From contig OZ241849.1 of NCBI GenBank assembly GCA_965203165.1, positions 1,680,563-1,744,562 on the forward strand: DNA of 64,000 nt, given 5' to 3'. This DNA is from Dehalococcoidia bacterium (GTDB taxonomy: Bacteria; Chloroflexota; Dehalococcoidia; Bin125). Below, piece after piece: positions 1 through 64,000 of this stretch (the first letter of the stretch is position 1; each line of letters starts with the position of its first letter). Below the pieces are notes generated by a model, which was not told the origin of the DNA, did no database searches, and was given only the letters and a program-made list of their open reading frames with translations. A program made the position numbers and the translations under genes.

Positions 1-2
1 CG

Positions 3-860
3 TGGCGTTACGAAGTCGTTGACCGCGAAGGTCACAACGAGCTTGGGCTGGAGGCGCAGCCCGGCACGCACGAGTTTTCCGTCGCAGCTGTGAGGCACCC
101 ACTGGAGTTGGAGACGCCTGCGGCGTTGAATTGGAGCGACGCGCTCGCATATACCGCGACAAAGCCCGCCCCGAACGTGACGCTCACCGCGACGCACGAC
201 ACGGTAACCGTATCGTGGGACCGTCAACCGCTCGCCCGGCATCCGGGCTGGAACGTAGAGCTGCTTGACGTCGAAGGAGGCGGCATGCGGAGCGACATCA
301 TGAGCCACCGGATGATCTCCGATCAAGGCAGCTCATCGGCTCGCCACACGGTGACTTTCACGCACCTGCCGCCCGATACCGCGTTCAACGTGCACGTCTA
401 CCTAAACCTCGCCGAGCACGAGCCCATCCCGTCGTGGATGGCGTCGCTCTCATCTGAACATCCGCGCACGGTTCGCACCAAACCGGCACCACCAGATTGG
501 ACCCCGTGGCCCGTCGGCGCGCAAAACCTACAAACCACTGCGACTGACGACAGCATCACCATCTCGTGGGACGCACCGTCAGATAGCGCTGCTGATCGCT
601 GGTTCGTCGAGCTGTACGACTCTACATCCGGACGTCTGCTATATGCGCGCTGGGCATACCTCAGCGAAAGCCCACTGACAATCAACCGCCTGCTTCCGAC
701 AACGACGTACCGCATCACCGTGGAGCACATCGATCTGCGAACGACTGCAACGACAGCGACCGTTACTACATCCGCTGCGGCTGCGACCGGCGCCGGCACG
801 CCCGGCTTCAGTAGTGCGTGCTACTGCCCCGATCCGACGAAACTGTTTCACGGGCAGTGA
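3..860 (+). CDS. 5'-truncated secreted repeat protein with FN3-like modules (motif TATHDTVTVSWD); paralog of the genes at 51653..53107 and 53318..55885
   Basis: The reading frame is open from the window start with no upstream stop. The TATHDTVTV(S/T)WD module is shared with the two large minus-strand paralogs. GC3-rich codon usage. Confidence 0.6.
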   Translation, partial: WRYEVVDREGHNELGLEAQPGTHEFSVAAVRHPLELETPAALNWSDALAYTATKPAPNVTLTATHDTVTVSWDRQPLARHPGWNVELLDVEGGGMRSDIMSHRMISDQGSSSARHTVTFTHLPPDTAFNVHVYLNLAEHEPIPSWMASLSSEHPRTVRTKPAPPDWTPWPVGAQNLQTTATDDSITISWDAPSDSAADRWFVELYDSTSGRLLYARWAYLSESPLTINRLLPTTTYRITVEHIDLRTTATTATVTTSAAAATGAGTPGFSSACYCPDPTKLFHGQ

Positions 861-935
861 TCGGCCGGTTGGCGAGGTGGCTCCAGCCGCCAATGACTTG
901 GTCGATCGAGGCGTAGAGCTTGAGCGTCGCTGCCG

Positions 936-1499
936 CTACCCAGTAGCCGCAGGATAACCCTCCGACGCTTTGAGGGCTTCGATTTGGGCGGTGTGCATTT
1001 GGTCGTGGACGGACTGGAAGAGCGGCCAGGCGCGGCAGGGCAGCGGGCCGAAGAAGGCGTGCTCAACCGTCACCTCGTCGTTGGGCTGCGCCGGCATTCG
1101 CAGGCCGACGGAGAGCAGCTGCTCCGAGGCCGCAACCAGCCGCTCGCGCAACTCCGCGACGCCCGCCTCGCCGACCGCGATCTGCCCCGGCGGGCCCTTT
1201 GGCTCGGTGCGTCCGTGCGCCGTGGCCTCGATGATCGCGGCGATGTTGGGCGTCGCGGTGATCAGATGGCGCAGCACCTCGGCGATCGACCACATCTCCT
1301 CCTCGTCGCCCGCGTCGGCACGCTGCGGCGGCCGCCAGACGGCCTGCGCGTCGCTCACATCCAGCGTCGCGCCGATCAGCGCGGCGCGGGCAGCGGCGAG
1401 GCGCTGCCAGATTGCGGGCCAAGGCAGCGCGGCCGCGTCTTCGAGCAGCCGCGCGCGCTGCGCGGCGATTTGGTCTTGCTGCGGTGCTTGGTCGGTCAT
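936..1499 (-). CDS. DinB/YfiT-like (DinB_2 superfamily) metal-dependent protein
   Basis: 187-aa product beginning MTDQAPQQDQ with His-rich DinB-like motifs. Its ATG overlaps the TGA of the upstream LLM gene in an ATGA arrangement. The N-terminal 295 aa of the 483-aa track ORF is an out-of-frame overlap and was rejected. Confidence 0.55.
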   Translation of the reverse strand: MTDQAPQQDQIAAQRARLLEDAAALPWPAIWQRLAAARAALIGATLDVSDAQAVWRPPQRADAGDEEEMWSIAEVLRHLITATPNIAAIIEATAHGRTEPKGPPGQIAVGEAGVAELRERLVAASEQLLSVGLRMPAQPNDEVTVEHAFFGPLPCRAWPLFQSVHDQMHTAQIEALKASEGYPAATG

Positions 1500-2401
1500 G
1501 ACTGCCGGAACTCCGTTGCGATCTCGTTGATGAAGCGGTCCATCTGCTCGGTGCGCTCGAAGGCGTTCGCGCCCAGCGTGAAATCGGGGATGATCAGCTC
1601 GTCGACGCCGACATCGATGTACTCCTGCACAGTGCGCAGCAGCTCGTCGCGCGAGCCGCCCAGCACGGGGCGTCCCGACGCGCGGGCGCGGGCGACGCGC
1701 TCCTCGTCGTCGCTGTAGAGCAGCAGCGTGCAGGCGGAGCGCTGAATTTCGGCCGGGTCGCGCGCGAGATCGCGGCAGTGCGCGTCGAGCACCCCGTTCT
1801 TGTGCCGCAGCACCTCGGGGGTTCCCCAGACATTCCACTCGGTCGCGTATTGCGCGGTAATTCGCAGCGTGCGCTTCTCGCCGCCGCCGCCGATCATCAG
1901 CGGCAGCGGCGTCTGGATCGGCTTGGGTTCCAGCGGCGCATCGACGAGCTGGTAGTGCTCGCCCTCGAAATTGCTCTTCTGGTAGCGGAACAGGTCGGTG
2001 ACGATCCGGCAGGCCTCTTCGAGCTTGTCCAGCCGCTCGCGGATCGTGCCCAGCGGGATGCCGTAGGCGGTGTGCTCGCGCTCCTGCCAACCCGCGCCGA
2101 GCCCCAGGATGAAGCGCCCGCCGGAGACGACATCGATCTGCGCCGCCATCTTGGCCACGACGGCCGGGTGGCGGTAGGTGTTGCCGCTGACCATGTGGCC
2201 CATGTGGATGCGCGGGATGCGCACGGCGAGGGCGCTGAGCACGACCCAGCTTTCGTGCTGCGTTTCGTCGTTCTGCTCCGCCACGGGCATGAAGTGGTCG
2301 GCGAACCAGAGCCGGTCCCAGCCGGTCTGCTCGGCGTGGCGGCTGACATGCAGCACCTCCGCCCAGGGATTGGCGGCGGACGGCCAAAATCCGAATCGCA
2401 T
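1496..2401 (-). CDS. LLM-class (luciferase-like monooxygenase) F420-dependent oxidoreductase
   Basis: 301-aa product with typical LLM motifs (WFADHF, GRFILGLGAGW, TIM-barrel flavin/F420 fold family). Confidence 0.85.
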   Translation of the reverse strand: MRFGFWPSAANPWAEVLHVSRHAEQTGWDRLWFADHFMPVAEQNDETQHESWVVLSALAVRIPRIHMGHMVSGNTYRHPAVVAKMAAQIDVVSGGRFILGLGAGWQEREHTAYGIPLGTIRERLDKLEEACRIVTDLFRYQKSNFEGEHYQLVDAPLEPKPIQTPLPLMIGGGGEKRTLRITAQYATEWNVWGTPEVLRHKNGVLDAHCRDLARDPAEIQRSACTLLLYSDDEERVARARASGRPVLGGSRDELLRTVQEYIDVGVDELIIPDFTLGANAFERTEQMDRFINEIATEFRQS

Positions 2402-2512
2402 CAGTCGCTCCTTCCGAGGCGTCGCGCGGCGGCTTACAGGTTAACGATTGATTGTCATCGGATCGCAGCGGGGCGGGCGGCGATACCCTGAAGCCGCAGA
2501 GGGGAGACGCCG

Positions 2513-3208
2513 ATGCGCACCGTGCTGGTGGTGGAGGACGAGCGGCATCTGGCCGAGACGCTGCGCTACAACCTCGAGGGCGAGGGCTATCGCGTGCGCA
2601 CCGCCGGCGACGGCGTCGAGGGACTCTCCCTGGCGCGCACGCTCCAGCCAGATCTGGTGCTGCTCGACCTGATGCTGCCCGCGATGGATGGCGTGGGCGT
2701 GCTGCGCGGCATCCGCGAAGAGTCGCAGGTGCCGGTGCTGCTGCTGACGGCGCGCACCTCCGAGGCCGACCGCGTGCGTGGGCTGGACCTCGGCGCGGAC
2801 GACTACATCACCAAGCCGTTCAGCGTCGCCGAGCTGCTGGCGCGCGTGCGCGCGCAGCTGCGCCGCAAGCGGCCCGAACCGACCACCGCCGCCGACCGCA
2901 CGATCGGGTTCGGCCCGCCCGACAAGCGGTTCACGCTCGACCTCAACCGCCGCCAACTGCGGCGCGGCGACGAGCCGATCGCCCTGCGCCCCAAGGAGTA
3001 CGAGCTGCTCGCCTACCTCGCGCAGCGCGACGGACGCACCTTCACCCGCGACCAACTGCTCGACGACGTCTGGGACATCACCTTCGCCGGCGGCACGCGC
3101 ACCGTGGATGTCCACGTTCGCTGGCTGCGGATGAAGATCGAGTCGCCCGACGGCCCGCCGCGTCATCTGATCACCGTGCGGGGGGCGGGCTATCGGTTCG
3201 AGCGATGA
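2513..3208 (+). CDS. OmpR/PhoB-family response regulator
   Basis: Receiver domain (VLVVEDE...DLVLLDLMLP) plus winged-helix trans_reg_C (RPKEYELL...ITVRGAGYRF). Located upstream of a PhoR-like kinase and pstS. Confidence 0.9.
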   Translation: MRTVLVVEDERHLAETLRYNLEGEGYRVRTAGDGVEGLSLARTLQPDLVLLDLMLPAMDGVGVLRGIREESQVPVLLLTARTSEADRVRGLDLGADDYITKPFSVAELLARVRAQLRRKRPEPTTAADRTIGFGPPDKRFTLDLNRRQLRRGDEPIALRPKEYELLAYLAQRDGRTFTRDQLLDDVWDITFAGGTRTVDVHVRWLRMKIESPDGPPRHLITVRGAGYRFER

Positions 3209-4602
3209 GCAGCGGGCGGGCGGGCGCGCCGTCGCCATGGGCCGCGCTGTTCGCGGCGCTGCTCTGGATCGCGGCGGGGTTGATCGCCGCCCAGGGCGGC
3301 TGGGGCGTCCCCGTGGGCATCGCGCTCGGCGCGGCGGGACTGCTGCTCCTGCTCGCGGCGATCGTCTCGGTACACCGCGCTCGGCGGCGGCTGGCTGAAG
3401 CGATCCGCACCGCCGGCGCGGGCGACGCGCCGCTCAACCCGCCCGCCGACGCCGACCTGGCGCAGGCCGTGCGCGCCGTCTCCGACGGCGTGCGCAGCGC
3501 CCGCGAGCTGCTCGGGCAGAGCCAGGCCGAGCGCGCCCAATTCGAGCATGCGCTCTCCGCCGCGGGCGACGCGGTGCTGGCGCTCGACGCCGGCGGGCGC
3601 ATCGCCTACCTCAATCCCGCCGCGCGGGAGTCGCTGGCTCCGGCCGAGGGCGTCTCTCCGCTCCGCATCGGCGCACCCCTAATCGACGCGGTGGGCGACC
3701 CCGACCTCTACGCCGCCGTCGAGACGGCGCGCGCCCAAGGCGGCTCGCAGTCGCTCGCGATCCAGCACAGCGGACGCCGCTACCGCGCCGTCGTCGCGCC
3801 GCTCGGCGAGGACGGGGTCTGGAGCGTCGTCGTCGCGCTGCACGACATGACCGAGCAGCAGGAGGCGGAGACCGCGCGGCGCGACTTCTTCATCAACGCC
3901 TCGCACGAGTTGCGCACCCCGCTGGCGACGATCTCCGCGGCCGCCGAGACGCTTGAGCGGGCGCGCGACGCCGCCGACGCGGGGCGCTTCCGCGAGATCA
4001 TCCAGATCGAAGCCGAGCGGATGAGCCAGCTGGTCGAAGAAATGCTGGCCCTGGCGCGGCTCGAGTCGGGGCTGGCGCAGCCCGATCTGCGTAACGTCGC
4101 CGCCGCCCCGCTGATCGAGCGCGCCGTCGAGCGGATGCGCCCGCAGGCCGAGCGCAACGGCCTCAGCCTGAGCGCCCGGCTCGACCCCGCGGCCGAGGAC
4201 GCGATCGAGGCCGACCCCGACCTGATCCTGCGCGCGCTGCTCAACCTGCTGCAGAACGCGATCAAGTTCACGCCCCAAGAGGGAACCATCGAGGTCTTCA
4301 CCGCAGCCGACGATCTGTCGCAGCCCGCACAGCTTTGGATCCACGTGCGCGACAGCGGCATCGGCGTCGAACCCGCGGAGCAGAGCCGCATCTTCCAGCG
4401 CTTCTACCGCATCGATCGCGCCCGCGCGATGGGCAGCGGCACCGGCCTGGGCCTGGCCGTCGTGCGCCACATCGCCGAGGTGCACGGCGGCGCGGTCTCG
4501 CTGGAGAGCGAGCCGGGCCGCGGCTCCACGTTCGGCTTCTCCGTGCCCAGATCCGCGGACGTATCCGACGCGACAGAAGCGAACTCGCTAACTACTCCTT
4601 AA
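3205..4602 (+). CDS. PhoR-like sensor histidine kinase (TM, PAS, HisKA, HATPase_c)
   Basis: The start ATG overlaps the regulator TGA (ATGA). HisKA H-box FFINASHELRTPL; G-box GTGLGLAVV. The N-terminal 250 aa of the 716-aa track ORF is an overlap artefact. Confidence 0.85.
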   Translation: MSSGRAGAPSPWAALFAALLWIAAGLIAAQGGWGVPVGIALGAAGLLLLLAAIVSVHRARRRLAEAIRTAGAGDAPLNPPADADLAQAVRAVSDGVRSARELLGQSQAERAQFEHALSAAGDAVLALDAGGRIAYLNPAARESLAPAEGVSPLRIGAPLIDAVGDPDLYAAVETARAQGGSQSLAIQHSGRRYRAVVAPLGEDGVWSVVVALHDMTEQQEAETARRDFFINASHELRTPLATISAAAETLERARDAADAGRFREIIQIEAERMSQLVEEMLALARLESGLAQPDLRNVAAAPLIERAVERMRPQAERNGLSLSARLDPAAEDAIEADPDLILRALLNLLQNAIKFTPQEGTIEVFTAADDLSQPAQLWIHVRDSGIGVEPAEQSRIFQRFYRIDRARAMGSGTGLGLAVVRHIAEVHGGAVSLESEPGRGSTFGFSVPRSADVSDATEANSLTTP

Positions 4603-4606
4603 CGCC

Positions 4607-4627
4607 TTGCCAACCTGCCATTAACCG
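4607..4627 (+). promoter_or_regulatory. Candidate PHO-box-like direct repeats (TTGCCAACC / CATTAACCG, about 11-bp phase) upstream of pstS
   Basis: Direct repeats of a (T/C)(A/C)ACC core about 65-85 nt upstream of the pstS start. A similar TTACCG/TTAACCG pair lies upstream of pstC at about 26127-26143. Confidence 0.3.
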
Positions 4628-4693
4628 CCGCCCGCCCGCTCGCGCCATACGCTGTCCCTGCCGTCAGGCGGCACAGGTCCGCGCAACGGGGCA

Positions 4694-5836
4694 ATGGGCC
4701 ATCGAGAGAGGACGAACGCTTTGACACGCTTCAACAAGCCGGGAATTCGCTGGCTGCTGCCGATGCTGCTGCTGATCGGCCTCGCGGCCGTAGCCATCGG
4801 CTGCGGCGGCGGTGACGACGCACAACAGACCGCCGTTCAGGCGACCGAGGCCGAACAGCAGCAGCCCGCCGCCGATACGGCGCAGCAGCAGGGCTCCGAC
4901 TCCTCGTCCGTCGCCGCTGACCTGTCGGGCGAGATCGCGGTCGACGGCTCCAGCACTGTCTTCCCCATCACCGAAGCGATGGCCGCCGAGTTCGGCATCG
5001 CCAACCCTGATGTCCGCGTCACCGTCGGCGTCTCCGGCACCGGCGGCGGCTTCAAGCGCTTCTGCGCGGGCGAGACGGATATCTCCGACGCCTCCCGCCC
5101 GATCCGGAGCGCCGAAGTCGAACTCTGCGATGAGAACGGGATCAGCTTCATCGAAGTGCCCGTCGCCTACGACGGTCTCACCGTCGTGGTCCACCCCGAC
5201 AACGACTGGGTCGACCAGCTCACCGTCGCCGAGCTGAACACGATCTTCCGTCCCGACGACTACGCGGTGACCTGGGCCGATGTGCGCGACGGCTTCCCCG
5301 ATGTCGAAATCTCGCTCTTCGCTCCGGGCGCCGACTCCGGCACGTTCGACTACTTCACCGAGACAATCAACGACGACGGCGGCGTCCACCGCTCCGACAA
5401 CACCACCTTCTCCGAGGACGACAACGTGCTCGTGCAGGGCGTCTCCGGCGAGCGTGGCGGAATCGGCTACTTCGGCTTCTCCTACTACGCCAACAACTCG
5501 GACCGGCTCAAGGCCGTGCCGATCATCAACGACGCCGGCGCGGCCGTCGTCCCCAGCCTCGAGACGATCAACGACGGCTCCTACAACCCGCTCTCGCGCC
5601 CGCTGTTCATCTACGTCAGCGTCGCTTCGCTGGACCGCTCGGAGGTCGCCGCCTTCGTCGAGTACTACGTCACCGACGGCGTCTTCCTGGTCGACTCGCC
5701 CGAGGTCGGCTACGTGCAGCTGCCCGAGGAGCTCTACGCCGCCGCGCTGACCCGCGCGCAGGAGCGCATCACCGGCTCCGCCATCGCGCTCGCCCAGGAG
5801 GGCCAGACCCTGGCCTCAATCTACGGCGCGGAGTAG
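4694..5836 (+). CDS. pstS: Phosphate ABC transporter substrate-binding lipoprotein PstS
   Basis: Signal peptide with lipobox (AIGC) and PstS-family motifs ([20 protein letters not shown]). Confidence 0.9.
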
Positions 5837-5875
5837 CCCTCCTCCCGGCCCCAGCGCCCCGAAACCCACCCCGCC

Positions 5876-5934
5876 GCCGAACACCACCGAACACAGCCGA
5901 ACACAGCCGAACACAGCCGAACACCACCGAACAG
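5876..5934. repeat. 11-bp tandem repeat (ccgaacacagc/ccgaacaccac), about 5 units
   Basis: Seen directly in the sequence. Confidence 0.8.
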
Positions 5935-6059
5935 CGCCTGCACCCGCCACAGCACCCCAAACCCACCCCCGCCACTTACCAAGACCTACCAAAACCTACC
6001 AAACCTGACCGCGCCCCAACCCCCCCGACCAGATACAAACCCCACCTCCAACCCCGCCA

Positions 6060-6520
6060 ACTCCGTCACACCCGCGCCCACAGCTCCGTCATACCCGCGC
6101 TTGCCGCGGGTATCTCGCCGTGCCGAGCACCAAGCCCCGTTCCCGCCACCGCCACCGTCATACCCGCGCCCACAGCTCTGTCATACCCGCGCTTGCCGCG
6201 GGTACCCCGCCGCGCCGAGCACCAAGCCCCGTTCCCGCCACCGCCACCGTCATACCCGCGCCCAAAGCTCCGTCATACCCGCGCTTGCCGCGGGTATCTC
6301 GCCGCGCCGAGCACCAAGCCCCGTTCCCGCCACCGCCACCGTCATACCCGCGCCCAAAGCTCCGTCATACCCGCGCTTGCCGCGGGTATCTCGCCGCGCC
6401 GAGCACCAAGCCCCGTTCCCGCCACCGCCACCGTCATACCCGCGCCCAAAGCTCCGTCATACCCGCGCTTGCCGCGGGTACCCCGCCGTGCCGAGCACCA
6501 AGCCCCGTTCCCGTCACAGC
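6060..6520. repeat. 92-bp tandem repeat, about 5 units, each carrying a REP1 hairpin (tacccgcg-cttgc-cgcgggta). Flanked by 43-bp direct repeats (agcaccccaaacccacccccgccacttaccaagacctaccaaa) at about 5950-5995 and 6515-6560
   Basis: Period of 92 bp between successive gtcatacccgcgcttgccgcgggta occurrences (6089, 6181, 6273, 6365, 6457). Confidence 0.85.
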
Positions 6521-6625
6521 ACCCCCAACCCACCCCGGCCACTTACCAAGACCTACCAAACCCGACCACGCCCCACCACCCCCCAACCAGCTGAACACCC
6601 CAAGCCAGGCAAGCATGAACACGCC

Positions 6626-7831
6626 CTAAGAGTGTTGGGAGAAAGAGAGACGCAGGTCGGCGAGGAGCAGCCCGGGAATCTCCATGGCCGGAAAGTGGCC
6701 ACCCTCGGGGAACTCGGTCCAGTGCGCGACATTGAAGGCGCGCTCGCACCAGCTGCGCGGAGGCAGCGGGGTGCCGCGCACCAGCCGGGCGAAGCCGGTC
6801 GGCACGGCGACGCGCTCGCCCTCGCGCAGCCGCACCTGCCCGCCCAACTCGGCCTCAACCTCCGCCGCCGGCCGGCCGGCCTCGTGGTAAATGCGCATCG
6901 AGGAGTTGATCGTCTCCGTGAACCAGTAGATCGAGATGGTCGCGAGCAGCTCATCCATCGTGAAGCGGCGCAGGATGTCGCCGCCGCGCGGCGCCTCCTC
7001 GGGGCGCATGCAGTCGCTGAGCATCCACCACTTATCCACAATCCAGGCCGCGAGCCCGACGGGCGAATCGGCCAGCCCGTAGGAGAGCGTTTGAAAGCGG
7101 GTGCCGTGGATGGCGCGGTGAGCGGCGTCTTCGCGCACGTAGGGCGCCTGCTCGTCGCGGAAGAAGCGCTCCTCTTGCTCGGATTGCGCGCGCGCGGCCG
7201 CGCCGGGCGGGGCGAGGGCGGCGGCGGTGAGGTGCAGCGCGCGCAGCCGCTCCGGATGGCGCAGGCCCAGTTGGCCGCCGACCGCCGCGCCCCAGTCGCC
7301 GCCGTGATAGGCGAAGCGCTCGTAGCCGAGCTCGCGCATCAGCCGCGCCCAGAGGTCGGCGATGGCGGCCGGGCCGAGGCCGGCGCGGCGGGGGATGTCC
7401 GACCAGCCGTAGCCGGGCAGCGAGGGCGCGACGACGTGAAAGGCGGGCGCGGTCGGATCGTCGGGCTCGGCGAGCGCGTCGATGATCTTGTGGAATTCGT
7501 AGACGGAGGAGGGCCAGCCGTGCTGGATCAGCAGCGGAACAGCGTCGGCGCGCGGGCTGCGGCGGTGGATGAAGTGGATCCGAAGCGTCTCGCCGTTGGC
7601 GCAATCAAGCGGAGCGCGAAATTGCGGGAAGGCGTTGAGCCGCCGCTCAACGGCGCGCCAGTCGAAGCGCTCAACCCAGTGCTCGCAGAGCTCGCGCAGG
7701 AACGCAAGCTCGACGCCGTAGAGCCAGGCGGAGCCGGGCACTTCAGGCAGCCAGCGGGTGTTGCGCAGGCGCTCGCGCAGCGCCGCGATTTCGGCGTCGG
7801 GAACGGCGATGGTGTAGCGCTCGGGCTGCAT
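6626..7831 (-). CDS. Epoxide hydrolase (microsomal-EH-like N-terminal domain plus alpha/beta hydrolase)
   Basis: EHN domain motifs and the HGWP oxyanion motif. Paralogous to the adjacent gene. Confidence 0.85.
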   Translation of the reverse strand: MQPERYTIAVPDAEIAALRERLRNTRWLPEVPGSAWLYGVELAFLRELCEHWVERFDWRAVERRLNAFPQFRAPLDCANGETLRIHFIHRRSPRADAVPLLIQHGWPSSVYEFHKIIDALAEPDDPTAPAFHVVAPSLPGYGWSDIPRRAGLGPAAIADLWARLMRELGYERFAYHGGDWGAAVGGQLGLRHPERLRALHLTAAALAPPGAAARAQSEQEERFFRDEQAPYVREDAAHRAIHGTRFQTLSYGLADSPVGLAAWIVDKWWMLSDCMRPEEAPRGGDILRRFTMDELLATISIYWFTETINSSMRIYHEAGRPAAEVEAELGGQVRLREGERVAVPTGFARLVRGTPLPPRSWCERAFNVAHWTEFPEGGHFPAMEIPGLLLADLRLSFSQHS

Positions 7832-7840
7832 CCCCCGCGC

Positions 7841-9022
7841 CTAGCGCAGCGGGCGGAAGAAGTCGCGGATGTCCTGCACCAACAGATCAGGCTCTTCGAG
7901 AGCGGCGAAATGGCCGCCGCGGTCGTGCACCGACCACTGCTGGATGTTGTAGCCCGCTTCGCACCAGCTGCGCGGCGCCGTGATGATCTCGCCGGGGAAA
8001 ATCGAGAAGCCGGTCGGCGTTTCGAGCCGCCCGGGCAGAAAGTTCTCCGCCTGGTTCTGGCGCATCTCGTAGTAGTAGCGCGTGCTGCTGTTGATCGTGC
8101 CGCTGAACCAGTAGATCGAGATGTTGGTCAGAATCTCGTCCTTGCTGAAGCGCTTCTCGATCTCCCCGTCGCAGTCGCTCCAGGCTCGCCACTTCTCCGT
8201 GATCCAGCCCGCCAGCCCGGCCGGCGAATCCGTCAGGCCGTAGGCCAGCGTTTGCGGCCGCGTGCCCTGGATCGCCTGATAGCCCGTCTCCTGCGCCTGC
8301 CATTCAGCCATCTTGGCGGCAATCGCCTTCTCCTCGTCGCTCCACTCTTCCTGCGGGCGGTCCGTGGGCGGGCGGCCGATCGGCATGTTGATCTGCGCGC
8401 CGACGCAGTTCTCGGGATGCTGGTAGGCGACCTGCGCGGTGACGATCGCGCCCCAGTCGCCCCCCTGCGCGCCGTAGCGCTCGTAGCCGAGCTGCTTCAT
8501 CAGCGCGCCCCAGAGCAGCGCCGTCCGCTTCTGCCCGAAGCCGCCGGCCGCGGGAATTTCCGAGAAGCCGTAGCCGGGCAGCGAGGGCGCGACGACGCTG
8601 AAGGCGTCGGCCGGGTCGCCGCCGTGCGCGGCCGGATCGGTCAGCGGACCGAGGATCTTGCTGACCTCATAGAAGGTGCCCGGCCAGCCGTGCGTAAAGA
8701 CGAGCGGCAGCGGGTTGGGACCCACGCCCTCCTGATGCACGAAATGCACCGTGTAGTCGTCCACCCCGTCGGCGCTGACCGCTTCGGTGAACTGCGGCAT
8801 GCGGTTGAGGTAGGTCTCCTGCACGCGCCAGTCGAAATCGTTGCGCCAGTATTCGCAGAGCTCCTGCATGTAGGCCAGGTTGGAGCCGTACTGCCAGCCG
8901 CTGTCCGCCACTTCGGAAGGCCAGCGGGTCTGCGCCAGGCGGCGCTTGAGGTCGCGCAGGTCGGTGTCGGTGACTTCGATCGTGAAGGGCTGCGGCATTC
9001 GGTCGGTCCTCTCCCGGCTCAA
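7841..9022 (-). CDS. Epoxide hydrolase, tandem paralog
   Basis: The same architecture as 6626..7831 (THGWPGTF). Confidence 0.85.
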   Translation of the reverse strand: MSRERTDRMPQPFTIEVTDTDLRDLKRRLAQTRWPSEVADSGWQYGSNLAYMQELCEYWRNDFDWRVQETYLNRMPQFTEAVSADGVDDYTVHFVHQEGVGPNPLPLVFTHGWPGTFYEVSKILGPLTDPAAHGGDPADAFSVVAPSLPGYGFSEIPAAGGFGQKRTALLWGALMKQLGYERYGAQGGDWGAIVTAQVAYQHPENCVGAQINMPIGRPPTDRPQEEWSDEEKAIAAKMAEWQAQETGYQAIQGTRPQTLAYGLTDSPAGLAGWITEKWRAWSDCDGEIEKRFSKDEILTNISIYWFSGTINSSTRYYYEMRQNQAENFLPGRLETPTGFSIFPGEIITAPRSWCEAGYNIQQWSVHDRGGHFAALEEPDLLVQDIRDFFRPLR

Positions 9023-9076
9023 GCGTGTGGTGGCTGCGTTGCGCAGTATCGCACCCGCGCAGGCGCGGCGGGCAGA

Positions 9077-9319
9077 TCAGCCCTCCACGACATCGCCGGA
9101 GACCGGGTCGATCCGCACGCCCTTTTCGACGACCCAGGCAAGCCCGCGCTCGATCTCGTCGGCGTCGCCTTCGAGTTCGAGCACGACCCAGCCGAAATCC
9201 TGCTCGACAGCGGCCATGCGGATGTTGGTCACGACCTCGAACTCGCGGCCGAGCAGGTAGATGACCGGCTCGCGGACGGCGTCGCCCTCGAAGGTGAAGC
9301 GGACTCGGCGCGTGGCCAT
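9077..9319 (-). CDS. Stand-alone NIL-domain protein (MetN C-terminal-like small ferredoxin-fold domain)
   Basis: 80-aa product resembling the NIL domain. Located immediately downstream of a threonine-synthase-like gene. Confidence 0.5.
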   Translation of the reverse strand: MATRRVRFTFEGDAVREPVIYLLGREFEVVTNIRMAAVEQDFGWVVLELEGDADEIERGLAWVVEKGVRIDPVSGDVVEG

Positions 9320-9358
9320 GGCGGCTCTCCTGCCCGGCTTGGGGCGCGGCTGGCTTGC

Positions 9359-10594
9359 TCAGCTCTGCCCGGCGGCGGCGAATGCGTCCTCAAACGATTG
9401 CAGCGTGCCCTCGACCGGAATCGGCCGAGTCACGTGCGGCTCGACGGCGTCGGCCGTTTTGAGGCCGCCGCCGGTGATGAAGGCGACGGTCGATTCGTCG
9501 GGGTCGATGATCTCGCGCTGGAGCGCCTGGCGCAGCCCGGCGATCGTCACGCCGCCGGCGGTCTCCGCGAAGACGCCCTCGCTCTCCGCGAGCAGCTGGA
9601 TGCCCTCGACGACTTCGGCGTCGCTGACCGAGGCCGCCCCGCCGTCGGTCGCCGCCATCGTCTTGAGCGCGTAGTAGCCGTCCGCCGGGTTGCCGATCGC
9701 CAGGCTCTTGGCGATCGTGTCCGGCTTGACCGGGCGGATGTTGGTCGTGCCGTTCTGCCAGGCGGTCGCGATCGGCGAGCAGCCCGTCGCCTGCGCGCCG
9801 ACCATCCGCACCTCCGACTCGTCGATCAGCCCGTAGCTCTGCAGCTCCTCGAAGCCCTTGTGGATCTTGGTGAAGAGCGAGCCGGAGGCCATCGGCGCAA
9901 CGCACTGCCGCGGCGCCCGCCAGCCCAACTGCTCCGCCACCTCAAACGCGAGCGTGCGCGAGCCCTCCGAGTAATAGGGCCGCACATTGATGTTGACGAA
10001 CGCCCAGTGCCGGTTGTCGGCCAGCTCCGAGCAGAGCCGGTTGACATCGTCGTAGGAGCCGTTCACCGCGACGATCGTGGGGTGATAGATCGCCGAGCCG
10101 AGCACTTTGCCGGCTTCGAGGTCGTGCGGGATGAAGACGACCGCCCGCATCCCGGCCCGCGCGGCGTGCGCCGAAACCGCGTTGGCCAGGTTGCCGGTCG
10201 AGGCGCACGCCAGCGTCTCGAAGCCCAGCTGACGCGCCCGGCTGCTGGCCACCGCGACCACCCGATCCTTGAACGACCAGGAGGGATTGCAGGTGTCGTT
10301 CTTGATCCAGAGCTCGCGCATCCCAAGCCGGCGGGCCAGATTGTCGGCGCGCAGCAGCGGCGTGCAGCCCACGTTGAGGTCGACGATGTAGTCGGCGTCC
10401 ACGGGCAGCATGTCCTTGTAGCGCCAGATCGAGCGCGGGCCGGCCTCGATCCGTTCGCGCGTCACGCGCGCCTGAATCGCGCCCCGGTCGTATTGCACTT
10501 CGAGCGGGCCGAAGCAGAAATCGCAGACGTTGATCGGGTCGAGCGGAAACTCGCGGCTGCACTCACGGCAGGCGAGGTGTGTGGCGTTGGTCAT
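9359..10594 (-). CDS. Threonine synthase family PLP enzyme with an N-terminal Zn-ribbon (ThrC or ThrC-like sulfhydrylase)
   Basis: CxxC...CxxC ribbon. PLP lysine motif SFKDR. Fold-type II PLP enzyme of about 410 aa. Confidence 0.8.
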   Translation of the reverse strand: MTNATHLACRECSREFPLDPINVCDFCFGPLEVQYDRGAIQARVTRERIEAGPRSIWRYKDMLPVDADYIVDLNVGCTPLLRADNLARRLGMRELWIKNDTCNPSWSFKDRVVAVASSRARQLGFETLACASTGNLANAVSAHAARAGMRAVVFIPHDLEAGKVLGSAIYHPTIVAVNGSYDDVNRLCSELADNRHWAFVNINVRPYYSEGSRTLAFEVAEQLGWRAPRQCVAPMASGSLFTKIHKGFEELQSYGLIDESEVRMVGAQATGCSPIATAWQNGTTNIRPVKPDTIAKSLAIGNPADGYYALKTMAATDGGAASVSDAEVVEGIQLLAESEGVFAETAGGVTIAGLRQALQREIIDPDESTVAFITGGGLKTADAVEPHVTRPIPVEGTLQSFEDAFAAAGQS

Positions 10595-10741
10595 CGTTGG
10601 GGAAGCTTTCGGGTAGGAGGCGAGAGGGCGTGCGCGCGGCCTGTTGGGGCAACCCCCAATCAGGCCTCCGGCATCGCCATGCGGCCCTCAGCCGCGGCAT
10701 CCGTCCCCGTGCAAGCGCGCGTGCTCATCGGGCGCAGCCTA

Positions 10742-11284
10742 TCACGCGACGGCCCAGGTGGGGGTTTCGATTTGGTGGATGTTGTTGGTGTTGACGATGG
10801 TTAGCAGTTCGGCGATTTGGAGCTGGTCGGGGGGGATGGCGCGGGAGGGGGCTAAGTCGGCCAGGGGGCGGAGGACGAATGCGCGCTCGCGGAGGCGGGG
10901 GTGGGGGATGTTGAGGCGGGGGTGGGCGACGGTTTGGGAGCCGTAGAGCAGGATGTCGATGTCGATGGCGCGCGGCCCCCAGCGGCGCTCGCTGCGGACG
11001 CGGCCGAGGCGGGCTTCGATGGCCTGCGTTTGGTCGAGCAGGTCGAGCGGCGCGAGGTTGGTTCGGCCGCGCAGGGCGGCGTTGAGGAAGGGCGGCTGGT
11101 CTGCGTCGCCCCAGGGGGGGGTTTCGTAGAGGGCGGAGACGCGGACGTCGGCGAGGATGGCGCGCAGCGCGGCGGCGGCGGCGCGCAGCGCGGCGCGGCG
11201 GTCGCCGAGATTCGCGCCGAGCCCGAGGAAGACATCGACGGTGGGGGCATCGGGCGCGGCGGGCAGATTGGGCATGTCAGGCAC
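10742..11284 (-). CDS. folK: 2-amino-4-hydroxy-6-hydroxymethyldihydropteridine pyrophosphokinase (HPPK)
   Basis: Motifs VFLGLGANLGD and RWGPRAIDIDIL. Confidence 0.85.
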   Translation of the reverse strand: MPDMPNLPAAPDAPTVDVFLGLGANLGDRRAALRAAAAALRAILADVRVSALYETPPWGDADQPPFLNAALRGRTNLAPLDLLDQTQAIEARLGRVRSERRWGPRAIDIDILLYGSQTVAHPRLNIPHPRLRERAFVLRPLADLAPSRAIPPDQLQIAELLTIVNTNNIHQIETPTWAVA

Positions 11285-12101
11285 GGCGGACCACGGCGTC
11301 GGCGATTTTGGCGACGCGGATCATTTCGGGCACATCGTGGACGCGCAGGAGGTCCGCGCCGTTGGCGACGGCGATGGCGGCGGCGGCGGCGGAGCCCTCG
11401 AAGCGCTCGCGCGGGGACCAGCCGAACTGCCCGCCGGTCAGGCGTTTGCGCGAGAGGCCGGCCAGCAGCGGCCGTCCGGCGGCGCGCAGCTCGCGCAGGC
11501 GGTCGAGGATTTCGTAGTTCTGCCCGGGCGGCCAGCCGAAGCCGAAGCCGGGATCGAGGATCACGCGCTGCTCGGGAATGCCGGCGGCGCGGGCGCAATC
11601 GAGCGAGGCGGCGAAGCCGTTGAGCAGGGCGGCGACGGGATCGGCGGCGGCGGGGCGTCCGCGCCGGTTGTGCATCGCGATCACGGGCGCGCCGTAGCGC
11701 GCGGCGATCTCGGCGAGGCGGGGATCGCCGCGCAGGCCGTTGATGTCGTTGAGCGCGGCTGCGCCGGCGCAGAGCGCGGCTTCGGCGACTTCCGGCTTGG
11801 TCGTGTCGATGCTGATCGGCGCGGCGACTCGGTTGGCGCGGATCGCTTCGAGCACGGGCAGCACGCGGGCCAGCTCGACTTCGAGCGGGACGGGCTGGAA
11901 GCCGGGCCGAGTGGATTCGCCGCCGAGGTCGATCAGGTCGACGCCGTCGCGGCACATTTGCAGCGCGCGCTCAACCGCGGCGTCGACGTCGGACAGCCCG
12001 TCGCCGGCGAAGGAGTCGGGCGAGAGGTTGAGGATGCCGACGATGTAGGTGCGGGAGCCCCAGACGAACTCGCGGCCGGCGATGCTGAGCGGGGCGGGCA
12101 T
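11277..12101 (-). CDS. folP: Dihydropteroate synthase
   Basis: Motifs GILNLSPDSF and DLIDLGGESTRPG of the pterin-binding domain. Overlaps folK by 8 nt. Confidence 0.9.
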   Translation of the reverse strand: MPAPLSIAGREFVWGSRTYIVGILNLSPDSFAGDGLSDVDAAVERALQMCRDGVDLIDLGGESTRPGFQPVPLEVELARVLPVLEAIRANRVAAPISIDTTKPEVAEAALCAGAAALNDINGLRGDPRLAEIAARYGAPVIAMHNRRGRPAAADPVAALLNGFAASLDCARAAGIPEQRVILDPGFGFGWPPGQNYEILDRLRELRAAGRPLLAGLSRKRLTGGQFGWSPRERFEGSAAAAAIAVANGADLLRVHDVPEMIRVAKIADAVVRRA

Positions 12102-12104
12102 GGG

Positions 12105-12641
12105 TCAGAGCTCGCGCTCGCGGACGCGGGGGCGTCCGTCCTGCTGGATGGTTTCGAGCAGCAGGCGCCGCGGGGGCGCGTCTGTCTCGCCGATTTCGAG
12201 GGCGATTTCGCTGGGCACCACCGAGTCGGGCTCCGCGCCTTCGTCAATCCGCCAGGCGCGCACGCCGGGCTCGGCGTCCATCAGCGTGACGAGCACCCAG
12301 AACGGCCAGGGATTGGGCCCGCGGTGCAGGCGGGCGATGTTGAGGTCGGTCGGAGACGGCCGCGCTTCGCTGGCGACATGCGAGTGGTAGATCACGAGCA
12401 TGTCGCCGTCGCTGCGCTCAATCGCGTTGTAGAGGTGAAGCAGTTCCTGCGGGGGGATGTTAAAGCGCCAGGGGGAGGCTTCGGCGTTGGTGGTGCGGTA
12501 GAGGGTGAGCGCGCCGTCGGCGGCGCGCGCGATGATGCCGCAGCACTCGTTGGGCGCGTCCTGCTGCGCGTGCGCGATCATCTCGTCGACCAGCTGCTGC
12601 GGGAGCGTGAGCGTGGGTTGGTCAGTCATTAGGTCGGTCAT
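12105..12641 (-). CDS. JAMM/MPN+ (Mov34) metalloprotease, Mec+/CysO-hydrolase-like
   Basis: JAMM motif ECCGII...HSHVASEARPSPTDL. Start taken at MTDLMTDQ, with ATGA overlap to the upstream gene. The track's N-terminal extension was rejected as Arg/Pro-rich. Confidence 0.8.
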   Translation of the reverse strand: MTDLMTDQPTLTLPQQLVDEMIAHAQQDAPNECCGIIARAADGALTLYRTTNAEASPWRFNIPPQELLHLYNAIERSDGDMLVIYHSHVASEARPSPTDLNIARLHRGPNPWPFWVLVTLMDAEPGVRAWRIDEGAEPDSVVPSEIALEIGETDAPPRRLLLETIQQDGRPRVREREL

Positions 12642-13252
12642 CGGGCTGCCGCTGTCTGCGTCGGCTGGCTGTTGGACCAGAAGGTACGCGCTTCGTGGTG
12701 GGGGACCTCTTCGCCCCAGCTGTCCCAGCCGGGCGCGCGGCTGCGGGCGAAGAGCTCGATCTTGGACTGGTCGGGGAACATTCGCTCGATGCGGTCGCGG
12801 ACCTCGCGCGGTTTCTCGGAGTGCCGCCCGCGCGGCGCGCTGACCAGCTGGCGAACGTCGCGGCGGCCGCGCGGCTGGGGGATGCGCCCGCGTTTGAAGA
12901 CGAGGCAGAGCTCGCACTGCGAGAGCGTGTAGTGGCCGGGGTTGACGCGCTGCTTGTCCCAGATGAAAGCGACGGTGGCCCAGGCGAAGCCCCAGGCTTT
13001 GCCCAGCTCGATCGCCTGATCGAGGTGCGGCGAGGTGGCCCAGAGGAAGAGCACGCAGTCGTCGGCTGCGATCTCCTGCACGGGCAGTTGCGCCAGGTCC
13101 CGGCTGGCGACGGTGGAAAAGTGCCGCGCCGCGCCGCCGCTGTCGCCGCTGCCGGGCCCGGCGTGCTGCAGCTGGCCTTTGTAGTCCCAGGGCGGGTCGG
13201 CGTAGATCACGGCGTAGCGCCGCTGCGGGAGCGGGGGGAACTCGGTCAGCAT
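12638..13252 (-). CDS. MT-A70 family (DPPW) adenine methyltransferase
   Basis: Hallmark YADPPWDY motif and a 204-aa length typical of the bacterial MT-A70 clade. Confidence 0.75.
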   Translation of the reverse strand: MLTEFPPLPQRRYAVIYADPPWDYKGQLQHAGPGSGDSGGAARHFSTVASRDLAQLPVQEIAADDCVLFLWATSPHLDQAIELGKAWGFAWATVAFIWDKQRVNPGHYTLSQCELCLVFKRGRIPQPRGRRDVRQLVSAPRGRHSEKPREVRDRIERMFPDQSKIELFARSRAPGWDSWGEEVPHHEARTFWSNSQPTQTAAAR

Positions 13253-13644
13253 GTCGGCTCCGGGCGCCAGTCGCGCAGCGGGCCGTCGTCGTGGCAGGCG
13301 CCGGGCGTGAGCTGCATCTTGAGCAGCGTGCGGCTGAGCTGCGGCGCGATCAGGTGGTCGAGCCAGTGCTCCCGCTCGTCTTCGGGGACGATCTGCGCGA
13401 GGTCGGCGAAGCGAATGTGGATCTCGTGCTCGTCGGCGACGATGCCGAAGTCGAGCACCGGCTTGCCCGGCCGCAGCAGGCGGCCGATCGTGTCGCTGCG
13501 CAGGATGCGGTTGTCGGGGCGCTCGAGGTAGCGCTCAAGCACGCCGGCGCGGAAGCGCAGGGGCAGCGCGGCCGCGTCGCCGCTGGCGGCGGCGCGCGCG
13601 ACCGTGCGCCGCCAGACGGGGTCCGAGGGCGGGTCCGCGGGCAT
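13246..13644 (-). CDS. Hypothetical protein (132 aa) translationally coupled to the MT-A70 gene
   Basis: GC3-rich ORF with a 7-nt overlap to the downstream gene. No recognisable domain. Confidence 0.4.
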   Translation of the reverse strand: MPADPPSDPVWRRTVARAAASGDAAALPLRFRAGVLERYLERPDNRILRSDTIGRLLRPGKPVLDFGIVADEHEIHIRFADLAQIVPEDEREHWLDHLIAPQLSRTLLKMQLTPGACHDDGPLRDWRPEPTC

Positions 13645-13653
13645 CTCGCGCGC

Positions 13654-14499
13654 TCAGGCGGAGGGGTTGTCGATCGGCACGCCGACCACGCTGCCGTACT
13701 CGGTCCAGGAGCCGTCGTAGTTGGTCGAGTTCTCGATGCCCAGCAGGTAGCGCAGCGCGAACCAGCTGTGCGAGGAGCGCTCGCCGATGCGGCAGTAGGC
13801 GATCACCGGCTGGTCGCCGCTGATGCCCTTGCTCCCGTAAATCTCGCGCAGCTCGTCGGCCGGCTTGAAGGTGCCGTCCTCGGCGACGGCGCTGGCCCAG
13901 GGAATGTTGGACGCGCCGGGCACGTGGCCCTTGCGCTGCGCGGTTTCGGGCAGGCCGGGCGGGGCCATGATCACGCCGTTGAACTCGTCGGGCGAGCGCA
14001 CATCGACCAGCTGGCCGCCCACGCCGATGTGGGCGATCACGTCGGGCAGCTTGGCGCGGATCGACTCGTCGCGCTCGGCGACCGCGATCGAGCCCGCGGC
14101 CGGCGCGGGGGCGTCGGTGCTGGTCGGGCGGCTCTCGGCCAGCCACTTGACCCGCCCGCCGTCCATCAGCGCGGTGTTGGCCACGCCGTACATCTCGAGC
14201 ATCCAGAGCGCGTAGGCCGCGAACCAGTTGTTGTTGTCGCCGTAGAGCACGATCTGCGAGTCGTCGTTCGCGCCCGCGCCGCGCAGCAGCGTTTGCACGG
14301 TCTCGCGGCTGGCCACATCGCGCTGCACCTGATCCTGCAGCTGGCTGGTCCAGTCCCAGGCCACCGCGCCGGGCGGGTGGCCCTCGTCGTACGCGCCGGT
14401 GTCGACGTCGACTTCGATCAGGCAGACGGCGGGGTCGTCGAGGTGCTCGGCGACCCACTGCGTGCTGACCAGCTTTTCGGGGTGTGCGTATTCGGTCAT
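13654..14499 (-). CDS. sseA: Thiosulfate/3-mercaptopyruvate sulfurtransferase (tandem rhodanese domains)
   Basis: Two rhodanese domains and the active-site loop CRIGERSS. Confidence 0.85.
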   Translation of the reverse strand: MTEYAHPEKLVSTQWVAEHLDDPAVCLIEVDVDTGAYDEGHPPGAVAWDWTSQLQDQVQRDVASRETVQTLLRGAGANDDSQIVLYGDNNNWFAAYALWMLEMYGVANTALMDGGRVKWLAESRPTSTDAPAPAAGSIAVAERDESIRAKLPDVIAHIGVGGQLVDVRSPDEFNGVIMAPPGLPETAQRKGHVPGASNIPWASAVAEDGTFKPADELREIYGSKGISGDQPVIAYCRIGERSSHSWFALRYLLGIENSTNYDGSWTEYGSVVGVPIDNPSA

Positions 14500-14563
14500 C
14501 GTTCTCGTCCTTTCGCGGAGCGTGCAGAGTGCTCCGCAGTTGCGCGTGTTGGGGCGGCGGGAA

Positions 14564-15544
14564 TCACCACCAGATTTTGCCCTCGATCGTTTCGTCGCCG
14601 GCGATGTCCTCGTAGTCGCGCGCCCAGAGGCCGGTGGAGAGGTACTTCCAGCCGCCGTCGGCGAGCAGGACGACGATGTGGGCGGTGTCGGCGCGCTCGG
14701 CGATGCGCTGCGCGGCGCGGACCGCCGCGCCGCAGGAGATGCCGGCGAAGACGCCCTCCTCTTCGAGCAGCGATTTGGTCACGGCGAAGGAGGTGCGGCT
14801 GTCGATCACGATGCGTCCGTCGAGCACGGACTCGTCGAGCACCGGCGGGATGTAGCCCTCGTCGAGGCTGCGCAGCCCCTGCACGAGGTCGCCGGGGTGC
14901 GGCGCGGCGGCGACGACTTTGATCTCGGCGCGCTGTTCTTTGAGGTAGCGGCCCACGCCGGTCAGCGTGCCGCCGGTGCCCAGCCCGGCGACGAAGTGGG
15001 TGATCTCCGGGCAGTCGCGCAGGATTTCGGGGCCGGTCGTCTCGTAGTGCGCGTTGGGGTTGGCGGCGTTTTCGTATTGCATGGGCATGAAGACGCTGGG
15101 GTCTTCGGCGTAGAGCTGTTTGGCCATGCGCACCGCGCCGTTGCTGCCCTGCTCGCCGGGCGAGAGGATCACTTCCGCGCCGAAGAAGGTCAGCAGGTCG
15201 CGCCGCTCGACGCTCACGCTCTCGGGCATCACGCAGCGCACCGGATGGCCGCTGAGCCGGCCGATCATCGCGATCGCCAGCCCGGTGTTGCCGCTGGTCG
15301 GCTCAAGGATCGTTTGGCCGGGCTGCAGCGAGCCGTCCGCGTGGGCGGCATCGAGCATGGACCGGGCGATGCGGTCTTTGACCGAGCCGGTCGGGTTCTG
15401 GCCCTCGAGCTTGACCCAGATCGCGGCGTCGGGATTGGGCGAGAGGTTGTTGAGCCGGACCAGCGGCGTGTTGCCGATCGTCTCCAGCAGGGAGCCGAAG
15501 CGGGCGGGCGGCGCAGCCACGGCGGCAGGGGCGGCGGTGGTCAT
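14564..15544 (-). CDS. cysM: Cysteine synthase B-like (CysM, the CysO-thiocarboxylate-dependent type)
   Basis: PLP motif SVKDR, fold-type II. The start overlaps the CysO stop (ATGA). Confidence 0.85.
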   Translation of the reverse strand: MTTAAPAAVAAPPARFGSLLETIGNTPLVRLNNLSPNPDAAIWVKLEGQNPTGSVKDRIARSMLDAAHADGSLQPGQTILEPTSGNTGLAIAMIGRLSGHPVRCVMPESVSVERRDLLTFFGAEVILSPGEQGSNGAVRMAKQLYAEDPSVFMPMQYENAANPNAHYETTGPEILRDCPEITHFVAGLGTGGTLTGVGRYLKEQRAEIKVVAAAPHPGDLVQGLRSLDEGYIPPVLDESVLDGRIVIDSRTSFAVTKSLLEEEGVFAGISCGAAVRAAQRIAERADTAHIVVLLADGGWKYLSTGLWARDYEDIAGDETIEGKIWW

Positions 15545-15819
15545 CGGCGGCCGCCCGCCAGGGCCGGCAGAATCGCCAGCACGTCGCCGTCGCTCAGCGC
15601 GGTTTCGAGACCCTCCAGGAAGCGGATGTCTTCGTCGTTGAGGAAGATGTTGACGAAGCGGCGCAGTTCGCCCTGCTCGAGCAGTTGGTCGCCGATGCCG
15701 GGGTAGGCGCGTTCGAGCGAGGCGAGCAGGTCGCCGACGTTGGCCGATTCGAGTTGGACGGACTTCTGCCCGTCGGTGAACTTTTGCAGCATCGACGGGA
15801 CGCGGACTTCAACCGGCAT
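15541..15819 (-). CDS. cysO: MoaD/ThiS-family sulfur-carrier protein CysO with a C-terminal Gly-Gly-Arg-Arg tail
   Basis: 92-aa beta-grasp protein ending ...ILPALAGGRR. Sits directly upstream of cysM. Confidence 0.8.
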   Translation of the reverse strand: MPVEVRVPSMLQKFTDGQKSVQLESANVGDLLASLERAYPGIGDQLLEQGELRRFVNIFLNDEDIRFLEGLETALSDGDVLAILPALAGGRR

Positions 15820-15856
15820 TGGGGGTGATCCTCTCCAGGGAGTCTCTGCGCCGGCG

Positions 15857-16960
15857 CTAGCCGCCGGCCGCGGCTGCGGGGCCCTCGTGGAAGGGCGAGC
15901 CGCAGAATTCTTCGTAGTCGATCAGCTCGGTGACGCTGGGCGCGTCGCCGCAGAGCGGGCAGGCGGGGTCGCGGCGGATTTTGACGGTGCGGAAGTCCAT
16001 CGCCAGCGCGTCGTAGAGCAGCAGGCGGTTCTTGAGCGGCTCGCCCTGCTCCAGCAGCACCTTGATCGCCTCGGTGGCCTGGATCGCGCCGATCGTGCCC
16101 GGCAGCACCCCGAGCACCCCCGCCTCCGAGCAGGAGGGCACCATCCCCGGCGGCGGCGGGCTGGGGTAGAGGCAGCGGTAGCAGCCCTGCCCGGGGAAGA
16201 ACGTGGTGACCTGCCCCTCGAAGAGGAAGATGCTGCCGTCGACGAGGATCTTCTCGGCCAGGAACGCGGCGTCGTTGACCAGGTAGCGGGTGGCGAAGTT
16301 GTCCGCGCCGTTGATGATCACGTCGTACTGCGGGATGATCTCCATCGCGTTTTCGGAGGTCAGCGGCTGGGTGTGGGTCTGGACGACGATGTTGGGGTTG
16401 AGGTCGGCGATGCGGTCCTGCGCGGATTCGACTTTGGGGCGTCCGATGTCGCTGGTGCCGTGGATGATCTGGCGTTGGAGGTTGGAGCGGTCGACGACGT
16501 CGAAGTCGACGATGCCGAGGGTGCCGATGCCGGCGGCGGCGAGGTAGACGAGCACGGGCGAGCCGAGCCCGCCCGCGCCGACGGCGAGCACTTTGCCGTC
16601 GATCAGCTTGCGCTGCCCGAGGGGGCCGACCTGGTCCATGATCAGGTGGCGGGAGTAGCGCTCGACCATTTCGGGCGTCATGGCCGCGCCGCCGGCGAGC
16701 GCGGGAATCACGGCCACTTCATCGCCGTCGCTGACCAGGGTGTCGGTGCCCTGCAGTGCGCGAATCTCCTGGCTGTTGAGATAGACGTTGACGTGCTCGA
16801 GCAGCTCCTGCTCGCCGTCGAAGACCATTTCGCCGAAACCCGGGTAGCGCTGGTCGAGGTCGCGCAGCACGCCGTGGACATCGCTGCCGCCGGCCTCGAC
16901 GAAGGTGCGGTTGCCGGTGATCTTGCGGAAGGGGGTGGGAATGTAGACCTTGACGGGCAT
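15857..16960 (-). CDS. In-frame fusion of a MoaD/CysO-like ubiquitin-like domain (91 aa, ending ...IPALAGG) and a ThiF/MoeB-type E1 adenylyltransferase (274 aa) joined by Ala-Ala
   Basis: ATG at 16960 with GAAGGAA about 8 nt upstream. No stop codon between GG and the E1 Rossmann motif (LAVGAGGLGSP). E1 CxxC pairs are present and there is no rhodanese domain. The track's 887-aa ORF N-terminal extension was rejected. Confidence 0.75.
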   Translation of the reverse strand: MPVKVYIPTPFRKITGNRTFVEAGGSDVHGVLRDLDQRYPGFGEMVFDGEQELLEHVNVYLNSQEIRALQGTDTLVSDGDEVAVIPALAGGAAMTPEMVERYSRHLIMDQVGPLGQRKLIDGKVLAVGAGGLGSPVLVYLAAAGIGTLGIVDFDVVDRSNLQRQIIHGTSDIGRPKVESAQDRIADLNPNIVVQTHTQPLTSENAMEIIPQYDVIINGADNFATRYLVNDAAFLAEKILVDGSIFLFEGQVTTFFPGQGCYRCLYPSPPPPGMVPSCSEAGVLGVLPGTIGAIQATEAIKVLLEQGEPLKNRLLLYDALAMDFRTVKIRRDPACPLCGDAPSVTELIDYEEFCGSPFHEGPAAAAGG

Positions 16961-16983
16961 GGGGCGTTCCTTCGCTGTTGGGC

Positions 16984-17919
16984 TCAGTCGTTGTCGAGCG
17001 GCATGCTGAGGTAGCGCTCGCCGGTGTCGCAGATCGTGGTGACGACGCGGCGGCCGGGGCCGAGCTGGCGGGCGATTTCGACGGCGGCGTGGACATTCGC
17101 GCCGGAGGAGATGCCGGCGAGCACGCCTTCCTCGCGGGTCAGCCGGCTGGTCATCGCGATCGCGTCCTCGTCGCTCACGCCGATCACCTCGTCGTAGATC
17201 TCGCGGTTCAGGACGCCGGGCACAAACGACGCGCCGATGCCCTGGATTTGGTGGACGGCGAAGCGTCCGCCCTGCAGGACGGGCGAGCGCAGCGGTTCGA
17301 CGGCGACGATTCGCAGGTCGGGCTTGCGCTCGCGGAGCCACTCGCCGACGCCCGTGATCGTACCGCCCGTGCCCACGCCGGTCACGAACGCGTCGAGTTC
17401 GCCGTCCAGCGCGGCCCAGATTTCGGGCGCGGTGCTGCGGCGGTGGATTTCCGGGTTGGAACGGTTGAGGAACTGCTGGGGCATGAAGTAGCCCGGTTCG
17501 GCCGCCAGCTCTTCGGCGGCGAAGACGGCCCCGGTCATGCCCTCGATCGCGGGCGTGAGCAGGACTTCCGCGCCGAAGCGCTCCAGCAGCCGGCGGCGTT
17601 CGCGGCTCATGTCCTCGGGCATCGTCAGGATCAGCCGGTAGCCCTTGACGGCGCAGACCAGCGCCAGGCCGACGCCGGTGTTGCCGGAGGTGGGCTCGAC
17701 GATCGCGTCGCCGGGCTGCAGCGCGCCGCTGCACTCGGCGTCCTCGATCATCGCGCGGGCGATGCGGTCTTTGACCGAGCCGCCGGGGTTGAGCGATTCG
17801 AGCTTGGCGACGAGCTCGGCGGCGGCGGGCGGCGCGACCCGGCTGAGCCGCAGCATCGGCGTCGCGCCGATCAGGTCGAGCACGGTTTCGGCGACTGGAG
17901 GCCGCTGGATGGTCGTCAC
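16984..17919 (-). CDS. cysK: Cysteine synthase A (O-acetylserine sulfhydrylase)
   Basis: PLP motif SVKDR and the TSGNTG loop, 311 aa. Confidence 0.9.
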   Translation of the reverse strand: MTTIQRPPVAETVLDLIGATPMLRLSRVAPPAAAELVAKLESLNPGGSVKDRIARAMIEDAECSGALQPGDAIVEPTSGNTGVGLALVCAVKGYRLILTMPEDMSRERRRLLERFGAEVLLTPAIEGMTGAVFAAEELAAEPGYFMPQQFLNRSNPEIHRRSTAPEIWAALDGELDAFVTGVGTGGTITGVGEWLRERKPDLRIVAVEPLRSPVLQGGRFAVHQIQGIGASFVPGVLNREIYDEVIGVSDEDAIAMTSRLTREEGVLAGISSGANVHAAVEIARQLGPGRRVVTTICDTGERYLSMPLDND

Positions 17920-17964
17920 TGAGGCTCGCGTTTCCGCTCGTGTGTGTGCGTGGGTGTGGGGCGG

Positions 17965-18399
17965 TCAGATGTGGTAGCGGCCGCCGGCAGCGGCCTCCTG
18001 GCGGGCGAGGTCTTCGACGGTGCGCCCGCCGAGCACCTGCAGAATGGCCGCCTGCACATCCGCCCAGAGGCGGACCTGTGCGGCGGCCCCCGTACAGCGC
18101 TCGACGGGCGCTTCGTCGAGGCAGGCGGCGGGCACGATCGGGCCTTCGAGCGCCTGCACGACGGCATCGAGCCGGATCGCGTCGGCGGGCAGCGCCAGCT
18201 GGTGTCCGCCCTGCGCGCCGCGCGTCGAGCGGATGAAGCCGGCCGTGCGCAGGCGTCCCAGCACCTGCCCCACGAGCGAGGCGGGAATCGCCTGGCGCAG
18301 CGCGATCTCGCTGCTGGGGATCGGCCCCGCGCCGGCCTGCTGGGCCAAATCCACGAGCGCGCGAATGCCGTAATCGCTCTTGCTGGACAGCTTCATCAT
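17965..18399 (-). CDS. Rrf2-family transcriptional regulator (CymR/IscR-like)
   Basis: N-terminal wHTH (SSKSDYGIRALVDLA). Diverges from cysH. Confidence 0.85.
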   Translation of the reverse strand: MMKLSSKSDYGIRALVDLAQQAGAGPIPSSEIALRQAIPASLVGQVLGRLRTAGFIRSTRGAQGGHQLALPADAIRLDAVVQALEGPIVPAACLDEAPVERCTGAAAQVRLWADVQAAILQVLGGRTVEDLARQEAAAGGRYHI

Positions 18400-18421
18400 G
18401 GCGGGTGGGCCGGCTCGGTTG

Positions 18422-18440
18422 GATGCCCGATTGGGGCATC
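18422..18440. promoter_or_regulatory. Palindrome GATGCCC-n5-GGGCATC in the Rrf2/cysH divergent intergenic region (candidate operator). A second palindrome CGAAAT-n6-ATTTCG lies at about 18466-18483
   Basis: Seen directly in the sequence. Sits 23 nt upstream of the Rrf2 start. Confidence 0.3.
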
Positions 18441-18513
18441 GGCGCTACGATGCTGACAATCCTAACCGAAATGGTCCGATTTCGCCCGGACGCCCCGGAG
18501 TTGTGAGTGTCGC

Positions 18514-19275
18514 ATGCCACACCAAGCGCCGCCCGATCAACCGCTGCCAGACCAACCGCTGCTTGCCGAGTACGACGCCGCCGAGGCCGCCGCGCGGCTG
18601 GAGCGCGCGCATCCGGCCGACATCGTGGCGGAGGCGCTGGAGCGCTTCCCGGGGCTGAGCATCTCGTTCAGCGGCGCGGAGGACGCGGCGCTGATCGATA
18701 TGGCGCACCGCGCGGCGGGGCCCGACGGCTTCCGCGTCTTTTCGTTGGACACGGGGCGGCTGCACGGCGAAACGCTGGCCTACCTGGAGACGGTGCGGGA
18801 GCGCTACGGGATCACGATTGAGACGTTTCACCCGCAGGCGGCGGCGGTCGGGGCGCTGGTGCGCGAGAAGGGGCTGTTCTCGTTTCGGCGCGACGGCCAC
18901 GCCGAATGCTGCGGGATTCGCAAGGTGGAGCCGCTGGGCCGGGCGCTGGAGGGCGTGATCGCCTACGCCACGGGGCAGCGCAAAGACCAAAGCCCGGGCA
19001 CGCGCGCGGAGTTGCCCGTGGCGCAGCGCGACGGAATGCGGGTGAAATTCAACCCGCTGGCCAACTTCCGCTCAGAGCAGGTCTGGGACTACATCCTGAG
19101 CTACGGCGTGCCCTACAACCCGCTGCACGATCGCGGCTTCAAGTCAATCGGCTGCGAGCCCTGCACCCGCGCGACGAACCCGGGCGAGCACGAGCGGGCG
19201 GGCCGCTGGTGGTGGGAAGAGGCGACGCAGAAGGAGTGCGGCCTGCACGCGATCAATCTGGCTGAGGACCGCTGA
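18514..19275 (+). CDS. cysH: Adenylylsulfate (APS)/PAPS reductase, thioredoxin-dependent, Fe-S type
   Basis: PAPS_reduct domain. Cys pairs CCGIRK and CEPCT are typical of APS reductases. Confidence 0.85.
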   Translation: MPHQAPPDQPLPDQPLLAEYDAAEAAARLERAHPADIVAEALERFPGLSISFSGAEDAALIDMAHRAAGPDGFRVFSLDTGRLHGETLAYLETVRERYGITIETFHPQAAAVGALVREKGLFSFRRDGHAECCGIRKVEPLGRALEGVIAYATGQRKDQSPGTRAELPVAQRDGMRVKFNPLANFRSEQVWDYILSYGVPYNPLHDRGFKSIGCEPCTRATNPGEHERAGRWWWEEATQKECGLHAINLAEDR

Positions 19276-19534
19276 GCGCCGCGCGGAGGCGGCGGGCGAG
19301 CGCGCCCGGATCGATCCGCTCGGCGGCGAGCTCAATCTCGTCGGCGTTGAGACGCAGGGCGACGACCGGCACGCGCGCCGCATGGCGCTGCGCGAGGGCC
19401 GGGTCGGACTCGACGCCGCACTCCGACCAAGGGAGGTCCAGCGCGGCGGCGATCGAGCGCACGGTTTCGCGGGCGCGATCGCAGGCGGCGCACTCGGCGC
19501 GGCGGTAGAGGACAATTCGAGGTTCCGCGTTCAT
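19253..19534 (-). CDS. Glutaredoxin-like small thioredoxin-fold protein (CxxC = CAAC)
   Basis: Start at MNAEPRIVLYRRAECAAC. 93 aa. Converges with, and overlaps, the cysH 3' end. Confidence 0.55.
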   Translation of the reverse strand: MNAEPRIVLYRRAECAACDRARETVRSIAAALDLPWSECGVESDPALAQRHAARVPVVALRLNADEIELAAERIDPGALARRLRAALSGPQPD

Positions 19535-19538
19535 CGCG

Positions 19539-20498
19539 TCAGCCCCGCGCCATCCCGCCGCGGCGCAGGCGGCCGCGCGGCGACCGACCGCCGCCCCCGC
19601 CGCCAAAGCCGCCGCCCGAATCGGAGCCCATGCGCGAGCGGCGCAGCAGCCAGGCGGCCATCACCAGCGCCGCCGCGCCGGTGACCATCGCCGTAATCTG
19701 CGGCACCGAGAGGCCGCCAATCGCCAGCGCTTCGTCGGTGCGCATGATCGAGAGCGTGCCGCGCACCAGGGCGTAGGCCAGCACGTAGACGACGAAGCGC
19801 CAGCCGTCGCCGATCGGGAAGCGGCGCATCCAGAGCAGGATGCCGAGGATCAGGAAGTCGAACAGCGGCTCGTAGCCGCCCGCCACCGGATGGACGGGCA
19901 CGGGCGCTTCGCCGGGGCGCTCGAGCGAGCCGCGAAACCAGGCGCCGACGGCCTCGCCGTTTTCCCAGACGGCCCAGGGGCCGTCGGTCTGCGGGTGGGT
20001 GTAGCGGAAGGCCCAGGGGAGGTCGGTTTGAGAGGCGAAGTGCTCGCCGTTGGCGAAGTCGCCGAAGCGCCCCACGGCCTGGCCGAGAATCATGCCCGGC
20101 GCGGCGACATCAAGCGCGACCCACTTCGGAAATTTGGGCTTGAAGATGGAGACGTAGAGGAAGCCGCCGAGCACGCCGCCGATCATCGCGCCGTAGATCG
20201 AGATGCCGCCGTCGGTCAGCGCGAAGAGGTCGCCCACATCGCGGATCTGGTCGGTGTGCTCGAGGATCCAGAGAACGCGCGCGCCAATGATGCCGGAGAC
20301 GACGGAAACGATGGCGATGCTCATCGACTCGTCTTCGTTGAGCCGCGCCTGTCGGGCCAGTCGGATGGCAAGCCAAACCCCCGCCGCAATCCCAACAGCG
20401 GTGAAAAGCCCATGCCAGGTGACTTCAAACCCGCCCGCGTCGATCAGGACGGGGTTGATCTTGATGTTGATGGCGGCGACAAGAGAGGCAAGCACCAA
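19539..20498 (-). CDS. lgt: Prolipoprotein diacylglyceryl transferase
   Basis: Lgt signature region (GARVLWILEH...) and multiple TM helices. Confidence 0.85.
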   Translation of the reverse strand: MVLASLVAAINIKINPVLIDAGGFEVTWHGLFTAVGIAAGVWLAIRLARQARLNEDESMSIAIVSVVSGIIGARVLWILEHTDQIRDVGDLFALTDGGISIYGAMIGGVLGGFLYVSIFKPKFPKWVALDVAAPGMILGQAVGRFGDFANGEHFASQTDLPWAFRYTHPQTDGPWAVWENGEAVGAWFRGSLERPGEAPVPVHPVAGGYEPLFDFLILGILLWMRRFPIGDGWRFVVYVLAYALVRGTLSIMRTDEALAIGGLSVPQITAMVTGAAALVMAAWLLRRSRMGSDSGGGFGGGGGGRSPRGRLRRGGMARG

Positions 20499-20619
20499 GC
20501 GAGCCTACCGCGCGCGGCAGTGGCGGGCGCCGCGAGCCGCGCACCAAGCCCCGCTCGCAGCGCCGACCCTCCTCCCGCCACCCCTGCGCCCCCTCCCGTC
20601 ACCCCTGCGCCCCCTCCCG

Positions 20620-20643
20620 TCATTCCTGCGTAGGCAGGAACCA
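20620..20643. repeat. REP2 element (gtcattcctgcgtaggcaggaacc)
   Basis: Member of a dispersed family. Other copies at 44828-44880, 45079-45125, 49314-49606 (x4) and 61589-61618. Confidence 0.8.
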
Positions 20644-20715
20644 GGCGATTTCGCGAGCTCTTGGCCGAGTTCTGTCTCGCCCCTCACTTGGTCTCCCGCC
20701 CAATCAGCGAGGAGG

Positions 20716-20762
20716 CGCCCCAATTCATCCCTCCCCCCTCTCTGGGGGGAGGGATGAATTGG
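20716..20762. repeat. Near-perfect 19-bp-stem palindrome ccccaattcatccctccccc...gggggagggatgaattgggg (motif recurs at about 45026-45060)
   Basis: Seen directly in the sequence. Confidence 0.7.
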
Positions 20763-20919
20763 GGTGAGGAGTGGTGCGGTAGCTCTGTGCTGGGCGCGGC
20801 GAAGCGTGGGTACGACGGGCAGAGGGTGGGTGGAGGAGCGGCCCAGGTGGGCCGTCGCAGCATCGTGGCGCGCACAGACGCTGGAAGTCCGCCTGGATTG
20901 CGAGCTCAAGACCGCCCAC

Positions 20920-22500
20920 TCAGAGCAGGCGGCGGCGCTCCCAGGAGGCGGGGATGGGCAGATCAGGGAAGCGGCCCGCGAAGTAGTCGGCCAGCGACCA
21001 GAGTTGGACTGCGGGGTATTCGCGGTCGCCGATTGCGACTCGCCCGGCGCGGCCGGCGGCGGCGCGCACGCCCGCGCTGACCTCGTCCATCGTCAGGAAC
21101 ACGCCGAGGTCGGCGCTGGCGTCGTCGAGCGCGCTGCGGAAGGCCTGCACATCGGCGGGAGCGACGCGGCCGGATTTGACCTGGGCGACAGCGAGTCCGT
21201 CGGGGCGGCGGCGGCCCTCGGTTTTGCGGAAGCGCATTCGCCCGTCGATGCCGCCGTCGCCGCGCTGGCGCTCGTTGGGGCGGAAGCCGCGCAGCCGCTG
21301 GATTGCCCAGGTCTCGAACTGGAAGGGGTCGCGGCCGGCGAGGTCGCGCGCCGAGCCGAGGTCCTGCGGCGCGCCCAGCACGCGCGGCTCGACGCCGATC
21401 TCGTTGAGCCAGTCTTCGACGATGCCGATGGCGAGATGGGTGATGTCGATTCCGGCCCAGCGGCGGCCGAGATTTTCGGCGGCGACGACGGCTGTGCCGC
21501 AGCCGCAGAAGGGATCCAGCACGAGGTCGCCGGGGTTGGAGGCGAGGCTGATGATCCGCTCGAGCAGGCGGAGCGGCTTTTGCGTCGGATAGCCCCGCCG
21601 CGTCAGATCCCGCGAGCCGAGCGGGGGAATGTCCACCCAGACATCGCCCAGCGGCATCCCGCGCTGCTCGTCGAGGTAGCGCACGTAGCGGGGCACCGCG
21701 CCGGGGCGGGCCTGGACAATGCGGCCCTCGTCGTATTCCTGCTGCATCCGCTCGCGCGTCCAGCGCCAGACGCGCGTGACGCCCAGGAACTCATAGGTGA
21801 GGTTGGGCCGCTCTTTGTGGGGATTGACCAGGTTGTCGAGGGCGTACCGCCGACCATCCGCGTCCTCATGCCGGTAGTGCTCGAGCGTCGCCGGATCGAT
21901 GTTTTTCGGGTCGTACGGGACGAATACTTCATCCATGTTCCAAACGGCGTCGGGGCTGCCCGCGTAGGCGAAGATCATGTCGTGGTTGCGGGGCAGGCGG
22001 CGGGTGGCGAGGCCTTTCGCCGCTGTTCTGCGCCAGATGATCTGGTTGCGAAAGTTGTCGCCATGAAAGGCGGCGTCCATCACCAGCTTCAGATAATGGC
22101 CGGCGGTGGTGTCGCAGTGCAGAAAGATGTTGCCGCTGGGCTTGAGCACGCGGCGCAGCTCGACCAGCCGCACGCCCATCATGCAGAGATAGGCCGTGAG
22201 CTGGTTTTCGCCGATCGAATCGGTCAGCGCGTTGAGCAGGTTGCCGGTCGGCGTGCCGTTGAGATCGAGCAGCGCGTCGACGGCGTCCGGCCCCCAGTGC
22301 CAGGTGTCTTCAAAGGCGCGGATTTGCGAGGGCGCGGTGTTGCCGCTCTCGTCGCGGAAGAGCACATTGTAGCTGGCGTTGGAATTGAACGGCGGGTCGA
22401 GATAGACGAGGTCCACCGAGTGGTCGGGAAACTCGTTGCGCAGCACATCGAGGTTGTCGCCGTAGAAGAGCGAGCCTTCAAGGCCGGTGGCGTCGGGCAT
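20920..22500 (-). CDS. N4/N6 DNA methyltransferase (beta-class: DPPF motif before FxGxG) fused to a C-terminal Mrr-like (Mrr_cat, PD-D/ExK) restriction-endonuclease domain
   Basis: Motifs YLDPPFNSN and LDPFCGCGT. The C-terminal part carries D-GGIDG...Q-K, diagnostic of the Mrr catalytic domain. Confidence 0.8.
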   Translation of the reverse strand: MPDATGLEGSLFYGDNLDVLRNEFPDHSVDLVYLDPPFNSNASYNVLFRDESGNTAPSQIRAFEDTWHWGPDAVDALLDLNGTPTGNLLNALTDSIGENQLTAYLCMMGVRLVELRRVLKPSGNIFLHCDTTAGHYLKLVMDAAFHGDNFRNQIIWRRTAAKGLATRRLPRNHDMIFAYAGSPDAVWNMDEVFVPYDPKNIDPATLEHYRHEDADGRRYALDNLVNPHKERPNLTYEFLGVTRVWRWTRERMQQEYDEGRIVQARPGAVPRYVRYLDEQRGMPLGDVWVDIPPLGSRDLTRRGYPTQKPLRLLERIISLASNPGDLVLDPFCGCGTAVVAAENLGRRWAGIDITHLAIGIVEDWLNEIGVEPRVLGAPQDLGSARDLAGRDPFQFETWAIQRLRGFRPNERQRGDGGIDGRMRFRKTEGRRRPDGLAVAQVKSGRVAPADVQAFRSALDDASADLGVFLTMDEVSAGVRAAAGRAGRVAIGDREYPAVQLWSLADYFAGRFPDLPIPASWERRRLL

Positions 22501-22506
22501 GGGGCG

Positions 22507-24759
22507 TCATTTTCGCTTCTGGACGCTGTGCGGACCAGCGTAGTCGTCGCTGAAGCGGTTGCGCAGGCGGCGGGCCGGCGCGGCGGGAGCGGGCGCGGCC
22601 TCGCCGGCGGCTGCGCGCGCGATCTGCTCCAGCTCGCGGGTCAGGCGGACGCCGTGGCCGGCCTGCCCGGCGAGCGCGATGCGGTCGTCGGTGAGGCGCG
22701 CCCAGACCCGCCGGCGGGGCATGAAAAAGGTCGTCGACATCCCCACCACGCCCAGCGCGACGCCGATCCAGAAGGGAATGCCGCCCGGGTCGCGGCGCAC
22801 ATTGAGACCGGTGAACTCGCGCGGGCCGGCGAACTCGTAGCGGTAGCCGTTGGCCACGATCTCCTGCCCCTCGTCAAGCTCGATTCGAGCCGCGCCGCCG
22901 CCCAGACCGAGCACCAGGCGGGCGGGGCGTCCGACCTGCCCGCCGGCGCTGGTGGCGTTGGTGCCCACCGCCAGATCGACATCTTCGCCGCCCATCGCGT
23001 TGATGCCCGTTTCGCTGAACTGCTCGGCGGTGCGGGCCTGCCCGAAGCGTTCGAGCGCGAGCAGCGCCTCGCCCTCCGCCCCGGGCAGGTCGGCCACGGT
23101 CGCCCAGAAAACGGACTCCGCGCCGAGATAGGTGAGCTCGACCGCGCCGACGCGGCTGGACTGGCCGCTTTCGAGGCTGCCGCCGAGCGTGGCGTCGGGC
23201 GCGCCGCCGAGGTACTCGAGCGTCGCTCCGCCGAGACGCGCGCGCGCGCCCGGCTGGAGGATGCCGCGGGCGGCCTCGTCGTTGAACGAGTAGTAGAAGA
23301 AGGTGCGCTCGTCGGCGCTCTCGCGGAAGCCGATCGCCGCGCCCCCGCCGTCGGGCAGCGCGAGCGCGGCGAGCCGCGCCTCCCCCTCGCGCAGACCAAG
23401 GCTGACGAGCCCGTCGATCAGCACCTCGCCGTCGCCGCCGGTCAGCCGCACGCGCGGGGCCCAGGGCGGCTCCCGGCCGACGCCCAGCTGCGCCGGCGTC
23501 AGCTGCCGCGCTTCGGGGGAATTGAGGTCGAGGTCGAGCAGTCGGTACCAGAACTGGAGGCTGACCTCGCCCTCGGGCGACTCGCGGGGGATCAGGGCGA
23601 CGGCGAGGCTGCGCTCGGCGGCGAGCGGAACGAGGGTGTAGCGAGCGCCCTGCGGGGCGTCGCCCGCGACGGGGTGTTGCAGGCCCAGCACATCCTCGCT
23701 GACCAGCGCGCCGCCGCGCGCGATCCGCACGCGCGGACCGACGAGCTGCTCGCCGAGGAAGTGCGCCTCGGAGTAGACCAGCTGGCCGCTGGCGTGGTCG
23801 TAGATGCGCAGCGCCGCGCCGTGCTCCCAGTAGGACGCCTGATGGACGCGGTAGCCGGCGGCATGCAGCGGGCCGTTGACCGTCACATCGCCCTCGCCGG
23901 CCGGCGCGCCGCCTTCGGCGACGCGGACCTTGCTGCGGAAGTCGAGCGCCTGGCCGTCGTCGGCGAAGCGGGCGATCGCGTCGTCGACGATGATCTGGAT
24001 CTGGGCCCGCTCCGCGCCCGGCGCGAAGAGCGGATGGCTCTCGCCCTCGGCGACCCAGAACTGGTACTCCTCGCCGCCGAACTTGGTCACCAGCGTCGCG
24101 CCGAGCAGCAGCAACAGCGCGAGATGCGTCACGAATGTCGCGAGCTGGGTCCAGCCGAAGCGATCGGCGAAGAGATCGATGGCGTCATCAGTCTCCGCAA
24201 TCGGCTCGACCCGATATCGGCGGGACCGCAGCGCCGCGCTCAGCGCGGCGGCGCGCTCACTGGGCGAAACAGGCGAGTCGGGCGCGGCGCTCTGAGGCAA
24301 GTCGAGCGCGAAGCGGTGCCGCGCTCGCTCGAAGTAGGTGGGGTTGACGCGCCGCGGCGGGCGGCGCACCGTGCGCCAGATCGGCGCCGCGCGGCTCACC
24401 GTGCAGACCGCGATCGCCACGGCCACCAGCGCGACCAGCGCGTACCAATAGGGCTGCTTGTAGAGATTGAAGACGCCTCCCTTGGCGTCATAAAACCAGG
24501 GGAATTCAGCGAGGGCGTCGGTCGCCCAGCCAAAAGTGCCGCGCTGGGCGTCGATGTGCTGCCGCACCTGCTCCGGAATGTCGGCCAGTTGCGGCGGAAC
24601 CTGCGGGATGATCACCCCGGCGGCGGAGAACAGCGCGGCGATCAGGATCAGCGCCGCAGCCCAGCGAACAGAGGTGAGCCGCCGCCAAATCCAATACGCG
24701 GGGTGGGGCAAACCAATTCGCCCGGCGGGACGGCGGGGGCTGGAGCTGACTGCCGCCAT
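22507..24759 (-). CDS. Cytochrome c biogenesis protein ResB/Ccs1-like with a long C-terminal extension
   Basis: N-terminal ResB TM region (RRLTSVRWAAALILIAALF...). Start chosen at MAAVSS; the upstream part of the track ORF is uncertain. Confidence 0.65.
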   Translation of the reverse strand: MAAVSSSPRRPAGRIGLPHPAYWIWRRLTSVRWAAALILIAALFSAAGVIIPQVPPQLADIPEQVRQHIDAQRGTFGWATDALAEFPWFYDAKGGVFNLYKQPYWYALVALVAVAIAVCTVSRAAPIWRTVRRPPRRVNPTYFERARHRFALDLPQSAAPDSPVSPSERAAALSAALRSRRYRVEPIAETDDAIDLFADRFGWTQLATFVTHLALLLLLGATLVTKFGGEEYQFWVAEGESHPLFAPGAERAQIQIIVDDAIARFADDGQALDFRSKVRVAEGGAPAGEGDVTVNGPLHAAGYRVHQASYWEHGAALRIYDHASGQLVYSEAHFLGEQLVGPRVRIARGGALVSEDVLGLQHPVAGDAPQGARYTLVPLAAERSLAVALIPRESPEGEVSLQFWYRLLDLDLNSPEARQLTPAQLGVGREPPWAPRVRLTGGDGEVLIDGLVSLGLREGEARLAALALPDGGGAAIGFRESADERTFFYYSFNDEAARGILQPGARARLGGATLEYLGGAPDATLGGSLESGQSSRVGAVELTYLGAESVFWATVADLPGAEGEALLALERFGQARTAEQFSETGINAMGGEDVDLAVGTNATSAGGQVGRPARLVLGLGGGAARIELDEGQEIVANGYRYEFAGPREFTGLNVRRDPGGIPFWIGVALGVVGMSTTFFMPRRRVWARLTDDRIALAGQAGHGVRLTRELEQIARAAAGEAAPAPAAPARRLRNRFSDDYAGPHSVQKRK

Positions 24760-24921
24760 CAACGCCTCGAATCCTCCACAAGGCAGCCTACTAGGGCGCG
24801 CCCACGCATACCGCAAACCTCGTCACCTCTACTCCACCCCCTCCGCACCAGCGCGCACACCCGCCACTGGAGCTAGTGCGCCGGCATCTGGGAAGGGCCG
24901 GAATAGGGCTGCGCCGAGTGC

Positions 24922-26013
24922 TTACTCGCCGCCGCCGCTCGCCCCCTGCTTGAGGCCGTGGCCGGTGAGCGGGACGATCACGTGCTCGTCGGGGCCAATC
25001 ACGCCGTCGCGGCGGAGTTGCTCAAGCGCGGCTACGGGCACGGCGGAGGTGGGCTCGCACCAGTAGCCCGTGCGCCCGAGCTCGCGCTGCGCCTCGAGGA
25101 TGTCTGCTTCGGCGACGCCGACGGCGGAGCCGCCGCTTTCACGTACGGCCTCCACCATCTCGGCCAGACGCGGTGGCTCGGCGACCGCGATGCCGTCGGC
25201 CACGGTGGCCGCGGCGAGCGGCGGCGACTCGCCGTTGAGGGCGGCGACGAGCGGGGCGACGGCCTGGGCCTGCGCGGCGTGCAGGCGAGGGATGCGATCG
25301 GCCTTATCGGTCTGGATCAGCTCCTGAAAGCCGCGCCAGAGGCCGAGCAGCAGCGAGCCGTTGCCGACGGGCATGACGATGTGATCCGGCAGGTGGTCGG
25401 GCGTCACACCGATCAGCTGGGAGGCGAACTCCCAGGCGAGGCTTTTCATGCCTTCGGCGAAGTAGGGGCTGAGGTTGTGCGAGAGGTAGGGCAGTCCGCG
25501 CTGCTCGGCGAAGCGCTGGGCGGCTTCAGCGGCGGCAGCGCGGGGGCCGTCGACACGGTGGGCGATGCCGCCGACGCCTTCAATTTGGGCGCGCTTCATC
25601 GGCGGGGCGGAGGCGGGCAGGAAGATGTGGGCGGTGATGCCTGCTGCGGCAGCGAAAGCGGCCAGGGCTGCGCCGGCGTTGCCGGAGGAGTCTTCGACAA
25701 ATTCGGCGGTCTTGAAGGCGCGGGCGGCACCGATCAGGATCGCGGCCCCGCGATCTTTGAAGGAGCCGGTCGGGGAGAAGAATTCGAGTTTGGCGGAGAA
25801 ACCGCCGGCGAGGGGCAGTTCGGTCAGCGGCGTCCAGCCGCCGCGCAGGGAGACGGGGAGCCAGGGGATGCGGGCTTCGTAGCGGCGCGGCGGATCGTGG
25901 TATCGGATGCAGAAGAGTCCGCCGCATTCGGGGCAGCGCAGGTCCAGACTGGGCGCGCAGGAGCGTCGGCAATCGAGGCAGACGAGGTGGTGATCGTAGT
26001 TGGGGTGGGGCAT
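24922..26013 (-). CDS. thrC: Threonine synthase (second ThrC-family paralog with an N-terminal Zn-ribbon)
   Basis: CLDC...CPEC ribbon and PLP motif SFKDRG. Start at MPHPNYDH. Confidence 0.8.
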   Translation of the reverse strand: MPHPNYDHHLVCLDCRRSCAPSLDLRCPECGGLFCIRYHDPPRRYEARIPWLPVSLRGGWTPLTELPLAGGFSAKLEFFSPTGSFKDRGAAILIGAARAFKTAEFVEDSSGNAGAALAAFAAAAGITAHIFLPASAPPMKRAQIEGVGGIAHRVDGPRAAAAEAAQRFAEQRGLPYLSHNLSPYFAEGMKSLAWEFASQLIGVTPDHLPDHIVMPVGNGSLLLGLWRGFQELIQTDKADRIPRLHAAQAQAVAPLVAALNGESPPLAAATVADGIAVAEPPRLAEMVEAVRESGGSAVGVAEADILEAQRELGRTGYWCEPTSAVPVAALEQLRRDGVIGPDEHVIVPLTGHGLKQGASGGGE

Positions 26014-26230
26014 GGGAGTGCGTCTTCCAGAATCAGGGTAGTGGGCGGCGCAGCCGCCGCTGGGCGCAGCCGCGCTGTCGTGCGTTGGGGACATATTGAG
26101 CGCTGGTTGACATGCGGAGGCGGCGCTTACCGCTTGTTAACCGTTGTCGGACTGGCGCTTCGTAGCGTTTGCCGGGTTGCCGCTATGCGTTCCCCGAGAC
26201 GGTGGGGGCGGCGGGGCAGGAGCGGGCGGG

Positions 26231-27208
26231 ATGGCTGCGCAAGCGCCGCGACAGCGCGATACGGTGGTCGGCCTGCTGGCCGAACTCTGGCGCGACAAAC
26301 TCCAACCCAGCCGCTCCGGCACCGGCCGCGAAACCCTCTCCGGACGCATCATCCACGGCGCACTCTTCATCGTCGCCACACTCTCCGCCTTCGTCACCGT
26401 CGGCATCGTCCTCGTCCTGATCTTCGAAACCGTCGAATTCTTCCGCATCATCCCCTTCGGAGACTTCTTCGGCTCCACCGAATGGTCCGCCCTCTTCGCC
26501 GAAGGACAATTCGGCGTCTGGGCACTCGTCTGGGGCACCCTGCTCGTCGCCGCCCTCGCCCTCGCCGTCGCCGTCCCCCTCGGCCTGCTCGCCGCCATCT
26601 TCCTCAGCGAATACGCCCCCCCGCGCCTCCGCGCCGTCCTCAAACCGCTCCTCGAAGTCCTCGCCGGCGTCCCCACCGTCGTCTACGGATACTTCGCCCT
26701 GCTCACCGTCAGTCCCCTCATCCGCAGCATCTTCGGCCAGGACGTCGGCATCTACAACGCACTCGCCGCCGGCATCGTGCTCGGCATCATGATCATCCCC
26801 ATGGTCTCCTCGCTCAGCGAAGACGCCCTCAACGCCGTCCCCCGCTCCCTCCGCGAAGGCTCCTACGCCCTCGGCGCAACACGCTTCGAAACCGCCGTCC
26901 GCGTCGTCCTCCCCGCCGCCTTCTCCGGCGTCGTCGCCTCCATCATCCTCGCCGCCTCTCGCGCCGTCGGCGAAACCATGATCGTCACCATCGCCGCCGG
27001 CGGCAACCCCCAATTCCTCGTCGACCCCCTCGAAGCCGTCCAGACCATGACCGCCATGATCGTCCAACTCAGCCTCGGCGACACCCCCACCACCAGCGTC
27101 GAATTCAAAGTCCTCTTCGCCGTCGCCATGACCCTCTTCGTCATGACCCTCGCCATGAACATCTTCGCCCAGTGGGTCGTCCGACGCTTCCGCGAGGAAT
27201 ACGAATGA
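26231..27208 (+). CDS. pstC: Phosphate ABC transporter permease PstC
   Basis: Six TM helices and the ABC permease EAA-like region. Start chosen at MAAQAP. Confidence 0.85.
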
Positions 27209-27525
27209 CCCCCCCGCGCCGCTTCCGCGCCGGCCGGCGCGCCGCCGCCTTCGCCGCGCTGTTCGCCCTGGTGCTCGCCCTCGGCGTTTACGCCGCCCAC
27301 ATCGGCCAGGCCACACCCAACTGGCGCGACATCGACGCCCACTACGCCCAGCTGGGCGGCGCAGACCACTCCGACGCACGCTACGACCCGGCGCTCTGCG
27401 ACGCCTTCGCTCACTCCCTGCGACTCAACAAGAACGCCTTCGCCCGCCACCCGACCATCACCAGCGGCGCCCAGAGCCGCATCTACCTGGCCGACGAATA
27501 CGCCCGCCACTGCGAGACGCCATGA
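27205..27525 (+). CDS. Small (106 aa) predicted single-TM protein inserted between pstC and pstA, coupled by ATGA overlaps at both ends
   Basis: ATG 27205 overlaps the pstC TGA and its TGA overlaps the pstA ATG. It has a hydrophobic helix [18 protein letters not shown] and GC3-rich codon usage. Confidence 0.45.
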
Positions 27526-28835
27526 CCGCCGCCGCCTTCGACCCGCCCTCCGCTCCGCGCTTCCAGCCGCGCGTCGCCCTCCGCCGACTCTTCTCCAGAG
27601 CCTTCCTCGGCGGCTGCTTCCTCGCCATCTGCGTCGGCGTCGTGCTGCTCGGCGCGCTCGTGATCGAAGTCGCAATCGACGGCGGCGCAGTGCCCGCCGC
27701 CCCTCCCAGCGGCGCGTCGCTGCCCCAGGGACTCGCCTGGCTCGCCTGGGCCTTCCCCCTGGCCGTGCTCGCCCCCTTCCTCCTGCCCCGCCTGATCCAC
27801 AAGGTCCACGACCGCGCCCGAAACTCCCCGCGCCGCTTCGCCGCGCTCTGCCTGCTCTGCGCCGCCCCCGCCGCCGTCTTCGCCCACATCATCTACGTCA
27901 GCTTCGAGGGCGCTTACTACGTCGGCGTCGAAGGTCACATCTTCGACCTGCTCGGCCAAGCCACCACCTGGCAAACCTTCCGCATCGCCCTGGCCGGCTT
28001 CCTCTTCCCCCTCCTCCTGCTCGCCGCCGCCTGGCGCGCCGCCCCACGCCTCCGCAGCCCCTCACTCATCTGGCCCGCCATCATCCTCGCCGCCTGGGCC
28101 GTCTACCTCTTCATCGAGCCCAACTTCCTCGCCTCTCCCCCCTCCCACGCTCCCGACCGCATCGGCATCTTCCCCGCACTGATCGGCACCCTCTACATGA
28201 TGACCATCACCGCCGCCGTCGCCTTCCCTCTCGGCGTCGGCGCGGCCATCTACCTCGAAGAATACGCCCGCCGCAACTGGTTCTCCCGCTTCATCCAGGT
28301 CAACATCGCCAACCTCGCCGGCGTCCCCTCAATCGTCTACGGACTGCTCGGCCTCCAACTCTTCGTCCGCGTGCTCGAATTCGACCGCAGCGTCCTCGCC
28401 GGCGCGCTCACCATGGCCCTGCTCGTCATGCCCATCATCATCGTCAGCGCCCAGGAATCCCTCCGCGCCGTCCCACCCTCAATGCGCGAAGCCGCCTACG
28501 CCGTCGGCGCAACCCGCTGGCAAGTCATCCGCCATCACGTCCTCCCCTACGCCTTCGGCGGCATGCTCACCGGCAACATCCTCGCCATGTCCCGCGCCAT
28601 CGGCGAAACCGCGCCACTCATCGCCATGGGCGCGCTCACCTTCATCGCCTTCCTGCCCGACGCCCCCACCGACGACTTCACCGTCCTCCCCATCCAAATC
28701 TTCAACTGGGTCACCCGCCCCCAATCCGCCTTCCACGAAATCGCCGCCTCCACCATCATCATCCTCCTGCTCATCCTCCTGCTCATGAACAGCGCCGCCA
28801 TCATCATGCGCCACCGCACCCGCACCGAGTGGTAA
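27522..28835 (+). CDS. pstA: Phosphate ABC transporter permease PstA (with an N-terminal extension)
   Basis: C-terminal 290 aa typical of PstA ([12 protein letters not shown]...). Confidence 0.85.
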
Positions 28836-28889
28836 TCTTCCCTATCGCGCCCCCCCGCGCCGCCGCCCGGCGCTCCGAAAGGAACTCCG

Positions 28890-29828
28890 ATGTCGCAACA
28901 GCCAGCCGCTCCGCCCGCGCCCGACCACGCGGCCGAGCAGCGCGCGCCGGCCGCCCCACAGGACCTTGGCCCCGTGATCGCCGCGCCCGAACCCGGCGGC
29001 AAAATCGACTCCGTCCACCTCGACCCCAACCGCAGCGCCGTCCGCCACACAATCCCCGACGACGTCCAACTCGCCCTCGAACTCCACGAAGTCTCCGTCT
29101 ACTACGGCTCCTTCCAGGCCGTCGACCGCATCAGCATCCAAATCCCCCGCAACCGCGTCACCGCACTGATCGGTCCCTCCGGCTGCGGCAAAAGCACCCT
29201 CCTCCGCTGCCTCAACCGCATGAACGACCTCATCCCCTCCGCACGCGTCGAAGGCGCAATCCGCTTCGGCGAACTCAACCTGCTCAGCCCCAAAGTCGAC
29301 GCCGTCGACGTCCGCCGACGCATCGGCATGGTCTTCCAAAAACCCAACCCCTTCCCCAAATCAATCTTCGAAAACGTCGCCTTCGGCGCACGCATCAACG
29401 GCTACGCCGGCGACATGGACCGCCTCGTCGAAAACTCCCTCCGCCGCGCCGCACTCTGGGACGAAGTCAAAGACGACCTCGGCAAAAGCGGCCTCGCCCT
29501 CTCCGGCGGACAGCAACAGCGCCTCTGCATCGCACGCGCCATCGCCGTCCAGCCCGAAGTCATCCTCATGGACGAACCCGCCAGCGCACTCGACCCCGTC
29601 GCCACACTCAAAATCGAAGACCTCATGCGCGAACTCGCCGAGGACTACACCATCGTCGTCGTCACCCACAACATGCAGCAGGCCGGGCGCGTCTCCGACT
29701 TCACCGCCTTCCTCCTCGCCGGCGAAGAACGCACCGGACGCCTCGTCGAATTCGGCCCCACCACCGACATCTTCACCAACCCCGCAGACCCCCGCACGGA
29801 AGACTACATTACCGGAAGGTACGGCTGA
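28890..29828 (+). CDS. pstB: Phosphate ABC transporter ATP-binding protein PstB
   Basis: Walker [10 protein letters not shown], the LSGGQQQR signature, and Walker B ILMDEP. Confidence 0.9.
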
Positions 29829-29868
29829 TCGGGCCTCGCGCCCGGCTCCCAGCGCCGGGATTCCCCTC

Positions 29869-30543
29869 ATGACACGCACCGCCTACACCAACGATCGACA
29901 GGGAGCGGTCGACCGCCTGCGCCTGCTCCACGCGCGCACCGACCGCAGCATCGTCGACGCCATGCAATCCCTCCTCCGACGCGACCTCGTCCTCGCACGC
30001 AGCGTCTGCGACGGCGACGCCGCCATCAACGAACTCCGCTACGAAATCGAAGAAACCGTCCTCAACCTCATCGCGCTCCAACAACCCGTCGCCGGCGACC
30101 TCCGCGAACTCATCTCCCTCAACGCCATCGCCTCCAACCTCGAACGCATCGCCGACCACGCCGAAGGCATCGCCCGCATCGCCATCTTCCTCGAAGACGA
30201 CCCCATCGCCGCCACCGAACCCGACCTCTGGCGCATGTCCGACCTCGTCCGCGAAATGCTCCGCAACGCCACTCGCTCCTTCCTCGACCGCGACGACGCC
30301 CTCGCGCGCAGCACCTGCGACCAGGACGACCAGGTCGACGACCTCTACACCGACCTCCACCGACGCCTCATCGCCCGCCTCGCCGGCGTCGACAGCGCCG
30401 CCGCCGACTTCGACGCCATCACCCACGTCCTCTGGTGCAGCCACAACCTAGAGCGCATCGGCGACCGCGCCACCAACATCTGCGAGCGCGCCATCTTCCT
30501 AGTCACCGGCCGCTTCCAAGAAATCAACGTCTCCAAGTACTGA
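29869..30543 (+). CDS. phoU: Phosphate-specific transport system accessory protein PhoU
   Basis: Two PhoU repeats. Follows pstB. Confidence 0.85.
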   Translation: MTRTAYTNDRQGAVDRLRLLHARTDRSIVDAMQSLLRRDLVLARSVCDGDAAINELRYEIEETVLNLIALQQPVAGDLRELISLNAIASNLERIADHAEGIARIAIFLEDDPIAATEPDLWRMSDLVREMLRNATRSFLDRDDALARSTCDQDDQVDDLYTDLHRRLIARLAGVDSAAADFDAITHVLWCSHNLERIGDRATNICERAIFLVTGRFQEINVSKY

Positions 30544-30547
30544 GCTC

Positions 30548-31165
30548 TCAGCGCGCTTCCCAGACCTGGTTCATGTCGATTTCGAGGCCGACGCAGACAT
30601 CCTTGCCGAGCAGTCGGTCGGGGCGGTCGAGCTGTTCAACAGAGCCGTCGGCGCGGTAGATCCAGACCTGCTCCTCATAGGGGTCGATCAGCCAGCCAAG
30701 CCGCACGCCGTTGTCCATCCAGCGGCGCATCCGGGAATGCCGCGCTGTAATCCACTGTTCGGGCGAGAAAACCTCCGCCACGAACGCAGGCGCGAAGTCG
30801 CGCTGCCTGCCGTGCGCTTCGAGCTGGCTGGGAGAGATCCACGAGACGGCGGGCGCGAGGACGGAGCTGTCGGGCAGGAGGTAACTCCCTCGGCTGCTCC
30901 GCGTTGCTCCACCCACCCCGGACTCCATTTCCCAGCGGCCGACAAACGCGATCAGCTTTGTGCCGACGCTCACGCTGAGACCGTCCGGCCAGGGGACCTG
31001 CACAAGCTGTCCGTTGGCGGTGCGCTCGAAGAACTGCTCGGGATTGAGCTCGCTGATCTGGAGGAGCCGCTCATTCGTGAGCTCCCAGTCGGACGGCAAA
31101 CGGATCGGAAACGGCGTGTCGCCGATCAGCGGCTCAACCTCAACGGGCTGGCGCTGGGTGACCAT
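30548..31165 (-). CDS. Uma2-family (DUF820) PD-(D/E)xK endonuclease
   Basis: Uma2 motifs (...PAFVAEVFSPEQ...). Confidence 0.7.
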   Translation of the reverse strand: MVTQRQPVEVEPLIGDTPFPIRLPSDWELTNERLLQISELNPEQFFERTANGQLVQVPWPDGLSVSVGTKLIAFVGRWEMESGVGGATRSSRGSYLLPDSSVLAPAVSWISPSQLEAHGRQRDFAPAFVAEVFSPEQWITARHSRMRRWMDNGVRLGWLIDPYEEQVWIYRADGSVEQLDRPDRLLGKDVCVGLEIDMNQVWEAR

Positions 31166-31184
31166 TGACGAACCTTCCTCGGCC

Positions 31185-31970
31185 TCAGCCGTAGCGCTCC
31201 TCGCGCCAGGGGTCGCCGTGCATGTGGTAGCCGTACATCTCCCAGAAGCCGGGCGCGTCGCGGGTGAGAAACTCGATCCCGCCGACCCATTTGGCGCTCT
31301 TCCAGAAATAGAGCGAGGGCACCACGACGCGGGCGGGCCCGCCGTGCTCAGGCCGCAGCGGCGCGCCGTCGTGCGCCACCGCGATCATCGCGTGATCGTC
31401 GGCGCGCAGGTCGGCCAGCGGAATGTTGGCGGTGTAGCCGCCGAAGCAGTGGAACATCACCGCCTCGGCCTGCGGCGAGATCTCCAGCTGGGCGAACAGG
31501 TCGCTGAGCAGCACGCCCTGCCAGGTGTTGTCGTAGCGCGACCAGTGAGTGACGCAGTGAATGTCGTTGAAGCGCTCGGAGAGCCCGAGCGCCGTGAACT
31601 GCTCCCAGTCGAAGACGCGCTCCTGCGCGACCGCGCCCCAGATCTGCAGGGTCCAGTCCTGCGTTTCCACCAGCGGCGTGCCGCCGTAGGTGAGCACCGG
31701 CCACTCGCGCACCAGCCGCTGCCCGGGCGGCAGCCGGTCATGCCCCGTGCGCGCGCGCAGCTCCTGGGCCTCGCTGAAGAGCGGGCCGCGCAGCGGCGCA
31801 GCGGGCTGGCTCGGGGGCTGCACAGAGGGCTGGGCGATGGTCGGATCTTCGGACACGGGCGCACTCCTTCGCCCGCGGACTGGGGCGGAATTCAGATTGA
31901 GCGTATCGCATCGCGGGGCGGCGGCGGGCGCGCAGGCTGTAGGCTGGCAGACAAATGGCCGGCGCGACAT
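31185..31970 (-). CDS. Sulfite-oxidase-like molybdopterin oxidoreductase (YedY/MsrP-like catalytic domain). The start is uncertain
   Basis: Oxidored_molyb domain motifs (HCVTHWSRYDNTWQG). Confidence 0.7.
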   Translation of the reverse strand: MSRRPFVCQPTACAPAAAPRCDTLNLNSAPVRGRRSAPVSEDPTIAQPSVQPPSQPAAPLRGPLFSEAQELRARTGHDRLPPGQRLVREWPVLTYGGTPLVETQDWTLQIWGAVAQERVFDWEQFTALGLSERFNDIHCVTHWSRYDNTWQGVLLSDLFAQLEISPQAEAVMFHCFGGYTANIPLADLRADDHAMIAVAHDGAPLRPEHGGPARVVVPSLYFWKSAKWVGGIEFLTRDAPGFWEMYGYHMHGDPWREERYG

Positions 31971-32518
31971 CCTCGGTTTCGGAGACGGACGCGCCGCCCC
32001 GACGCGGGCAGCTGCGCCGCCACCTGCTCTTCTTGGGCGCAGCCGCGCTGGTCGTCGCCCTGGACCAGATCACCAAGCTGATCGTGCGCGAGTCGCTGGA
32101 ACTGGGCGAACGCGAGTGGCTGGCGCAGTTTTTCGCCTTCTCGCACGTCGCGAACGACGGCGGAGCCTTCGGCATCTTCGGCGGCGCGAACACGATCCTG
32201 GCGGTTTCGGCGGTGGTCGCGATCGCGATCGTGCTCGCCTACTACCTCTGGCCGCCGCTCAATCACTGGCTGATCCGCAGCGGGTTGGCGCTGATTCTGG
32301 GCGGCGCAGTGGGCAACCTGCTCGATCGCATCTACCAGGGCCACGTGACCGACTTCATCGACTTCATCCACTTCCCCGCGTTCAATGTGGCCGACGCGGC
32401 GATCAACGTGGGCGTGGCCGCGGTGATCATCGCGATCCTGTTCCCCGACAGCCGCCGTTGGCTGGCCCGACGCCGAATGCGGCGGCAGTGGCGGCGGCAG
32501 GCGCGGCGGCAACCCTGA
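31955..32518 (+). CDS. lspA: Lipoprotein signal peptidase II
   Basis: LspA motifs (FSHVANDGGAFG and FNVADAAINVG). Confidence 0.75.
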   Translation: MAGATSSVSETDAPPRRGQLRRHLLFLGAAALVVALDQITKLIVRESLELGEREWLAQFFAFSHVANDGGAFGIFGGANTILAVSAVVAIAIVLAYYLWPPLNHWLIRSGLALILGGAVGNLLDRIYQGHVTDFIDFIHFPAFNVADAAINVGVAAVIIAILFPDSRRWLARRRMRRQWRRQARRQP

Positions 32519-32530
32519 TAGCGTGGCCCA

Positions 32531-33544
32531 ATGCCCGATCTGCCGCCCGAACTGTCGCCCGAACCGCCGCTGGAACTACTCGCCGACCGCGATGATGAGC
32601 GCCTTGATGTGTTCGTCAGCCGCCGCCTGCCCGGCGCGTCGCGCTCAGAGGCGCGGCGGCTAATCGACGACGGCCTGGTGCGCGTCGAGAGCGCGCTGGA
32701 GCGCCCCTCGTATCGGGTGCGCAGCGGGGATCTGATCGCAGTGCATCAGCGGGTCGCCCCGCCCGCCCAGCGCGCCGCCCCGACCGAGCTGGATCTGGTC
32801 TACGAGGACGAGCACCTGGCCGTGCTCAACAAACCCGCCGGGCTCACGGTGCATCCCGCGCCGGGCGAGCGGGAAACGACCCTGACCAGCGCGCTGGTGC
32901 ATCGCTGGCCCCAGCTGGCCGAGCTGGGCGGCGGCCTGCGCGCGGGGCTGGTCCACCGCCTCGACCGCGATACCACCGGGCTGCTGATGGTCGCCAAAAC
33001 GCAACCCGCCCTGGACGCGCTGCAGGCGCAGCTGCGCGAGCGCGCGATGCAGAAACGCTATTGGGCGGTGGTGATCGGCGCGCCGGATCCGGAAGTCGGG
33101 CTGATCGACGCCCCGCTCGGGCGCGATCCGGCGGACCCCCGCCGCTTCGCAGTAGTCGAGCGCGGGCGCAGCTCGCAGACCGGCTACCGCCTGCTGGAAC
33201 GCTTCGCCGACGCCGCGCTGGTCGAATGCGAGCTGATCACCGGGCGCACGCACCAGATCCGCGTGCATCTGGCCGCGATCGGGCACGCAGTGGTCGGCGA
33301 CACTGTCTACGGCGCGCCGAGCGATCAGATCGAGCGCCAGGCGCTGCACGCCCGCGCGCTCGCATTCGCGCATCCCGCCGGCGGCGAGCCGGTCAACCTC
33401 GAGCGTGAGCCGCCGGAGGACTTCCAGCAGCTGCTCGAATATCTGCGCGAAGGCGGGCTGCTGCTGGCCGCCGCCCCGCCCCGCGCGCGCCGCGAGCGCA
33501 ACCCGCACCGAACGAAGCGACGCAGGAGCCAGCATGTCCGATAG
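32531..33544 (+). CDS. rluD: RluA-family 23S rRNA pseudouridine synthase (RluD-like)
   Basis: S4 domain plus the catalytic HRLDRDTTG motif. Confidence 0.85.
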   Translation: MPDLPPELSPEPPLELLADRDDERLDVFVSRRLPGASRSEARRLIDDGLVRVESALERPSYRVRSGDLIAVHQRVAPPAQRAAPTELDLVYEDEHLAVLNKPAGLTVHPAPGERETTLTSALVHRWPQLAELGGGLRAGLVHRLDRDTTGLLMVAKTQPALDALQAQLRERAMQKRYWAVVIGAPDPEVGLIDAPLGRDPADPRRFAVVERGRSSQTGYRLLERFADAALVECELITGRTHQIRVHLAAIGHAVVGDTVYGAPSDQIERQALHARALAFAHPAGGEPVNLEREPPEDFQQLLEYLREGGLLLAAAPPRARRERNPHRTKRRRSQHVR

Positions 33545-35024
33545 CTCCCCGCCGTCCGCCGCAGCGGTGCGGGTGCGCTACGGCCCGTCGCCCACCGGCG
33601 AGCCGCACATCGGCAACATCCGCACCGCGCTGTTCGACTGGCTCCTCGCGCGGCGGCACGGCGGACAATTCATCGTGCGCATCGAGGACACCGATCAGTC
33701 GCGCCGCGTCGAGGGCGCCGAAGAGCAAATCCTCGACGCGCTGCGCTGGCTCGGCCTGGACTGGGACGAGGGGCCGGACATCGGCGGCCCGCACGCCCCC
33801 TATCGGCAGTCGGAGCGGCTGCCGCTCTACCAGGAAACGGCGAATTCGCTGATCGCGTCGGGCAACGCCTACCGCTGCTTCTGCTCGCCCGATCGGCTCG
33901 ACGCGGTGCGCAAGGCGCAGCAGCAGCAAAAGCTCGCCCCCGGCTACGACCGCCGCTGCCGCAATCTGAGCCCCGAGCAGATCGCCGAGGCCGCCGCGCA
34001 GGGCCCGTGCGTGGTGCGCTTCGCGATGCCCCTCGAAGGCGTGACGGTCGTCGAAGACGCGCTGCGCGGCCCAGTGGAGTTCCGCAACGAGCTGCTCGAC
34101 GACCACGTGCTGCTCAAGCGCGACGGCTTCCCCACCTACCACCTCGCCTCGGTCGTCGACGACCGCGCAATGCAAATCACCCACGTAATCCGCGGCGAAG
34201 AGTGGCTGCCCAGCGCGCCGCGCCATGTCGCGCAGTACGCCGCGCTGGGCTGGCAGCCGCCGATCTGGGTGCACGTTCCCATAATTCGCGGCGCCGACAA
34301 GGGCAAACTGAGCAAGCGCCACGGCGCGACCAGCGTGCGCGCCTACGCCGAGCAGGGCTTCCTCCCCGAAGCGCTGCTCAACTTCATGGCCCTGCTCGGC
34401 TGGGCCAAGGACGAATCGACCACCATCATGTCGCGCGGCGAAATGGTCGATGCGTTCTCGATCGACGGGCTGGGCCTGGCCAGCGCGATGTTCGACCTCG
34501 ACCGACTCACGGAGATGAACGCGCGCTACATCCGCGATCTCGAGCCGCAGGACTTCCTCGAACGCGGCCGCCCCTGGCTCGAAGCCGCGCTGGACCGCCC
34601 GCTCGACCTCACACCGCTCGCCCCGCTCGCCCCCTCCATCCAGGAGCGAATCAAGCTGCTCCCGGAGCTGGTCGATTACGCCGACTTCTTCTTCACCGAA
34701 GCTCCGCTCGACTACGCCAACGACGAGCTGATGGGCCGCGCCTACCGAGGCAAGCCCTGGGCCGCGCTGGAAGCGCTGGAAGCAGCGCTCAAAACGCTGC
34801 GCGAGCTGAAAGACTGGACCGCGTCAGATCTGGAAACAGCGCTGCGCAGTCTGGCCGAAGCCCGCAACGAAAAACCCGGCGCGCTCTTCACCCCAATCCG
34901 CGTAGCCGTCACCGGCAAACGAATCGCTCCCCCACTCTTCGAGACGCTGGAGGTGCTAGGCCGCGAAACGGTGCTAAATCGCCTCAACGCCGCCGCCGAG
35001 CGCCTGGCGCGGCCCGACGACTAA
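33534..35024 (+). CDS. gltX: Glutamate-tRNA ligase
   Basis: HIGH motif (PTGEPHIGN) and KMSKS (KLSKRHG). Start chosen at MSDSSPP. Confidence 0.9.
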   Translation: MSDSSPPSAAAVRVRYGPSPTGEPHIGNIRTALFDWLLARRHGGQFIVRIEDTDQSRRVEGAEEQILDALRWLGLDWDEGPDIGGPHAPYRQSERLPLYQETANSLIASGNAYRCFCSPDRLDAVRKAQQQQKLAPGYDRRCRNLSPEQIAEAAAQGPCVVRFAMPLEGVTVVEDALRGPVEFRNELLDDHVLLKRDGFPTYHLASVVDDRAMQITHVIRGEEWLPSAPRHVAQYAALGWQPPIWVHVPIIRGADKGKLSKRHGATSVRAYAEQGFLPEALLNFMALLGWAKDESTTIMSRGEMVDAFSIDGLGLASAMFDLDRLTEMNARYIRDLEPQDFLERGRPWLEAALDRPLDLTPLAPLAPSIQERIKLLPELVDYADFFFTEAPLDYANDELMGRAYRGKPWAALEALEAALKTLRELKDWTASDLETALRSLAEARNEKPGALFTPIRVAVTGKRIAPPLFETLEVLGRETVLNRLNAAAERLARPDD

Positions 35025-35134
35025 TCCACACGCGCCCCGCTTACCCTCTCCTCCAGCAGCCTCGCCCCATTTGTAGCGAAAGCCACCCCAAGCGGCTTGC
35101 CGATCCCGCTGCTCCGCTGCTACCTTTAGGGTGA

Positions 35135-35208
35135 TGGGGATTGGTCTAGTGGTAGGACGACTGACTCTGGATCAGTTAGCGGGGGTTCGAATCCTCCATC
35201 CCCAGCCA
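35135..35208 (+). tRNA. tRNA-Gln (anticodon CUG), CCA encoded
   Basis: Manual cloverleaf: acceptor tggggat/atcccca, D-stem gtct/ggac, anticodon stem actga/tcagt with loop ctCTGga, T-arm ggggg-ttcgaat-cctcc. Coordinates are +/-2. Confidence 0.85.
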
Positions 35209-35237
35209 ACCTGCCAAATCGTCCTGATTTGCCGCGT

Positions 35238-35314
35238 GGGGCATTCGTCTAGCGGCCTAGGACACCGCCCTCTCAAGGCGGAGATCGGGGGTTCGAATCC
35301 CCCATGCCCTACCA
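35238..35314 (+). tRNA. tRNA-Glu (anticodon CUC), CCA encoded
   Basis: Manual cloverleaf: acceptor ggggcat/atgccct, D-arm tcgtctagcggcctaggac (E. coli tRNA-Glu-like), anticodon stem ccgcc/ggcgg with loop ctCTCaa, T-arm ggggg-ttcgaat-ccccc. Coordinates are +/-2. Confidence 0.85.
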
Positions 35315-35392
35315 CTCTCTCCACCCAGACCTCTCTCAACCCTCGCCCGCATGCGGCGTTCCCTATGCTGAGGTTCGTCAGACTGCGAGGCG

Positions 35393-35665
35393 ATGGCGAT
35401 GAAGAACATCACAGTGGCCGTCGACGACGAGACCTATCGGTTGTCGTGCGCCAAGGCGGAGAAGCGCGGAACCTCGGTGGCGGAGTTGGTTCGCTCGTAC
35501 TTGGTCAGCCTGGCTGAAGACGAAAACGCCGAAGCAGAGTTTGAGCGCCTGCGGGCGGTCCAAGACGAGACGCTGAGGGAGATTCGCGCGCGGGGAGAGG
35601 AGTTCCGGGCGGCGGACAACCTGCCGCGCGAGGCGCTGTACGAGCGCGACAAGTTGAGCGCATAG
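35393..35665 (+). CDS. Ribbon-helix-helix (CopG/Arc-like, antitoxin-type) small protein. No partner toxin is seen
   Basis: N-terminal MKNITVAVDDETYR...VAELVRSYL is typical of the RHH DNA-binding fold. Lies just downstream of the tRNA pair. Confidence 0.5.
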   Translation: MAMKNITVAVDDETYRLSCAKAEKRGTSVAELVRSYLVSLAEDENAEAEFERLRAVQDETLREIRARGEEFRAADNLPREALYERDKLSA

Positions 35666-35689
35666 GCCGCAAACCGGACAACCTGGCGC

Positions 35690-36457
35690 TCACAGGATCC
35701 GCACGACCTCCGCTTGGTTGTCGTAGGCGATGATCCGCTCGATGTTGGCGGCGTGGCAGGCGGCGGCGATGGATTGGGCGGCGCGCTCGCGGTTGGTGGT
35801 GTTGGCGATCACGACGGCGTATTGCGCGTCGGCGGGGACATTCTTGCGCCCGCCCTGGGGGTGGGCGAGCACGGTTGCGACGATTTCGGGCGTGATTTCG
35901 CAGCAGTCGTCGGGCTCGATGCCGAGCAGCGCGCGGACGCGCTCGGGGCGGTGCGCGCGGCGCTCGTCGAGCGGCTGGCCGAGCACTTGCGCGCCAACCA
36001 CAGCGATGACGAGGTCGACGCCGTCGGGGATGACCGGCTCGTGCTCGGCCGGAGCTTTGAAGGGGCGCCCGGCGGAGCCGTCGGCTTCGACCGCGACGAG
36101 CCCGACGCCGGGCGCGCGCAGGGCGCGGGCGGGCCAGTCGGGTTGGACGCCGAGGATGCGCCCGCGGTCGCCGCGGCCGGCGCCGACGACGGCGGCGCTC
36201 AGCCCGCGGCGCTGCGCATCGTCGAGCGCGGCCGCGCGCGAGGCCTCGTCGGCGCCCACGATCAGCGGCAGCTGCTTGCTCTCGGGCGGCAGCGTCATCT
36301 TGGTCGTCGTGGTGACGATCGTCATGCCGTGTTCGGCGTTCTCGGCGTTCTCGGCGGCAAGCGCGAAGAGCAGCGTGGTTTTGCCGCCCCCGCCGACGGC
36401 GGCGGCGAGGGCCGGGCGCTCGAGGCCGAGGGCCTGGTGCAAGAGCAGCTTGGGCAT
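35690..36457 (-). CDS. yqeC: YqeC-family P-loop protein (putative selenium-dependent molybdenum hydroxylase maturation factor)
   Basis: Walker A GGGGKTT and overall similarity to the YqeC family. Start chosen at MPKLLL. Confidence 0.65.
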   Translation of the reverse strand: MPKLLLHQALGLERPALAAAVGGGGKTTLLFALAAENAENAEHGMTIVTTTTKMTLPPESKQLPLIVGADEASRAAALDDAQRRGLSAAVVGAGRGDRGRILGVQPDWPARALRAPGVGLVAVEADGSAGRPFKAPAEHEPVIPDGVDLVIAVVGAQVLGQPLDERRAHRPERVRALLGIEPDDCCEITPEIVATVLAHPQGGRKNVPADAQYAVVIANTTNRERAAQSIAAACHAANIERIIAYDNQAEVVRIL

Positions 36458-36510
36458 TGGTATCGTTCCTACCCGCACGCCTCGTTCAAGCGTAAACTCC
36501 AAAACGGAAA

Positions 36511-37152
36511 GTGGCATACACAAGCGACGACAAATTCAGCGTGGTGATTCTGGCCGGCGGGTTCGGTCGGCGGCTGGGTCGCGACAAGGCGACCTGCCCG
36601 GCGGCGGGCCGCCCGCTGTTGCACTGGACCGCGCTGGCCGCGGCGCAGGCGACGGACGACATCGTGGTGGTGCGGCGGCCTGATCAACAACTGCCCACGA
36701 CGCCGGGCGCGCCCTGGCGGGAGGCGACCGATCGCCGCCCCGAGCGCGGCCCGCTGGCCGGGCTGGAGGCGGCGCTGGAGCAGACAACGCACGATCTGGC
36801 GGTGCTCGTAGCCTGCGATATGCCGCTGACGCGCGGCGAGGTGCTGGCGGCGGTGGCATCGGCGGCGCGGGGGGTGGAAATTGCGATGCCGGTCGTGGAC
36901 GGCTACGCGCAGCCGCTGCTGGCGGCCTACCGCCGCGGCGTCGCGCCGCACGTCGGCGCGCTGCTCGACGCGGGCGAGGGGCGGCTGCGCGCGCTGCTGC
37001 CGCTCGTTGACCACACCCTGATCGCAGCAGACGATCTGCGCAGGCTCGACCCGCAGCTGGAGTCGCTGACCAATGTGAATCACGCCGAGGATCTGGAGCG
37101 GGTGGAGCGCATTCTGCGCGCCCGCAACGAGCCGATCCGCGAAGCCGAATAG
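36511..37152 (+). CDS. MobA-like NTP transferase (molybdenum cofactor nucleotidyltransferase, MocA/YgfJ-like)
   Basis: N-terminal ILAGGFGRRLG...DK motif of the MobA family. Diverges from yqeC. Confidence 0.75.
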   Translation: MAYTSDDKFSVVILAGGFGRRLGRDKATCPAAGRPLLHWTALAAAQATDDIVVVRRPDQQLPTTPGAPWREATDRRPERGPLAGLEAALEQTTHDLAVLVACDMPLTRGEVLAAVASAARGVEIAMPVVDGYAQPLLAAYRRGVAPHVGALLDAGEGRLRALLPLVDHTLIAADDLRRLDPQLESLTNVNHAEDLERVERILRARNEPIREAE

Positions 37153-37169
37153 CCCGAGGAGGACGAATC

Positions 37170-37484
37170 ATGGCCATGTACCGCCGAGTGCTGACGGGGC
37201 AAGTCGCGCCGGGCAAGCATCAGGACTTCCTGCGCGCGGTCGAGGCGGCGCTGAGCTACCAGGCGGCGCGGGGCATCGAGGCGCGCTTCTCCGTCTGGGA
37301 CGCAATCTCGGGCCCGGCCAGCCGGGTGGAGATCATCGCGGAGTTCGACAATCTGCTCGAGCTGGAGCAGTTCGAGGAGTTGGCCGCCCAGGACCAAAAA
37401 TTCGCCCAGTTGCGCCGCGCAGTGCGCGAGGCGATGGTCTTCGAGTCGACGGAGATCGCAATCTATCGGGTGCTGGTCGAATGA
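37170..37484 (+). CDS. Hypothetical small protein (possible dimeric alpha/beta-barrel, NIPSNAP/ABM-like)
   Basis: ORF with GC3 bias. Weak family resemblance only. Confidence 0.35.
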   Translation: MAMYRRVLTGQVAPGKHQDFLRAVEAALSYQAARGIEARFSVWDAISGPASRVEIIAEFDNLLELEQFEELAAQDQKFAQLRRAVREAMVFESTEIAIYRVLVE

Positions 37485-37799
37485 GAGCTGAGAGGCGCGG
37501 CGATGGTGCATGCTGATCCGCAGCGGAGGCGGGAGTACCGCGAGGCCTGGGAGGCCTGGCAGAAGCAGCTGGCGCGGCTGCACGAGGTGTTTCTGGAGGG
37601 CGAAGCGATCGCGCCGCCGCAACTCAAGGGCCTACTCAACCGCGAGGCGCGCGCGAAGCAGCGCTACGACGCGGCGCGGGAGGCGCTGCTCGGCTTGGGA
37701 CCGGCTGATGGGCGAATCAGCGCCGGGCGGATTGGACGCCCTCGCGCGCCAGACTTACACTCCGAGTGAGCGTTAGGGCGAGAGCAGCGGAGCGCTGAC

Positions 37800-38234
37800 T
37801 TGAGCGACGACTACGGCGTTGATCTGGATGAGATTCTGCGCGTGATTGAGCGCGCGGCGGTGCTGATCGTGCGCTTTGAGGTGCTCGAGCAGCGGCTGCT
37901 GGTGGACTTTCGCGCGGATGGGTCGGACGGGCCGATCATCACGCTGGTGGATCGGGTGAATTCGGCGGAGGAGCGCTTTCGGCATTTGAAGTCGCTGCGT
38001 CCGCGGATGCCGCTGCCGGAGCGGATTTTGTCGTTTCCCTGGCCGCGCGCGGTGGCGGCGTTCGATGAGGCTGGGGTGTGGGATCGGATTGCGGAGCGGC
38101 TGCGGGGTCTGGGCGTGGAGGAGGATGCGCTGGAGCGGACGCACCGCAGTCTGCATGAGGGCGAGGCGGCGGTGACGCTGGCGGCGATTCGGGGGGGCGA
38201 GGGTTTTCGCACGATTTGGGAGCGGGGCTCGTGA
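37800..38234 (+). CDS. Hypothetical protein (144 aa)
   Basis: ORF with GC3 bias, probably with a TTG start. No recognisable domain. Confidence 0.3.
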   Translation: MSDDYGVDLDEILRVIERAAVLIVRFEVLEQRLLVDFRADGSDGPIITLVDRVNSAEERFRHLKSLRPRMPLPERILSFPWPRAVAAFDEAGVWDRIAERLRGLGVEEDALERTHRSLHEGEAAVTLAAIRGGEGFRTIWERGS

Positions 38235-39328
38235 GCGGCTCTGGCGGCGCTGGGCTGCGGGTGATTGACTTTCGCAGCGACACGCTGACGCTGCCTTCGG
38301 CGGGGATGCGGGAGGCGATGGCGGCGGCGGCGCTGGGCGACGATGTGTTCGGCGAGGATCCGACGATCAACGAGTTGGAGCGTCGGGCGGCGGCGGTGGC
38401 GGGCAAGGAGGCGGCGCTGTTCGTGGCTTCGGGCACGATGGCGAATTTGACTTCGCTGCTGGCGCAGACGCAGCCGGGCGACGAGTTGATTGTGGGGCGT
38501 CTGGCGCACATTGTGCGTTCGGAGGCGGGCGGGGTTTCGCGGCTGGGTGGCGTGCTGGCGACGATTGTCGAGCAGGACGCGGACGGGGGGATTGATCCGG
38601 GCGCGGTGGCGGCGGCGGTGCGGACGGACGACATCCATCAGCCGCGCACGTCGCTGCTGGCGCTGGAGAACACGCACAATTTCTGCGGGGGGGCGGCGCT
38701 GCCGCCGGCGCGGATGCGGGAGTTGGCGGATACGGCGCACGCGCACGGTCTGCGGGTGCATGTGGACGGGGCGCGGATTTTCAACGCGGCGATCGCCTGC
38801 GGCTGCTCGGTGGCGGAGTTGGCGCGGGAGGCGGACAGCGTGTGCTTCTGCCTGTCGAAGGGTTTGGGCGCGCCGGTGGGCTCGGTGATTTGCGGCGATG
38901 GGGCGTTCATCGAGGAGTGCCGGCGGGTGCGCAAGCTGCTGGGGGGCGGCTGGCGTGAGGCGGGGATGCTGGCGGCGGCGGGGCTGTACGCGCTGGAGCA
39001 CAATGTGGAGCGGCTGGCGGATGATCACGACAATGCGCGTCGGCTGGCGCGGGGGCTGGCGGAGTTGGGCTATCCGATTCGACCCGAGGCGGTGCAGACG
39101 AACATCGTGATTTTTCCGCTGGAGCCGAGCGAGGCGCAGCCCAATCCGGCGCGGGGGCTGAGCGAGCGGCTGGCGGAGTTGGGGGTGCGGACTTCGCCGA
39201 TCGGGCGGGCGCAGCTGCGCTTTGTGACGCATCTGGATGTGGATCGCGCGGATGTCGACGAGACGCTTGGGCGGATTGCGGCGGCGGGCGTGGCGCCCGA
39301 TGTCGGGCCAGAGGGAGTCGCGCGTTGA
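38216..39328 (+). CDS. ltaE: Low-specificity L-threonine aldolase
   Basis: Beta-eliminating-lyase family motifs (FRSDTLTLP, ASGTMANL, PLP lysine CLSKGLGAPVGS). The true start may be the GTG at 38231. Confidence 0.8.
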   Translation: MGAGLVSGSGGAGLRVIDFRSDTLTLPSAGMREAMAAAALGDDVFGEDPTINELERRAAAVAGKEAALFVASGTMANLTSLLAQTQPGDELIVGRLAHIVRSEAGGVSRLGGVLATIVEQDADGGIDPGAVAAAVRTDDIHQPRTSLLALENTHNFCGGAALPPARMRELADTAHAHGLRVHVDGARIFNAAIACGCSVAELAREADSVCFCLSKGLGAPVGSVICGDGAFIEECRRVRKLLGGGWREAGMLAAAGLYALEHNVERLADDHDNARRLARGLAELGYPIRPEAVQTNIVIFPLEPSEAQPNPARGLSERLAELGVRTSPIGRAQLRFVTHLDVDRADVDETLGRIAAAGVAPDVGPEGVAR

Positions 39329-40077
39329 AGTTCGCGCGCCGCATTCTGGCGCTGGGGGGGGCGATCGTGGCGCTGGCGGCGCTGGCGGGCTGCTCGTCGC
39401 CGTCGCAGTTCGATGATCCGACCAATCCGGTGGCGCAGATTCCCTGGCCGGACTATGAGCGGTTGAGCTACGCGATTCTGGATCAGACGGATACGGAGTT
39501 GGGCACGTTTGTGATCGAGGTGGAGCGCGAGGGGGATGAGTGGGTGTTCACGCAGCGGTTCGATTTGGCGGCGACGGTGGAGGTGCGGCGGCTGCGGGTG
39601 GACGCGGAGACGCTGCGGCCGATTGAGCAGTCGCTGGAGTCGGAGTCGGGGGAGGAGCGGGTGAGCGTGCGCGGGGTCTACGGGGTCGATGCGGAGGGCG
39701 GGCTGTATGTGGATGCGGTGGTGGAGCAGGACGGGGAGCGGAAGTCGGAGCGGGTGGCGGCGGGTGAGTTCGCGTTCGACAACGACAGTTCGCCGTGGCT
39801 GTGGCGGAGCGTGGCGTTCGGGCCGGATTTGGAGTTGACCTATCGGTCGGTGAATGTGTTTCAGCGCCGGTCGCAGTTGGTGCAGTTGGCGGTGCGGGGT
39901 CAGGACACGCTGCGGGGTCCGGAGGGGGATGTGGTGGTGTGGCAGGTGGTGGTGACGCCGGGTGTGGAGATCAGTCGGGCGTGGTACGAGGTGGATGCGC
40001 CGCATCGTCTGATTCGGTGGGATCAGCAGCCGCGGCGGTATTTGCTGCGGGAGGTGTCGACGGTGCGGGGGGAGTGA
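39325..40077 (+). CDS. Hypothetical lipoprotein (signal peptide plus LAGCSS lipobox)
   Basis: TTG start overlapping the ltaE stop. Lipobox present. Confidence 0.5.
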   Translation: MKFARRILALGGAIVALAALAGCSSPSQFDDPTNPVAQIPWPDYERLSYAILDQTDTELGTFVIEVEREGDEWVFTQRFDLAATVEVRRLRVDAETLRPIEQSLESESGEERVSVRGVYGVDAEGGLYVDAVVEQDGERKSERVAAGEFAFDNDSSPWLWRSVAFGPDLELTYRSVNVFQRRSQLVQLAVRGQDTLRGPEGDVVVWQVVVTPGVEISRAWYEVDAPHRLIRWDQQPRRYLLREVSTVRGE

Positions 40078-40293
40078 TCGGGGGTGGGGCGGCGATGCGC
40101 GGCGGCCTGCCTCTGGCAGGATGCTCACTTTTCCACGTTATCTACAACGCCTCTCCAGCTCGCCTTGGCTGCCTAGTTCCCAGCTCGCTCAGGCTCACAT
40201 CACGCTGCTCACCGTCGCGCGCCCGTATCCCCTCTCGCTTCGGCTCTATGGGCGCTCTCGCCGCCGCCATCGCCTTCGCGCCCATCTGGTCAG

Positions 40294-42771
40294 ATGAAAA
40301 AGCTCGCTGTCGTGCCGGGGACGCCCGTCGCACATGCGCGGGCTGCGCTGCCGGGATCGCGGCCAGATTCGGACGGCGGCCGAGTGTGGAGCCTGGCTGC
40401 CTCGCATGCGAGAATACATGATTGCGCGATACCTGATCTCGGGGGGAGGGGGGGGATACGATCCCTCGTCCGTAGCCCCTGGCGGCTGACCCTTGCGCTG
40501 GCGGCGCTCATCGCCGTCGCCGCGCTAGCCGTCTTCTCTCTCAACACGCCGGTGAACGCCGACGCCTACCAGCCCGAGGTCCTGTTCGGTTCATGCACTG
40601 AGGTGACGGAACCGGTGTGCGTGGACGAAGAGGAACCCGGCGACGACATTGAGGTGATGGGCCTCAAGGCCATCCAAATTTCGTCGGGCACCAGCTTCGT
40701 CCTGACGCTCGGCCACGACGGCACCATCTCCTGCTGGGGCGAAACCGACGCGGTTGAGGCGATTCTCTGTGGCGTGCCGGACATCAAAGTCCAGCGGGGC
40801 AACAATGTGCGCCTGACCGCCGGCGAGAAGGCGGTTGTCGTTCTCAACGCTCACGGCCGCCCGGCGATCGATGAGACCGGCCAGGAGCCGACCCAGGGCA
40901 ACCGCTACCTGGTCGATCAGGAGGAAGTCCGCTGGTCCCAGGTCGCGGCCGGCAATGTGCATTCTTGCGGCATCACCACCGAGGGCGAGGTCTACTGCTA
41001 GGGCTCGTCCCGCGTTCTCCCCGCCATCCTGATCCCGATGGGACTTCTCGGGCTGGAAACAGACCGCGAGATCCCCAACCCGCGCTTCTATAAAGTCGCC
41101 GTGGGCGACGCGCACATCTGCGTGCTGGAGCACGAGGCGAACGTGAACAGCGACGGTGATGTGCTCATGGGGGACACCCAAGTCCGCGCCGGTCAGATTG
41201 CCGCCGGCAGCATCGTCTGCTGGGGCGACAACTCCTCCGGCTAGACCGATGTGCCGGGCGATCCGCATCCCGCCCACCGACCGCCACTTGCGCCCGAGGC
41301 TGCGTCGCCCAGCGGCGATGCCGGTGGCCCCGACAGCGATGGCACTCCCGAGTCGAAGCACATGTACGTCGACGTCACCGCCGGCGCCAACCACACCTGC
41401 GCAGTGCGCACCAGCGGCATTGTCGACTGCTGGGGCAGTGACTCACACGGCCAGAGCAGCGTGCCGATGCAACTGCGGGTGGAATTCGATCCGCCGTCCC
41501 AACCGGCGGTGATCGGCCCCGATGGTCAGTTGACGACTCTGGAGGAGGCCCGCCAGGGCCGGTTCCACAGCATTGAAGCCGGCGAGAACTACACCTGCGC
41601 GATCAACGCTGAGGGCGGCACGCTGTGCTGGGGCGCCAACATCGGCGCGAACCCGAGCGCGGTTGAGACCGTCAGCGACGCGGGCGTGGGCGGCACCGGC
41701 GAAACCGCCGTCACGAGCATGAGCATTGAGGCCGGCTACGCGGCAGGCCAGGAGTACCCGCCGGCCGGCGAGTACACCCAGATCAGCGCGGGCCGCTGGC
41801 ACGCCTGCGCGCTGCACACCTGGGACGAATTCCCGATGCGCGCCGTGAACCCTGAGGCTCCCGAGCCGGCGGCGCTGCAGGCGGTGGACGCTTCCGGGCG
41901 GCCGATCGAGCCGACGCTGCAGATCTCGCTCTCGGACGGAGCCCCTGCCAATCTGGACTGCTGGGGCAACGACGCCGGCCTCGACGGATCGGGCGGCCGG
42001 ATCAACACTGGTCGCGCAGTTCCGCCCAGCGATCTGATTCGCCGTACCAATGACAACCGGCAGGCGAGGATCACTCCTCTCAGCTGGAATCAGATCTCGG
42101 CCGGCGGCACCTTCAGCTGCGGCATCGTCAACATCGCCGGCGGCGTCGGTTCGCCGCCGCCCACTAGCGCAGGAGCGGCTGACGGCGGCCTCTTCAGCGC
42201 GACGGCGGCTGTGGAGGAAGGCGCAGTCGCTTGCTGGGGCCTCATCAACGACAACGATGTCCCGTCTCCTCACGTGATCCACACCAGGGGCACGACAAAG
42301 ATCGTCACAGTGTGCAGCGACGAAACGGTCGGCGGCAAGGCAACCATCTCCGATGGCTGGGGCAAGATCCGCGGCCGCGTTTCCGACGAGGGCGGCTTGC
42401 AGCTGGCCTTCAGTGTGATCCAGACCGGCCCGGACTTCTGGATCGAGCCGGAGTTCGGCTTCGTGCCGAGCGAGGGCAACATGGCGGTCGGCCGCTGGTA
42501 CTACAGCGAGATGATGAGCGTGCCGCGCTACGCCGACAGCGGAACGGGCAAGCCGCTGGACGCCTCAGCGTGCGACTGCGGCGACATGCAGGTCGGCCGG
42601 ATCGCGGTGCGGCTGCTGCCCAGCGGGCACTGGGAGCTCGCGCTGGCGACGCCCACCGGCGACGATCTGGTGATGGCCAACCTCCCGGACAACCACAACC
42701 GCGTTCCCACCCCGGCCGAGACCGGCAAGTGGTGGACCACCGACTGGATCAAGTGGCACGACGCCCCCTAG
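40294..42771 (+). pseudogene. RCC1-repeat (beta-propeller) membrane-anchored or secreted protein interrupted by two in-frame TAG codons (at 40999-41001 and about 41245-41247). Either a pseudogene or a candidate for amber read-through
   Basis: The three track ORFs (40294..41001, 41038..41244, 41251..42771) share one frame. The TAGs sit where the repeat consensus has W (GEVYC-TAG-G vs TISCWGE) and Q (CWGDNSSG-TAG-TDVP vs CWGSDSHGQSSVP). Confidence 0.5.
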
Positions 42772-43086
42772 CGCCGCGCCAGTAGCCCGCGCGCCCAACT
42801 CATCGGGCGCGCGGAGAACACCACGAGGCGGGCGGCTCCTCACGGAGCCGCCCGCCTCTGCGTTCAGCGCCTGCGCGCAAGACGTTCAGCGGCCTGCGCG
42901 CGGCAGGGCCATGATCGCAGCGGTGTCGGTCTGTCGTTCCGCTCAACAAGTCCCGATGGAGATCCCTGTGCGCTTTGCGGTTGTGGCATTTCCTGGGATG
43001 TGGAGCGAATTGGGACTGCATCTATGCGCTGCGGGGGTTTGGCCTGTTCACACATACCGCACGCTTCGTGATTCTCCCGCGCCCCG

Positions 43087-43330
43087 CCTCCGTCATACCC
43101 GCGCTTGCCGCGCGCGGATATCTCGCCGCGGTGAGGGCCAAGCAACCGTCCACGCCTCCCACAGCCTCGCGCGTCACCCCCATTGGGTGCCGCCGGACAT
43201 CTGGATTGGGGTGTTGCGCTGCGCGAGAGGGTCTGCGCAGGAACGACCGGAGAGGGTGGCGGAGGCAGGCGCGGGGCTCCGTGCAGAGCTCGGCGAGATA
43301 CCCGCGGCGAGCGCGGGTATGACGGAGTTG
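43087..43330. repeat. MITE-like unit: inverted REP1 copies (43089-43130 and 43293-43328) bracketing about 160 bp
   Basis: ccgtcatacccgcgcttgccgcg ... cgcggcgagcgcgggtatgacgg in inverted orientation. A GTTCACAC flank motif lies at about 43044. Confidence 0.5.
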
Positions 43331-43391
43331 ATTTAGCGCAGGTAGGGCGGAGTTGGAGGGCGGGGGTGGCGGGGTGGTGGTGGTGTGGGCG

Positions 43392-44774
43392 CTAGTAGCG
43401 CTTGTTCCAGGCGGTGGCGCGCTCGGTGAAGATGTTGGGGTTGGCTACCCAGTCGGCGTAGCCGATTTGACGGTTGTTGGTGAGCCAGTTGATGCGGGCG
43501 TCTAGGCAGTTGAGCAGCTGGGCGTCTTCGACGCGGAGCGAGAAGCCGCCGTATTCGACGGCGGGGTCGTAGGCGGTGACGGCGAGCGCGCCGGCGGAGG
43601 CCTGGACGGCGTCGGCGTTGCCCAGTTCGCCGCGGGCGAGGCCGTCGATTTGGCCGTCGAGCACTGCGGCGATGTAGGCCGACTCGTCGTCGCCCATGTA
43701 GATCACCTGCGGCAGGTCGGCATTGGGCGGGACCAAGCGGGTGCGGCCGGCGACGTTTTCGGTTTGCTCGGAGGAGGTGATCGTGAACGCGGCGCTGCCG
43801 TCGGCGACGACTACGCCGTTGGGCGTCTCGATCCGCGTTCCCGCCGCCAGCGCGCCGTCTTCGTCGGCCAGCCCGGCCAGCTGGAGCAGGCGCGCTTCGC
43901 CGGTGGTGCCGGGGACTGCGCCGATGCGGTCGTCGGAGGTGAGGTCGGCGTGGGTGCGGATGCGGTCGGCGTCGGCGGCGCGGACGAGCAGCGTCTGGCG
44001 GAAGGCGATGTGGCCGGAGGTGAAGGCGACGGCGACGCGCCCGTTGTGGTCCATCGTGCGGCTTTCGAGGATCGTGATGCCGCCGCCGACCATGTCGAAT
44101 TCGGGCTTGGTGGGCGAGAGCCAGATGTCGGACCAGACGCCGATCGGGATGCGCTCGAACGAGAGGCCGGTCTGATCCATCGTCTCGATCGCGTTGATCA
44201 GCGCCGCCTCGTAGCCGCGGTGGTCGCGGTAGCCGGACGATTCCGGGTCGCCGTCGGCGCTGTAGCTGACGGGCTCGAAGAAGGCGAAGAAGCCGAGCTT
44301 GAGGCGCTGTTCACCGCCGCAACAGAGCAGCGGCAGCGCAATTCCGCGGCTGTGGAGCCAGGAGGTGAAGCTGCGCAGGGGCGGGATGTAGCGGTCGTCG
44401 GGCAGCAGGCGGGCGTCGCTCCCGTCGACGCGGATGCCCCACTCGAAGCGTCCGTCGGCGATGCGGCGGGCGACGACGCGGGCGGCGCGTCCGTCGGGCA
44501 GCGCGATTTCGGAGCTGCGCAGCCAACCGGTCGCGCCGCGATCCAGCGAGACGAAGCGGCGCTCGGGCAGGATTGTCCGGCCGCCGATCTGGAGGCCGAA
44601 CTCGACGCGGCGGTTCTCCGCGAGGCGGGCGACCACCTGCGCGTAGTCGCCCGTGCAGCCGGCAGGTGGGGCTGGCAAAAAGCCGTTGGCTGCGACTTGC
44701 CCAAAGCCGGCGAGCGCGGCGGCGATGAGCGCGAGCAGGAAGGCGGGGCGGAGCAGGCGGGCGGTGAGCGTCAT
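43392..44774 (-). CDS. Secreted family-3 solute-binding-protein-like protein (SBP_bac_3 domain) with an N-terminal extension
   Basis: Signal peptide and the C-terminal periplasmic binding fold (GFFAFFEPVSY..., IPIGVWSDIWLSPT). Confidence 0.6.
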   Translation of the reverse strand: MTLTARLLRPAFLLALIAAALAGFGQVAANGFLPAPPAGCTGDYAQVVARLAENRRVEFGLQIGGRTILPERRFVSLDRGATGWLRSSEIALPDGRAARVVARRIADGRFEWGIRVDGSDARLLPDDRYIPPLRSFTSWLHSRGIALPLLCCGGEQRLKLGFFAFFEPVSYSADGDPESSGYRDHRGYEAALINAIETMDQTGLSFERIPIGVWSDIWLSPTKPEFDMVGGGITILESRTMDHNGRVAVAFTSGHIAFRQTLLVRAADADRIRTHADLTSDDRIGAVPGTTGEARLLQLAGLADEDGALAAGTRIETPNGVVVADGSAAFTITSSEQTENVAGRTRLVPPNADLPQVIYMGDDESAYIAAVLDGQIDGLARGELGNADAVQASAGALAVTAYDPAVEYGGFSLRVEDAQLLNCLDARINWLTNNRQIGYADWVANPNIFTERATAWNKRY

Positions 44775-44827
44775 TTTGGGAGGGCCAATCTGTGGGGGGT
44801 GTGGTGTTGGGCTAGGGCGTGTTCACG

Positions 44828-45125
44828 AATCCGTCGTTCCTGCCTGCGCGTGGGTTCCTGCCTGCGCAGGAATGACGGAAGGGGGCGCGATGTGGATGAG
44901 CGGGGCGCGGCGCGATTGGTGGGCTGGTTCGCGGTGCGATTGGTGGGCTGGCGCGCGGCGCGATTGGCGGGCTGGCACGCGGTGCGATTGGTGGGCTGGT
45001 TCGCGGCGTTCCACCCCCCACCTAACCTCCCCCCTGGAAGGGGGGAGGGATGAATTGGGGAAGGGGCGAGTATTGGGGTGGGTTCCTGCCTGCGCGTGGG
45101 TTCCTGCCTGCGCAGGAATGACGGA
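44828..45125. repeat. Composite repeat: REP2 doublet direct repeats (44828-44880 and 45079-45125) flanking a 24-bp x4 tandem (gcgattggtgggctggttcgcggt, about 44911-45005) and the GGGGAGGGATGAATTGGGG palindrome motif
   Basis: Seen directly in the sequence. Confidence 0.8.
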
Positions 45126-45157
45126 TTTGCGGGGGCGGCGGGAAGTGTGGACATGTT

Positions 45158-46420
45158 CTAGCCGATCCGGCGGAAGATGAGGCAGGCGTTTTGGCCGCCG
45201 AAGCCGAATGAGTTTTTGAGTGTGACCCGCACATCGGCCTCGCGGGCGGTGTTGGGCACGTAGTCGAGGTCGCAGTCGGGGTCGGCGTGCGCGTAGTTGA
45301 TCGTGGGGTGGATGCGGCCGTCGAGCATGCCTTTGATCGCGGCGATTGATTCGAGTCCGCCCGCGCCGCCGAAGGCGTGGCCGATCATCGACTTGGTTGA
45401 GGAGATGGCGACGCCGGCGGCGGCTTCGCCCAGCGCCTGCTTGATCGCGCGGGTTTCCGAAGCGTCGTTGAGCGGCGTCGAGGTGCCGTGCGCGTTGATG
45501 TGGTCGATCTCCTCCGGCTCGACGCCGGCGTCGTCCATCGCCCAGCGGATGGCGCGGACGGGGCCGGCTCCGTCGGCGTCGGGCATGACGAGGTGGTGGG
45601 CGTCGGCGCTGGAGCCGAAGCCGGCGATCTCGATCTGGAACTCGGCACCGCGGGCGCGGGCGGATTCCTCGCTCTCGAGGATCAACACGCCTGCGCCTTC
45701 GGCGGGGACGAAGCCGTCGCGCTGCGCGTCAAAGGGGCGGCTGGCCTCTTGGGGGTGTTCGTTGTTGGCGGTGAGCGCGCGCATCACGGCGAAGCCGCCC
45801 AGACCGAGCTGGCAGAAGCCGGCCTCGCATCCGCCGGTGATCACGATGTCGGCCTGGCCGCGGCGGATCACGTCGGCGGCTTCGCCGATCGCCTGGGTGC
45901 CGGCGGCGCAGGCGGTGACGACGGTGGTGTTGTAGCCGAGCAGGCCGAACTGCATCGCAATGTTGGCGGCGGCCATGTTGGGCAGCACGCGGGGGATGAA
46001 GAGCGGGTCGAGGCGCATGCCGCCGCGGTCGATCAGCTTGCGGGCGCCGTCCTCCAGCTCGGGGTAGCCGCCGCTGCCGTTGCCCAGCACGACGCCGATT
46101 CGCGCGCGGTCGAGCGCGTCGAGATCCAGCCCGGCGTCGTCCACCGCCTCGCGGGCGGCGGCCACGGCGAGTTGGGAGAAGCGCGCCATGCGCCGGGCCG
46201 ACTTGCGGTCCATGAAGTCCTGCGGATGAAAGTCGCGGATTTCGCCGCCGATGGTGCAGGAGAAGCCCTCGACGTCGAAGAGCGCGATCGGCTCGATGCC
46301 GCTCTCGCCGGCCAGGGCGCGCCGCCAGAATGTCTCGACGCCGTTACCCAGCGGCGAAAGCGCGCCCATGCCGGTGACGACGACGCGGGTGCGATCGGGG
46401 CGCGTGCGATCGTCCCCCAT
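45158..46420 (-). CDS. fabF: 3-oxoacyl-ACP synthase II
   Basis: KAS-II active-site regions (VTACAAG, HGTSTPLND, GHAFGGAGG). Start chosen at MGDDRT. Confidence 0.9.
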   Translation of the reverse strand: MGDDRTRPDRTRVVVTGMGALSPLGNGVETFWRRALAGESGIEPIALFDVEGFSCTIGGEIRDFHPQDFMDRKSARRMARFSQLAVAAAREAVDDAGLDLDALDRARIGVVLGNGSGGYPELEDGARKLIDRGGMRLDPLFIPRVLPNMAAANIAMQFGLLGYNTTVVTACAAGTQAIGEAADVIRRGQADIVITGGCEAGFCQLGLGGFAVMRALTANNEHPQEASRPFDAQRDGFVPAEGAGVLILESEESARARGAEFQIEIAGFGSSADAHHLVMPDADGAGPVRAIRWAMDDAGVEPEEIDHINAHGTSTPLNDASETRAIKQALGEAAAGVAISSTKSMIGHAFGGAGGLESIAAIKGMLDGRIHPTINYAHADPDCDLDYVPNTAREADVRVTLKNSFGFGGQNACLIFRRIG

Positions 46421-46422
46421 GG

Positions 46423-47892
46423 CTAGCGCTCGCGCTCGGCGGCCGGCGAGGCGTCCGGCTCGTCGGTCGCCAGGGCGTCGGCGTTGCGGAGGCAAGCGCG
46501 GGCGTTGGCGGCGAGCGAGAGCGAGCCGAGCACGGCGACCAGGTCCTCATCGCCGCCGGCCAGCTCGCGGGCGGCGGCGAGGGCCGACTCGACCGAGGGC
46601 GCGATCGCGACGGAGCCGTTCCAGTCGGCGAAGGCGGCGGTGAGGTCGGCGGCGGGGCGTGAGCGGGGGTGGTCGGAGGCGGTCAGGACGACCGCGGCGG
46701 CGCGCTCGCTGATTGCGGCGGCGATCGCGTCGAGCGCCTTGTCGCCGAGCACGCCGAGCACGACGATCAGCCGCTCGTGGGGAAAGTATTCACGCAGCGC
46801 ATCGAGCGCGCGCTGCACGGACTCGCCGTTGTGCGCGCCGTCGACGACGAGCCGCGGGGTGGCGCGCCCGCCGCGCAGCGCCTCGGGCCATTGCAGCTCT
46901 TCGAGCCGCCCGGGCCACTGCACGGTCGCCAGCCCGCTGTGGACGGCGGACTGGGGGATTTCGAGTCCCTGGGCGCGGAGCAGGTCCAGCGCGGCGACGG
47001 CGGTTGCGGCGTTCTCGATCTGGAAGTCGCCCAGCAGCGGGATCAGCAGCAGTTGCTCTTCCGGCTCGCCGGGGCGCGGCTCGCGCCGCCGCAGTCGGAA
47101 CCACTGCCCCCACGGCTCGACGCCGGCGGGCGTCCATTCGTAGGCGGCGGCGACTTCGACCAACGGCGTGGGCAGATCGTCGGCGGCGTTGCGAATTACC
47201 GCGGCGGCGGCTTCGGAGCGCTGCGGCCCCAGCACCGCGACATGCGTGCCGGCGGTCATGATGCCGGCTTTTTCGGCGGCGATCTGCTCGATGCGGTTGC
47301 CCAGGATGTCGGTGTGCTCGTAGGACAGCGCGGTGATCACCGCGGCGTCTTTCTCGCCGAAGACATTGGTGCAGTCGAGCCGCCCGCCGAGGCCGACTTC
47401 GACGACCTGGATGTCGACCTCATCGTCCCAGAAGGCGTGGAAGGCGAGCGCGGTGAGCAGCTCGAAGGTGCTGATGTGGCCCGGCTGGGCGGCGAGCTCG
47501 GCCTCGACGTGGACGCGCAGCTCGTTCGTCAGCGCGGTGAAGTATTCCTCGGGCAGCGGCTGGCCGTCGATGCGGATCCGCTCGCTGAAGGAGTGGAGGT
47601 GCGGGCTGGTGAAGAGGCCGGTGTGGAGGCCGGCGGCGCGCAGGCAGGACTCGATCATCGCGGCGGTGGAGCCTTTGCCCTTGGAGCCGGCGATGTGGAC
47701 GGTGCGGCGGCCGAGTTGGGGGGAGTCCATGCGGCGCAGCAGGGAGCCGATGCGGTCGAGCGCGAACATCGGTCGCGAGCGGCGCGGGAGCGAGCCGCGC
47801 TCGAAGTCGGCGAAGCTCATCAGCCAGTCGGTCGCGGCCTTGTAGGAGGTGATCGCGGTTGGCTCGGTGGGCGCGGGCCGGGTCTCGCTCAT
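46423..47892 (-). CDS. folC: Bifunctional folylpolyglutamate synthase / dihydrofolate synthase
   Basis: Mur-ligase family P-loop (IAGSKGKGST) and FolC domains. Start chosen at MSETRPAP. The track's 612-aa version runs through a repeated leader segment. Confidence 0.8.
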   Translation of the reverse strand: MSETRPAPTEPTAITSYKAATDWLMSFADFERGSLPRRSRPMFALDRIGSLLRRMDSPQLGRRTVHIAGSKGKGSTAAMIESCLRAAGLHTGLFTSPHLHSFSERIRIDGQPLPEEYFTALTNELRVHVEAELAAQPGHISTFELLTALAFHAFWDDEVDIQVVEVGLGGRLDCTNVFGEKDAAVITALSYEHTDILGNRIEQIAAEKAGIMTAGTHVAVLGPQRSEAAAAVIRNAADDLPTPLVEVAAAYEWTPAGVEPWGQWFRLRRREPRPGEPEEQLLLIPLLGDFQIENAATAVAALDLLRAQGLEIPQSAVHSGLATVQWPGRLEELQWPEALRGGRATPRLVVDGAHNGESVQRALDALREYFPHERLIVVLGVLGDKALDAIAAAISERAAAVVLTASDHPRSRPAADLTAAFADWNGSVAIAPSVESALAAARELAGGDEDLVAVLGSLSLAANARACLRNADALATDEPDASPAAERER

Positions 47893-47916
47893 TGCGCTTC
47901 GCTTCCTCTGCCTGCG

Positions 47917-48080
47917 CGTCGTCGACTCATCGTACGCGCTGAGTCGGCCCTGCGCAGCCGCGCCGCCACTGAGCACCTCCTCGCTCCACTCGCGGGCTGG
48001 CGCGATGTCCCTCGTGCGAGCATCGGCGCGGCGCGTTTTCCAGCCCCCGATCGGCGAAAACCTGGGCGGATTTGGCGCAC
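47917..48080. repeat. Copy 1 of a roughly 130-bp duplicated leader element (copy 2 at about 49163-49290); here immediately 5' of folC
   Basis: gcgtcgactcatcgtacgcgctgagtcggccctgcgcagccgcg...catcggcgcgg...cccgatcggcgaaaac(c)tgggcgga(t/c)ttgcgcac is shared. Copy 1 carries a 45-nt insertion. Confidence 0.7.
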
Positions 48081-48412
48081 GGAAGCGTGCGCGATGTGCG
48101 CCGGCATCTGAGTTTGGCGACGGGCGGGGCAAGCTCGCTGAGGCACACGTGACGGTGACGAGGGGCAACGCTCGATCGTCGGCTGCGCCGGCGTGGGGCG
48201 CGCTCTCGGCGCGGGAACGTAGAGCGCTAGGCTGCTCGCGGGCGGAACGCTCGGCGCTCAATGGAGTGGCGTGGGTGCTGCTTGGTACGCTGGCGCGGGC
48301 GGCTTATGCGCATAGGGGTGGTGCCGATCGCGACGATTGAAGCGTCAGGGCATCCGCGGAGACCTGCGGATCGCAGAGTGTGCGGCGGCAGCAGCTTGCT
48401 TCCCGCAGAAGC

Positions 48413-49018
48413 TCAGTACGCGCACCCGGCCTCTTTCAACGCGACGCGGGTGGTGGGGCGCAGGTCTTCTACGGCGGCTTCAAATTCGAGAATGGGAGAA
48501 CGGGTGTCTGGTGCTCTGCCGGGATCGTAGTCCCCTTCTAGGAACGTCGCCATCGTCACCATTATGTCCGCCCGGGCGAGGTGAAACTGCATGAGCTCGC
48601 TGGGGACTCTGCGAAGGACCTGGAGGTGCTGGAAATATGTATCGGTGTAGTCGTAGGCGGTTTCGGTGGCGGCGACGCGACCAAACATGTAACACCAAGC
48701 GGCGTACTCGTCGATCGTCATCTCGCGGGTGGGCTGAGGCGCTGGGGTGGTACGCGACGACTGCTGTTGCGCCTGTTCCTGCGTCTGCTCTTGCTGCAGC
48801 GACAGCTGCTGTGCCTGTTCCTGCGCTTGCAGCTCCTGATGCGTCTGCTCCTGCTGCTCGGTGGCGCTCGATGTGCTGGCAGTTGCGGGCACTGGTGTCG
48901 AGTCGTCCTCGTCTCCCCCAGCGATGGCGGCGATGATCACGACGACGATGAAGAATCCGGCGGCGGCAAGCGCGACGCGACGCAAGGTGGTGCGGTTCAT
49001 CTGCTCTCTCCAGCTCAC
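48413..49018 (-). CDS. Hypothetical membrane-anchored protein with a Gln/Glu-rich linker
   Basis: N-terminal TM helix. The low-complexity QEQ region might be spurious, but codon bias is consistent. Confidence 0.45.
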   Translation of the reverse strand: MSWREQMNRTTLRRVALAAAGFFIVVVIIAAIAGGDEDDSTPVPATASTSSATEQQEQTHQELQAQEQAQQLSLQQEQTQEQAQQQSSRTTPAPQPTREMTIDEYAAWCYMFGRVAATETAYDYTDTYFQHLQVLRRVPSELMQFHLARADIMVTMATFLEGDYDPGRAPDTRSPILEFEAAVEDLRPTTRVALKEAGCAY

Positions 49019-49313
49019 TCGGCGGGGTAGATTTGTGACTGGGGGATGTTACGGCGCTGCGTTGATGTTCCTCTGCCGGCGGCCGATGGTCGTTTGTCGT
49101 AGGGCGTAGGCCGCGACGCAACGGGCCGATCGGCCCGTTCAGCGTCGGCTTCCTGCTCGTTCTGCATGGCGTCGACTCATCGTACGCGCTGAGTCGGCCC
49201 TGCGCAGCCGCGCGGCCACCGAGCATCGGCGCGGTGCGTCTCCCATCTCCCGATCGGCGAAAACTGGGCGGACTTGCGCACCAAGCCCCGTCCACGCCTC
49301 CCCCACGCCCCCT

Positions 49314-49628
49314 TCCGTCATTCCTGCGTAGGCAGGAACCCAGGTGATCTCCAGCGCCCGTATGCGCCACGATGCCGCGACGGTCCACCTGAGCCGCTCT
49401 GCGCTGCCGCTGGACATTCAACGCCACGCTGAGCCGCTCCTACTGCGTGGGTTCCTGCCTACGCAGGAATGACGGAAGGGGCGCAGGGGCGCAGGGCGGG
49501 GTTGGGCGCCGGGTGCGGCGAGATGCTCGCGGCGAGCGCGGGTTCCTGCCTGCGCAGGAATGACGAAAGTGGCAGCGGGTTCCTGCCTGCGCAGGAATGA
49601 CGGAAAGGGCGTAGGAGTGACGGAATGT
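49314..49628. repeat. Cluster of four REP2 hairpins (one joined to a REP1-like fragment at about 49517-49567)
   Basis: ttcctgc(g/c)...gcaggaatgacgga repeated at 49314, 49449, 49540 and 49578. Confidence 0.85.
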
Positions 49629-49680
49629 GGGGCGTGTGCCCATCGGCGCTGGCGGGTTACCCTGTGGGCGGGAGTTGGCG

Positions 49681-50643
49681 ATGGCTGGCACGCTGCGCGA
49701 GACGCTTGAGGGCAATCTGGCGGGACGCGACGACGTCGAGGGCCTGATCGAGGTGGTCGAAGCGATCGCCGAGGGGGCCTCGCGGGTGGACGCGCTGACG
49801 CGCCGGGCGGCGCTCGCGGATCTGCTCGGCGAGACCGGCGAAACCAACGTGCAGGGCGAGATCGTGCAGCGGCTCGACGCGGCCGGCACCGACACGTTCG
49901 TCGAGGTGCTGAGCGAGTGCGGGCGGGTCGCCGCGCTGGCTTGCGAAGAGCTGGAGCAGGCCGTCTTCGTCAGCGACGACGCGGACCACCCCTACCTGGC
50001 GCTGTTTGACCCGGTGGACGGCTCAAGCAACATTGATGTGGCGGTGACGATCGGCTCGATCTTCGCGATTTACCGCCGTGCCGACGATGCGCCGGTCACG
50101 GAGCGCTCGCTGCTCCGCCCGGGGCGCGAGCAGATTGCGGCGGTCTACGTGGTCTACGGCTCGAGCACCGTGCTGGTCGCCGCGACGGCGGGGCGGGTGG
50201 ACGGTTTCACGCTGGATCCGGACAGCGGGGCGTTTCTGCACAGCCACCCGAACATTGCCATTCCGCAGAAGTGCGCCGCGTACAGCGTGAACGAGGGCAA
50301 CGCGGGCAACTGGGAGCCGCCGATGCAGGTGGCGGTGGCCGAGCTGCGCGAGGCCTACGGGCTGCGCTACGTCGGCTCGCTGGTGGCGGATTTTCACCGC
50401 GATCTGCTGAAGGGCGGAATCTTCCTCTACCCCGGCGACCGCAAGAGTCCCGCGGGCAAGCTGCGGCTGGGCTACGAGGCCAACCCGCTCTGCTACGTGG
50501 CCGAGCAGGCGGGCGGCGCGGGCAGCGACGGCGCGAGCCGCATTCTCGACCTCCAGCCCGAACAACTGCACCAGCGCACGCCGCTGATCGTCGGCAACGC
50601 CGACGTCGTCCAATCCGTCGTCCAACGCCTCAGCGCCGGCTGA
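49681..50643 (+). CDS. fbp: Fructose-1,6-bisphosphatase class I
   Basis: FBPase motifs (DPVDGSSNID, GDRKSPAGKLRLGYEANP). Start chosen at MAGTLRE. Confidence 0.85.
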   Translation: MAGTLRETLEGNLAGRDDVEGLIEVVEAIAEGASRVDALTRRAALADLLGETGETNVQGEIVQRLDAAGTDTFVEVLSECGRVAALACEELEQAVFVSDDADHPYLALFDPVDGSSNIDVAVTIGSIFAIYRRADDAPVTERSLLRPGREQIAAVYVVYGSSTVLVAATAGRVDGFTLDPDSGAFLHSHPNIAIPQKCAAYSVNEGNAGNWEPPMQVAVAELREAYGLRYVGSLVADFHRDLLKGGIFLYPGDRKSPAGKLRLGYEANPLCYVAEQAGGAGSDGASRILDLQPEQLHQRTPLIVGNADVVQSVVQRLSAG

Positions 50644-50679
50644 CACACCGCCGCGCGACACCTCCAAGGGAGCCCAAAC

Positions 50680-51708
50680 ATGACCACCGCCGACCTTCAC
50701 GACACCGCGCGGGCGCTCGTCGCGCCCGGCAAGGGCATCCTTGCCGCCGATGAATCGGCGCCCACGATCAAGCGGCGCTTCGACGGAATCGGGGTCGATT
50801 CGACCGAGACCAACCGCCGCGACTGGCGGCAGTTGCTGTTCACCGCCGACGGCATCGGCGACTACATCTCCGGCGTGATTCTGTTCGACGAGACGCTGCG
50901 GCAGCAGGCGTCGGACGGGCGGACGCTGGTCGAGGTGCTCAGTTCGGCGGGCGTGATTCCGGGCATCAAGATCGACAGCGGCGCGAAGGATCTGGCGGGC
51001 GCGCCCGGCGAGAAGGTGACGGAGGGCCTGGACGGCCTGCGCGAGCGGCTCGATGAGTACCGCGGGCTGGGCGCGCGGTTCACCAAGTGGCGCGCGGTGA
51101 TCGCGATCGACGAGGGGCTGCCGAGCGACTACTGCCTCGAGGTCAACGCGCACGCGCTGGCGCGGATGGCGGCGCTCTCGCAGGAGGCGGGGCTGGTGCC
51201 GATCATCGAGCCGGAGGTGCTGATGGACGGGGCGCACGACATCGCGGCCTGCGCCGACGCGACGGAGCGCGCGCTGCGCGCCACGTTCGCGGCCTGCGCG
51301 GCGCAGCGCGTGGACCTGCCGGGCGCGCTGCTCAAGCCCAACATGGTGCTTTCGGGCAAGGACGCCGCCGAGCGCGCGCCGGCCGAGACGGTCGCGGCAG
51401 AGACGCTGCGCGTCTTCCGCAACGCGGTGCCGGCCGCGGTGCCGGGCTGCGTCTTCCTTTCGGGCGGCCAGAGCGACGCGGAGGCGACGGTGAATCTCGA
51501 CGCGATCAACCGGCTCGCGGCGTCGGAGGGCGCGCCGTGGGAGTTGAGTTTCTCCTACGGGCGCGGCCTGCAGGCGACGCCGCTGGGCGTCTGGAGCGGG
51601 CAGCGGGAGAATGTCGCCGCCGCCCAGGCCGCATTCCAGCTCCGCGCCAGGCTCACCGCCGCCGCCCGCCGCGGGGAGTACAGCCCGTCGCTGGAGCAAG
51701 AGGGGTAG
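50680..51708 (+). CDS. fba: Fructose-bisphosphate aldolase class I
   Basis: Class I FBA motifs (GKGILAADES, IKIDSGAKDL, Schiff-base lysine region). Confidence 0.85.
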   Translation: MTTADLHDTARALVAPGKGILAADESAPTIKRRFDGIGVDSTETNRRDWRQLLFTADGIGDYISGVILFDETLRQQASDGRTLVEVLSSAGVIPGIKIDSGAKDLAGAPGEKVTEGLDGLRERLDEYRGLGARFTKWRAVIAIDEGLPSDYCLEVNAHALARMAALSQEAGLVPIIEPEVLMDGAHDIAACADATERALRATFAACAAQRVDLPGALLKPNMVLSGKDAAERAPAETVAAETLRVFRNAVPAAVPGCVFLSGGQSDAEATVNLDAINRLAASEGAPWELSFSYGRGLQATPLGVWSGQRENVAAAQAAFQLRARLTAAARRGEYSPSLEQEG

Positions 51709-53107
51709 GGGGCGTGGTTAAGCGACCTCTGGGGATGGGGAATACCGGGGTAACCGACAGCGCGGTTGAGCGGCTTTGGGTGGTCGCTTCCAGCTCAACA
51801 TCAGACTCGACAATCGCGACATGATCGACCACGACACGATAGGTCAAGCCCGGCTCCAGATTGTCGAACGTGTACGCTGTGGTGCCGTTGTAGACCCTCT
51901 CGTGCCTGATGCCCGAGCGCGTGGGGTGAAACAGCATCAAGCGGTAGTCGTCGTTTGCCGCGTCGGGGTACGGCGCATCCCAACTCACCGTAATGCTGTT
52001 GCTGGTTGTCGTCGTCCGTACATTTTGCGCGCCGCGCGGCGGCGCGGTCCAGCCGGGCGGCGCAGGCAGCGTGCGGACCATGGTTGAGGCCAGCAAAGGT
52101 TCCGGGGACTCGCCGAGTTGTACTCGGACCGTGTACTCGCGGTCTGGCGGAACATTGCGGAAAATGATCGTGGGAGTCCCGTCGCTGTGGTCGTCCGGAT
52201 CATAGATCTCGCCGTCGCTCACTCGTGGGCGAGCGCCAGACAGATCGTCAAGGAGGACGTAGAAGAAGCTCACCGACGGCTGCTCATCCCAGGTCACGGT
52301 CACAGTGTCATGCGTGGCGGTCGCTGATACGCCGGTGGGTGAGGTAAGCGTAGTCGCCGTACGGTCGATCCAGATCAGGGCGTTGGGCGTTTCAGATTCG
52401 ATCCGATCGCGCAGCGATGCGAACTCGAACCGGTACTCAACGCCTTTGCGCAGCCCGACGATGTTGACGTGCATCGCGTGATCGAGGTAGTGGGTATGTT
52501 CGAGCAGCTCATAAGTCCAGGCGGTCGTGCCGGTAGGGCGCCAACGGGCCAGGAAGTGAGAGGTTGCGCCGTTCGGCTTGCTGGTATCAACGGTCCAGCC
52601 GCTAACGATGTCGTTGCGATAGGCGATCAGAGGTATCGCCGGCGGAGCCGGCAGCGCCCGCGCCCTTGCCACATCGAGCGCCGCCTCGCGCCGCACGCCC
52701 CTCGAGTCCGTCACCGTCGCCGTGACCCGCTTGGCGGCCAGCGCCGCATCCTCGTCTGCGGCCTCCGCCTCGCTCAGCGCGCCGCAGTTGATGCGGACGT
52801 TGTCGGCGTCCGCGTTGACGGGGGTTCCTTCAACTTGCAGCTTGTAGGGCGGCTTGCCGACCGCGATCTGCCAGGAGATTTCAGTCAGCGTGCCCGCGGT
52901 GCAGAGCTCGCGCGAGCTTGCCAGCTCGAGCCTGAGGCGCTGGCGCCACTCGATCAGGGCCAGCCAGAGGCGTGGATCGGCTGACCAGCGCTCCACGAGC
53001 GGCGCGTCCGCATCGGGCGGCGCGTCGGCCCGCGCGGGTCCCGCCGCGCCGAGCAACGCCGCGAACAGCCCGATCAGTCCAATCAGCGCCATTGCCGTCA
53101 AGCGCAT
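51653..53107 (-). CDS. Secreted repeat protein: conserved 140-aa N-terminal domain (DPRLWLALIEWRQRLRLEL...CTAGTLTEISWQIA...INCGAL) plus FN3-like modules
   Basis: Signal peptide MRLTAMALIGLIGLFAALLGAAGPARA. Paralog of 53318..55885 and of the 5' partial gene. Confidence 0.65.
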   Translation of the reverse strand: MRLTAMALIGLIGLFAALLGAAGPARADAPPDADAPLVERWSADPRLWLALIEWRQRLRLELASSRELCTAGTLTEISWQIAVGKPPYKLQVEGTPVNADADNVRINCGALSEAEAADEDAALAAKRVTATVTDSRGVRREAALDVARARALPAPPAIPLIAYRNDIVSGWTVDTSKPNGATSHFLARWRPTGTTAWTYELLEHTHYLDHAMHVNIVGLRKGVEYRFEFASLRDRIESETPNALIWIDRTATTLTSPTGVSATATHDTVTVTWDEQPSVSFFYVLLDDLSGARPRVSDGEIYDPDDHSDGTPTIIFRNVPPDREYTVRVQLGESPEPLLASTMVRTLPAPPGWTAPPRGAQNVRTTTTSNSITVSWDAPYPDAANDDYRLMLFHPTRSGIRHERVYNGTTAYTFDNLEPGLTYRVVVDHVAIVESDVELEATTQSRSTALSVTPVFPIPRGRLTTPPTPLAPATGCTPRGGRRR

Positions 53108-53317
53108 TCAGAGACCCCTTCATTCACTGCGATGTTAGCCAGACGCGCGGGCGCGCCGTTTGGTTCCCGCGCGGCGGTCAGCGCGAACAGTGCTGCGATC
53201 CGGATGCGCATCCGAGACCTCCTGCGCTGGTCGTAATGATGAACGGGCGGAGATGAGTGTGCCCGCGCCGCGCGGGTTCGCGGCTTTCGGAGCGCATGGG
53301 CGTACCTGACGGCGCGG

Positions 53318-55885
53318 CTAGCGGCTTTGGGTGGTCGCTTCCAGCTCAACGGCGGACTCGACAATCGCGAGGTGATCGACCACAACTCGGTAGGTCAAGC
53401 CCGGCTCCAGATTGTCGAACGTGTACGATGTGGTGCCGTTGTCGACCCACTCATGCCTGATTCCGGAGCGCGTGGGGTGAAACAGCATCAAGTGGTAGCT
53501 GTCGTCCTCTGCGTCGGGGTACGGCGCTTCCCAACTCACCGTGATGCTGTTGCTGGTCGTCGTCGTCCGCACATTTTGCGCGCCGCGCGGCGGCGCGGTC
53601 CAACCTTGGGGCGGCGATGTGGTGCGTACCGTCGTGGTTGCTTCCAGCGGATCATCTGACTCGCTGAGAGACCACGTGCCCACCCGCACTCGCACCGTGT
53701 ATTCGCGGTCGGAGGGGACGTTGCGAAAGACGACCGAATACGCTTCGCCGTCATGCTCGCGCGGTATGTAGATCTCGGCATCGTCCACGCGCGGGAGCCG
53801 ATCCGACGAGCCCTCGAGGTATACGCGGAAGAAGCTTGCCGACGGCTGTTCGTCCCACGTTACAGTCACTGTGCTGTGTGTGGCCGTTGCCGACAAACCC
53901 GTTGGCTCTGCCAGCGTCCTGGTCGAGCTGCGCACCCAGCGCAAAGCCTCCGGCGTCCTGGCTTCAATGCGATGTCGCATCGTTGCAAATTCGAACTGGT
54001 AGTCGGTACCTTGACGCAGGTCCCAGAGGAGGACAGGCGCTACGCCTAGCGGCGCATGTTTGTGTTCCCACGCTCTGGTGGACCACTCGGTCGACGTCGT
54101 AGGTCGCCAGCGCATGATGAAAAGCGAAGTGGCGCCGTCCGGCTTGGTTTCGTCGCCCAGCAGTCCAGTTGTGATCGCCTCGCCGTAAGCGACTATGCCT
54201 GTGGTTCTCGGCGCAGGCAGCGCATGCGCCCTTGCCACATCGATCGCCGCCTCGCGCCGCACGCCCCTCGAGTCGGTCGCCACCGCCGTGACCCGCTTGG
54301 CGGCCAGCGCCGCATCCTCGTCCGCGGCCTCCGCTTCCGTCAGCGCGCCGCAGTTGATGCGGATGTTGTCGGCGTCTGCGTTGACGGGGGAGCTTGCGAC
54401 TTGCAGATTGTAGGGCGGCTTGCCGCCCGCGATCTGCCAGGAGATTTCCGTCAGCGTGCCTGCGGTGCAGAGTTCGCGGGAGCTTGCCAGCTCGAGTCTC
54501 AGGCGCTGGCGCCACTCGATCAGGGCGAGCCAGAGACGCGGGTCGGCTGGGTAGCCCGGCGAGCTTTGGCCCTGCACGGGCGCTGGTGTAGTGGTGACGG
54601 TTGTCGAAACCTCGACACCGTACAGGTCGAGATGAGCCACGGTGACTGTGTATGTGGTCGCGGGTGTCAGGCCTTCCAGGGTGAACGTCAGTGGTGCGCT
54701 CACCCAGCGGCTGTACGGGCGACGCCAACTCGAATGCTCGACGTAGACGATCCAGCGATCGCGCGTGTTCGGAGTGGGCGCGTCCCAAGTAGCTGTGATC
54801 GTGTCGTGCGTCGCGGTGACGCTGAGGCTCTGCGCGCCGCGCGCTGGCGCCTGCCAAGCGGTTGGCGCCGCAACCGTGGTTGCCCGGATCGTTGTACGGA
54901 GTTGCGCTTCGTCGTCGCCGTGAACTGAAACGTGAATTTTGTACTCCGTCTCCGGCTCGAGATCGATGTGCGTCACCTGGTTCGTCACAACCGCATCACG
55001 GCGCCGCATGATCACTCTCCTGCTGCGTCCAGCCCCATCAGCGCGAATGAGGTCCACGTAGACGTAACTGACCGATGGTTGATCATCCCAGCTCACGGTG
55101 ATCGTGTCGTGCGTACTGGTCGTACGGACGCCCGTTGGCGTGGTCGCGGTCGTCGCTTCAAGGTTCCCGCTCCAGATGAGCGCATCAAGCGTTGACTGCT
55201 CGATCGGATCGCGCAGCGATGCGACTGCGAATACGTAGGAGGATCTTTCGGCGAGACCGCTGAAGGCCGCTATCACGATCTCGAGCTGACCTGTCGAGCC
55301 GATGAGTTTGTATGTCCAGTTCGAATCAGTTGCAGCACGCCAGCGCATCAGCCACCAGCCGCTCCCCGCGACCCAGCTTGTGCTAACCAGGGTCCGCTGA
55401 ACCACTGGAGTGCGCAGATGCGGCGCCGGCAGCGCCCGCGCTCTTGCCACATCGATTGCCGCCTCGCGCCGCACGCCCCTCGAGTCCGTCACCACGGCGC
55501 TGATCCGCTTGGCGGCCAGCGACGCATCCTCGTCCGCCGCCTCCGCCTCGCTCAGCGCGCCGCAGTTGATGCGGATGTTGTCGGCGTCGGCGTTGACGGG
55601 GGTTCCTTCGACTTGCAGCTCGTAGGGCGGCTTGCCGCCCGCGATCTGCCAGGAGATTTCTGTCAGCGTGCCTGCAGTGCAGAGTTCGCGCGAGCTTTCC
55701 AGCTCGAGCCTCAGGCGTTGGCGCCACTCAATCAGGGCGAGCCAGAGGCGCGGATCGGCCGACCAGCGCTCCGCCGCCGGCTCGCCCGCATCCGGCGGCG
55801 CGTCGGCCTGCGCGGGTCCCGCCGCGCCGAGCAGCGCTGCCAGCAGTGCGAGCAGCCCAATCAGCGCCATTGCCGCCACGCGCAT
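53318..55885 (-). CDS. Secreted repeat protein, large paralog. The 140-aa conserved domain occurs twice; FN3-like modules follow
   Basis: Start chosen at MRVAAMALIGLLALLAALLGAAGPAQA (signal peptide). Long stretches are near-identical to 51653..53107 at the DNA level. Confidence 0.65.
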   Translation of the reverse strand: MRVAAMALIGLLALLAALLGAAGPAQADAPPDAGEPAAERWSADPRLWLALIEWRQRLRLELESSRELCTAGTLTEISWQIAGGKPPYELQVEGTPVNADADNIRINCGALSEAEAADEDASLAAKRISAVVTDSRGVRREAAIDVARARALPAPHLRTPVVQRTLVSTSWVAGSGWWLMRWRAATDSNWTYKLIGSTGQLEIVIAAFSGLAERSSYVFAVASLRDPIEQSTLDALIWSGNLEATTATTPTGVRTTSTHDTITVSWDDQPSVSYVYVDLIRADGAGRSRRVIMRRRDAVVTNQVTHIDLEPETEYKIHVSVHGDDEAQLRTTIRATTVAAPTAWQAPARGAQSLSVTATHDTITATWDAPTPNTRDRWIVYVEHSSWRRPYSRWVSAPLTFTLEGLTPATTYTVTVAHLDLYGVEVSTTVTTTPAPVQGQSSPGYPADPRLWLALIEWRQRLRLELASSRELCTAGTLTEISWQIAGGKPPYNLQVASSPVNADADNIRINCGALTEAEAADEDAALAAKRVTAVATDSRGVRREAAIDVARAHALPAPRTTGIVAYGEAITTGLLGDETKPDGATSLFIMRWRPTTSTEWSTRAWEHKHAPLGVAPVLLWDLRQGTDYQFEFATMRHRIEARTPEALRWVRSSTRTLAEPTGLSATATHSTVTVTWDEQPSASFFRVYLEGSSDRLPRVDDAEIYIPREHDGEAYSVVFRNVPSDREYTVRVRVGTWSLSESDDPLEATTTVRTTSPPQGWTAPPRGAQNVRTTTTSNSITVSWEAPYPDAEDDSYHLMLFHPTRSGIRHEWVDNGTTSYTFDNLEPGLTYRVVVDHLAIVESAVELEATTQSR

Positions 55886-55961
55886 TTGCGGCCTCCCATT
55901 CACTGCGATGCTAGCCAGACGATGGGGTGCGCTGCTTGGTTCCCGCGGTGGGGCCAGGGGG

Positions 55962-56230
55962 TGTTCACACTTCTCTAGATCCGTCATCCCGCGGCGAGCG
56001 CGGGTATGCGGGTCAATTTCGCGCGCGGGGTGGGGGAGATGGGAGCGGGGGCTTGGTACGCAGCGCGGCGAGATACCCGCGGCGGAGCGCGGGTATGACG
56101 GTTTTGCTTCGCGCGGGTGTGGCGGAGGTGTTTGCGCGGGTGTGGCGGAGGTGTTTGCGCGGGGGTGGCGGAGGTGTTTGCGCGGGTATGGCGGAGGTGT
56201 TTGCGCGGGGGTTGCGGGGTTGTTGCGTGG
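55962..56230. repeat. Two REP1 hairpins plus a 23-bp x4 tandem (ggtgtggcggaggtgtttgcgcg), preceded by a GTGTTCACAC flank
   Basis: Seen directly in the sequence. Confidence 0.85.
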
Positions 56231-56242
56231 GGCGCGCGCCCG

Positions 56243-57133
56243 CTAGCGGTTGCGGGGGGCTTGGGAGTAGTCGCCGAAGGGGCCGTCGCGCCAGGCCAGG
56301 GCGCCTTTTAGGCCTTCTTCGCGCATGCGGCGGGACCATTCGTAGTGCTGGGAGGTGAAGGTGCCGACGGCGTCGAGGTCGGTGGAGGAGCGGAGCGAGG
56401 CGTAGATGCCCATGTTTTCGTAGAAGCGGTTGATGTGGACTTTGAGTTGGGCGAGGTGGTCGGCGGGGAGGTTGGCGATGCGCTCGGCGAGGGCGAGGGT
56501 GCGCTCTTCGAGCTCGTCTTTGGGGACGGCGTAGTTGATCAGGTTGAGCTCGGCGGCCTGGGTGGCGCGGATTGGGTCGCCGGTATAGAAGAGCTCTTTG
56601 GCTTTGCGCATGTTGGTGAGCAGGGGCAGGATGGCGGAGGTGCGGCTGCCGGCGAAGCGCAGGCCGGGGTGGCCGATTTGGGTGTCTTCGGCGGCGACGA
56701 CGAGGTCGGCCATCATGGAGAGTTCGAAGCCGCCGGCGATGGCGTAGCCGTGCAGTTGGGCGATGGTGACCTTCTGCATGTTCCAGAAGTAGAGCCAGAT
56801 GTCGGTGACGCGGGCCATGCCGCCGCGGATGCCCATGATCAGGCGGTTGCCGTCGTCGTCGCTGGTGCGGAAGGCGCGGTGGACGGCGTCGGCGCCGTAG
56901 CCGCCGGCGGGGGTGAGGTCGTAACCGGCGGAGAAGGTGCGCCCGGCGCCTTTGACGATCAGGACGCGGACGTCGTCGTCGGTTTCGAAGTATTCGAGGG
57001 CGTCGCGGAAGTCGTAGATGAGTTCCTGGGAGAGGGCGTTCATTTTTTCGGGGCGGTTGAGGGTGACGACGCCGATGCGGTCGTCGGTTCCGGTGCGTTC
57101 GAGCAGGATGTTCTCGAAGGTGGGGAGGGTCAT
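56243..57133 (-). CDS. Enoyl-CoA hydratase/isomerase (crotonase family)
   Basis: Crotonase fold motifs (RPEKMNAL, GAGRTFSAGYDL). Confidence 0.85.
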   Translation of the reverse strand: MTLPTFENILLERTGTDDRIGVVTLNRPEKMNALSQELIYDFRDALEYFETDDDVRVLIVKGAGRTFSAGYDLTPAGGYGADAVHRAFRTSDDDGNRLIMGIRGGMARVTDIWLYFWNMQKVTIAQLHGYAIAGGFELSMMADLVVAAEDTQIGHPGLRFAGSRTSAILPLLTNMRKAKELFYTGDPIRATQAAELNLINYAVPKDELEERTLALAERIANLPADHLAQLKVHINRFYENMGIYASLRSSTDLDAVGTFTSQHYEWSRRMREEGLKGALAWRDGPFGDYSQAPRNR

Positions 57134-57174
57134 GGGGCGTGTCTCCGTCGGTTGCGGCTTGCGTGCCGCACAGT

Positions 57175-57855
57175 CTACTCGTCCTGCTCGGCTTCGCGGG
57201 TTCCCTGGAAGAAGTCGCGGTTGGCGCGGCGGCGGTGGACGCGTGACATGGCGCGGCGCTCCGTAATGCCGCGGCTGACGGAGCGGTTGGCGCGGGCGAC
57301 GCCGCCCGCGGAGGCGTCGAAGTTGGAGGCGCTGCGGCGGTCGATGCCGAGCTTGCGGCTTTCGGCGTAGGCGTCCTGGTTTGCGCCGAGGTAGCCGATC
57401 GTCCAGCCCTGGTTCTGGCGCTCGTCAAGCAGCTCGATGATGGTGTCGCGCTGGTAGTCGGTGCTGGCGTTTTCGAGGCCGTCGGTGAAGATCACGAGCA
57501 GTTGGTCTTCTTCGGGCAGGCGTGCGGTTTGGCGCTCGCTGATGCGGCGGTCGGCGCGGCTGATCAGCGCGCCGATCGCGTCGTAGAGCGGGGTCGTGGC
57601 GCGCGGCTCGTAGTCGTCGGCGGTGAGAGGCTTGACGTCGCCGATCGCTTCGTCGTCGACGATCAGCTCGAAGGGCTCTTGGGAGTCGAACTGGGCGATG
57701 GTGATGCGGCAGTCGTCGTCGCCGCGGCGCTGCTCGGCGAGCAGCTTGTTGGTCTCGCGGACGACGGCCTTGCGGAGTGGGCGCATGGAGCCGGAGCGGT
57801 CGATCAGGTACCAGATTTTGAGCGGCTCGGGGGCGGTTTTGGAGGTCTGGGGCAT
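57175..57855 (-). CDS. von Willebrand factor type A (vWA) domain protein
   Basis: MIDAS DxSxS motif (DRSGSM) and vWA fold. Confidence 0.7.
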   Translation of the reverse strand: MPQTSKTAPEPLKIWYLIDRSGSMRPLRKAVVRETNKLLAEQRRGDDDCRITIAQFDSQEPFELIVDDEAIGDVKPLTADDYEPRATTPLYDAIGALISRADRRISERQTARLPEEDQLLVIFTDGLENASTDYQRDTIIELLDERQNQGWTIGYLGANQDAYAESRKLGIDRRSASNFDASAGGVARANRSVSRGITERRAMSRVHRRRANRDFFQGTREAEQDE

Positions 57856-58016
57856 TGCGTTTTCCTGCTCTCTCGGCGTCCGTCTGGGGCGGCGGCGGGC
57901 CGGCCGCCCTACTTCGTGTCAGATCAACACTAACTCGCTCGGCGCAGATGTCAAGCGGCGCACTATCCTGTGGGCGTCGTGGTTGGTTGAGCAGTTGACG
58001 GAGAGGAGCGCGCGCG

Positions 58017-58775
58017 ATGTGCCACCGATACGAGGCTCTGCCGGCGGTGCCGCCGATTGCCGGGGCGGCGGTCGATCTGGAGGATCTGACGCTGCGCGCG
58101 TCGGACGGGGTGGAGTTCGCCGCGTTTCACGCGCGACCGGAGCAGTCGGGCGGGCCGGCGATCGTGGTGCTGCCGGATGTGCGCGGGTTGTTCCGCTTCT
58201 ACGAGGAGCTGGCGATTCGCTTCGCGGAGGCGGGCGTGGAGGCGGTCGCGATCGACTACTTCGGGCGCACGGCCGGCGTGGGCAAGCGCGACGCGGAGTT
58301 TGACTTCTGGCCGCATGTGCGAGGCACGACGCCGGAGGGGATCGCGGCGGATGTGGCGGCGGCGGCGGCGGTGCTGCGGGCCGACGACGCGGAGCGGGCG
58401 CTGTTCACGGTGGGTTTCTGCTTCGGCGGGAGCAACTCGTGGCTGCAAGGGGCGGCGGGGCACGGACTGAGCGGGGCGATCGGCTTCTACGGGCACCCGA
58501 CGCGGGAGGGGCTGAATGGGGGTTCCTCGCCGCTGGGGCAAGTCGAGCAGGTCGCCTGCCCGCTGCTCGGTCTGATGGGCGGCGCGGACGAGGGCATCCC
58601 GCGGGCGGAGGTGGACAAGTTCGCGGCGGCGCTGGACGCGCGAGGCGTGGCGAACGAGTTCATCACCTACGAGGGCGCGCCGCATTCGTTCTTCGACCGC
58701 ACGTATGACGAGCATCAGGACGCCTGCGCGGACGCCTGGCGGCGGGTGCAGGAGTTCATCAGCGCGAACAGCTAG
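58017..58775 (+). CDS. Dienelactone hydrolase family protein
   Basis: DLH family alpha/beta hydrolase (nucleophile elbow GFCFGG). Confidence 0.8.
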   Translation: MCHRYEALPAVPPIAGAAVDLEDLTLRASDGVEFAAFHARPEQSGGPAIVVLPDVRGLFRFYEELAIRFAEAGVEAVAIDYFGRTAGVGKRDAEFDFWPHVRGTTPEGIAADVAAAAAVLRADDAERALFTVGFCFGGSNSWLQGAAGHGLSGAIGFYGHPTREGLNGGSSPLGQVEQVACPLLGLMGGADEGIPRAEVDKFAAALDARGVANEFITYEGAPHSFFDRTYDEHQDACADAWRRVQEFISANS

Positions 58776-58811
58776 ACAGCTGGCGAGCACACACAGTAAG
58801 GAGCGGCGGGA

Positions 58812-59198
58812 ATGCGAGTGACGCAGGCAGCGGAGGGGAACACGAACCAGGCGAACGCGCCGATTTTCACGGGCGGCGATGTCTGGGTGCGCGCGCTGGC
58901 GGGGGCGATCGGCGGTCAGCAGGGCGGCGACGACGCGGATTTCAACCTGGCGGTCGTGCAGTTCGGCGCGGGCGCGCGGACCAAGCGCCACACGCACTCG
59001 TCGGAGCAGATGCTGTACGTGGTCGCGGGGATCGGCAAGGTGGGCAACGCGGAGGGGGAGCGCACGATCAGCGTGGGCGATTTCGTGATCATCCCGGCGG
59101 GCGAGGATCACTGGCACGGGGCAGGCGACACGGGCTCGCCAATGTCGCATCTGGCGATCACGCGGCGGGACAGCGTGACGGAGGTGACGGAGGACTGA
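58812..59198 (+). CDS. Cupin domain protein
   Basis: Cupin metal-binding His/Glu motifs (HTHSSEQ...HWHG). Confidence 0.7.
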   Translation: MRVTQAAEGNTNQANAPIFTGGDVWVRALAGAIGGQQGGDDADFNLAVVQFGAGARTKRHTHSSEQMLYVVAGIGKVGNAEGERTISVGDFVIIPAGEDHWHGAGDTGSPMSHLAITRRDSVTEVTED

Positions 59199-59212
59199 GG
59201 CGGGAGGGCGTT

Positions 59213-59727
59213 CAGTCGTCTTCGCGCTCGCGTTTGCGGCGTAGTTCTTCTTCCGCGCGGCACCTCGCCCCGCCCCAGATGTCCGGCGGCGCTTGGATGC
59301 CGCCTTCGCGGGGGTGGGGAGCGCGGGAGACGGGGACGGGGTTTGGTGCTCAGCGCGGCGAGATACCCGCGGCAAGCGCGGGTATGACGGAGTGGGGGGT
59401 GCGGGGGTATGACGGAGTGGCGAGCGCGGAGGTGTCGGAGTGGGGAGCGCGGGAGACGGGGACGGGGTTTGGTGCTCAGCGCGGCGAGATACCCGCGGCA
59501 AGCGCGGGTATGACGGAGTGGGGGTGCGGGGGTATGACGGAGTGGCGAGCGCGGAGGTGTCGGAGTGGGGAGCGCGGGCATGACGGAGTGGGAGCGCGGG
59601 GGTGTCGGAGTGGGGAGCGCGGGTATGACGGAGTGGGGGTGCGGGGGGTGTCGGGAGAGGGAAGCGTGAACAGGCTTTAGTCGTCTTCGCGCTCGCGTTC
59701 GCGGCGCAGCTCTTCTTCCACGCGGCG
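59213..59727. repeat. REP1-rich insert (two roughly 120-bp higher-order units) bracketed by 48-bp direct repeats. The left repeat is a duplicated 3' end (last 14 codons plus stop) of the minus-strand gene 59677..60117
   Basis: Left tcagtcgtcttcgcgctcgcgtttgcggcgtagttcttcttccgcgcgg vs right ttagtcgtcttcgcgctcgcgttcgcggcgcagctcttcttccacgcgg. Confidence 0.8.
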
Positions 59728-60117
59728 GCGTTCTTCAGCGCGGATTTGTTCGCGCAGTCGTCGCTCGTTCTCGGCGTCGTCGCTTTGCAGGCCCTCGTCC
59801 CGCCAGTCGCGCCCTCTCGCCAGCCGTTCTTTCTCGATTCGACGTTCGGTGCTCTCCGGGGCGATCAACGCGAACGCCAGACCGATCGGGCCGAGTACGA
59901 AACCGAGAAAGAAGCCTCCACAGCTGGAGCGACCTTTACTGCTCATCATCATGCCCCCGGCCACGCCGCAGGCGAGCCAGATGATCAGGGCGATGACGAC
60001 TATTTCCACTGCTGCATTCCTTCGCTTGGCGACTGTGAATTGCCGTAACCGCGGCTTGGGGTTCTCAGCCTCAGTAGCTGCTCCGCCGCGCCACCCGAAC
60101 GACATCCCAGGCCGCAA
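59677..60117 (-). CDS. Hypothetical small membrane protein with a charged C-terminal tail (...RREREREDD)
   Basis: Two predicted TM helices and a duplicated 3' end nearby. The start is uncertain. Confidence 0.4.
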   Translation of the reverse strand: MRPGMSFGWRGGAATEAENPKPRLRQFTVAKRRNAAVEIVVIALIIWLACGVAGGMMMSSKGRSSCGGFFLGFVLGPIGLAFALIAPESTERRIEKERLARGRDWRDEGLQSDDAENERRLREQIRAEERRRVEEELRREREREDD

Positions 60118-60562
60118 TGGCCACGATCGCCGCCACGCTGGCGATGCTCAGCGCGAGCAGCACGGCTGAGCCGGTATCGCCCACATCGCCGAGTTGGCGC
60201 AGGGCGAGCAGCACGCCCGCGGTGCTCGCGGCGAGAGCGATCGCCAGCCAGTGATGCACCCACTCGGCGGCGAAATTCACCGCAATCGCCACGACTACCG
60301 CGGCGTTGACCACGATCAGCAGGTGGACATCTTCAAGTCGGTTCCAGCCGCCGCGCTGGGTGCCGGTCAGCTCGTCGGCGGCCTCGATTAGCGCGTCGCC
60401 GCGCAGGCTGAGGAAGAGCACCACAATCGCCGCGCCAACCGCCCCGCCGACCAGCGGGCGAAAGAGGCGCGGGCCGATGCTCTCGAACGAGCGCGCCGGC
60501 GCGGCGCCCAGCTTGCGGCGCGCGTGCTCGCGTCCTGCCGGTTCGGCTGCTGAGTCGGCCAT
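60071..60562 (-). CDS. Hypothetical polytopic membrane protein
   Basis: Hydrophobic ORF with GC3 bias. Overlaps the downstream ORF by 47 nt. Confidence 0.35.
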   Translation of the reverse strand: MADSAAEPAGREHARRKLGAAPARSFESIGPRLFRPLVGGAVGAAIVVLFLSLRGDALIEAADELTGTQRGGWNRLEDVHLLIVVNAAVVVAIAVNFAAEWVHHWLAIALAASTAGVLLALRQLGDVGDTGSAVLLALSIASVAAIVAIAAWDVVRVARRSSY

Positions 60563-60596
60563 CGGACTCCTCCACTGCGCGGCTCCCGCGCGCAGT

Positions 60597-61376
60597 TCAA
60601 ATGTTAGACCGCGTTTGGCCGCCGTCGACGTTGAGGCACGCCCCTGTCACCCACGCCGCGCGCGGCGAGGCAAGGAACGCGACGACGTCGGCCACCTCTT
60701 CGGGACGCCCGAAGCGGCCAAACGCGATGCCGTCGAGCACGCTGCTGCGGATGCCTTCGGGGTCGGCGTCGTAGCGCTCCTGCCAGCGGCTGCCCGGCCA
60801 GGCGATCGAGCCCGGCGCGACGGCGTTGGCGCGGATGTTGCGCGGCGCGAGTTCGAGCGCGAGCGACTTGGCGTGACTGTGCACCGCCGCCTTCATCGCG
60901 TTGTACTGCGCCGAACCGCCAGCCTCGCGCCCGAAGATCGAGCCGATGTGGACGATCGCGCTGCTCTCCGCTCCCTCGCCCGAGGCGGCCGCTTCCAGAT
61001 GCGGCAGCGCCGCGCGGGTGGTGCGCACCGCCGCCATCAGATTCAGCTCGAACATCTCCTGCCAAACCTCATCGCTCTCGCCGCGAATCGACACGCCCAT
61101 GTTGTTGACCAGGATGTCGAGGCGTCCGAACACCTCAACGGCGCTCGCGACGACCCGATCCGGCGCGCCCGCCTCGCCCAGGTCGGCAGCGACGGTGTGG
61201 ACATTGCCGGGTCCTTCGGCGGCGATGCGTTGAGCGGCGGCGGCGAGCGCGTCGGGGCGGCGGGCGCAGATCGCGACATCCGCCCCCTCAGCCGCCAGCG
61301 CCCGCGCGCACCAGAGGCCAATCCCCTCCGATGCGCCCGTAATCAGCGCCGCTTTGCCGGTCAGCCCCAAGTCCAT
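60597..61376 (-). CDS. SDR-family oxidoreductase
   Basis: TGASEGIG Rossmann motif and a YxxxK catalytic region. Start chosen at MDLGLTGK. Confidence 0.8.
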   Translation of the reverse strand: MDLGLTGKAALITGASEGIGLWCARALAAEGADVAICARRPDALAAAAQRIAAEGPGNVHTVAADLGEAGAPDRVVASAVEVFGRLDILVNNMGVSIRGESDEVWQEMFELNLMAAVRTTRAALPHLEAAASGEGAESSAIVHIGSIFGREAGGSAQYNAMKAAVHSHAKSLALELAPRNIRANAVAPGSIAWPGSRWQERYDADPEGIRSSVLDGIAFGRFGRPEEVADVVAFLASPRAAWVTGACLNVDGGQTRSNI

Positions 61377-61584
61377 CAGCATCTCCAGTGCGTCGCAGTG
61401 TACGACGCGGCGGGCGCGGAGCGGGTTTGACATCGGCTGCCGACTGCACACCTCTGGGCGCACGCGGATCGACCGCCGGAGGCAACCGTGCCCGACGCAA
61501 CCGGCGTCACCACGCCCATCCCCGCTCTGACCGACGCGAAGTGCGATCTGATCGCGATGCTCGCCACCGACTAGAGCCCGTTCA

Positions 61585-62545
61585 CACTTCCGTCATTCCT
61601 GCCTGTGCGGGAATGACGGAAGTGCGGTGCAGGTGTGGCGGGGGCAGTCGCGGGGCTCCGTGCTGTGCGCGGCGAGATACCCGCGGCGAGCGCGGGTATG
61701 ACGGTCTTCTCTCGCGCGGGTGTGGCGGAGCTGTCTTGCGTGGGTACGACGGTCTTCTCTCGCGCGGGTGTGGCGGTCTTCTCTTGCGCGGGTGTGGCGG
61801 AGCTGTCTTGCGTGGGGTGGCGGTGGTGGGGCGCAGGTGTGGCGGGGGCAGTCGCGGGGCTCCGTGCTGTGCGCGGCGAGATACCCGCGGCGAGCGCGGG
61901 TATGACGATTTTCTCTCGCGCGGGTATGACGGTCTTCTCTCGCGCGGGTACGACGGTCTTCTCTCGCGCGGGTGTGGCGGAGCTGTCTTGCGTGGGGTGG
62001 CGGTGGTAGCGCGCAGGTGTGGCGGTGGCAGTCGCGGGGCTCCGTGCTGTGCGCGGCGAGATACCCGCGGCGAGCGCGGGTATGACGGTCTTCTCTCGCG
62101 CGGGTGTGACGATTTTCTCTCGCGCGGGTGTGGCGGTCTTCTCGCGCGCGGGTATGACGGTCTTCTCTCGCGCGGGTGTGGCGGAGCTGTCTTGCGTGGG
62201 GTGGTGGAGCTGTCTCGCGCGGGTGTGGCGGTGGCAGTCGCGGGGCTCTCCGTGCTGTGCGCGGCGAGATACCCGCGGCGAGCGCGGGTATGACGGTCTT
62301 CTCTCGCGCGGGTGTGACGGTCTTCTCTTGCGCGGGTGTGGCGGAGCTGTCTTGCGTGGGGTGGCGGTGGTGGGGCGCAGGTGTGGCGGAGCTGTCTTGC
62401 GTGGGTGTGGCGGAGCTGTCTTGCGTGGGTGTGGCAGAGCTGTCTTGCGTGGGTGTGGCAGAGCTGTCTCGCGCGGGTGTGGCGGTGGTGTTTTGCGCGG
62501 GTGTGGCGGTGGTGTTTTGCGTGGGGTGGCTGGCGCATGCGGGAT
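61585..62545. repeat. Higher-order tandem array of about 960 bp: one REP2 hairpin, then four roughly 200-bp units, each holding a REP1 hairpin (61674, 61877, 62057, 62266) followed by 24-bp tandem repeats (tcttctctcgcgcgggtgtggcgg / agctgtcttgcgtgggtgtggcgg)
   Basis: Seen directly in the sequence. Fills the divergent intergenic region between the SDR gene and the penicillin acylase gene. Confidence 0.85.
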
Positions 62546-62556
62546 AATCGAGCCTA

Positions 62557-64000
62557 ATGGGCTCCATGAGCAGTCTGCGGCGCGGGTCTGCGCTTGCTTT
62601 GCGGCAGGGGGTTGGGCTGCTGCGGGCGCTGGGCGGGGAGGCTTGGCCGCTGCGGGGGCGCGTTCGGCGGCGCGGGCGCGAGACTGTTTCGGGCATTGGG
62701 GCGGAGATTGAGATCATCCGCGACCACTGGGGGGTGCCGCACTGCTTTGCGGAGTCCGTGGCCGACGCGCTTTTTGCGCTGGGCTACGTGCATGCGCAGG
62801 ATCGGCTCTGGCAGATGCACTGGAGTCGGCGGGCGGCGCTGGGCCGGATTGCGGAGCTGGTCGGTCCGCTCGGGCTGCCGGCGGATCGCCTGACGCGCAC
62901 GCTGGGCATCGGGCGCGTCTCGCTGGCGGCGTGGGAGGCGACGTCGCAGCGGCAGCGCGACGAGCTCGCGCCCTATATCGCGGGGGTGAACGCCGGGGCG
63001 GCGCGCGCGCCCGCGCCGTTTGAGGCGCGGATGCTCGATGGGCGAATTGAGCCGTGGGAGCCGCCGCACTCGATCGCCTGGGGCAAGCTGCTCTCGTTTC
63101 TGCTTGCGCCGGCCTGGGAGCAGCAGTTGCTGCGGGCGGGCGTCTACGAGCGGGCGGGCGGCGAGGCGTTGCGGGCGATCGACCCGCCGATCTCGTCTGA
63201 GGCGGCGGTGGTGACGCCGCCCGAAGCGGCGTATGGGCGGCTCGCGGGGCCGGCGCAGGACGGCGCGCGGGCGCTGGCGGAGCTGCTGGGGCTGCGGGGC
63301 GGGGCGAGCAATAATTGGGCGGTCGCGGGCGCGAGGACGAAGAGCGGGCGGCCGATTCTGGCCTGCGATCCGCACCTCACCCCGGTGACGCCGCCGCATG
63401 CCTACTTCGCCCACCTGCACTGCCCGGAGTTCGACGCGGCGGGCGCGACGGTGCCGGGCCTGCCGGGGATCGTCTGGGGCTGCAACGACCAAATTGCCTG
63501 GGGTCCGACGGCGGCGATGCAGGCGATGCACATCGCGGTGGTGGAGGAGCTGAACGACGCGGGCGACGCGACGCGCACGCCGGAGGGCTGGGCGCCGATC
63601 GAGCGCAGCCGTGAGGAGATTGCGGTGCGGGGGTATCCGTCGGAGTGGATCGAGCTGCGGCGCAGCGTTCACGGGCCGATCGTCTCGGAGGCGCTCGCGC
63701 CGCAGCGCGCGCCGCAATTCCGCAGCGAGCATGCGGCGAAGCGGGCGATCAGCCTGCAGTCGGCGGTGCTGAGCCCCAACCAGAGCGGCTCGGCGATTGT
63801 GGCGCTGATGCAGGCGACGGACTGGGAAAGCTTCTCCGCGGCGGCGGGCGGGATCGACGATTTCAATCTCGCGTTCGCCTACGCGGACACGGCGGGGTCG
63901 ATCGGGATGCGGGTTTCGGGCGCGGTACCGGCGGGCGATCCGCAGGCGCTGCGGCTGCCGGTCGCGGGCTGGCTTGCGGCGGAGCAGGGCGGCGCGCCAA
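62557..64000 (+). CDS. Penicillin acylase (Ntn-hydrolase peptidase S45) family protein, 3'-truncated by the window end
   Basis: Frame-1 translation MGSMSSLRRG...IRDHWGVPH...GASNNWAV (beta-subunit nucleophile Ser) continues to the window end. Not in the ORF track because no stop codon lies in the window. Confidence 0.8.
   Translation, partial: MGSMSSLRRGSALALRQGVGLLRALGGEAWPLRGRVRRRGRETVSGIGAEIEIIRDHWGVPHCFAESVADALFALGYVHAQDRLWQMHWSRRAALGRIAELVGPLGLPADRLTRTLGIGRVSLAAWEATSQRQRDELAPYIAGVNAGAARAPAPFEARMLDGRIEPWEPPHSIAWGKLLSFLLAPAWEQQLLRAGVYERAGGEALRAIDPPISSEAAVVTPPEAAYGRLAGPAQDGARALAELLGLRGGASNNWAVAGARTKSGRPILACDPHLTPVTPPHAYFAHLHCPEFDAAGATVPGLPGIVWGCNDQIAWGPTAAMQAMHIAVVEELNDAGDATRTPEGWAPIERSREEIAVRGYPSEWIELRRSVHGPIVSEALAPQRAPQFRSEHAAKRAISLQSAVLSPNQSGSAIVALMQATDWESFSAAAGGIDDFNLAFAYADTAGSIGMRVSGAVPAGDPQALRLPVAGWLAAEQGGAP

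Follow-up and report, generated by a model that had tools for sequence, protein, structure and literature searches.

Genes for SprB-like and fibronectin type III super-repeat proteins in a Dehalococcoidia bacterium and the probable recombination among them

Two adjacent genes (A and B) of an uncultured soil-type Dehalococcoidia bacterium encode internally repetitive proteins with closely similar stretches of DNA, and a third gene (C) is cut at the start of the 64,000-nt stretch of DNA that was analysed (the window). The locus raises the question of what these proteins are and how parts of them came to be so alike. The explanation that, taken as a whole, we regard as probable is that they are built from SprB-like Ig/FN3 super-repeats, that a block containing the repeated domain (Ndom) recombines among the copies, and that a ~51-kb segment has been inverted. 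To judge from their sequences, A, B and the truncated C belong to a multigene family particular to Dehalococcoidia (Chloroflexota), and they represent known modular surface proteins in a form specific to their lineage.

Architecture of the three genes

A preliminary description had proposed two genes carrying three copies of a 140-aa domain, one in A and two in B, and both open reading frames, on the minus strand, and all copies were recovered (Table 1). The size of the domain had to be corrected, as the conserved protein block (DPRLWLAL...ALPAP) is 112-117 aa. Instead of a domain followed by loose FN3 modules, the building block is a super-repeat of ~400-430 aa and four domains, Ndom plus three FN3-type domains, present once in A and twice in B. 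The FN3-like modules, with their TATHDT(V/I)TV(T/S)WD motif, were borne out by Pfam, fn3 matching A (E 5e-17, 62 bits) and B (E 1e-24, 87 bits) above the gathering threshold of fibronectin type III (PF00041), with a beta-sandwich predicted. Pfam detects F2 and F3 in this way; F1 is visible in the model only. A PDB sequence search returned FN3 matches only, and an exact-sequence look-up gave no record of protein A. AlphaFold modelled residues 28-447 of gene A as four beta-sandwich domains (pLDDT 87.9), for which the Foldseek matches were tandem FN3/Ig arrays (fibronectin FN7-10, RPTP sigma, titin and contactins, E 1e-16 to 1e-11).

Table 1. Positions and strands of the features of the locus in the window
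Feature	Position	Strand	Description
Gene A	51653..53107	-	484 aa: signal peptide, Ndom, three FN3-type modules and 38-aa read-through tail
Gene A signal peptide	53027..53107	-	MRLTAMALIGLIGLFAALLGAAGPARA, followed by DA; judged by eye from sequence
Ndom copy A	52643..52993	-	hmmsearch 221 bits; repeat family D1; SprB-repeat-like Ig domain with N-terminal helix
Gene A module F1	52340..52642	-	FN3-like beta-sandwich, model strands E139-E225; missed by Pfam
Gene A module F2	52037..52339	-	FN3, starts ATATHDTVTVTWD; Pfam fn3 stretches and model
Gene A module F3	51770..52036	-	FN3; recently shared with last module of gene B
Gene A read-through tail	51653..51769	-	overlaps 3' end of convergent aldolase gene
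Gene A conserved upstream block	53108..53185	-	putative promoter/5' UTR, GGGG/GGAGG ribosome-binding site
Gene B	53318..55885	-	855 aa from MRVAAMALIG: signal peptide and two [Ndom + 3 FN3] units
Ndom copy B1	55421..55771	-	repeat, profile match; AlphaFold pLDDT 91.9
B1 FN3 cassette, three modules	54566..55420	-	absent from close relative L002
Ndom copy B2 (internal)	54209..54559	-	repeat and profile match
B2 FN3 cassette, three modules	53321..54208	-	orthologous to L002 gene 1
Gene B conserved upstream block	55886..55960	-	repeat family D6; kept among paralogs/orthologs
Gene C, cut by window edge	3..860	+	frame-3 ORF; 3' part (FN3 modules) of third paralog, inverted versus A and B
Housekeeping segment between inverted paralogs	861..51652		~51 kb; runs in the opposite direction in two related genomes

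The products look secreted and internally repetitive, as had been suggested: secretion of the A and B proteins is predicted from a Sec-type N-terminus, which in A has, by eye, a basic n-region, a hydrophobic core of ~17 residues and an A-x-A cleavage motif. The mechanical ORF of gene B extends to 55987, while its homologs begin at an MRV/MRL codon. Two profile matches to Ndom were found in B. The best relatives of its B1 FN3 cassette are the second units of L010 and L011 (63-73 % aa identity), and its B2 cassette is 98-99 % identical in aa to that of L002 (dS 0.046, dN/dS 0.16). For orthologous FN3 cassettes in general, dN/dS was 0.16-0.29, and by this measure the genes are functional. The partial gene at the window start is indeed a third paralog. 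Gene C shares 97 % aa and 95.7 % nt identity with a gene of L004, the aa match covering the C-terminal 285 aa of a full-length protein with a signal peptide and Ndom upstream of its FN3 modules.

The C-terminal 38 aa of gene A were considered as a sorting signal. This was rejected, as they are the read-through of a former 3' UTR: a 1-nt insertion in A changes the TAG stop of gene B into TCA-A, homology extends ~20 nt beyond the stop, and the GC content of the tail at codon positions 1/2/3 (0.63/0.79/0.63) is not coding-like.

Relationship of the repeated domain to the SprB repeat

In the AlphaFold model Ndom is a ~115-aa domain in which a short helix is followed by a ~97-aa Ig-like beta-sandwich. 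The prediction for the module is confident (pLDDT 92) and does not represent a new fold. The earlier view that the domain is unassigned was right for the curated Pfam and NCBIfam models, which gave fn3-type matches only on A and B and nothing on Ndom at threshold. It did not survive profile-profile comparison, which led to the SprB repeat (PF13573) of Bacteroidota gliding-motility/T9SS surface proteins. Here hhalign aligned query columns 16-107 with template columns 1-73 of 80 (probability 96.5 %, E 7.6e-10), a match over the whole ~75-80-aa SprB unit. The Ndom HMM also reached Bacteroidota SprB-repeat/CHU_C proteins with 12-19 Pfam SprB repeats (E ~1e-11 to 1e-13). The curated SprB Pfam HMM (gathering threshold 28 bits) had no match on A or B at E<=1, and among 49 diverse Ndom copies it matched six below threshold, with a best E of 0.03. 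Because the curated Pfam models stay below threshold, the homology rests on profile-profile and profile-sequence evidence, by which Ndom is a remote homolog of the SprB repeat.

The two domains share an initial strand L.L.L, the first Cys, the pattern G..I...(V/I).GG..PY.(Y/L) and a later (V)TD..G strand, and both are Ig-like beta-sandwiches of secreted proteins, in the case of Ndom by prediction. Residues C31, W41, P49 and C70 are invariant in the 49 diverse copies, and the motif of the domain reads CTAG...W.I.GG.PPY...TDxxG. In contrast to SprB, Ndom is ~97 aa long, with an inserted loop of ~20 residues that carries the second invariant Cys (the Cys of SprB follows TDxxG), and a helix precedes the domain in the Ndom subfamily. 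The two Cys of Ndom could form a disulfide. Whereas SprB repeats form head-to-tail arrays of 75-90-aa units, Ndom never does and instead alternates with three FN3 domains; the A and B proteins have a Sec-type N-terminus and no CHU_C or Por_Secre_tail domain, unlike SprB T9SS cargo; and the host belongs to the Chloroflexota instead of the Bacteroidota.

A word-indexed homolog search with Ndom gave four matches only and an exhaustive profile search was needed, which found the domain in 272 cluster representatives (50 %-identity clusters, E<=1e-3). Among the genomes searched, all 18 loci with Ndom were in Dehalococcoidia MAGs. Each genome has many divergent paralogs that vary in unit number, and nearly all family members have a signal-peptide-like N-terminus. 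Successive Ndom copies are separated by three FN3 domains and spaced 404-475 aa from each other, and the super-repeat, with a spacing of 411-475 aa across the family, occurs between once and at least five times in a protein. The partner domains of Ndom are FN3, LRR and Flg_new_2 (InlB-B-repeat). Literature searches on SprB-repeat/Ig-like and on Dehalococcoidia/FN3 returned nothing on the Ndom family or on the [SprB-like + 3 FN3] super-repeat.

Recombination among the paralogs

A direct repeat of 300 nt occurs in three copies (52642-52941, 54208-54507 and 55420-55719) that are 90-92 % identical, and a second 300-nt repeat (51769-52068 and 53320-53619, 89 %) spans the last FN3 module, where A-F3 and B2-F3 differ by a dS of 0.26. 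The three Ndom copies are 89-92 % identical over 351 nt, with longest exact runs of 37-39 nt. The claim that stretches of more than 90 bp are almost identical was essentially right, if slightly generous, the best 90-nt windows matching at 85-86 of 90 positions (~95 %). The upstream block of A is 82 % identical to 55897-55957 (repeat family D6) and is kept in seven paralogs/orthologs. The cassettes behind these blocks differ much more, F1 of gene A sharing just 34-42 % aa identity with the F1 modules of B. Where amino acids are identical, the same codon is used at 82-85 % of positions in Ndom versus 28-50 % in the adjoining FN3 modules, and each of the three Ndom pairs has a dS of 0.23-0.24, versus 2.07 for F1F2. 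This contrast implies that the repeats are due neither to chance nor to protein-level selection alone.

Comparison with relatives pointed in the same direction. In genomes of 96-97 % ANI, Ndom “orthologs” are 83-95 % identical, whereas flanks and FN3 cassettes (for L002, the flanks and the B2 cassette) are 95-100 % identical. The Ndom tree is a star clade in which orthologs are mixed with paralogs, 331 of the 595 informative site pairs failed the four-gamete test, and a PHI-like permutation was modestly significant (p = 0.03). In L002, B is shorter by exactly one 1212-bp unit, and the FN3 cassette at the position of A is a different one. Homogenisation is incomplete and not very fast, given the Ndom dS of 0.23, and concerted evolution is locus-dependent, since the two Ndoms of one protein in L010/L011 each pair with their own ortholog and not with each other.

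The gene arrangement also differs among relatives. In L004 and L014 the enoyl-CoA hydratase flank with an Ndom gene runs into the window from position 2 or 932 onward, and in L003 and L009 the aldolase flank adjoins a different paralog, ~65-68 kb off and on the other strand. The order in L002 (end of the enoyl-CoA hydratase gene, B-like gene, A-like gene, aldolase) is the only one from an independent contig that matches the window. The left breakpoint of the inversion falls outside the window, and from GC skew no usable signal of the inversion was obtained. The inverted segment holds ~45 housekeeping genes. A mobile element or a prophage as the setting was rejected, because the surrounding genes are those for aldolase, FBPase, enoyl-CoA hydratase, GluRS, the pst transporter, and folate and cysteine biosynthesis.

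These observations, taken together, support the earlier suggestion of recombination or gene conversion among modules. Repeated non-reciprocal exchange among the paralogs keeps a block of ~350-550 bp (promoter/5' UTR, signal peptide and Ndom) alike, whereas the FN3 cassettes that follow the block diverged anciently (dS ~2). With its exact runs of 37-39 nt the block can serve as a substrate for general homologous recombination, presumably RecA-dependent. The outcomes have been mosaic Ndom alleles, a change in B by exactly one 1212-bp unit (gained or lost), an exchanged FN3 cassette in the gene next to the aldolase, a copy in A of the last FN3 module together with ~20 nt of 3' UTR, where the stop codon was lost, and the flipping of the ~51-kb segment between inverted paralogs.

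Could the same pattern arise in other ways? Strong purifying selection on an essential Ndom, next to FN3 modules that simply evolve fast and with no gene conversion, would fit its dN/dS of 0.18-0.35 and its rank as the best-conserved module across the family. Selection on the protein cannot keep synonymous sites, however, and extra constraint would make Ndom orthologs less diverged than their flanks, the opposite of what was observed, so that this explanation is very unlikely. We give even less credence to collapsed or chimeric paralogs as the source of the repeats or of the A/B arrangement. It is true that short-read assemblers can go wrong on repeats of 350-550 bp that are ~90 % identical, that other assemblies contain frameshifted gene calls (P0001, P0002) and that the L002 contig ends right at the locus. 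Yet the copies differ by 8-12 % and are set in unique FN3 sequence, L002 comes from another sample and joins flanks and genes in the same order, several closed long-read MAG chromosomes have equivalent multi-unit genes, and all reading frames are intact with orthologous cassettes under constraint. A programmed switch of surface variants by a site-specific invertase (shufflon-like) or a diversity-generating retroelement appears slightly less remote, but still highly improbable. The paralogs on either side of the ~51-kb segment are indeed inverted, and their cassettes vary behind a conserved 5' block. Shufflon- or invertase-controlled genes, however, adjoin a tyrosine or serine recombinase and short inverted sites, and retroelements have a nearby reverse transcriptase with template and variable repeats that differ at adenines. 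A Pfam scan of the 40 window proteins revealed no recombinase, integrase, transposase or reverse transcriptase, nor did the Pfam annotation of the syntenic L002 locus, which covers part of 43-51 kb, contain a recombinase or reverse transcriptase. The homology at the junctions spans 350-2500 bp instead of short sites, and no paralog lacks a promoter-like block and signal peptide of its own, so that silent cassettes are absent. Mismatches between copies involve all base pairs and are not adenine-specific (7-11 C/G, 4-6 C/T and 3-6 G/T changes). Both an invertase and a retroelement were rejected on these grounds.

Likely role and significance of the family

The proteins probably act outside the cell as rod-like “stalks” in binding or adhesion. 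In the family the Ndom unit occurs together with LRR and InlB-B-repeat modules, and in no case with an enzyme domain. Like bacterial fibrillar adhesins and the fibronectin and titin super-repeats of eukaryotes, A and B are strings of beta-sandwich domains, here in units of four. They differ from fibrillar adhesins in that no adhesive tip domain, LPXTG, transmembrane segment or CTD anchor was found in them; relatives carry the LRR and InlB-B-repeat modules. No known sorting signal was seen either, and the earlier designation of the products as a surface-protein family is an inference. The proteins could instead be structural envelope components (S-layer or sheath-like) or secreted polymer-binding modules, with recombination a neutral by-product of the repeats. 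This alternative, which concerns function only and fits all the sequence evidence, is possible but not the one that we favor. It agrees with the lack of a recognisable tip or anchor in A and B and with their GC3, which is below that of neighbouring genes (0.72-0.78 vs ~0.90). Nevertheless, with numerous divergent paralogs in each genome, a variable number of units, and LRR and InlB-B-repeat partners, the family is more in line with binding proteins than with a single S-layer protein that forms a lattice.

Bacterial surface-protein families undergo repeat-mediated recombination, with concerted 5' blocks next to variable cassettes and inversions between inverted paralogs. Genes A, B and C resemble such families in the low-dS block of promoter, signal peptide and N-terminal domain beside old divergent cassettes, in mosaic alleles and variable unit number, and in the inversion between inverted copies. 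They differ in that neither silent donor cassettes nor a dedicated recombinase was found, in the host, which is free-living and uncultured and not a pathogen, in a rate that appears moderate (dS 0.23 among copies), and in an inverted segment full of housekeeping genes.

No concept is overturned by this case and no long-standing question is opened. A domain without a Pfam assignment gains a family and a fold, that of a SprB-like Ig sandwich, and could seed a new Pfam/InterPro model. In a phylum with a little-known cell surface, the four-domain super-repeat defines an architecture of envelope or secreted proteins. The locus is also a clean natural case of a single short conserved coding block that drives gene conversion, changes in unit number, the replacement of a cassette and a ~51-kb inversion among genomes of 96-97 % identity, and it bears on quality control of MAG assemblies and on the origin of structural variation in slow-growing soil bacteria. 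The variation may bring a selective benefit. We would go further only as speculation, and with more doubt than belief: the block of promoter, signal peptide and SprB-like domain might be a selected “recombination handle” that swaps and re-numbers ancient FN3 cassettes among the expressed paralogs of soil Dehalococcoidia, diversifying surface proteins without a dedicated recombinase (for example against phage or predators), with large inversions as a tolerated side effect. If so, the [SprB-like + 3 FN3] super-repeat would represent a new, Chloroflexota-specific class of envelope filaments.

Gene layout and domain architecture

Two neighboring minus-strand genes, A and B, were found as open reading frames where the preliminary description had placed them (table). 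The start of B was set at the MRVAAMALIG at 55885, giving 855 aa, on the basis of homologs and a conserved upstream block. Both N-termini carry a putative Sec-type signal peptide, judged by eye from the sequence (e.g., MRLTAMALIGLIGLFAALLGAAGPARA before DA), followed by a 112–117-aa block, here Ndom (DPRLWLALIEWRQRLRLEL...TDSRGVRREAA.DVARA.ALPAP), and three modules of about 90–100 aa each (F1, F2 and F3, together the FN3 cassette). Gene A has one such unit and gene B two in tandem (B1 and B2). The repetition reported earlier was recovered, with a domain of ~115 aa rather than 140 aa, and the FN3-like modules proposed to follow it were recognized by Pfam fn3 in both A (E 5e-17) and B (E 1e-24). 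Ndom had no Pfam match in either protein, neither protein matched NCBIfam, and a PDB sequence search returned FN3 relatives only. The truncated gene at the window start, C, is indeed a third paralog, its protein being 97% identical to the last 285 residues encoded by a full-length gene (signal peptide, Ndom and FN3) in a related genome.

Features of the window (positions in nt)
Feature	Position	Strand	Remarks
Gene A	51653-53107	-	ORF, 484 aa
Gene B, longest open frame	53318-55987	-	
Gene C, 3' part	3-860	+	frame-3 ORF
300-nt repeat copies	52642, 54208, 55420		
~75-nt upstream blocks	53108-53185, 55886-55960		5' of paralog start codons
Inverted segment	861-51652		~51 kb
Hydratase flank	56.2-59.2 kb		enoyl-CoA-hydratase side of B
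Intergenic tandem-repeat arrays	6063-6517, 43090-43325, 56087-56231, 59376-59666, 61622-62530		~23-24-nt repeats, one with a 92-nt period
Restriction-modification-like genes	12638-13252, 20920-22500, 30548-31165		in inverted segment; MT-A70 methyltransferase, N6_N4 methylase fused to Mrr_cat nuclease domain, Uma2-family endonuclease
Sulfur-assimilation cluster	9359-26094		in inverted segment; four PALP-family (cysteine-synthase-like) genes, rhodanese, Rrf2 regulator, PAPS reductase
RCC1-repeat protein	41251-42771		506 aa
Protein without Pfam match	43392-44774		460 aa; conserved in related loci L002, L003, L009

The predicted structure of mature A (pLDDT 87.9, pTM 0.76) comprises four consecutive beta-sandwiches, one of them F1, which Pfam missed, and the Foldseek matches of the model were arrays of FN3/Ig domains in tandem, among them fibronectin 7-10, RPTP sigma and titin. 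Family members have one to at least five Ndom copies per protein at a spacing of 411–475 aa, so that what actually repeats is a super-repeat of four domains.

Upstream of every paralog lies a separate copy of a conserved block that includes a ribosome-binding site. This ~75-nt block (GGAACCAAGCAGCGCACCCCATCGTCTGGCTAGCATCG...GGGAGG-N8-ATG), also seen in loci L002-L005 (L002-L014 being related loci in other Dehalococcoidia MAGs), is probably a promoter or 5' UTR that the paralogs have in common. Some paralogs end in a conserved RL(P/H)FFP(I/T)(Q/W)P motif (L006 11700-12370, 14200-14350; L003 12440-12505); in L006 the motif precedes a C-terminal domain of ~300 aa (MAIDGDYAMTDD...) that Pfam does not match.

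Affinity of Ndom and character of the family

A word-indexed protein search with Ndom found only four relatives; when 1.84 billion representatives were searched exhaustively with a profile, 272 matched at E<=1e-3, 157 of them also at E<=1e-10. The conserved core runs from profile position ~19 to ~116, the N-terminal helix occurs only in the window's subfamily, and C31, W41, P49 and C70 are invariant across 49 diverse copies. The weakest significant matches were multi-repeat Bacteroidota proteins in which Pfam recognizes 12–19 SprB repeats and CHU_C, and when the 49 Ndoms were aligned profile to profile with 13 SprB units, the match extended over the whole SprB unit (probability 96.5%, E 7.6e-10). 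These searches strongly suggest that Ndom is a diverged branch of the SprB-like Ig superfamily for which there is as yet no model; it differs from SprB by a ~20-residue insertion that bears its second Cys. A new fold was rejected given the profile-level homology to SprB units. The earlier label "unassigned" holds for the proposed HMM check, where Pfam matched fn3 and both Pfam and NCBIfam left Ndom without a match, but not for the profile comparison; the curated SprB HMM was the commonest Pfam match of individual Ndoms, at a marginal level (6/49, best E 0.03).

The 18 genome loci recovered, from nine MAGs, were all annotated as Dehalococcoidia; each genome has several copies at scattered sites, next to unrelated housekeeping genes. 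Almost all members begin with a signal peptide, and Ndom is accompanied by FN3, LRR and InlB-type B-repeat domains; no enzyme domain was found in family members, and no anchor or sorting motif for cell attachment. Because of the architecture, signal peptides, partner domains and genome context, the biochemical function that we infer for the family is that of extracellular, rod-like binding or adhesion proteins.

Recombination among the copies

A repeat search revealed three 300-nt copies, 90–92% identical, a two-copy 300-nt repeat spanning the final FN3 modules of genes A and B (89%) and, immediately 5' of the A and B start codons, a 61-nt repeat (82%). Across 351 nt the Ndom copies were 89–92% identical, with exact runs of up to 37–39 nt; stretches of >90 bp described as almost identical do recur, at 85–86 of 90 positions (~95%) in the best 90-nt windows. 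At identical residues, paralogs use the same codon in 82–85% of cases in Ndom versus 28–50% in the FN3 modules. Nei-Gojobori dS was 0.23-0.24 in all three Ndom pairs and 0.26 between A-F3 and B2-F3, versus 2.07 (saturated) between A-F1F2 and B2-F1F2. Protein-level selection cannot explain this codon-use and dS gap and was rejected as its cause.

We compared the window with L002, on a contig assembled independently from another sample. Identity was 95–100% in the flanks and the B2 FN3 cassette, 83–95% in the Ndom/signal-peptide blocks and ~40–50% in the A FN3 cassette, which is not orthologous. In a neighbor-joining tree, the eight Ndoms of the locus group, from three genomes, formed a star clade (84–93% identity) mixing orthologs and paralogs; 331 of 595 informative site pairs failed the four-gamete test, and a PHI-like permutation gave p = 0.03. 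The dN/dS of orthologous cassettes (0.16–0.29) indicates that they are maintained genes.

Gene B of L002 lacks exactly one unit of 1212 bp (the B1 cassette), whose nearest relatives, at 63–73% aa, come from a different locus of less closely related genomes (L010/L011). The aldolase-adjacent gene of L002 has the cassette type of L003 unit 2, unlike window A. The last FN3 module and ~20 nt beyond the stop codon passed as a copy between A and B, after which the TAG was lost to a 1-nt insertion. Gene A consequently ends in a 38-aa tail that overlaps the aldolase gene and whose codon composition resembles non-coding sequence. This read-through tail keeps TPVFPIP, a remnant of the paralog-end motif. 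Frameshifts within Ndom split the L002 aldolase-adjacent paralog (L002 1903-3112) and another metagenomic copy (proteins P0001 and P0002), through homopolymer errors in long reads or through real pseudogenisation. The dS contrast, the mosaic Ndoms and the structural differences among relatives bear out the suggested recombination or gene conversion among modules.

Inversion, mechanism and sequence context

In OZ241913.1 (flanks ~96% identical) and OZ251457.1 (~84%), an Ndom gene adjoins the hydratase flank and runs on into window 2-5858 and 932-8128, respectively, and the aldolase flank (the aldolase side of A) adjoins a different paralog 65–68 kb off on the opposite strand. In the window and L002, genes B and A bridge the two flanks. 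With OZ251457.1 as outgroup, these arrangements indicate a derived ~51-kb inversion in the window lineage, with a crossover that would lie in or adjoining the signal-peptide-Ndom block. The two flanking genes of OZ251457.1 have 2.6 kb in common at 93%.

One could ask, as the preliminary description did, if the repeats and the A-B arrangement arose in assembly. This is unlikely as the Ndom copies differ by 8–12% and are embedded in unique sequence, L002 independently shows the same order (hydratase-end, B-like gene, A-like gene, aldolase), and equivalent multi-unit genes occur in closed long-read MAGs.

Pfam scans of 40 window proteins, the predicted set apart from a few small genes, and Pfam annotation of the syntenic L002 locus showed no recombinase, integrase, transposase or reverse transcriptase, and the mismatches between copies were not adenine-specific. 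The simplest mechanism would be that the ~350–550-bp conserved block serves as substrate for general homologous recombination and gene conversion. Ndom had a GC3 of 0.84-0.87, against 0.71-0.75 for the FN3 cassettes and about 0.90 for neighboring genes, which would fit GC-biased conversion of Ndom and a weaker adaptation of codon use in the cassettes. Taken whole, genes A, B (from 55885) and C had a GC3 of 0.72-0.78 versus ~0.83-0.97 in 49 neighboring genes.

The intergenic tandem-repeat arrays have the core GCGCGGGTRTGRCGG (46 matches versus 0.22 expected). One lies immediately 5' of the gene B promoter block and another at the end of colinearity with L004/L014 (5858/5876); "PAQAGTR / RHSCAGRNP" ORFs are spurious translations of them.

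The feature is genuine and of a familiar kind, a family of modular secreted Ig/FN3 proteins whose genes undergo repeat-mediated recombination. What is new is a Pfam-unassigned domain, SprB-like and found only in uncultured Dehalococcoidia among the genomes searched, its four-domain super-repeat, and well-documented structural variation, including the probable ~51-kb inversion, inside one species-level cluster.
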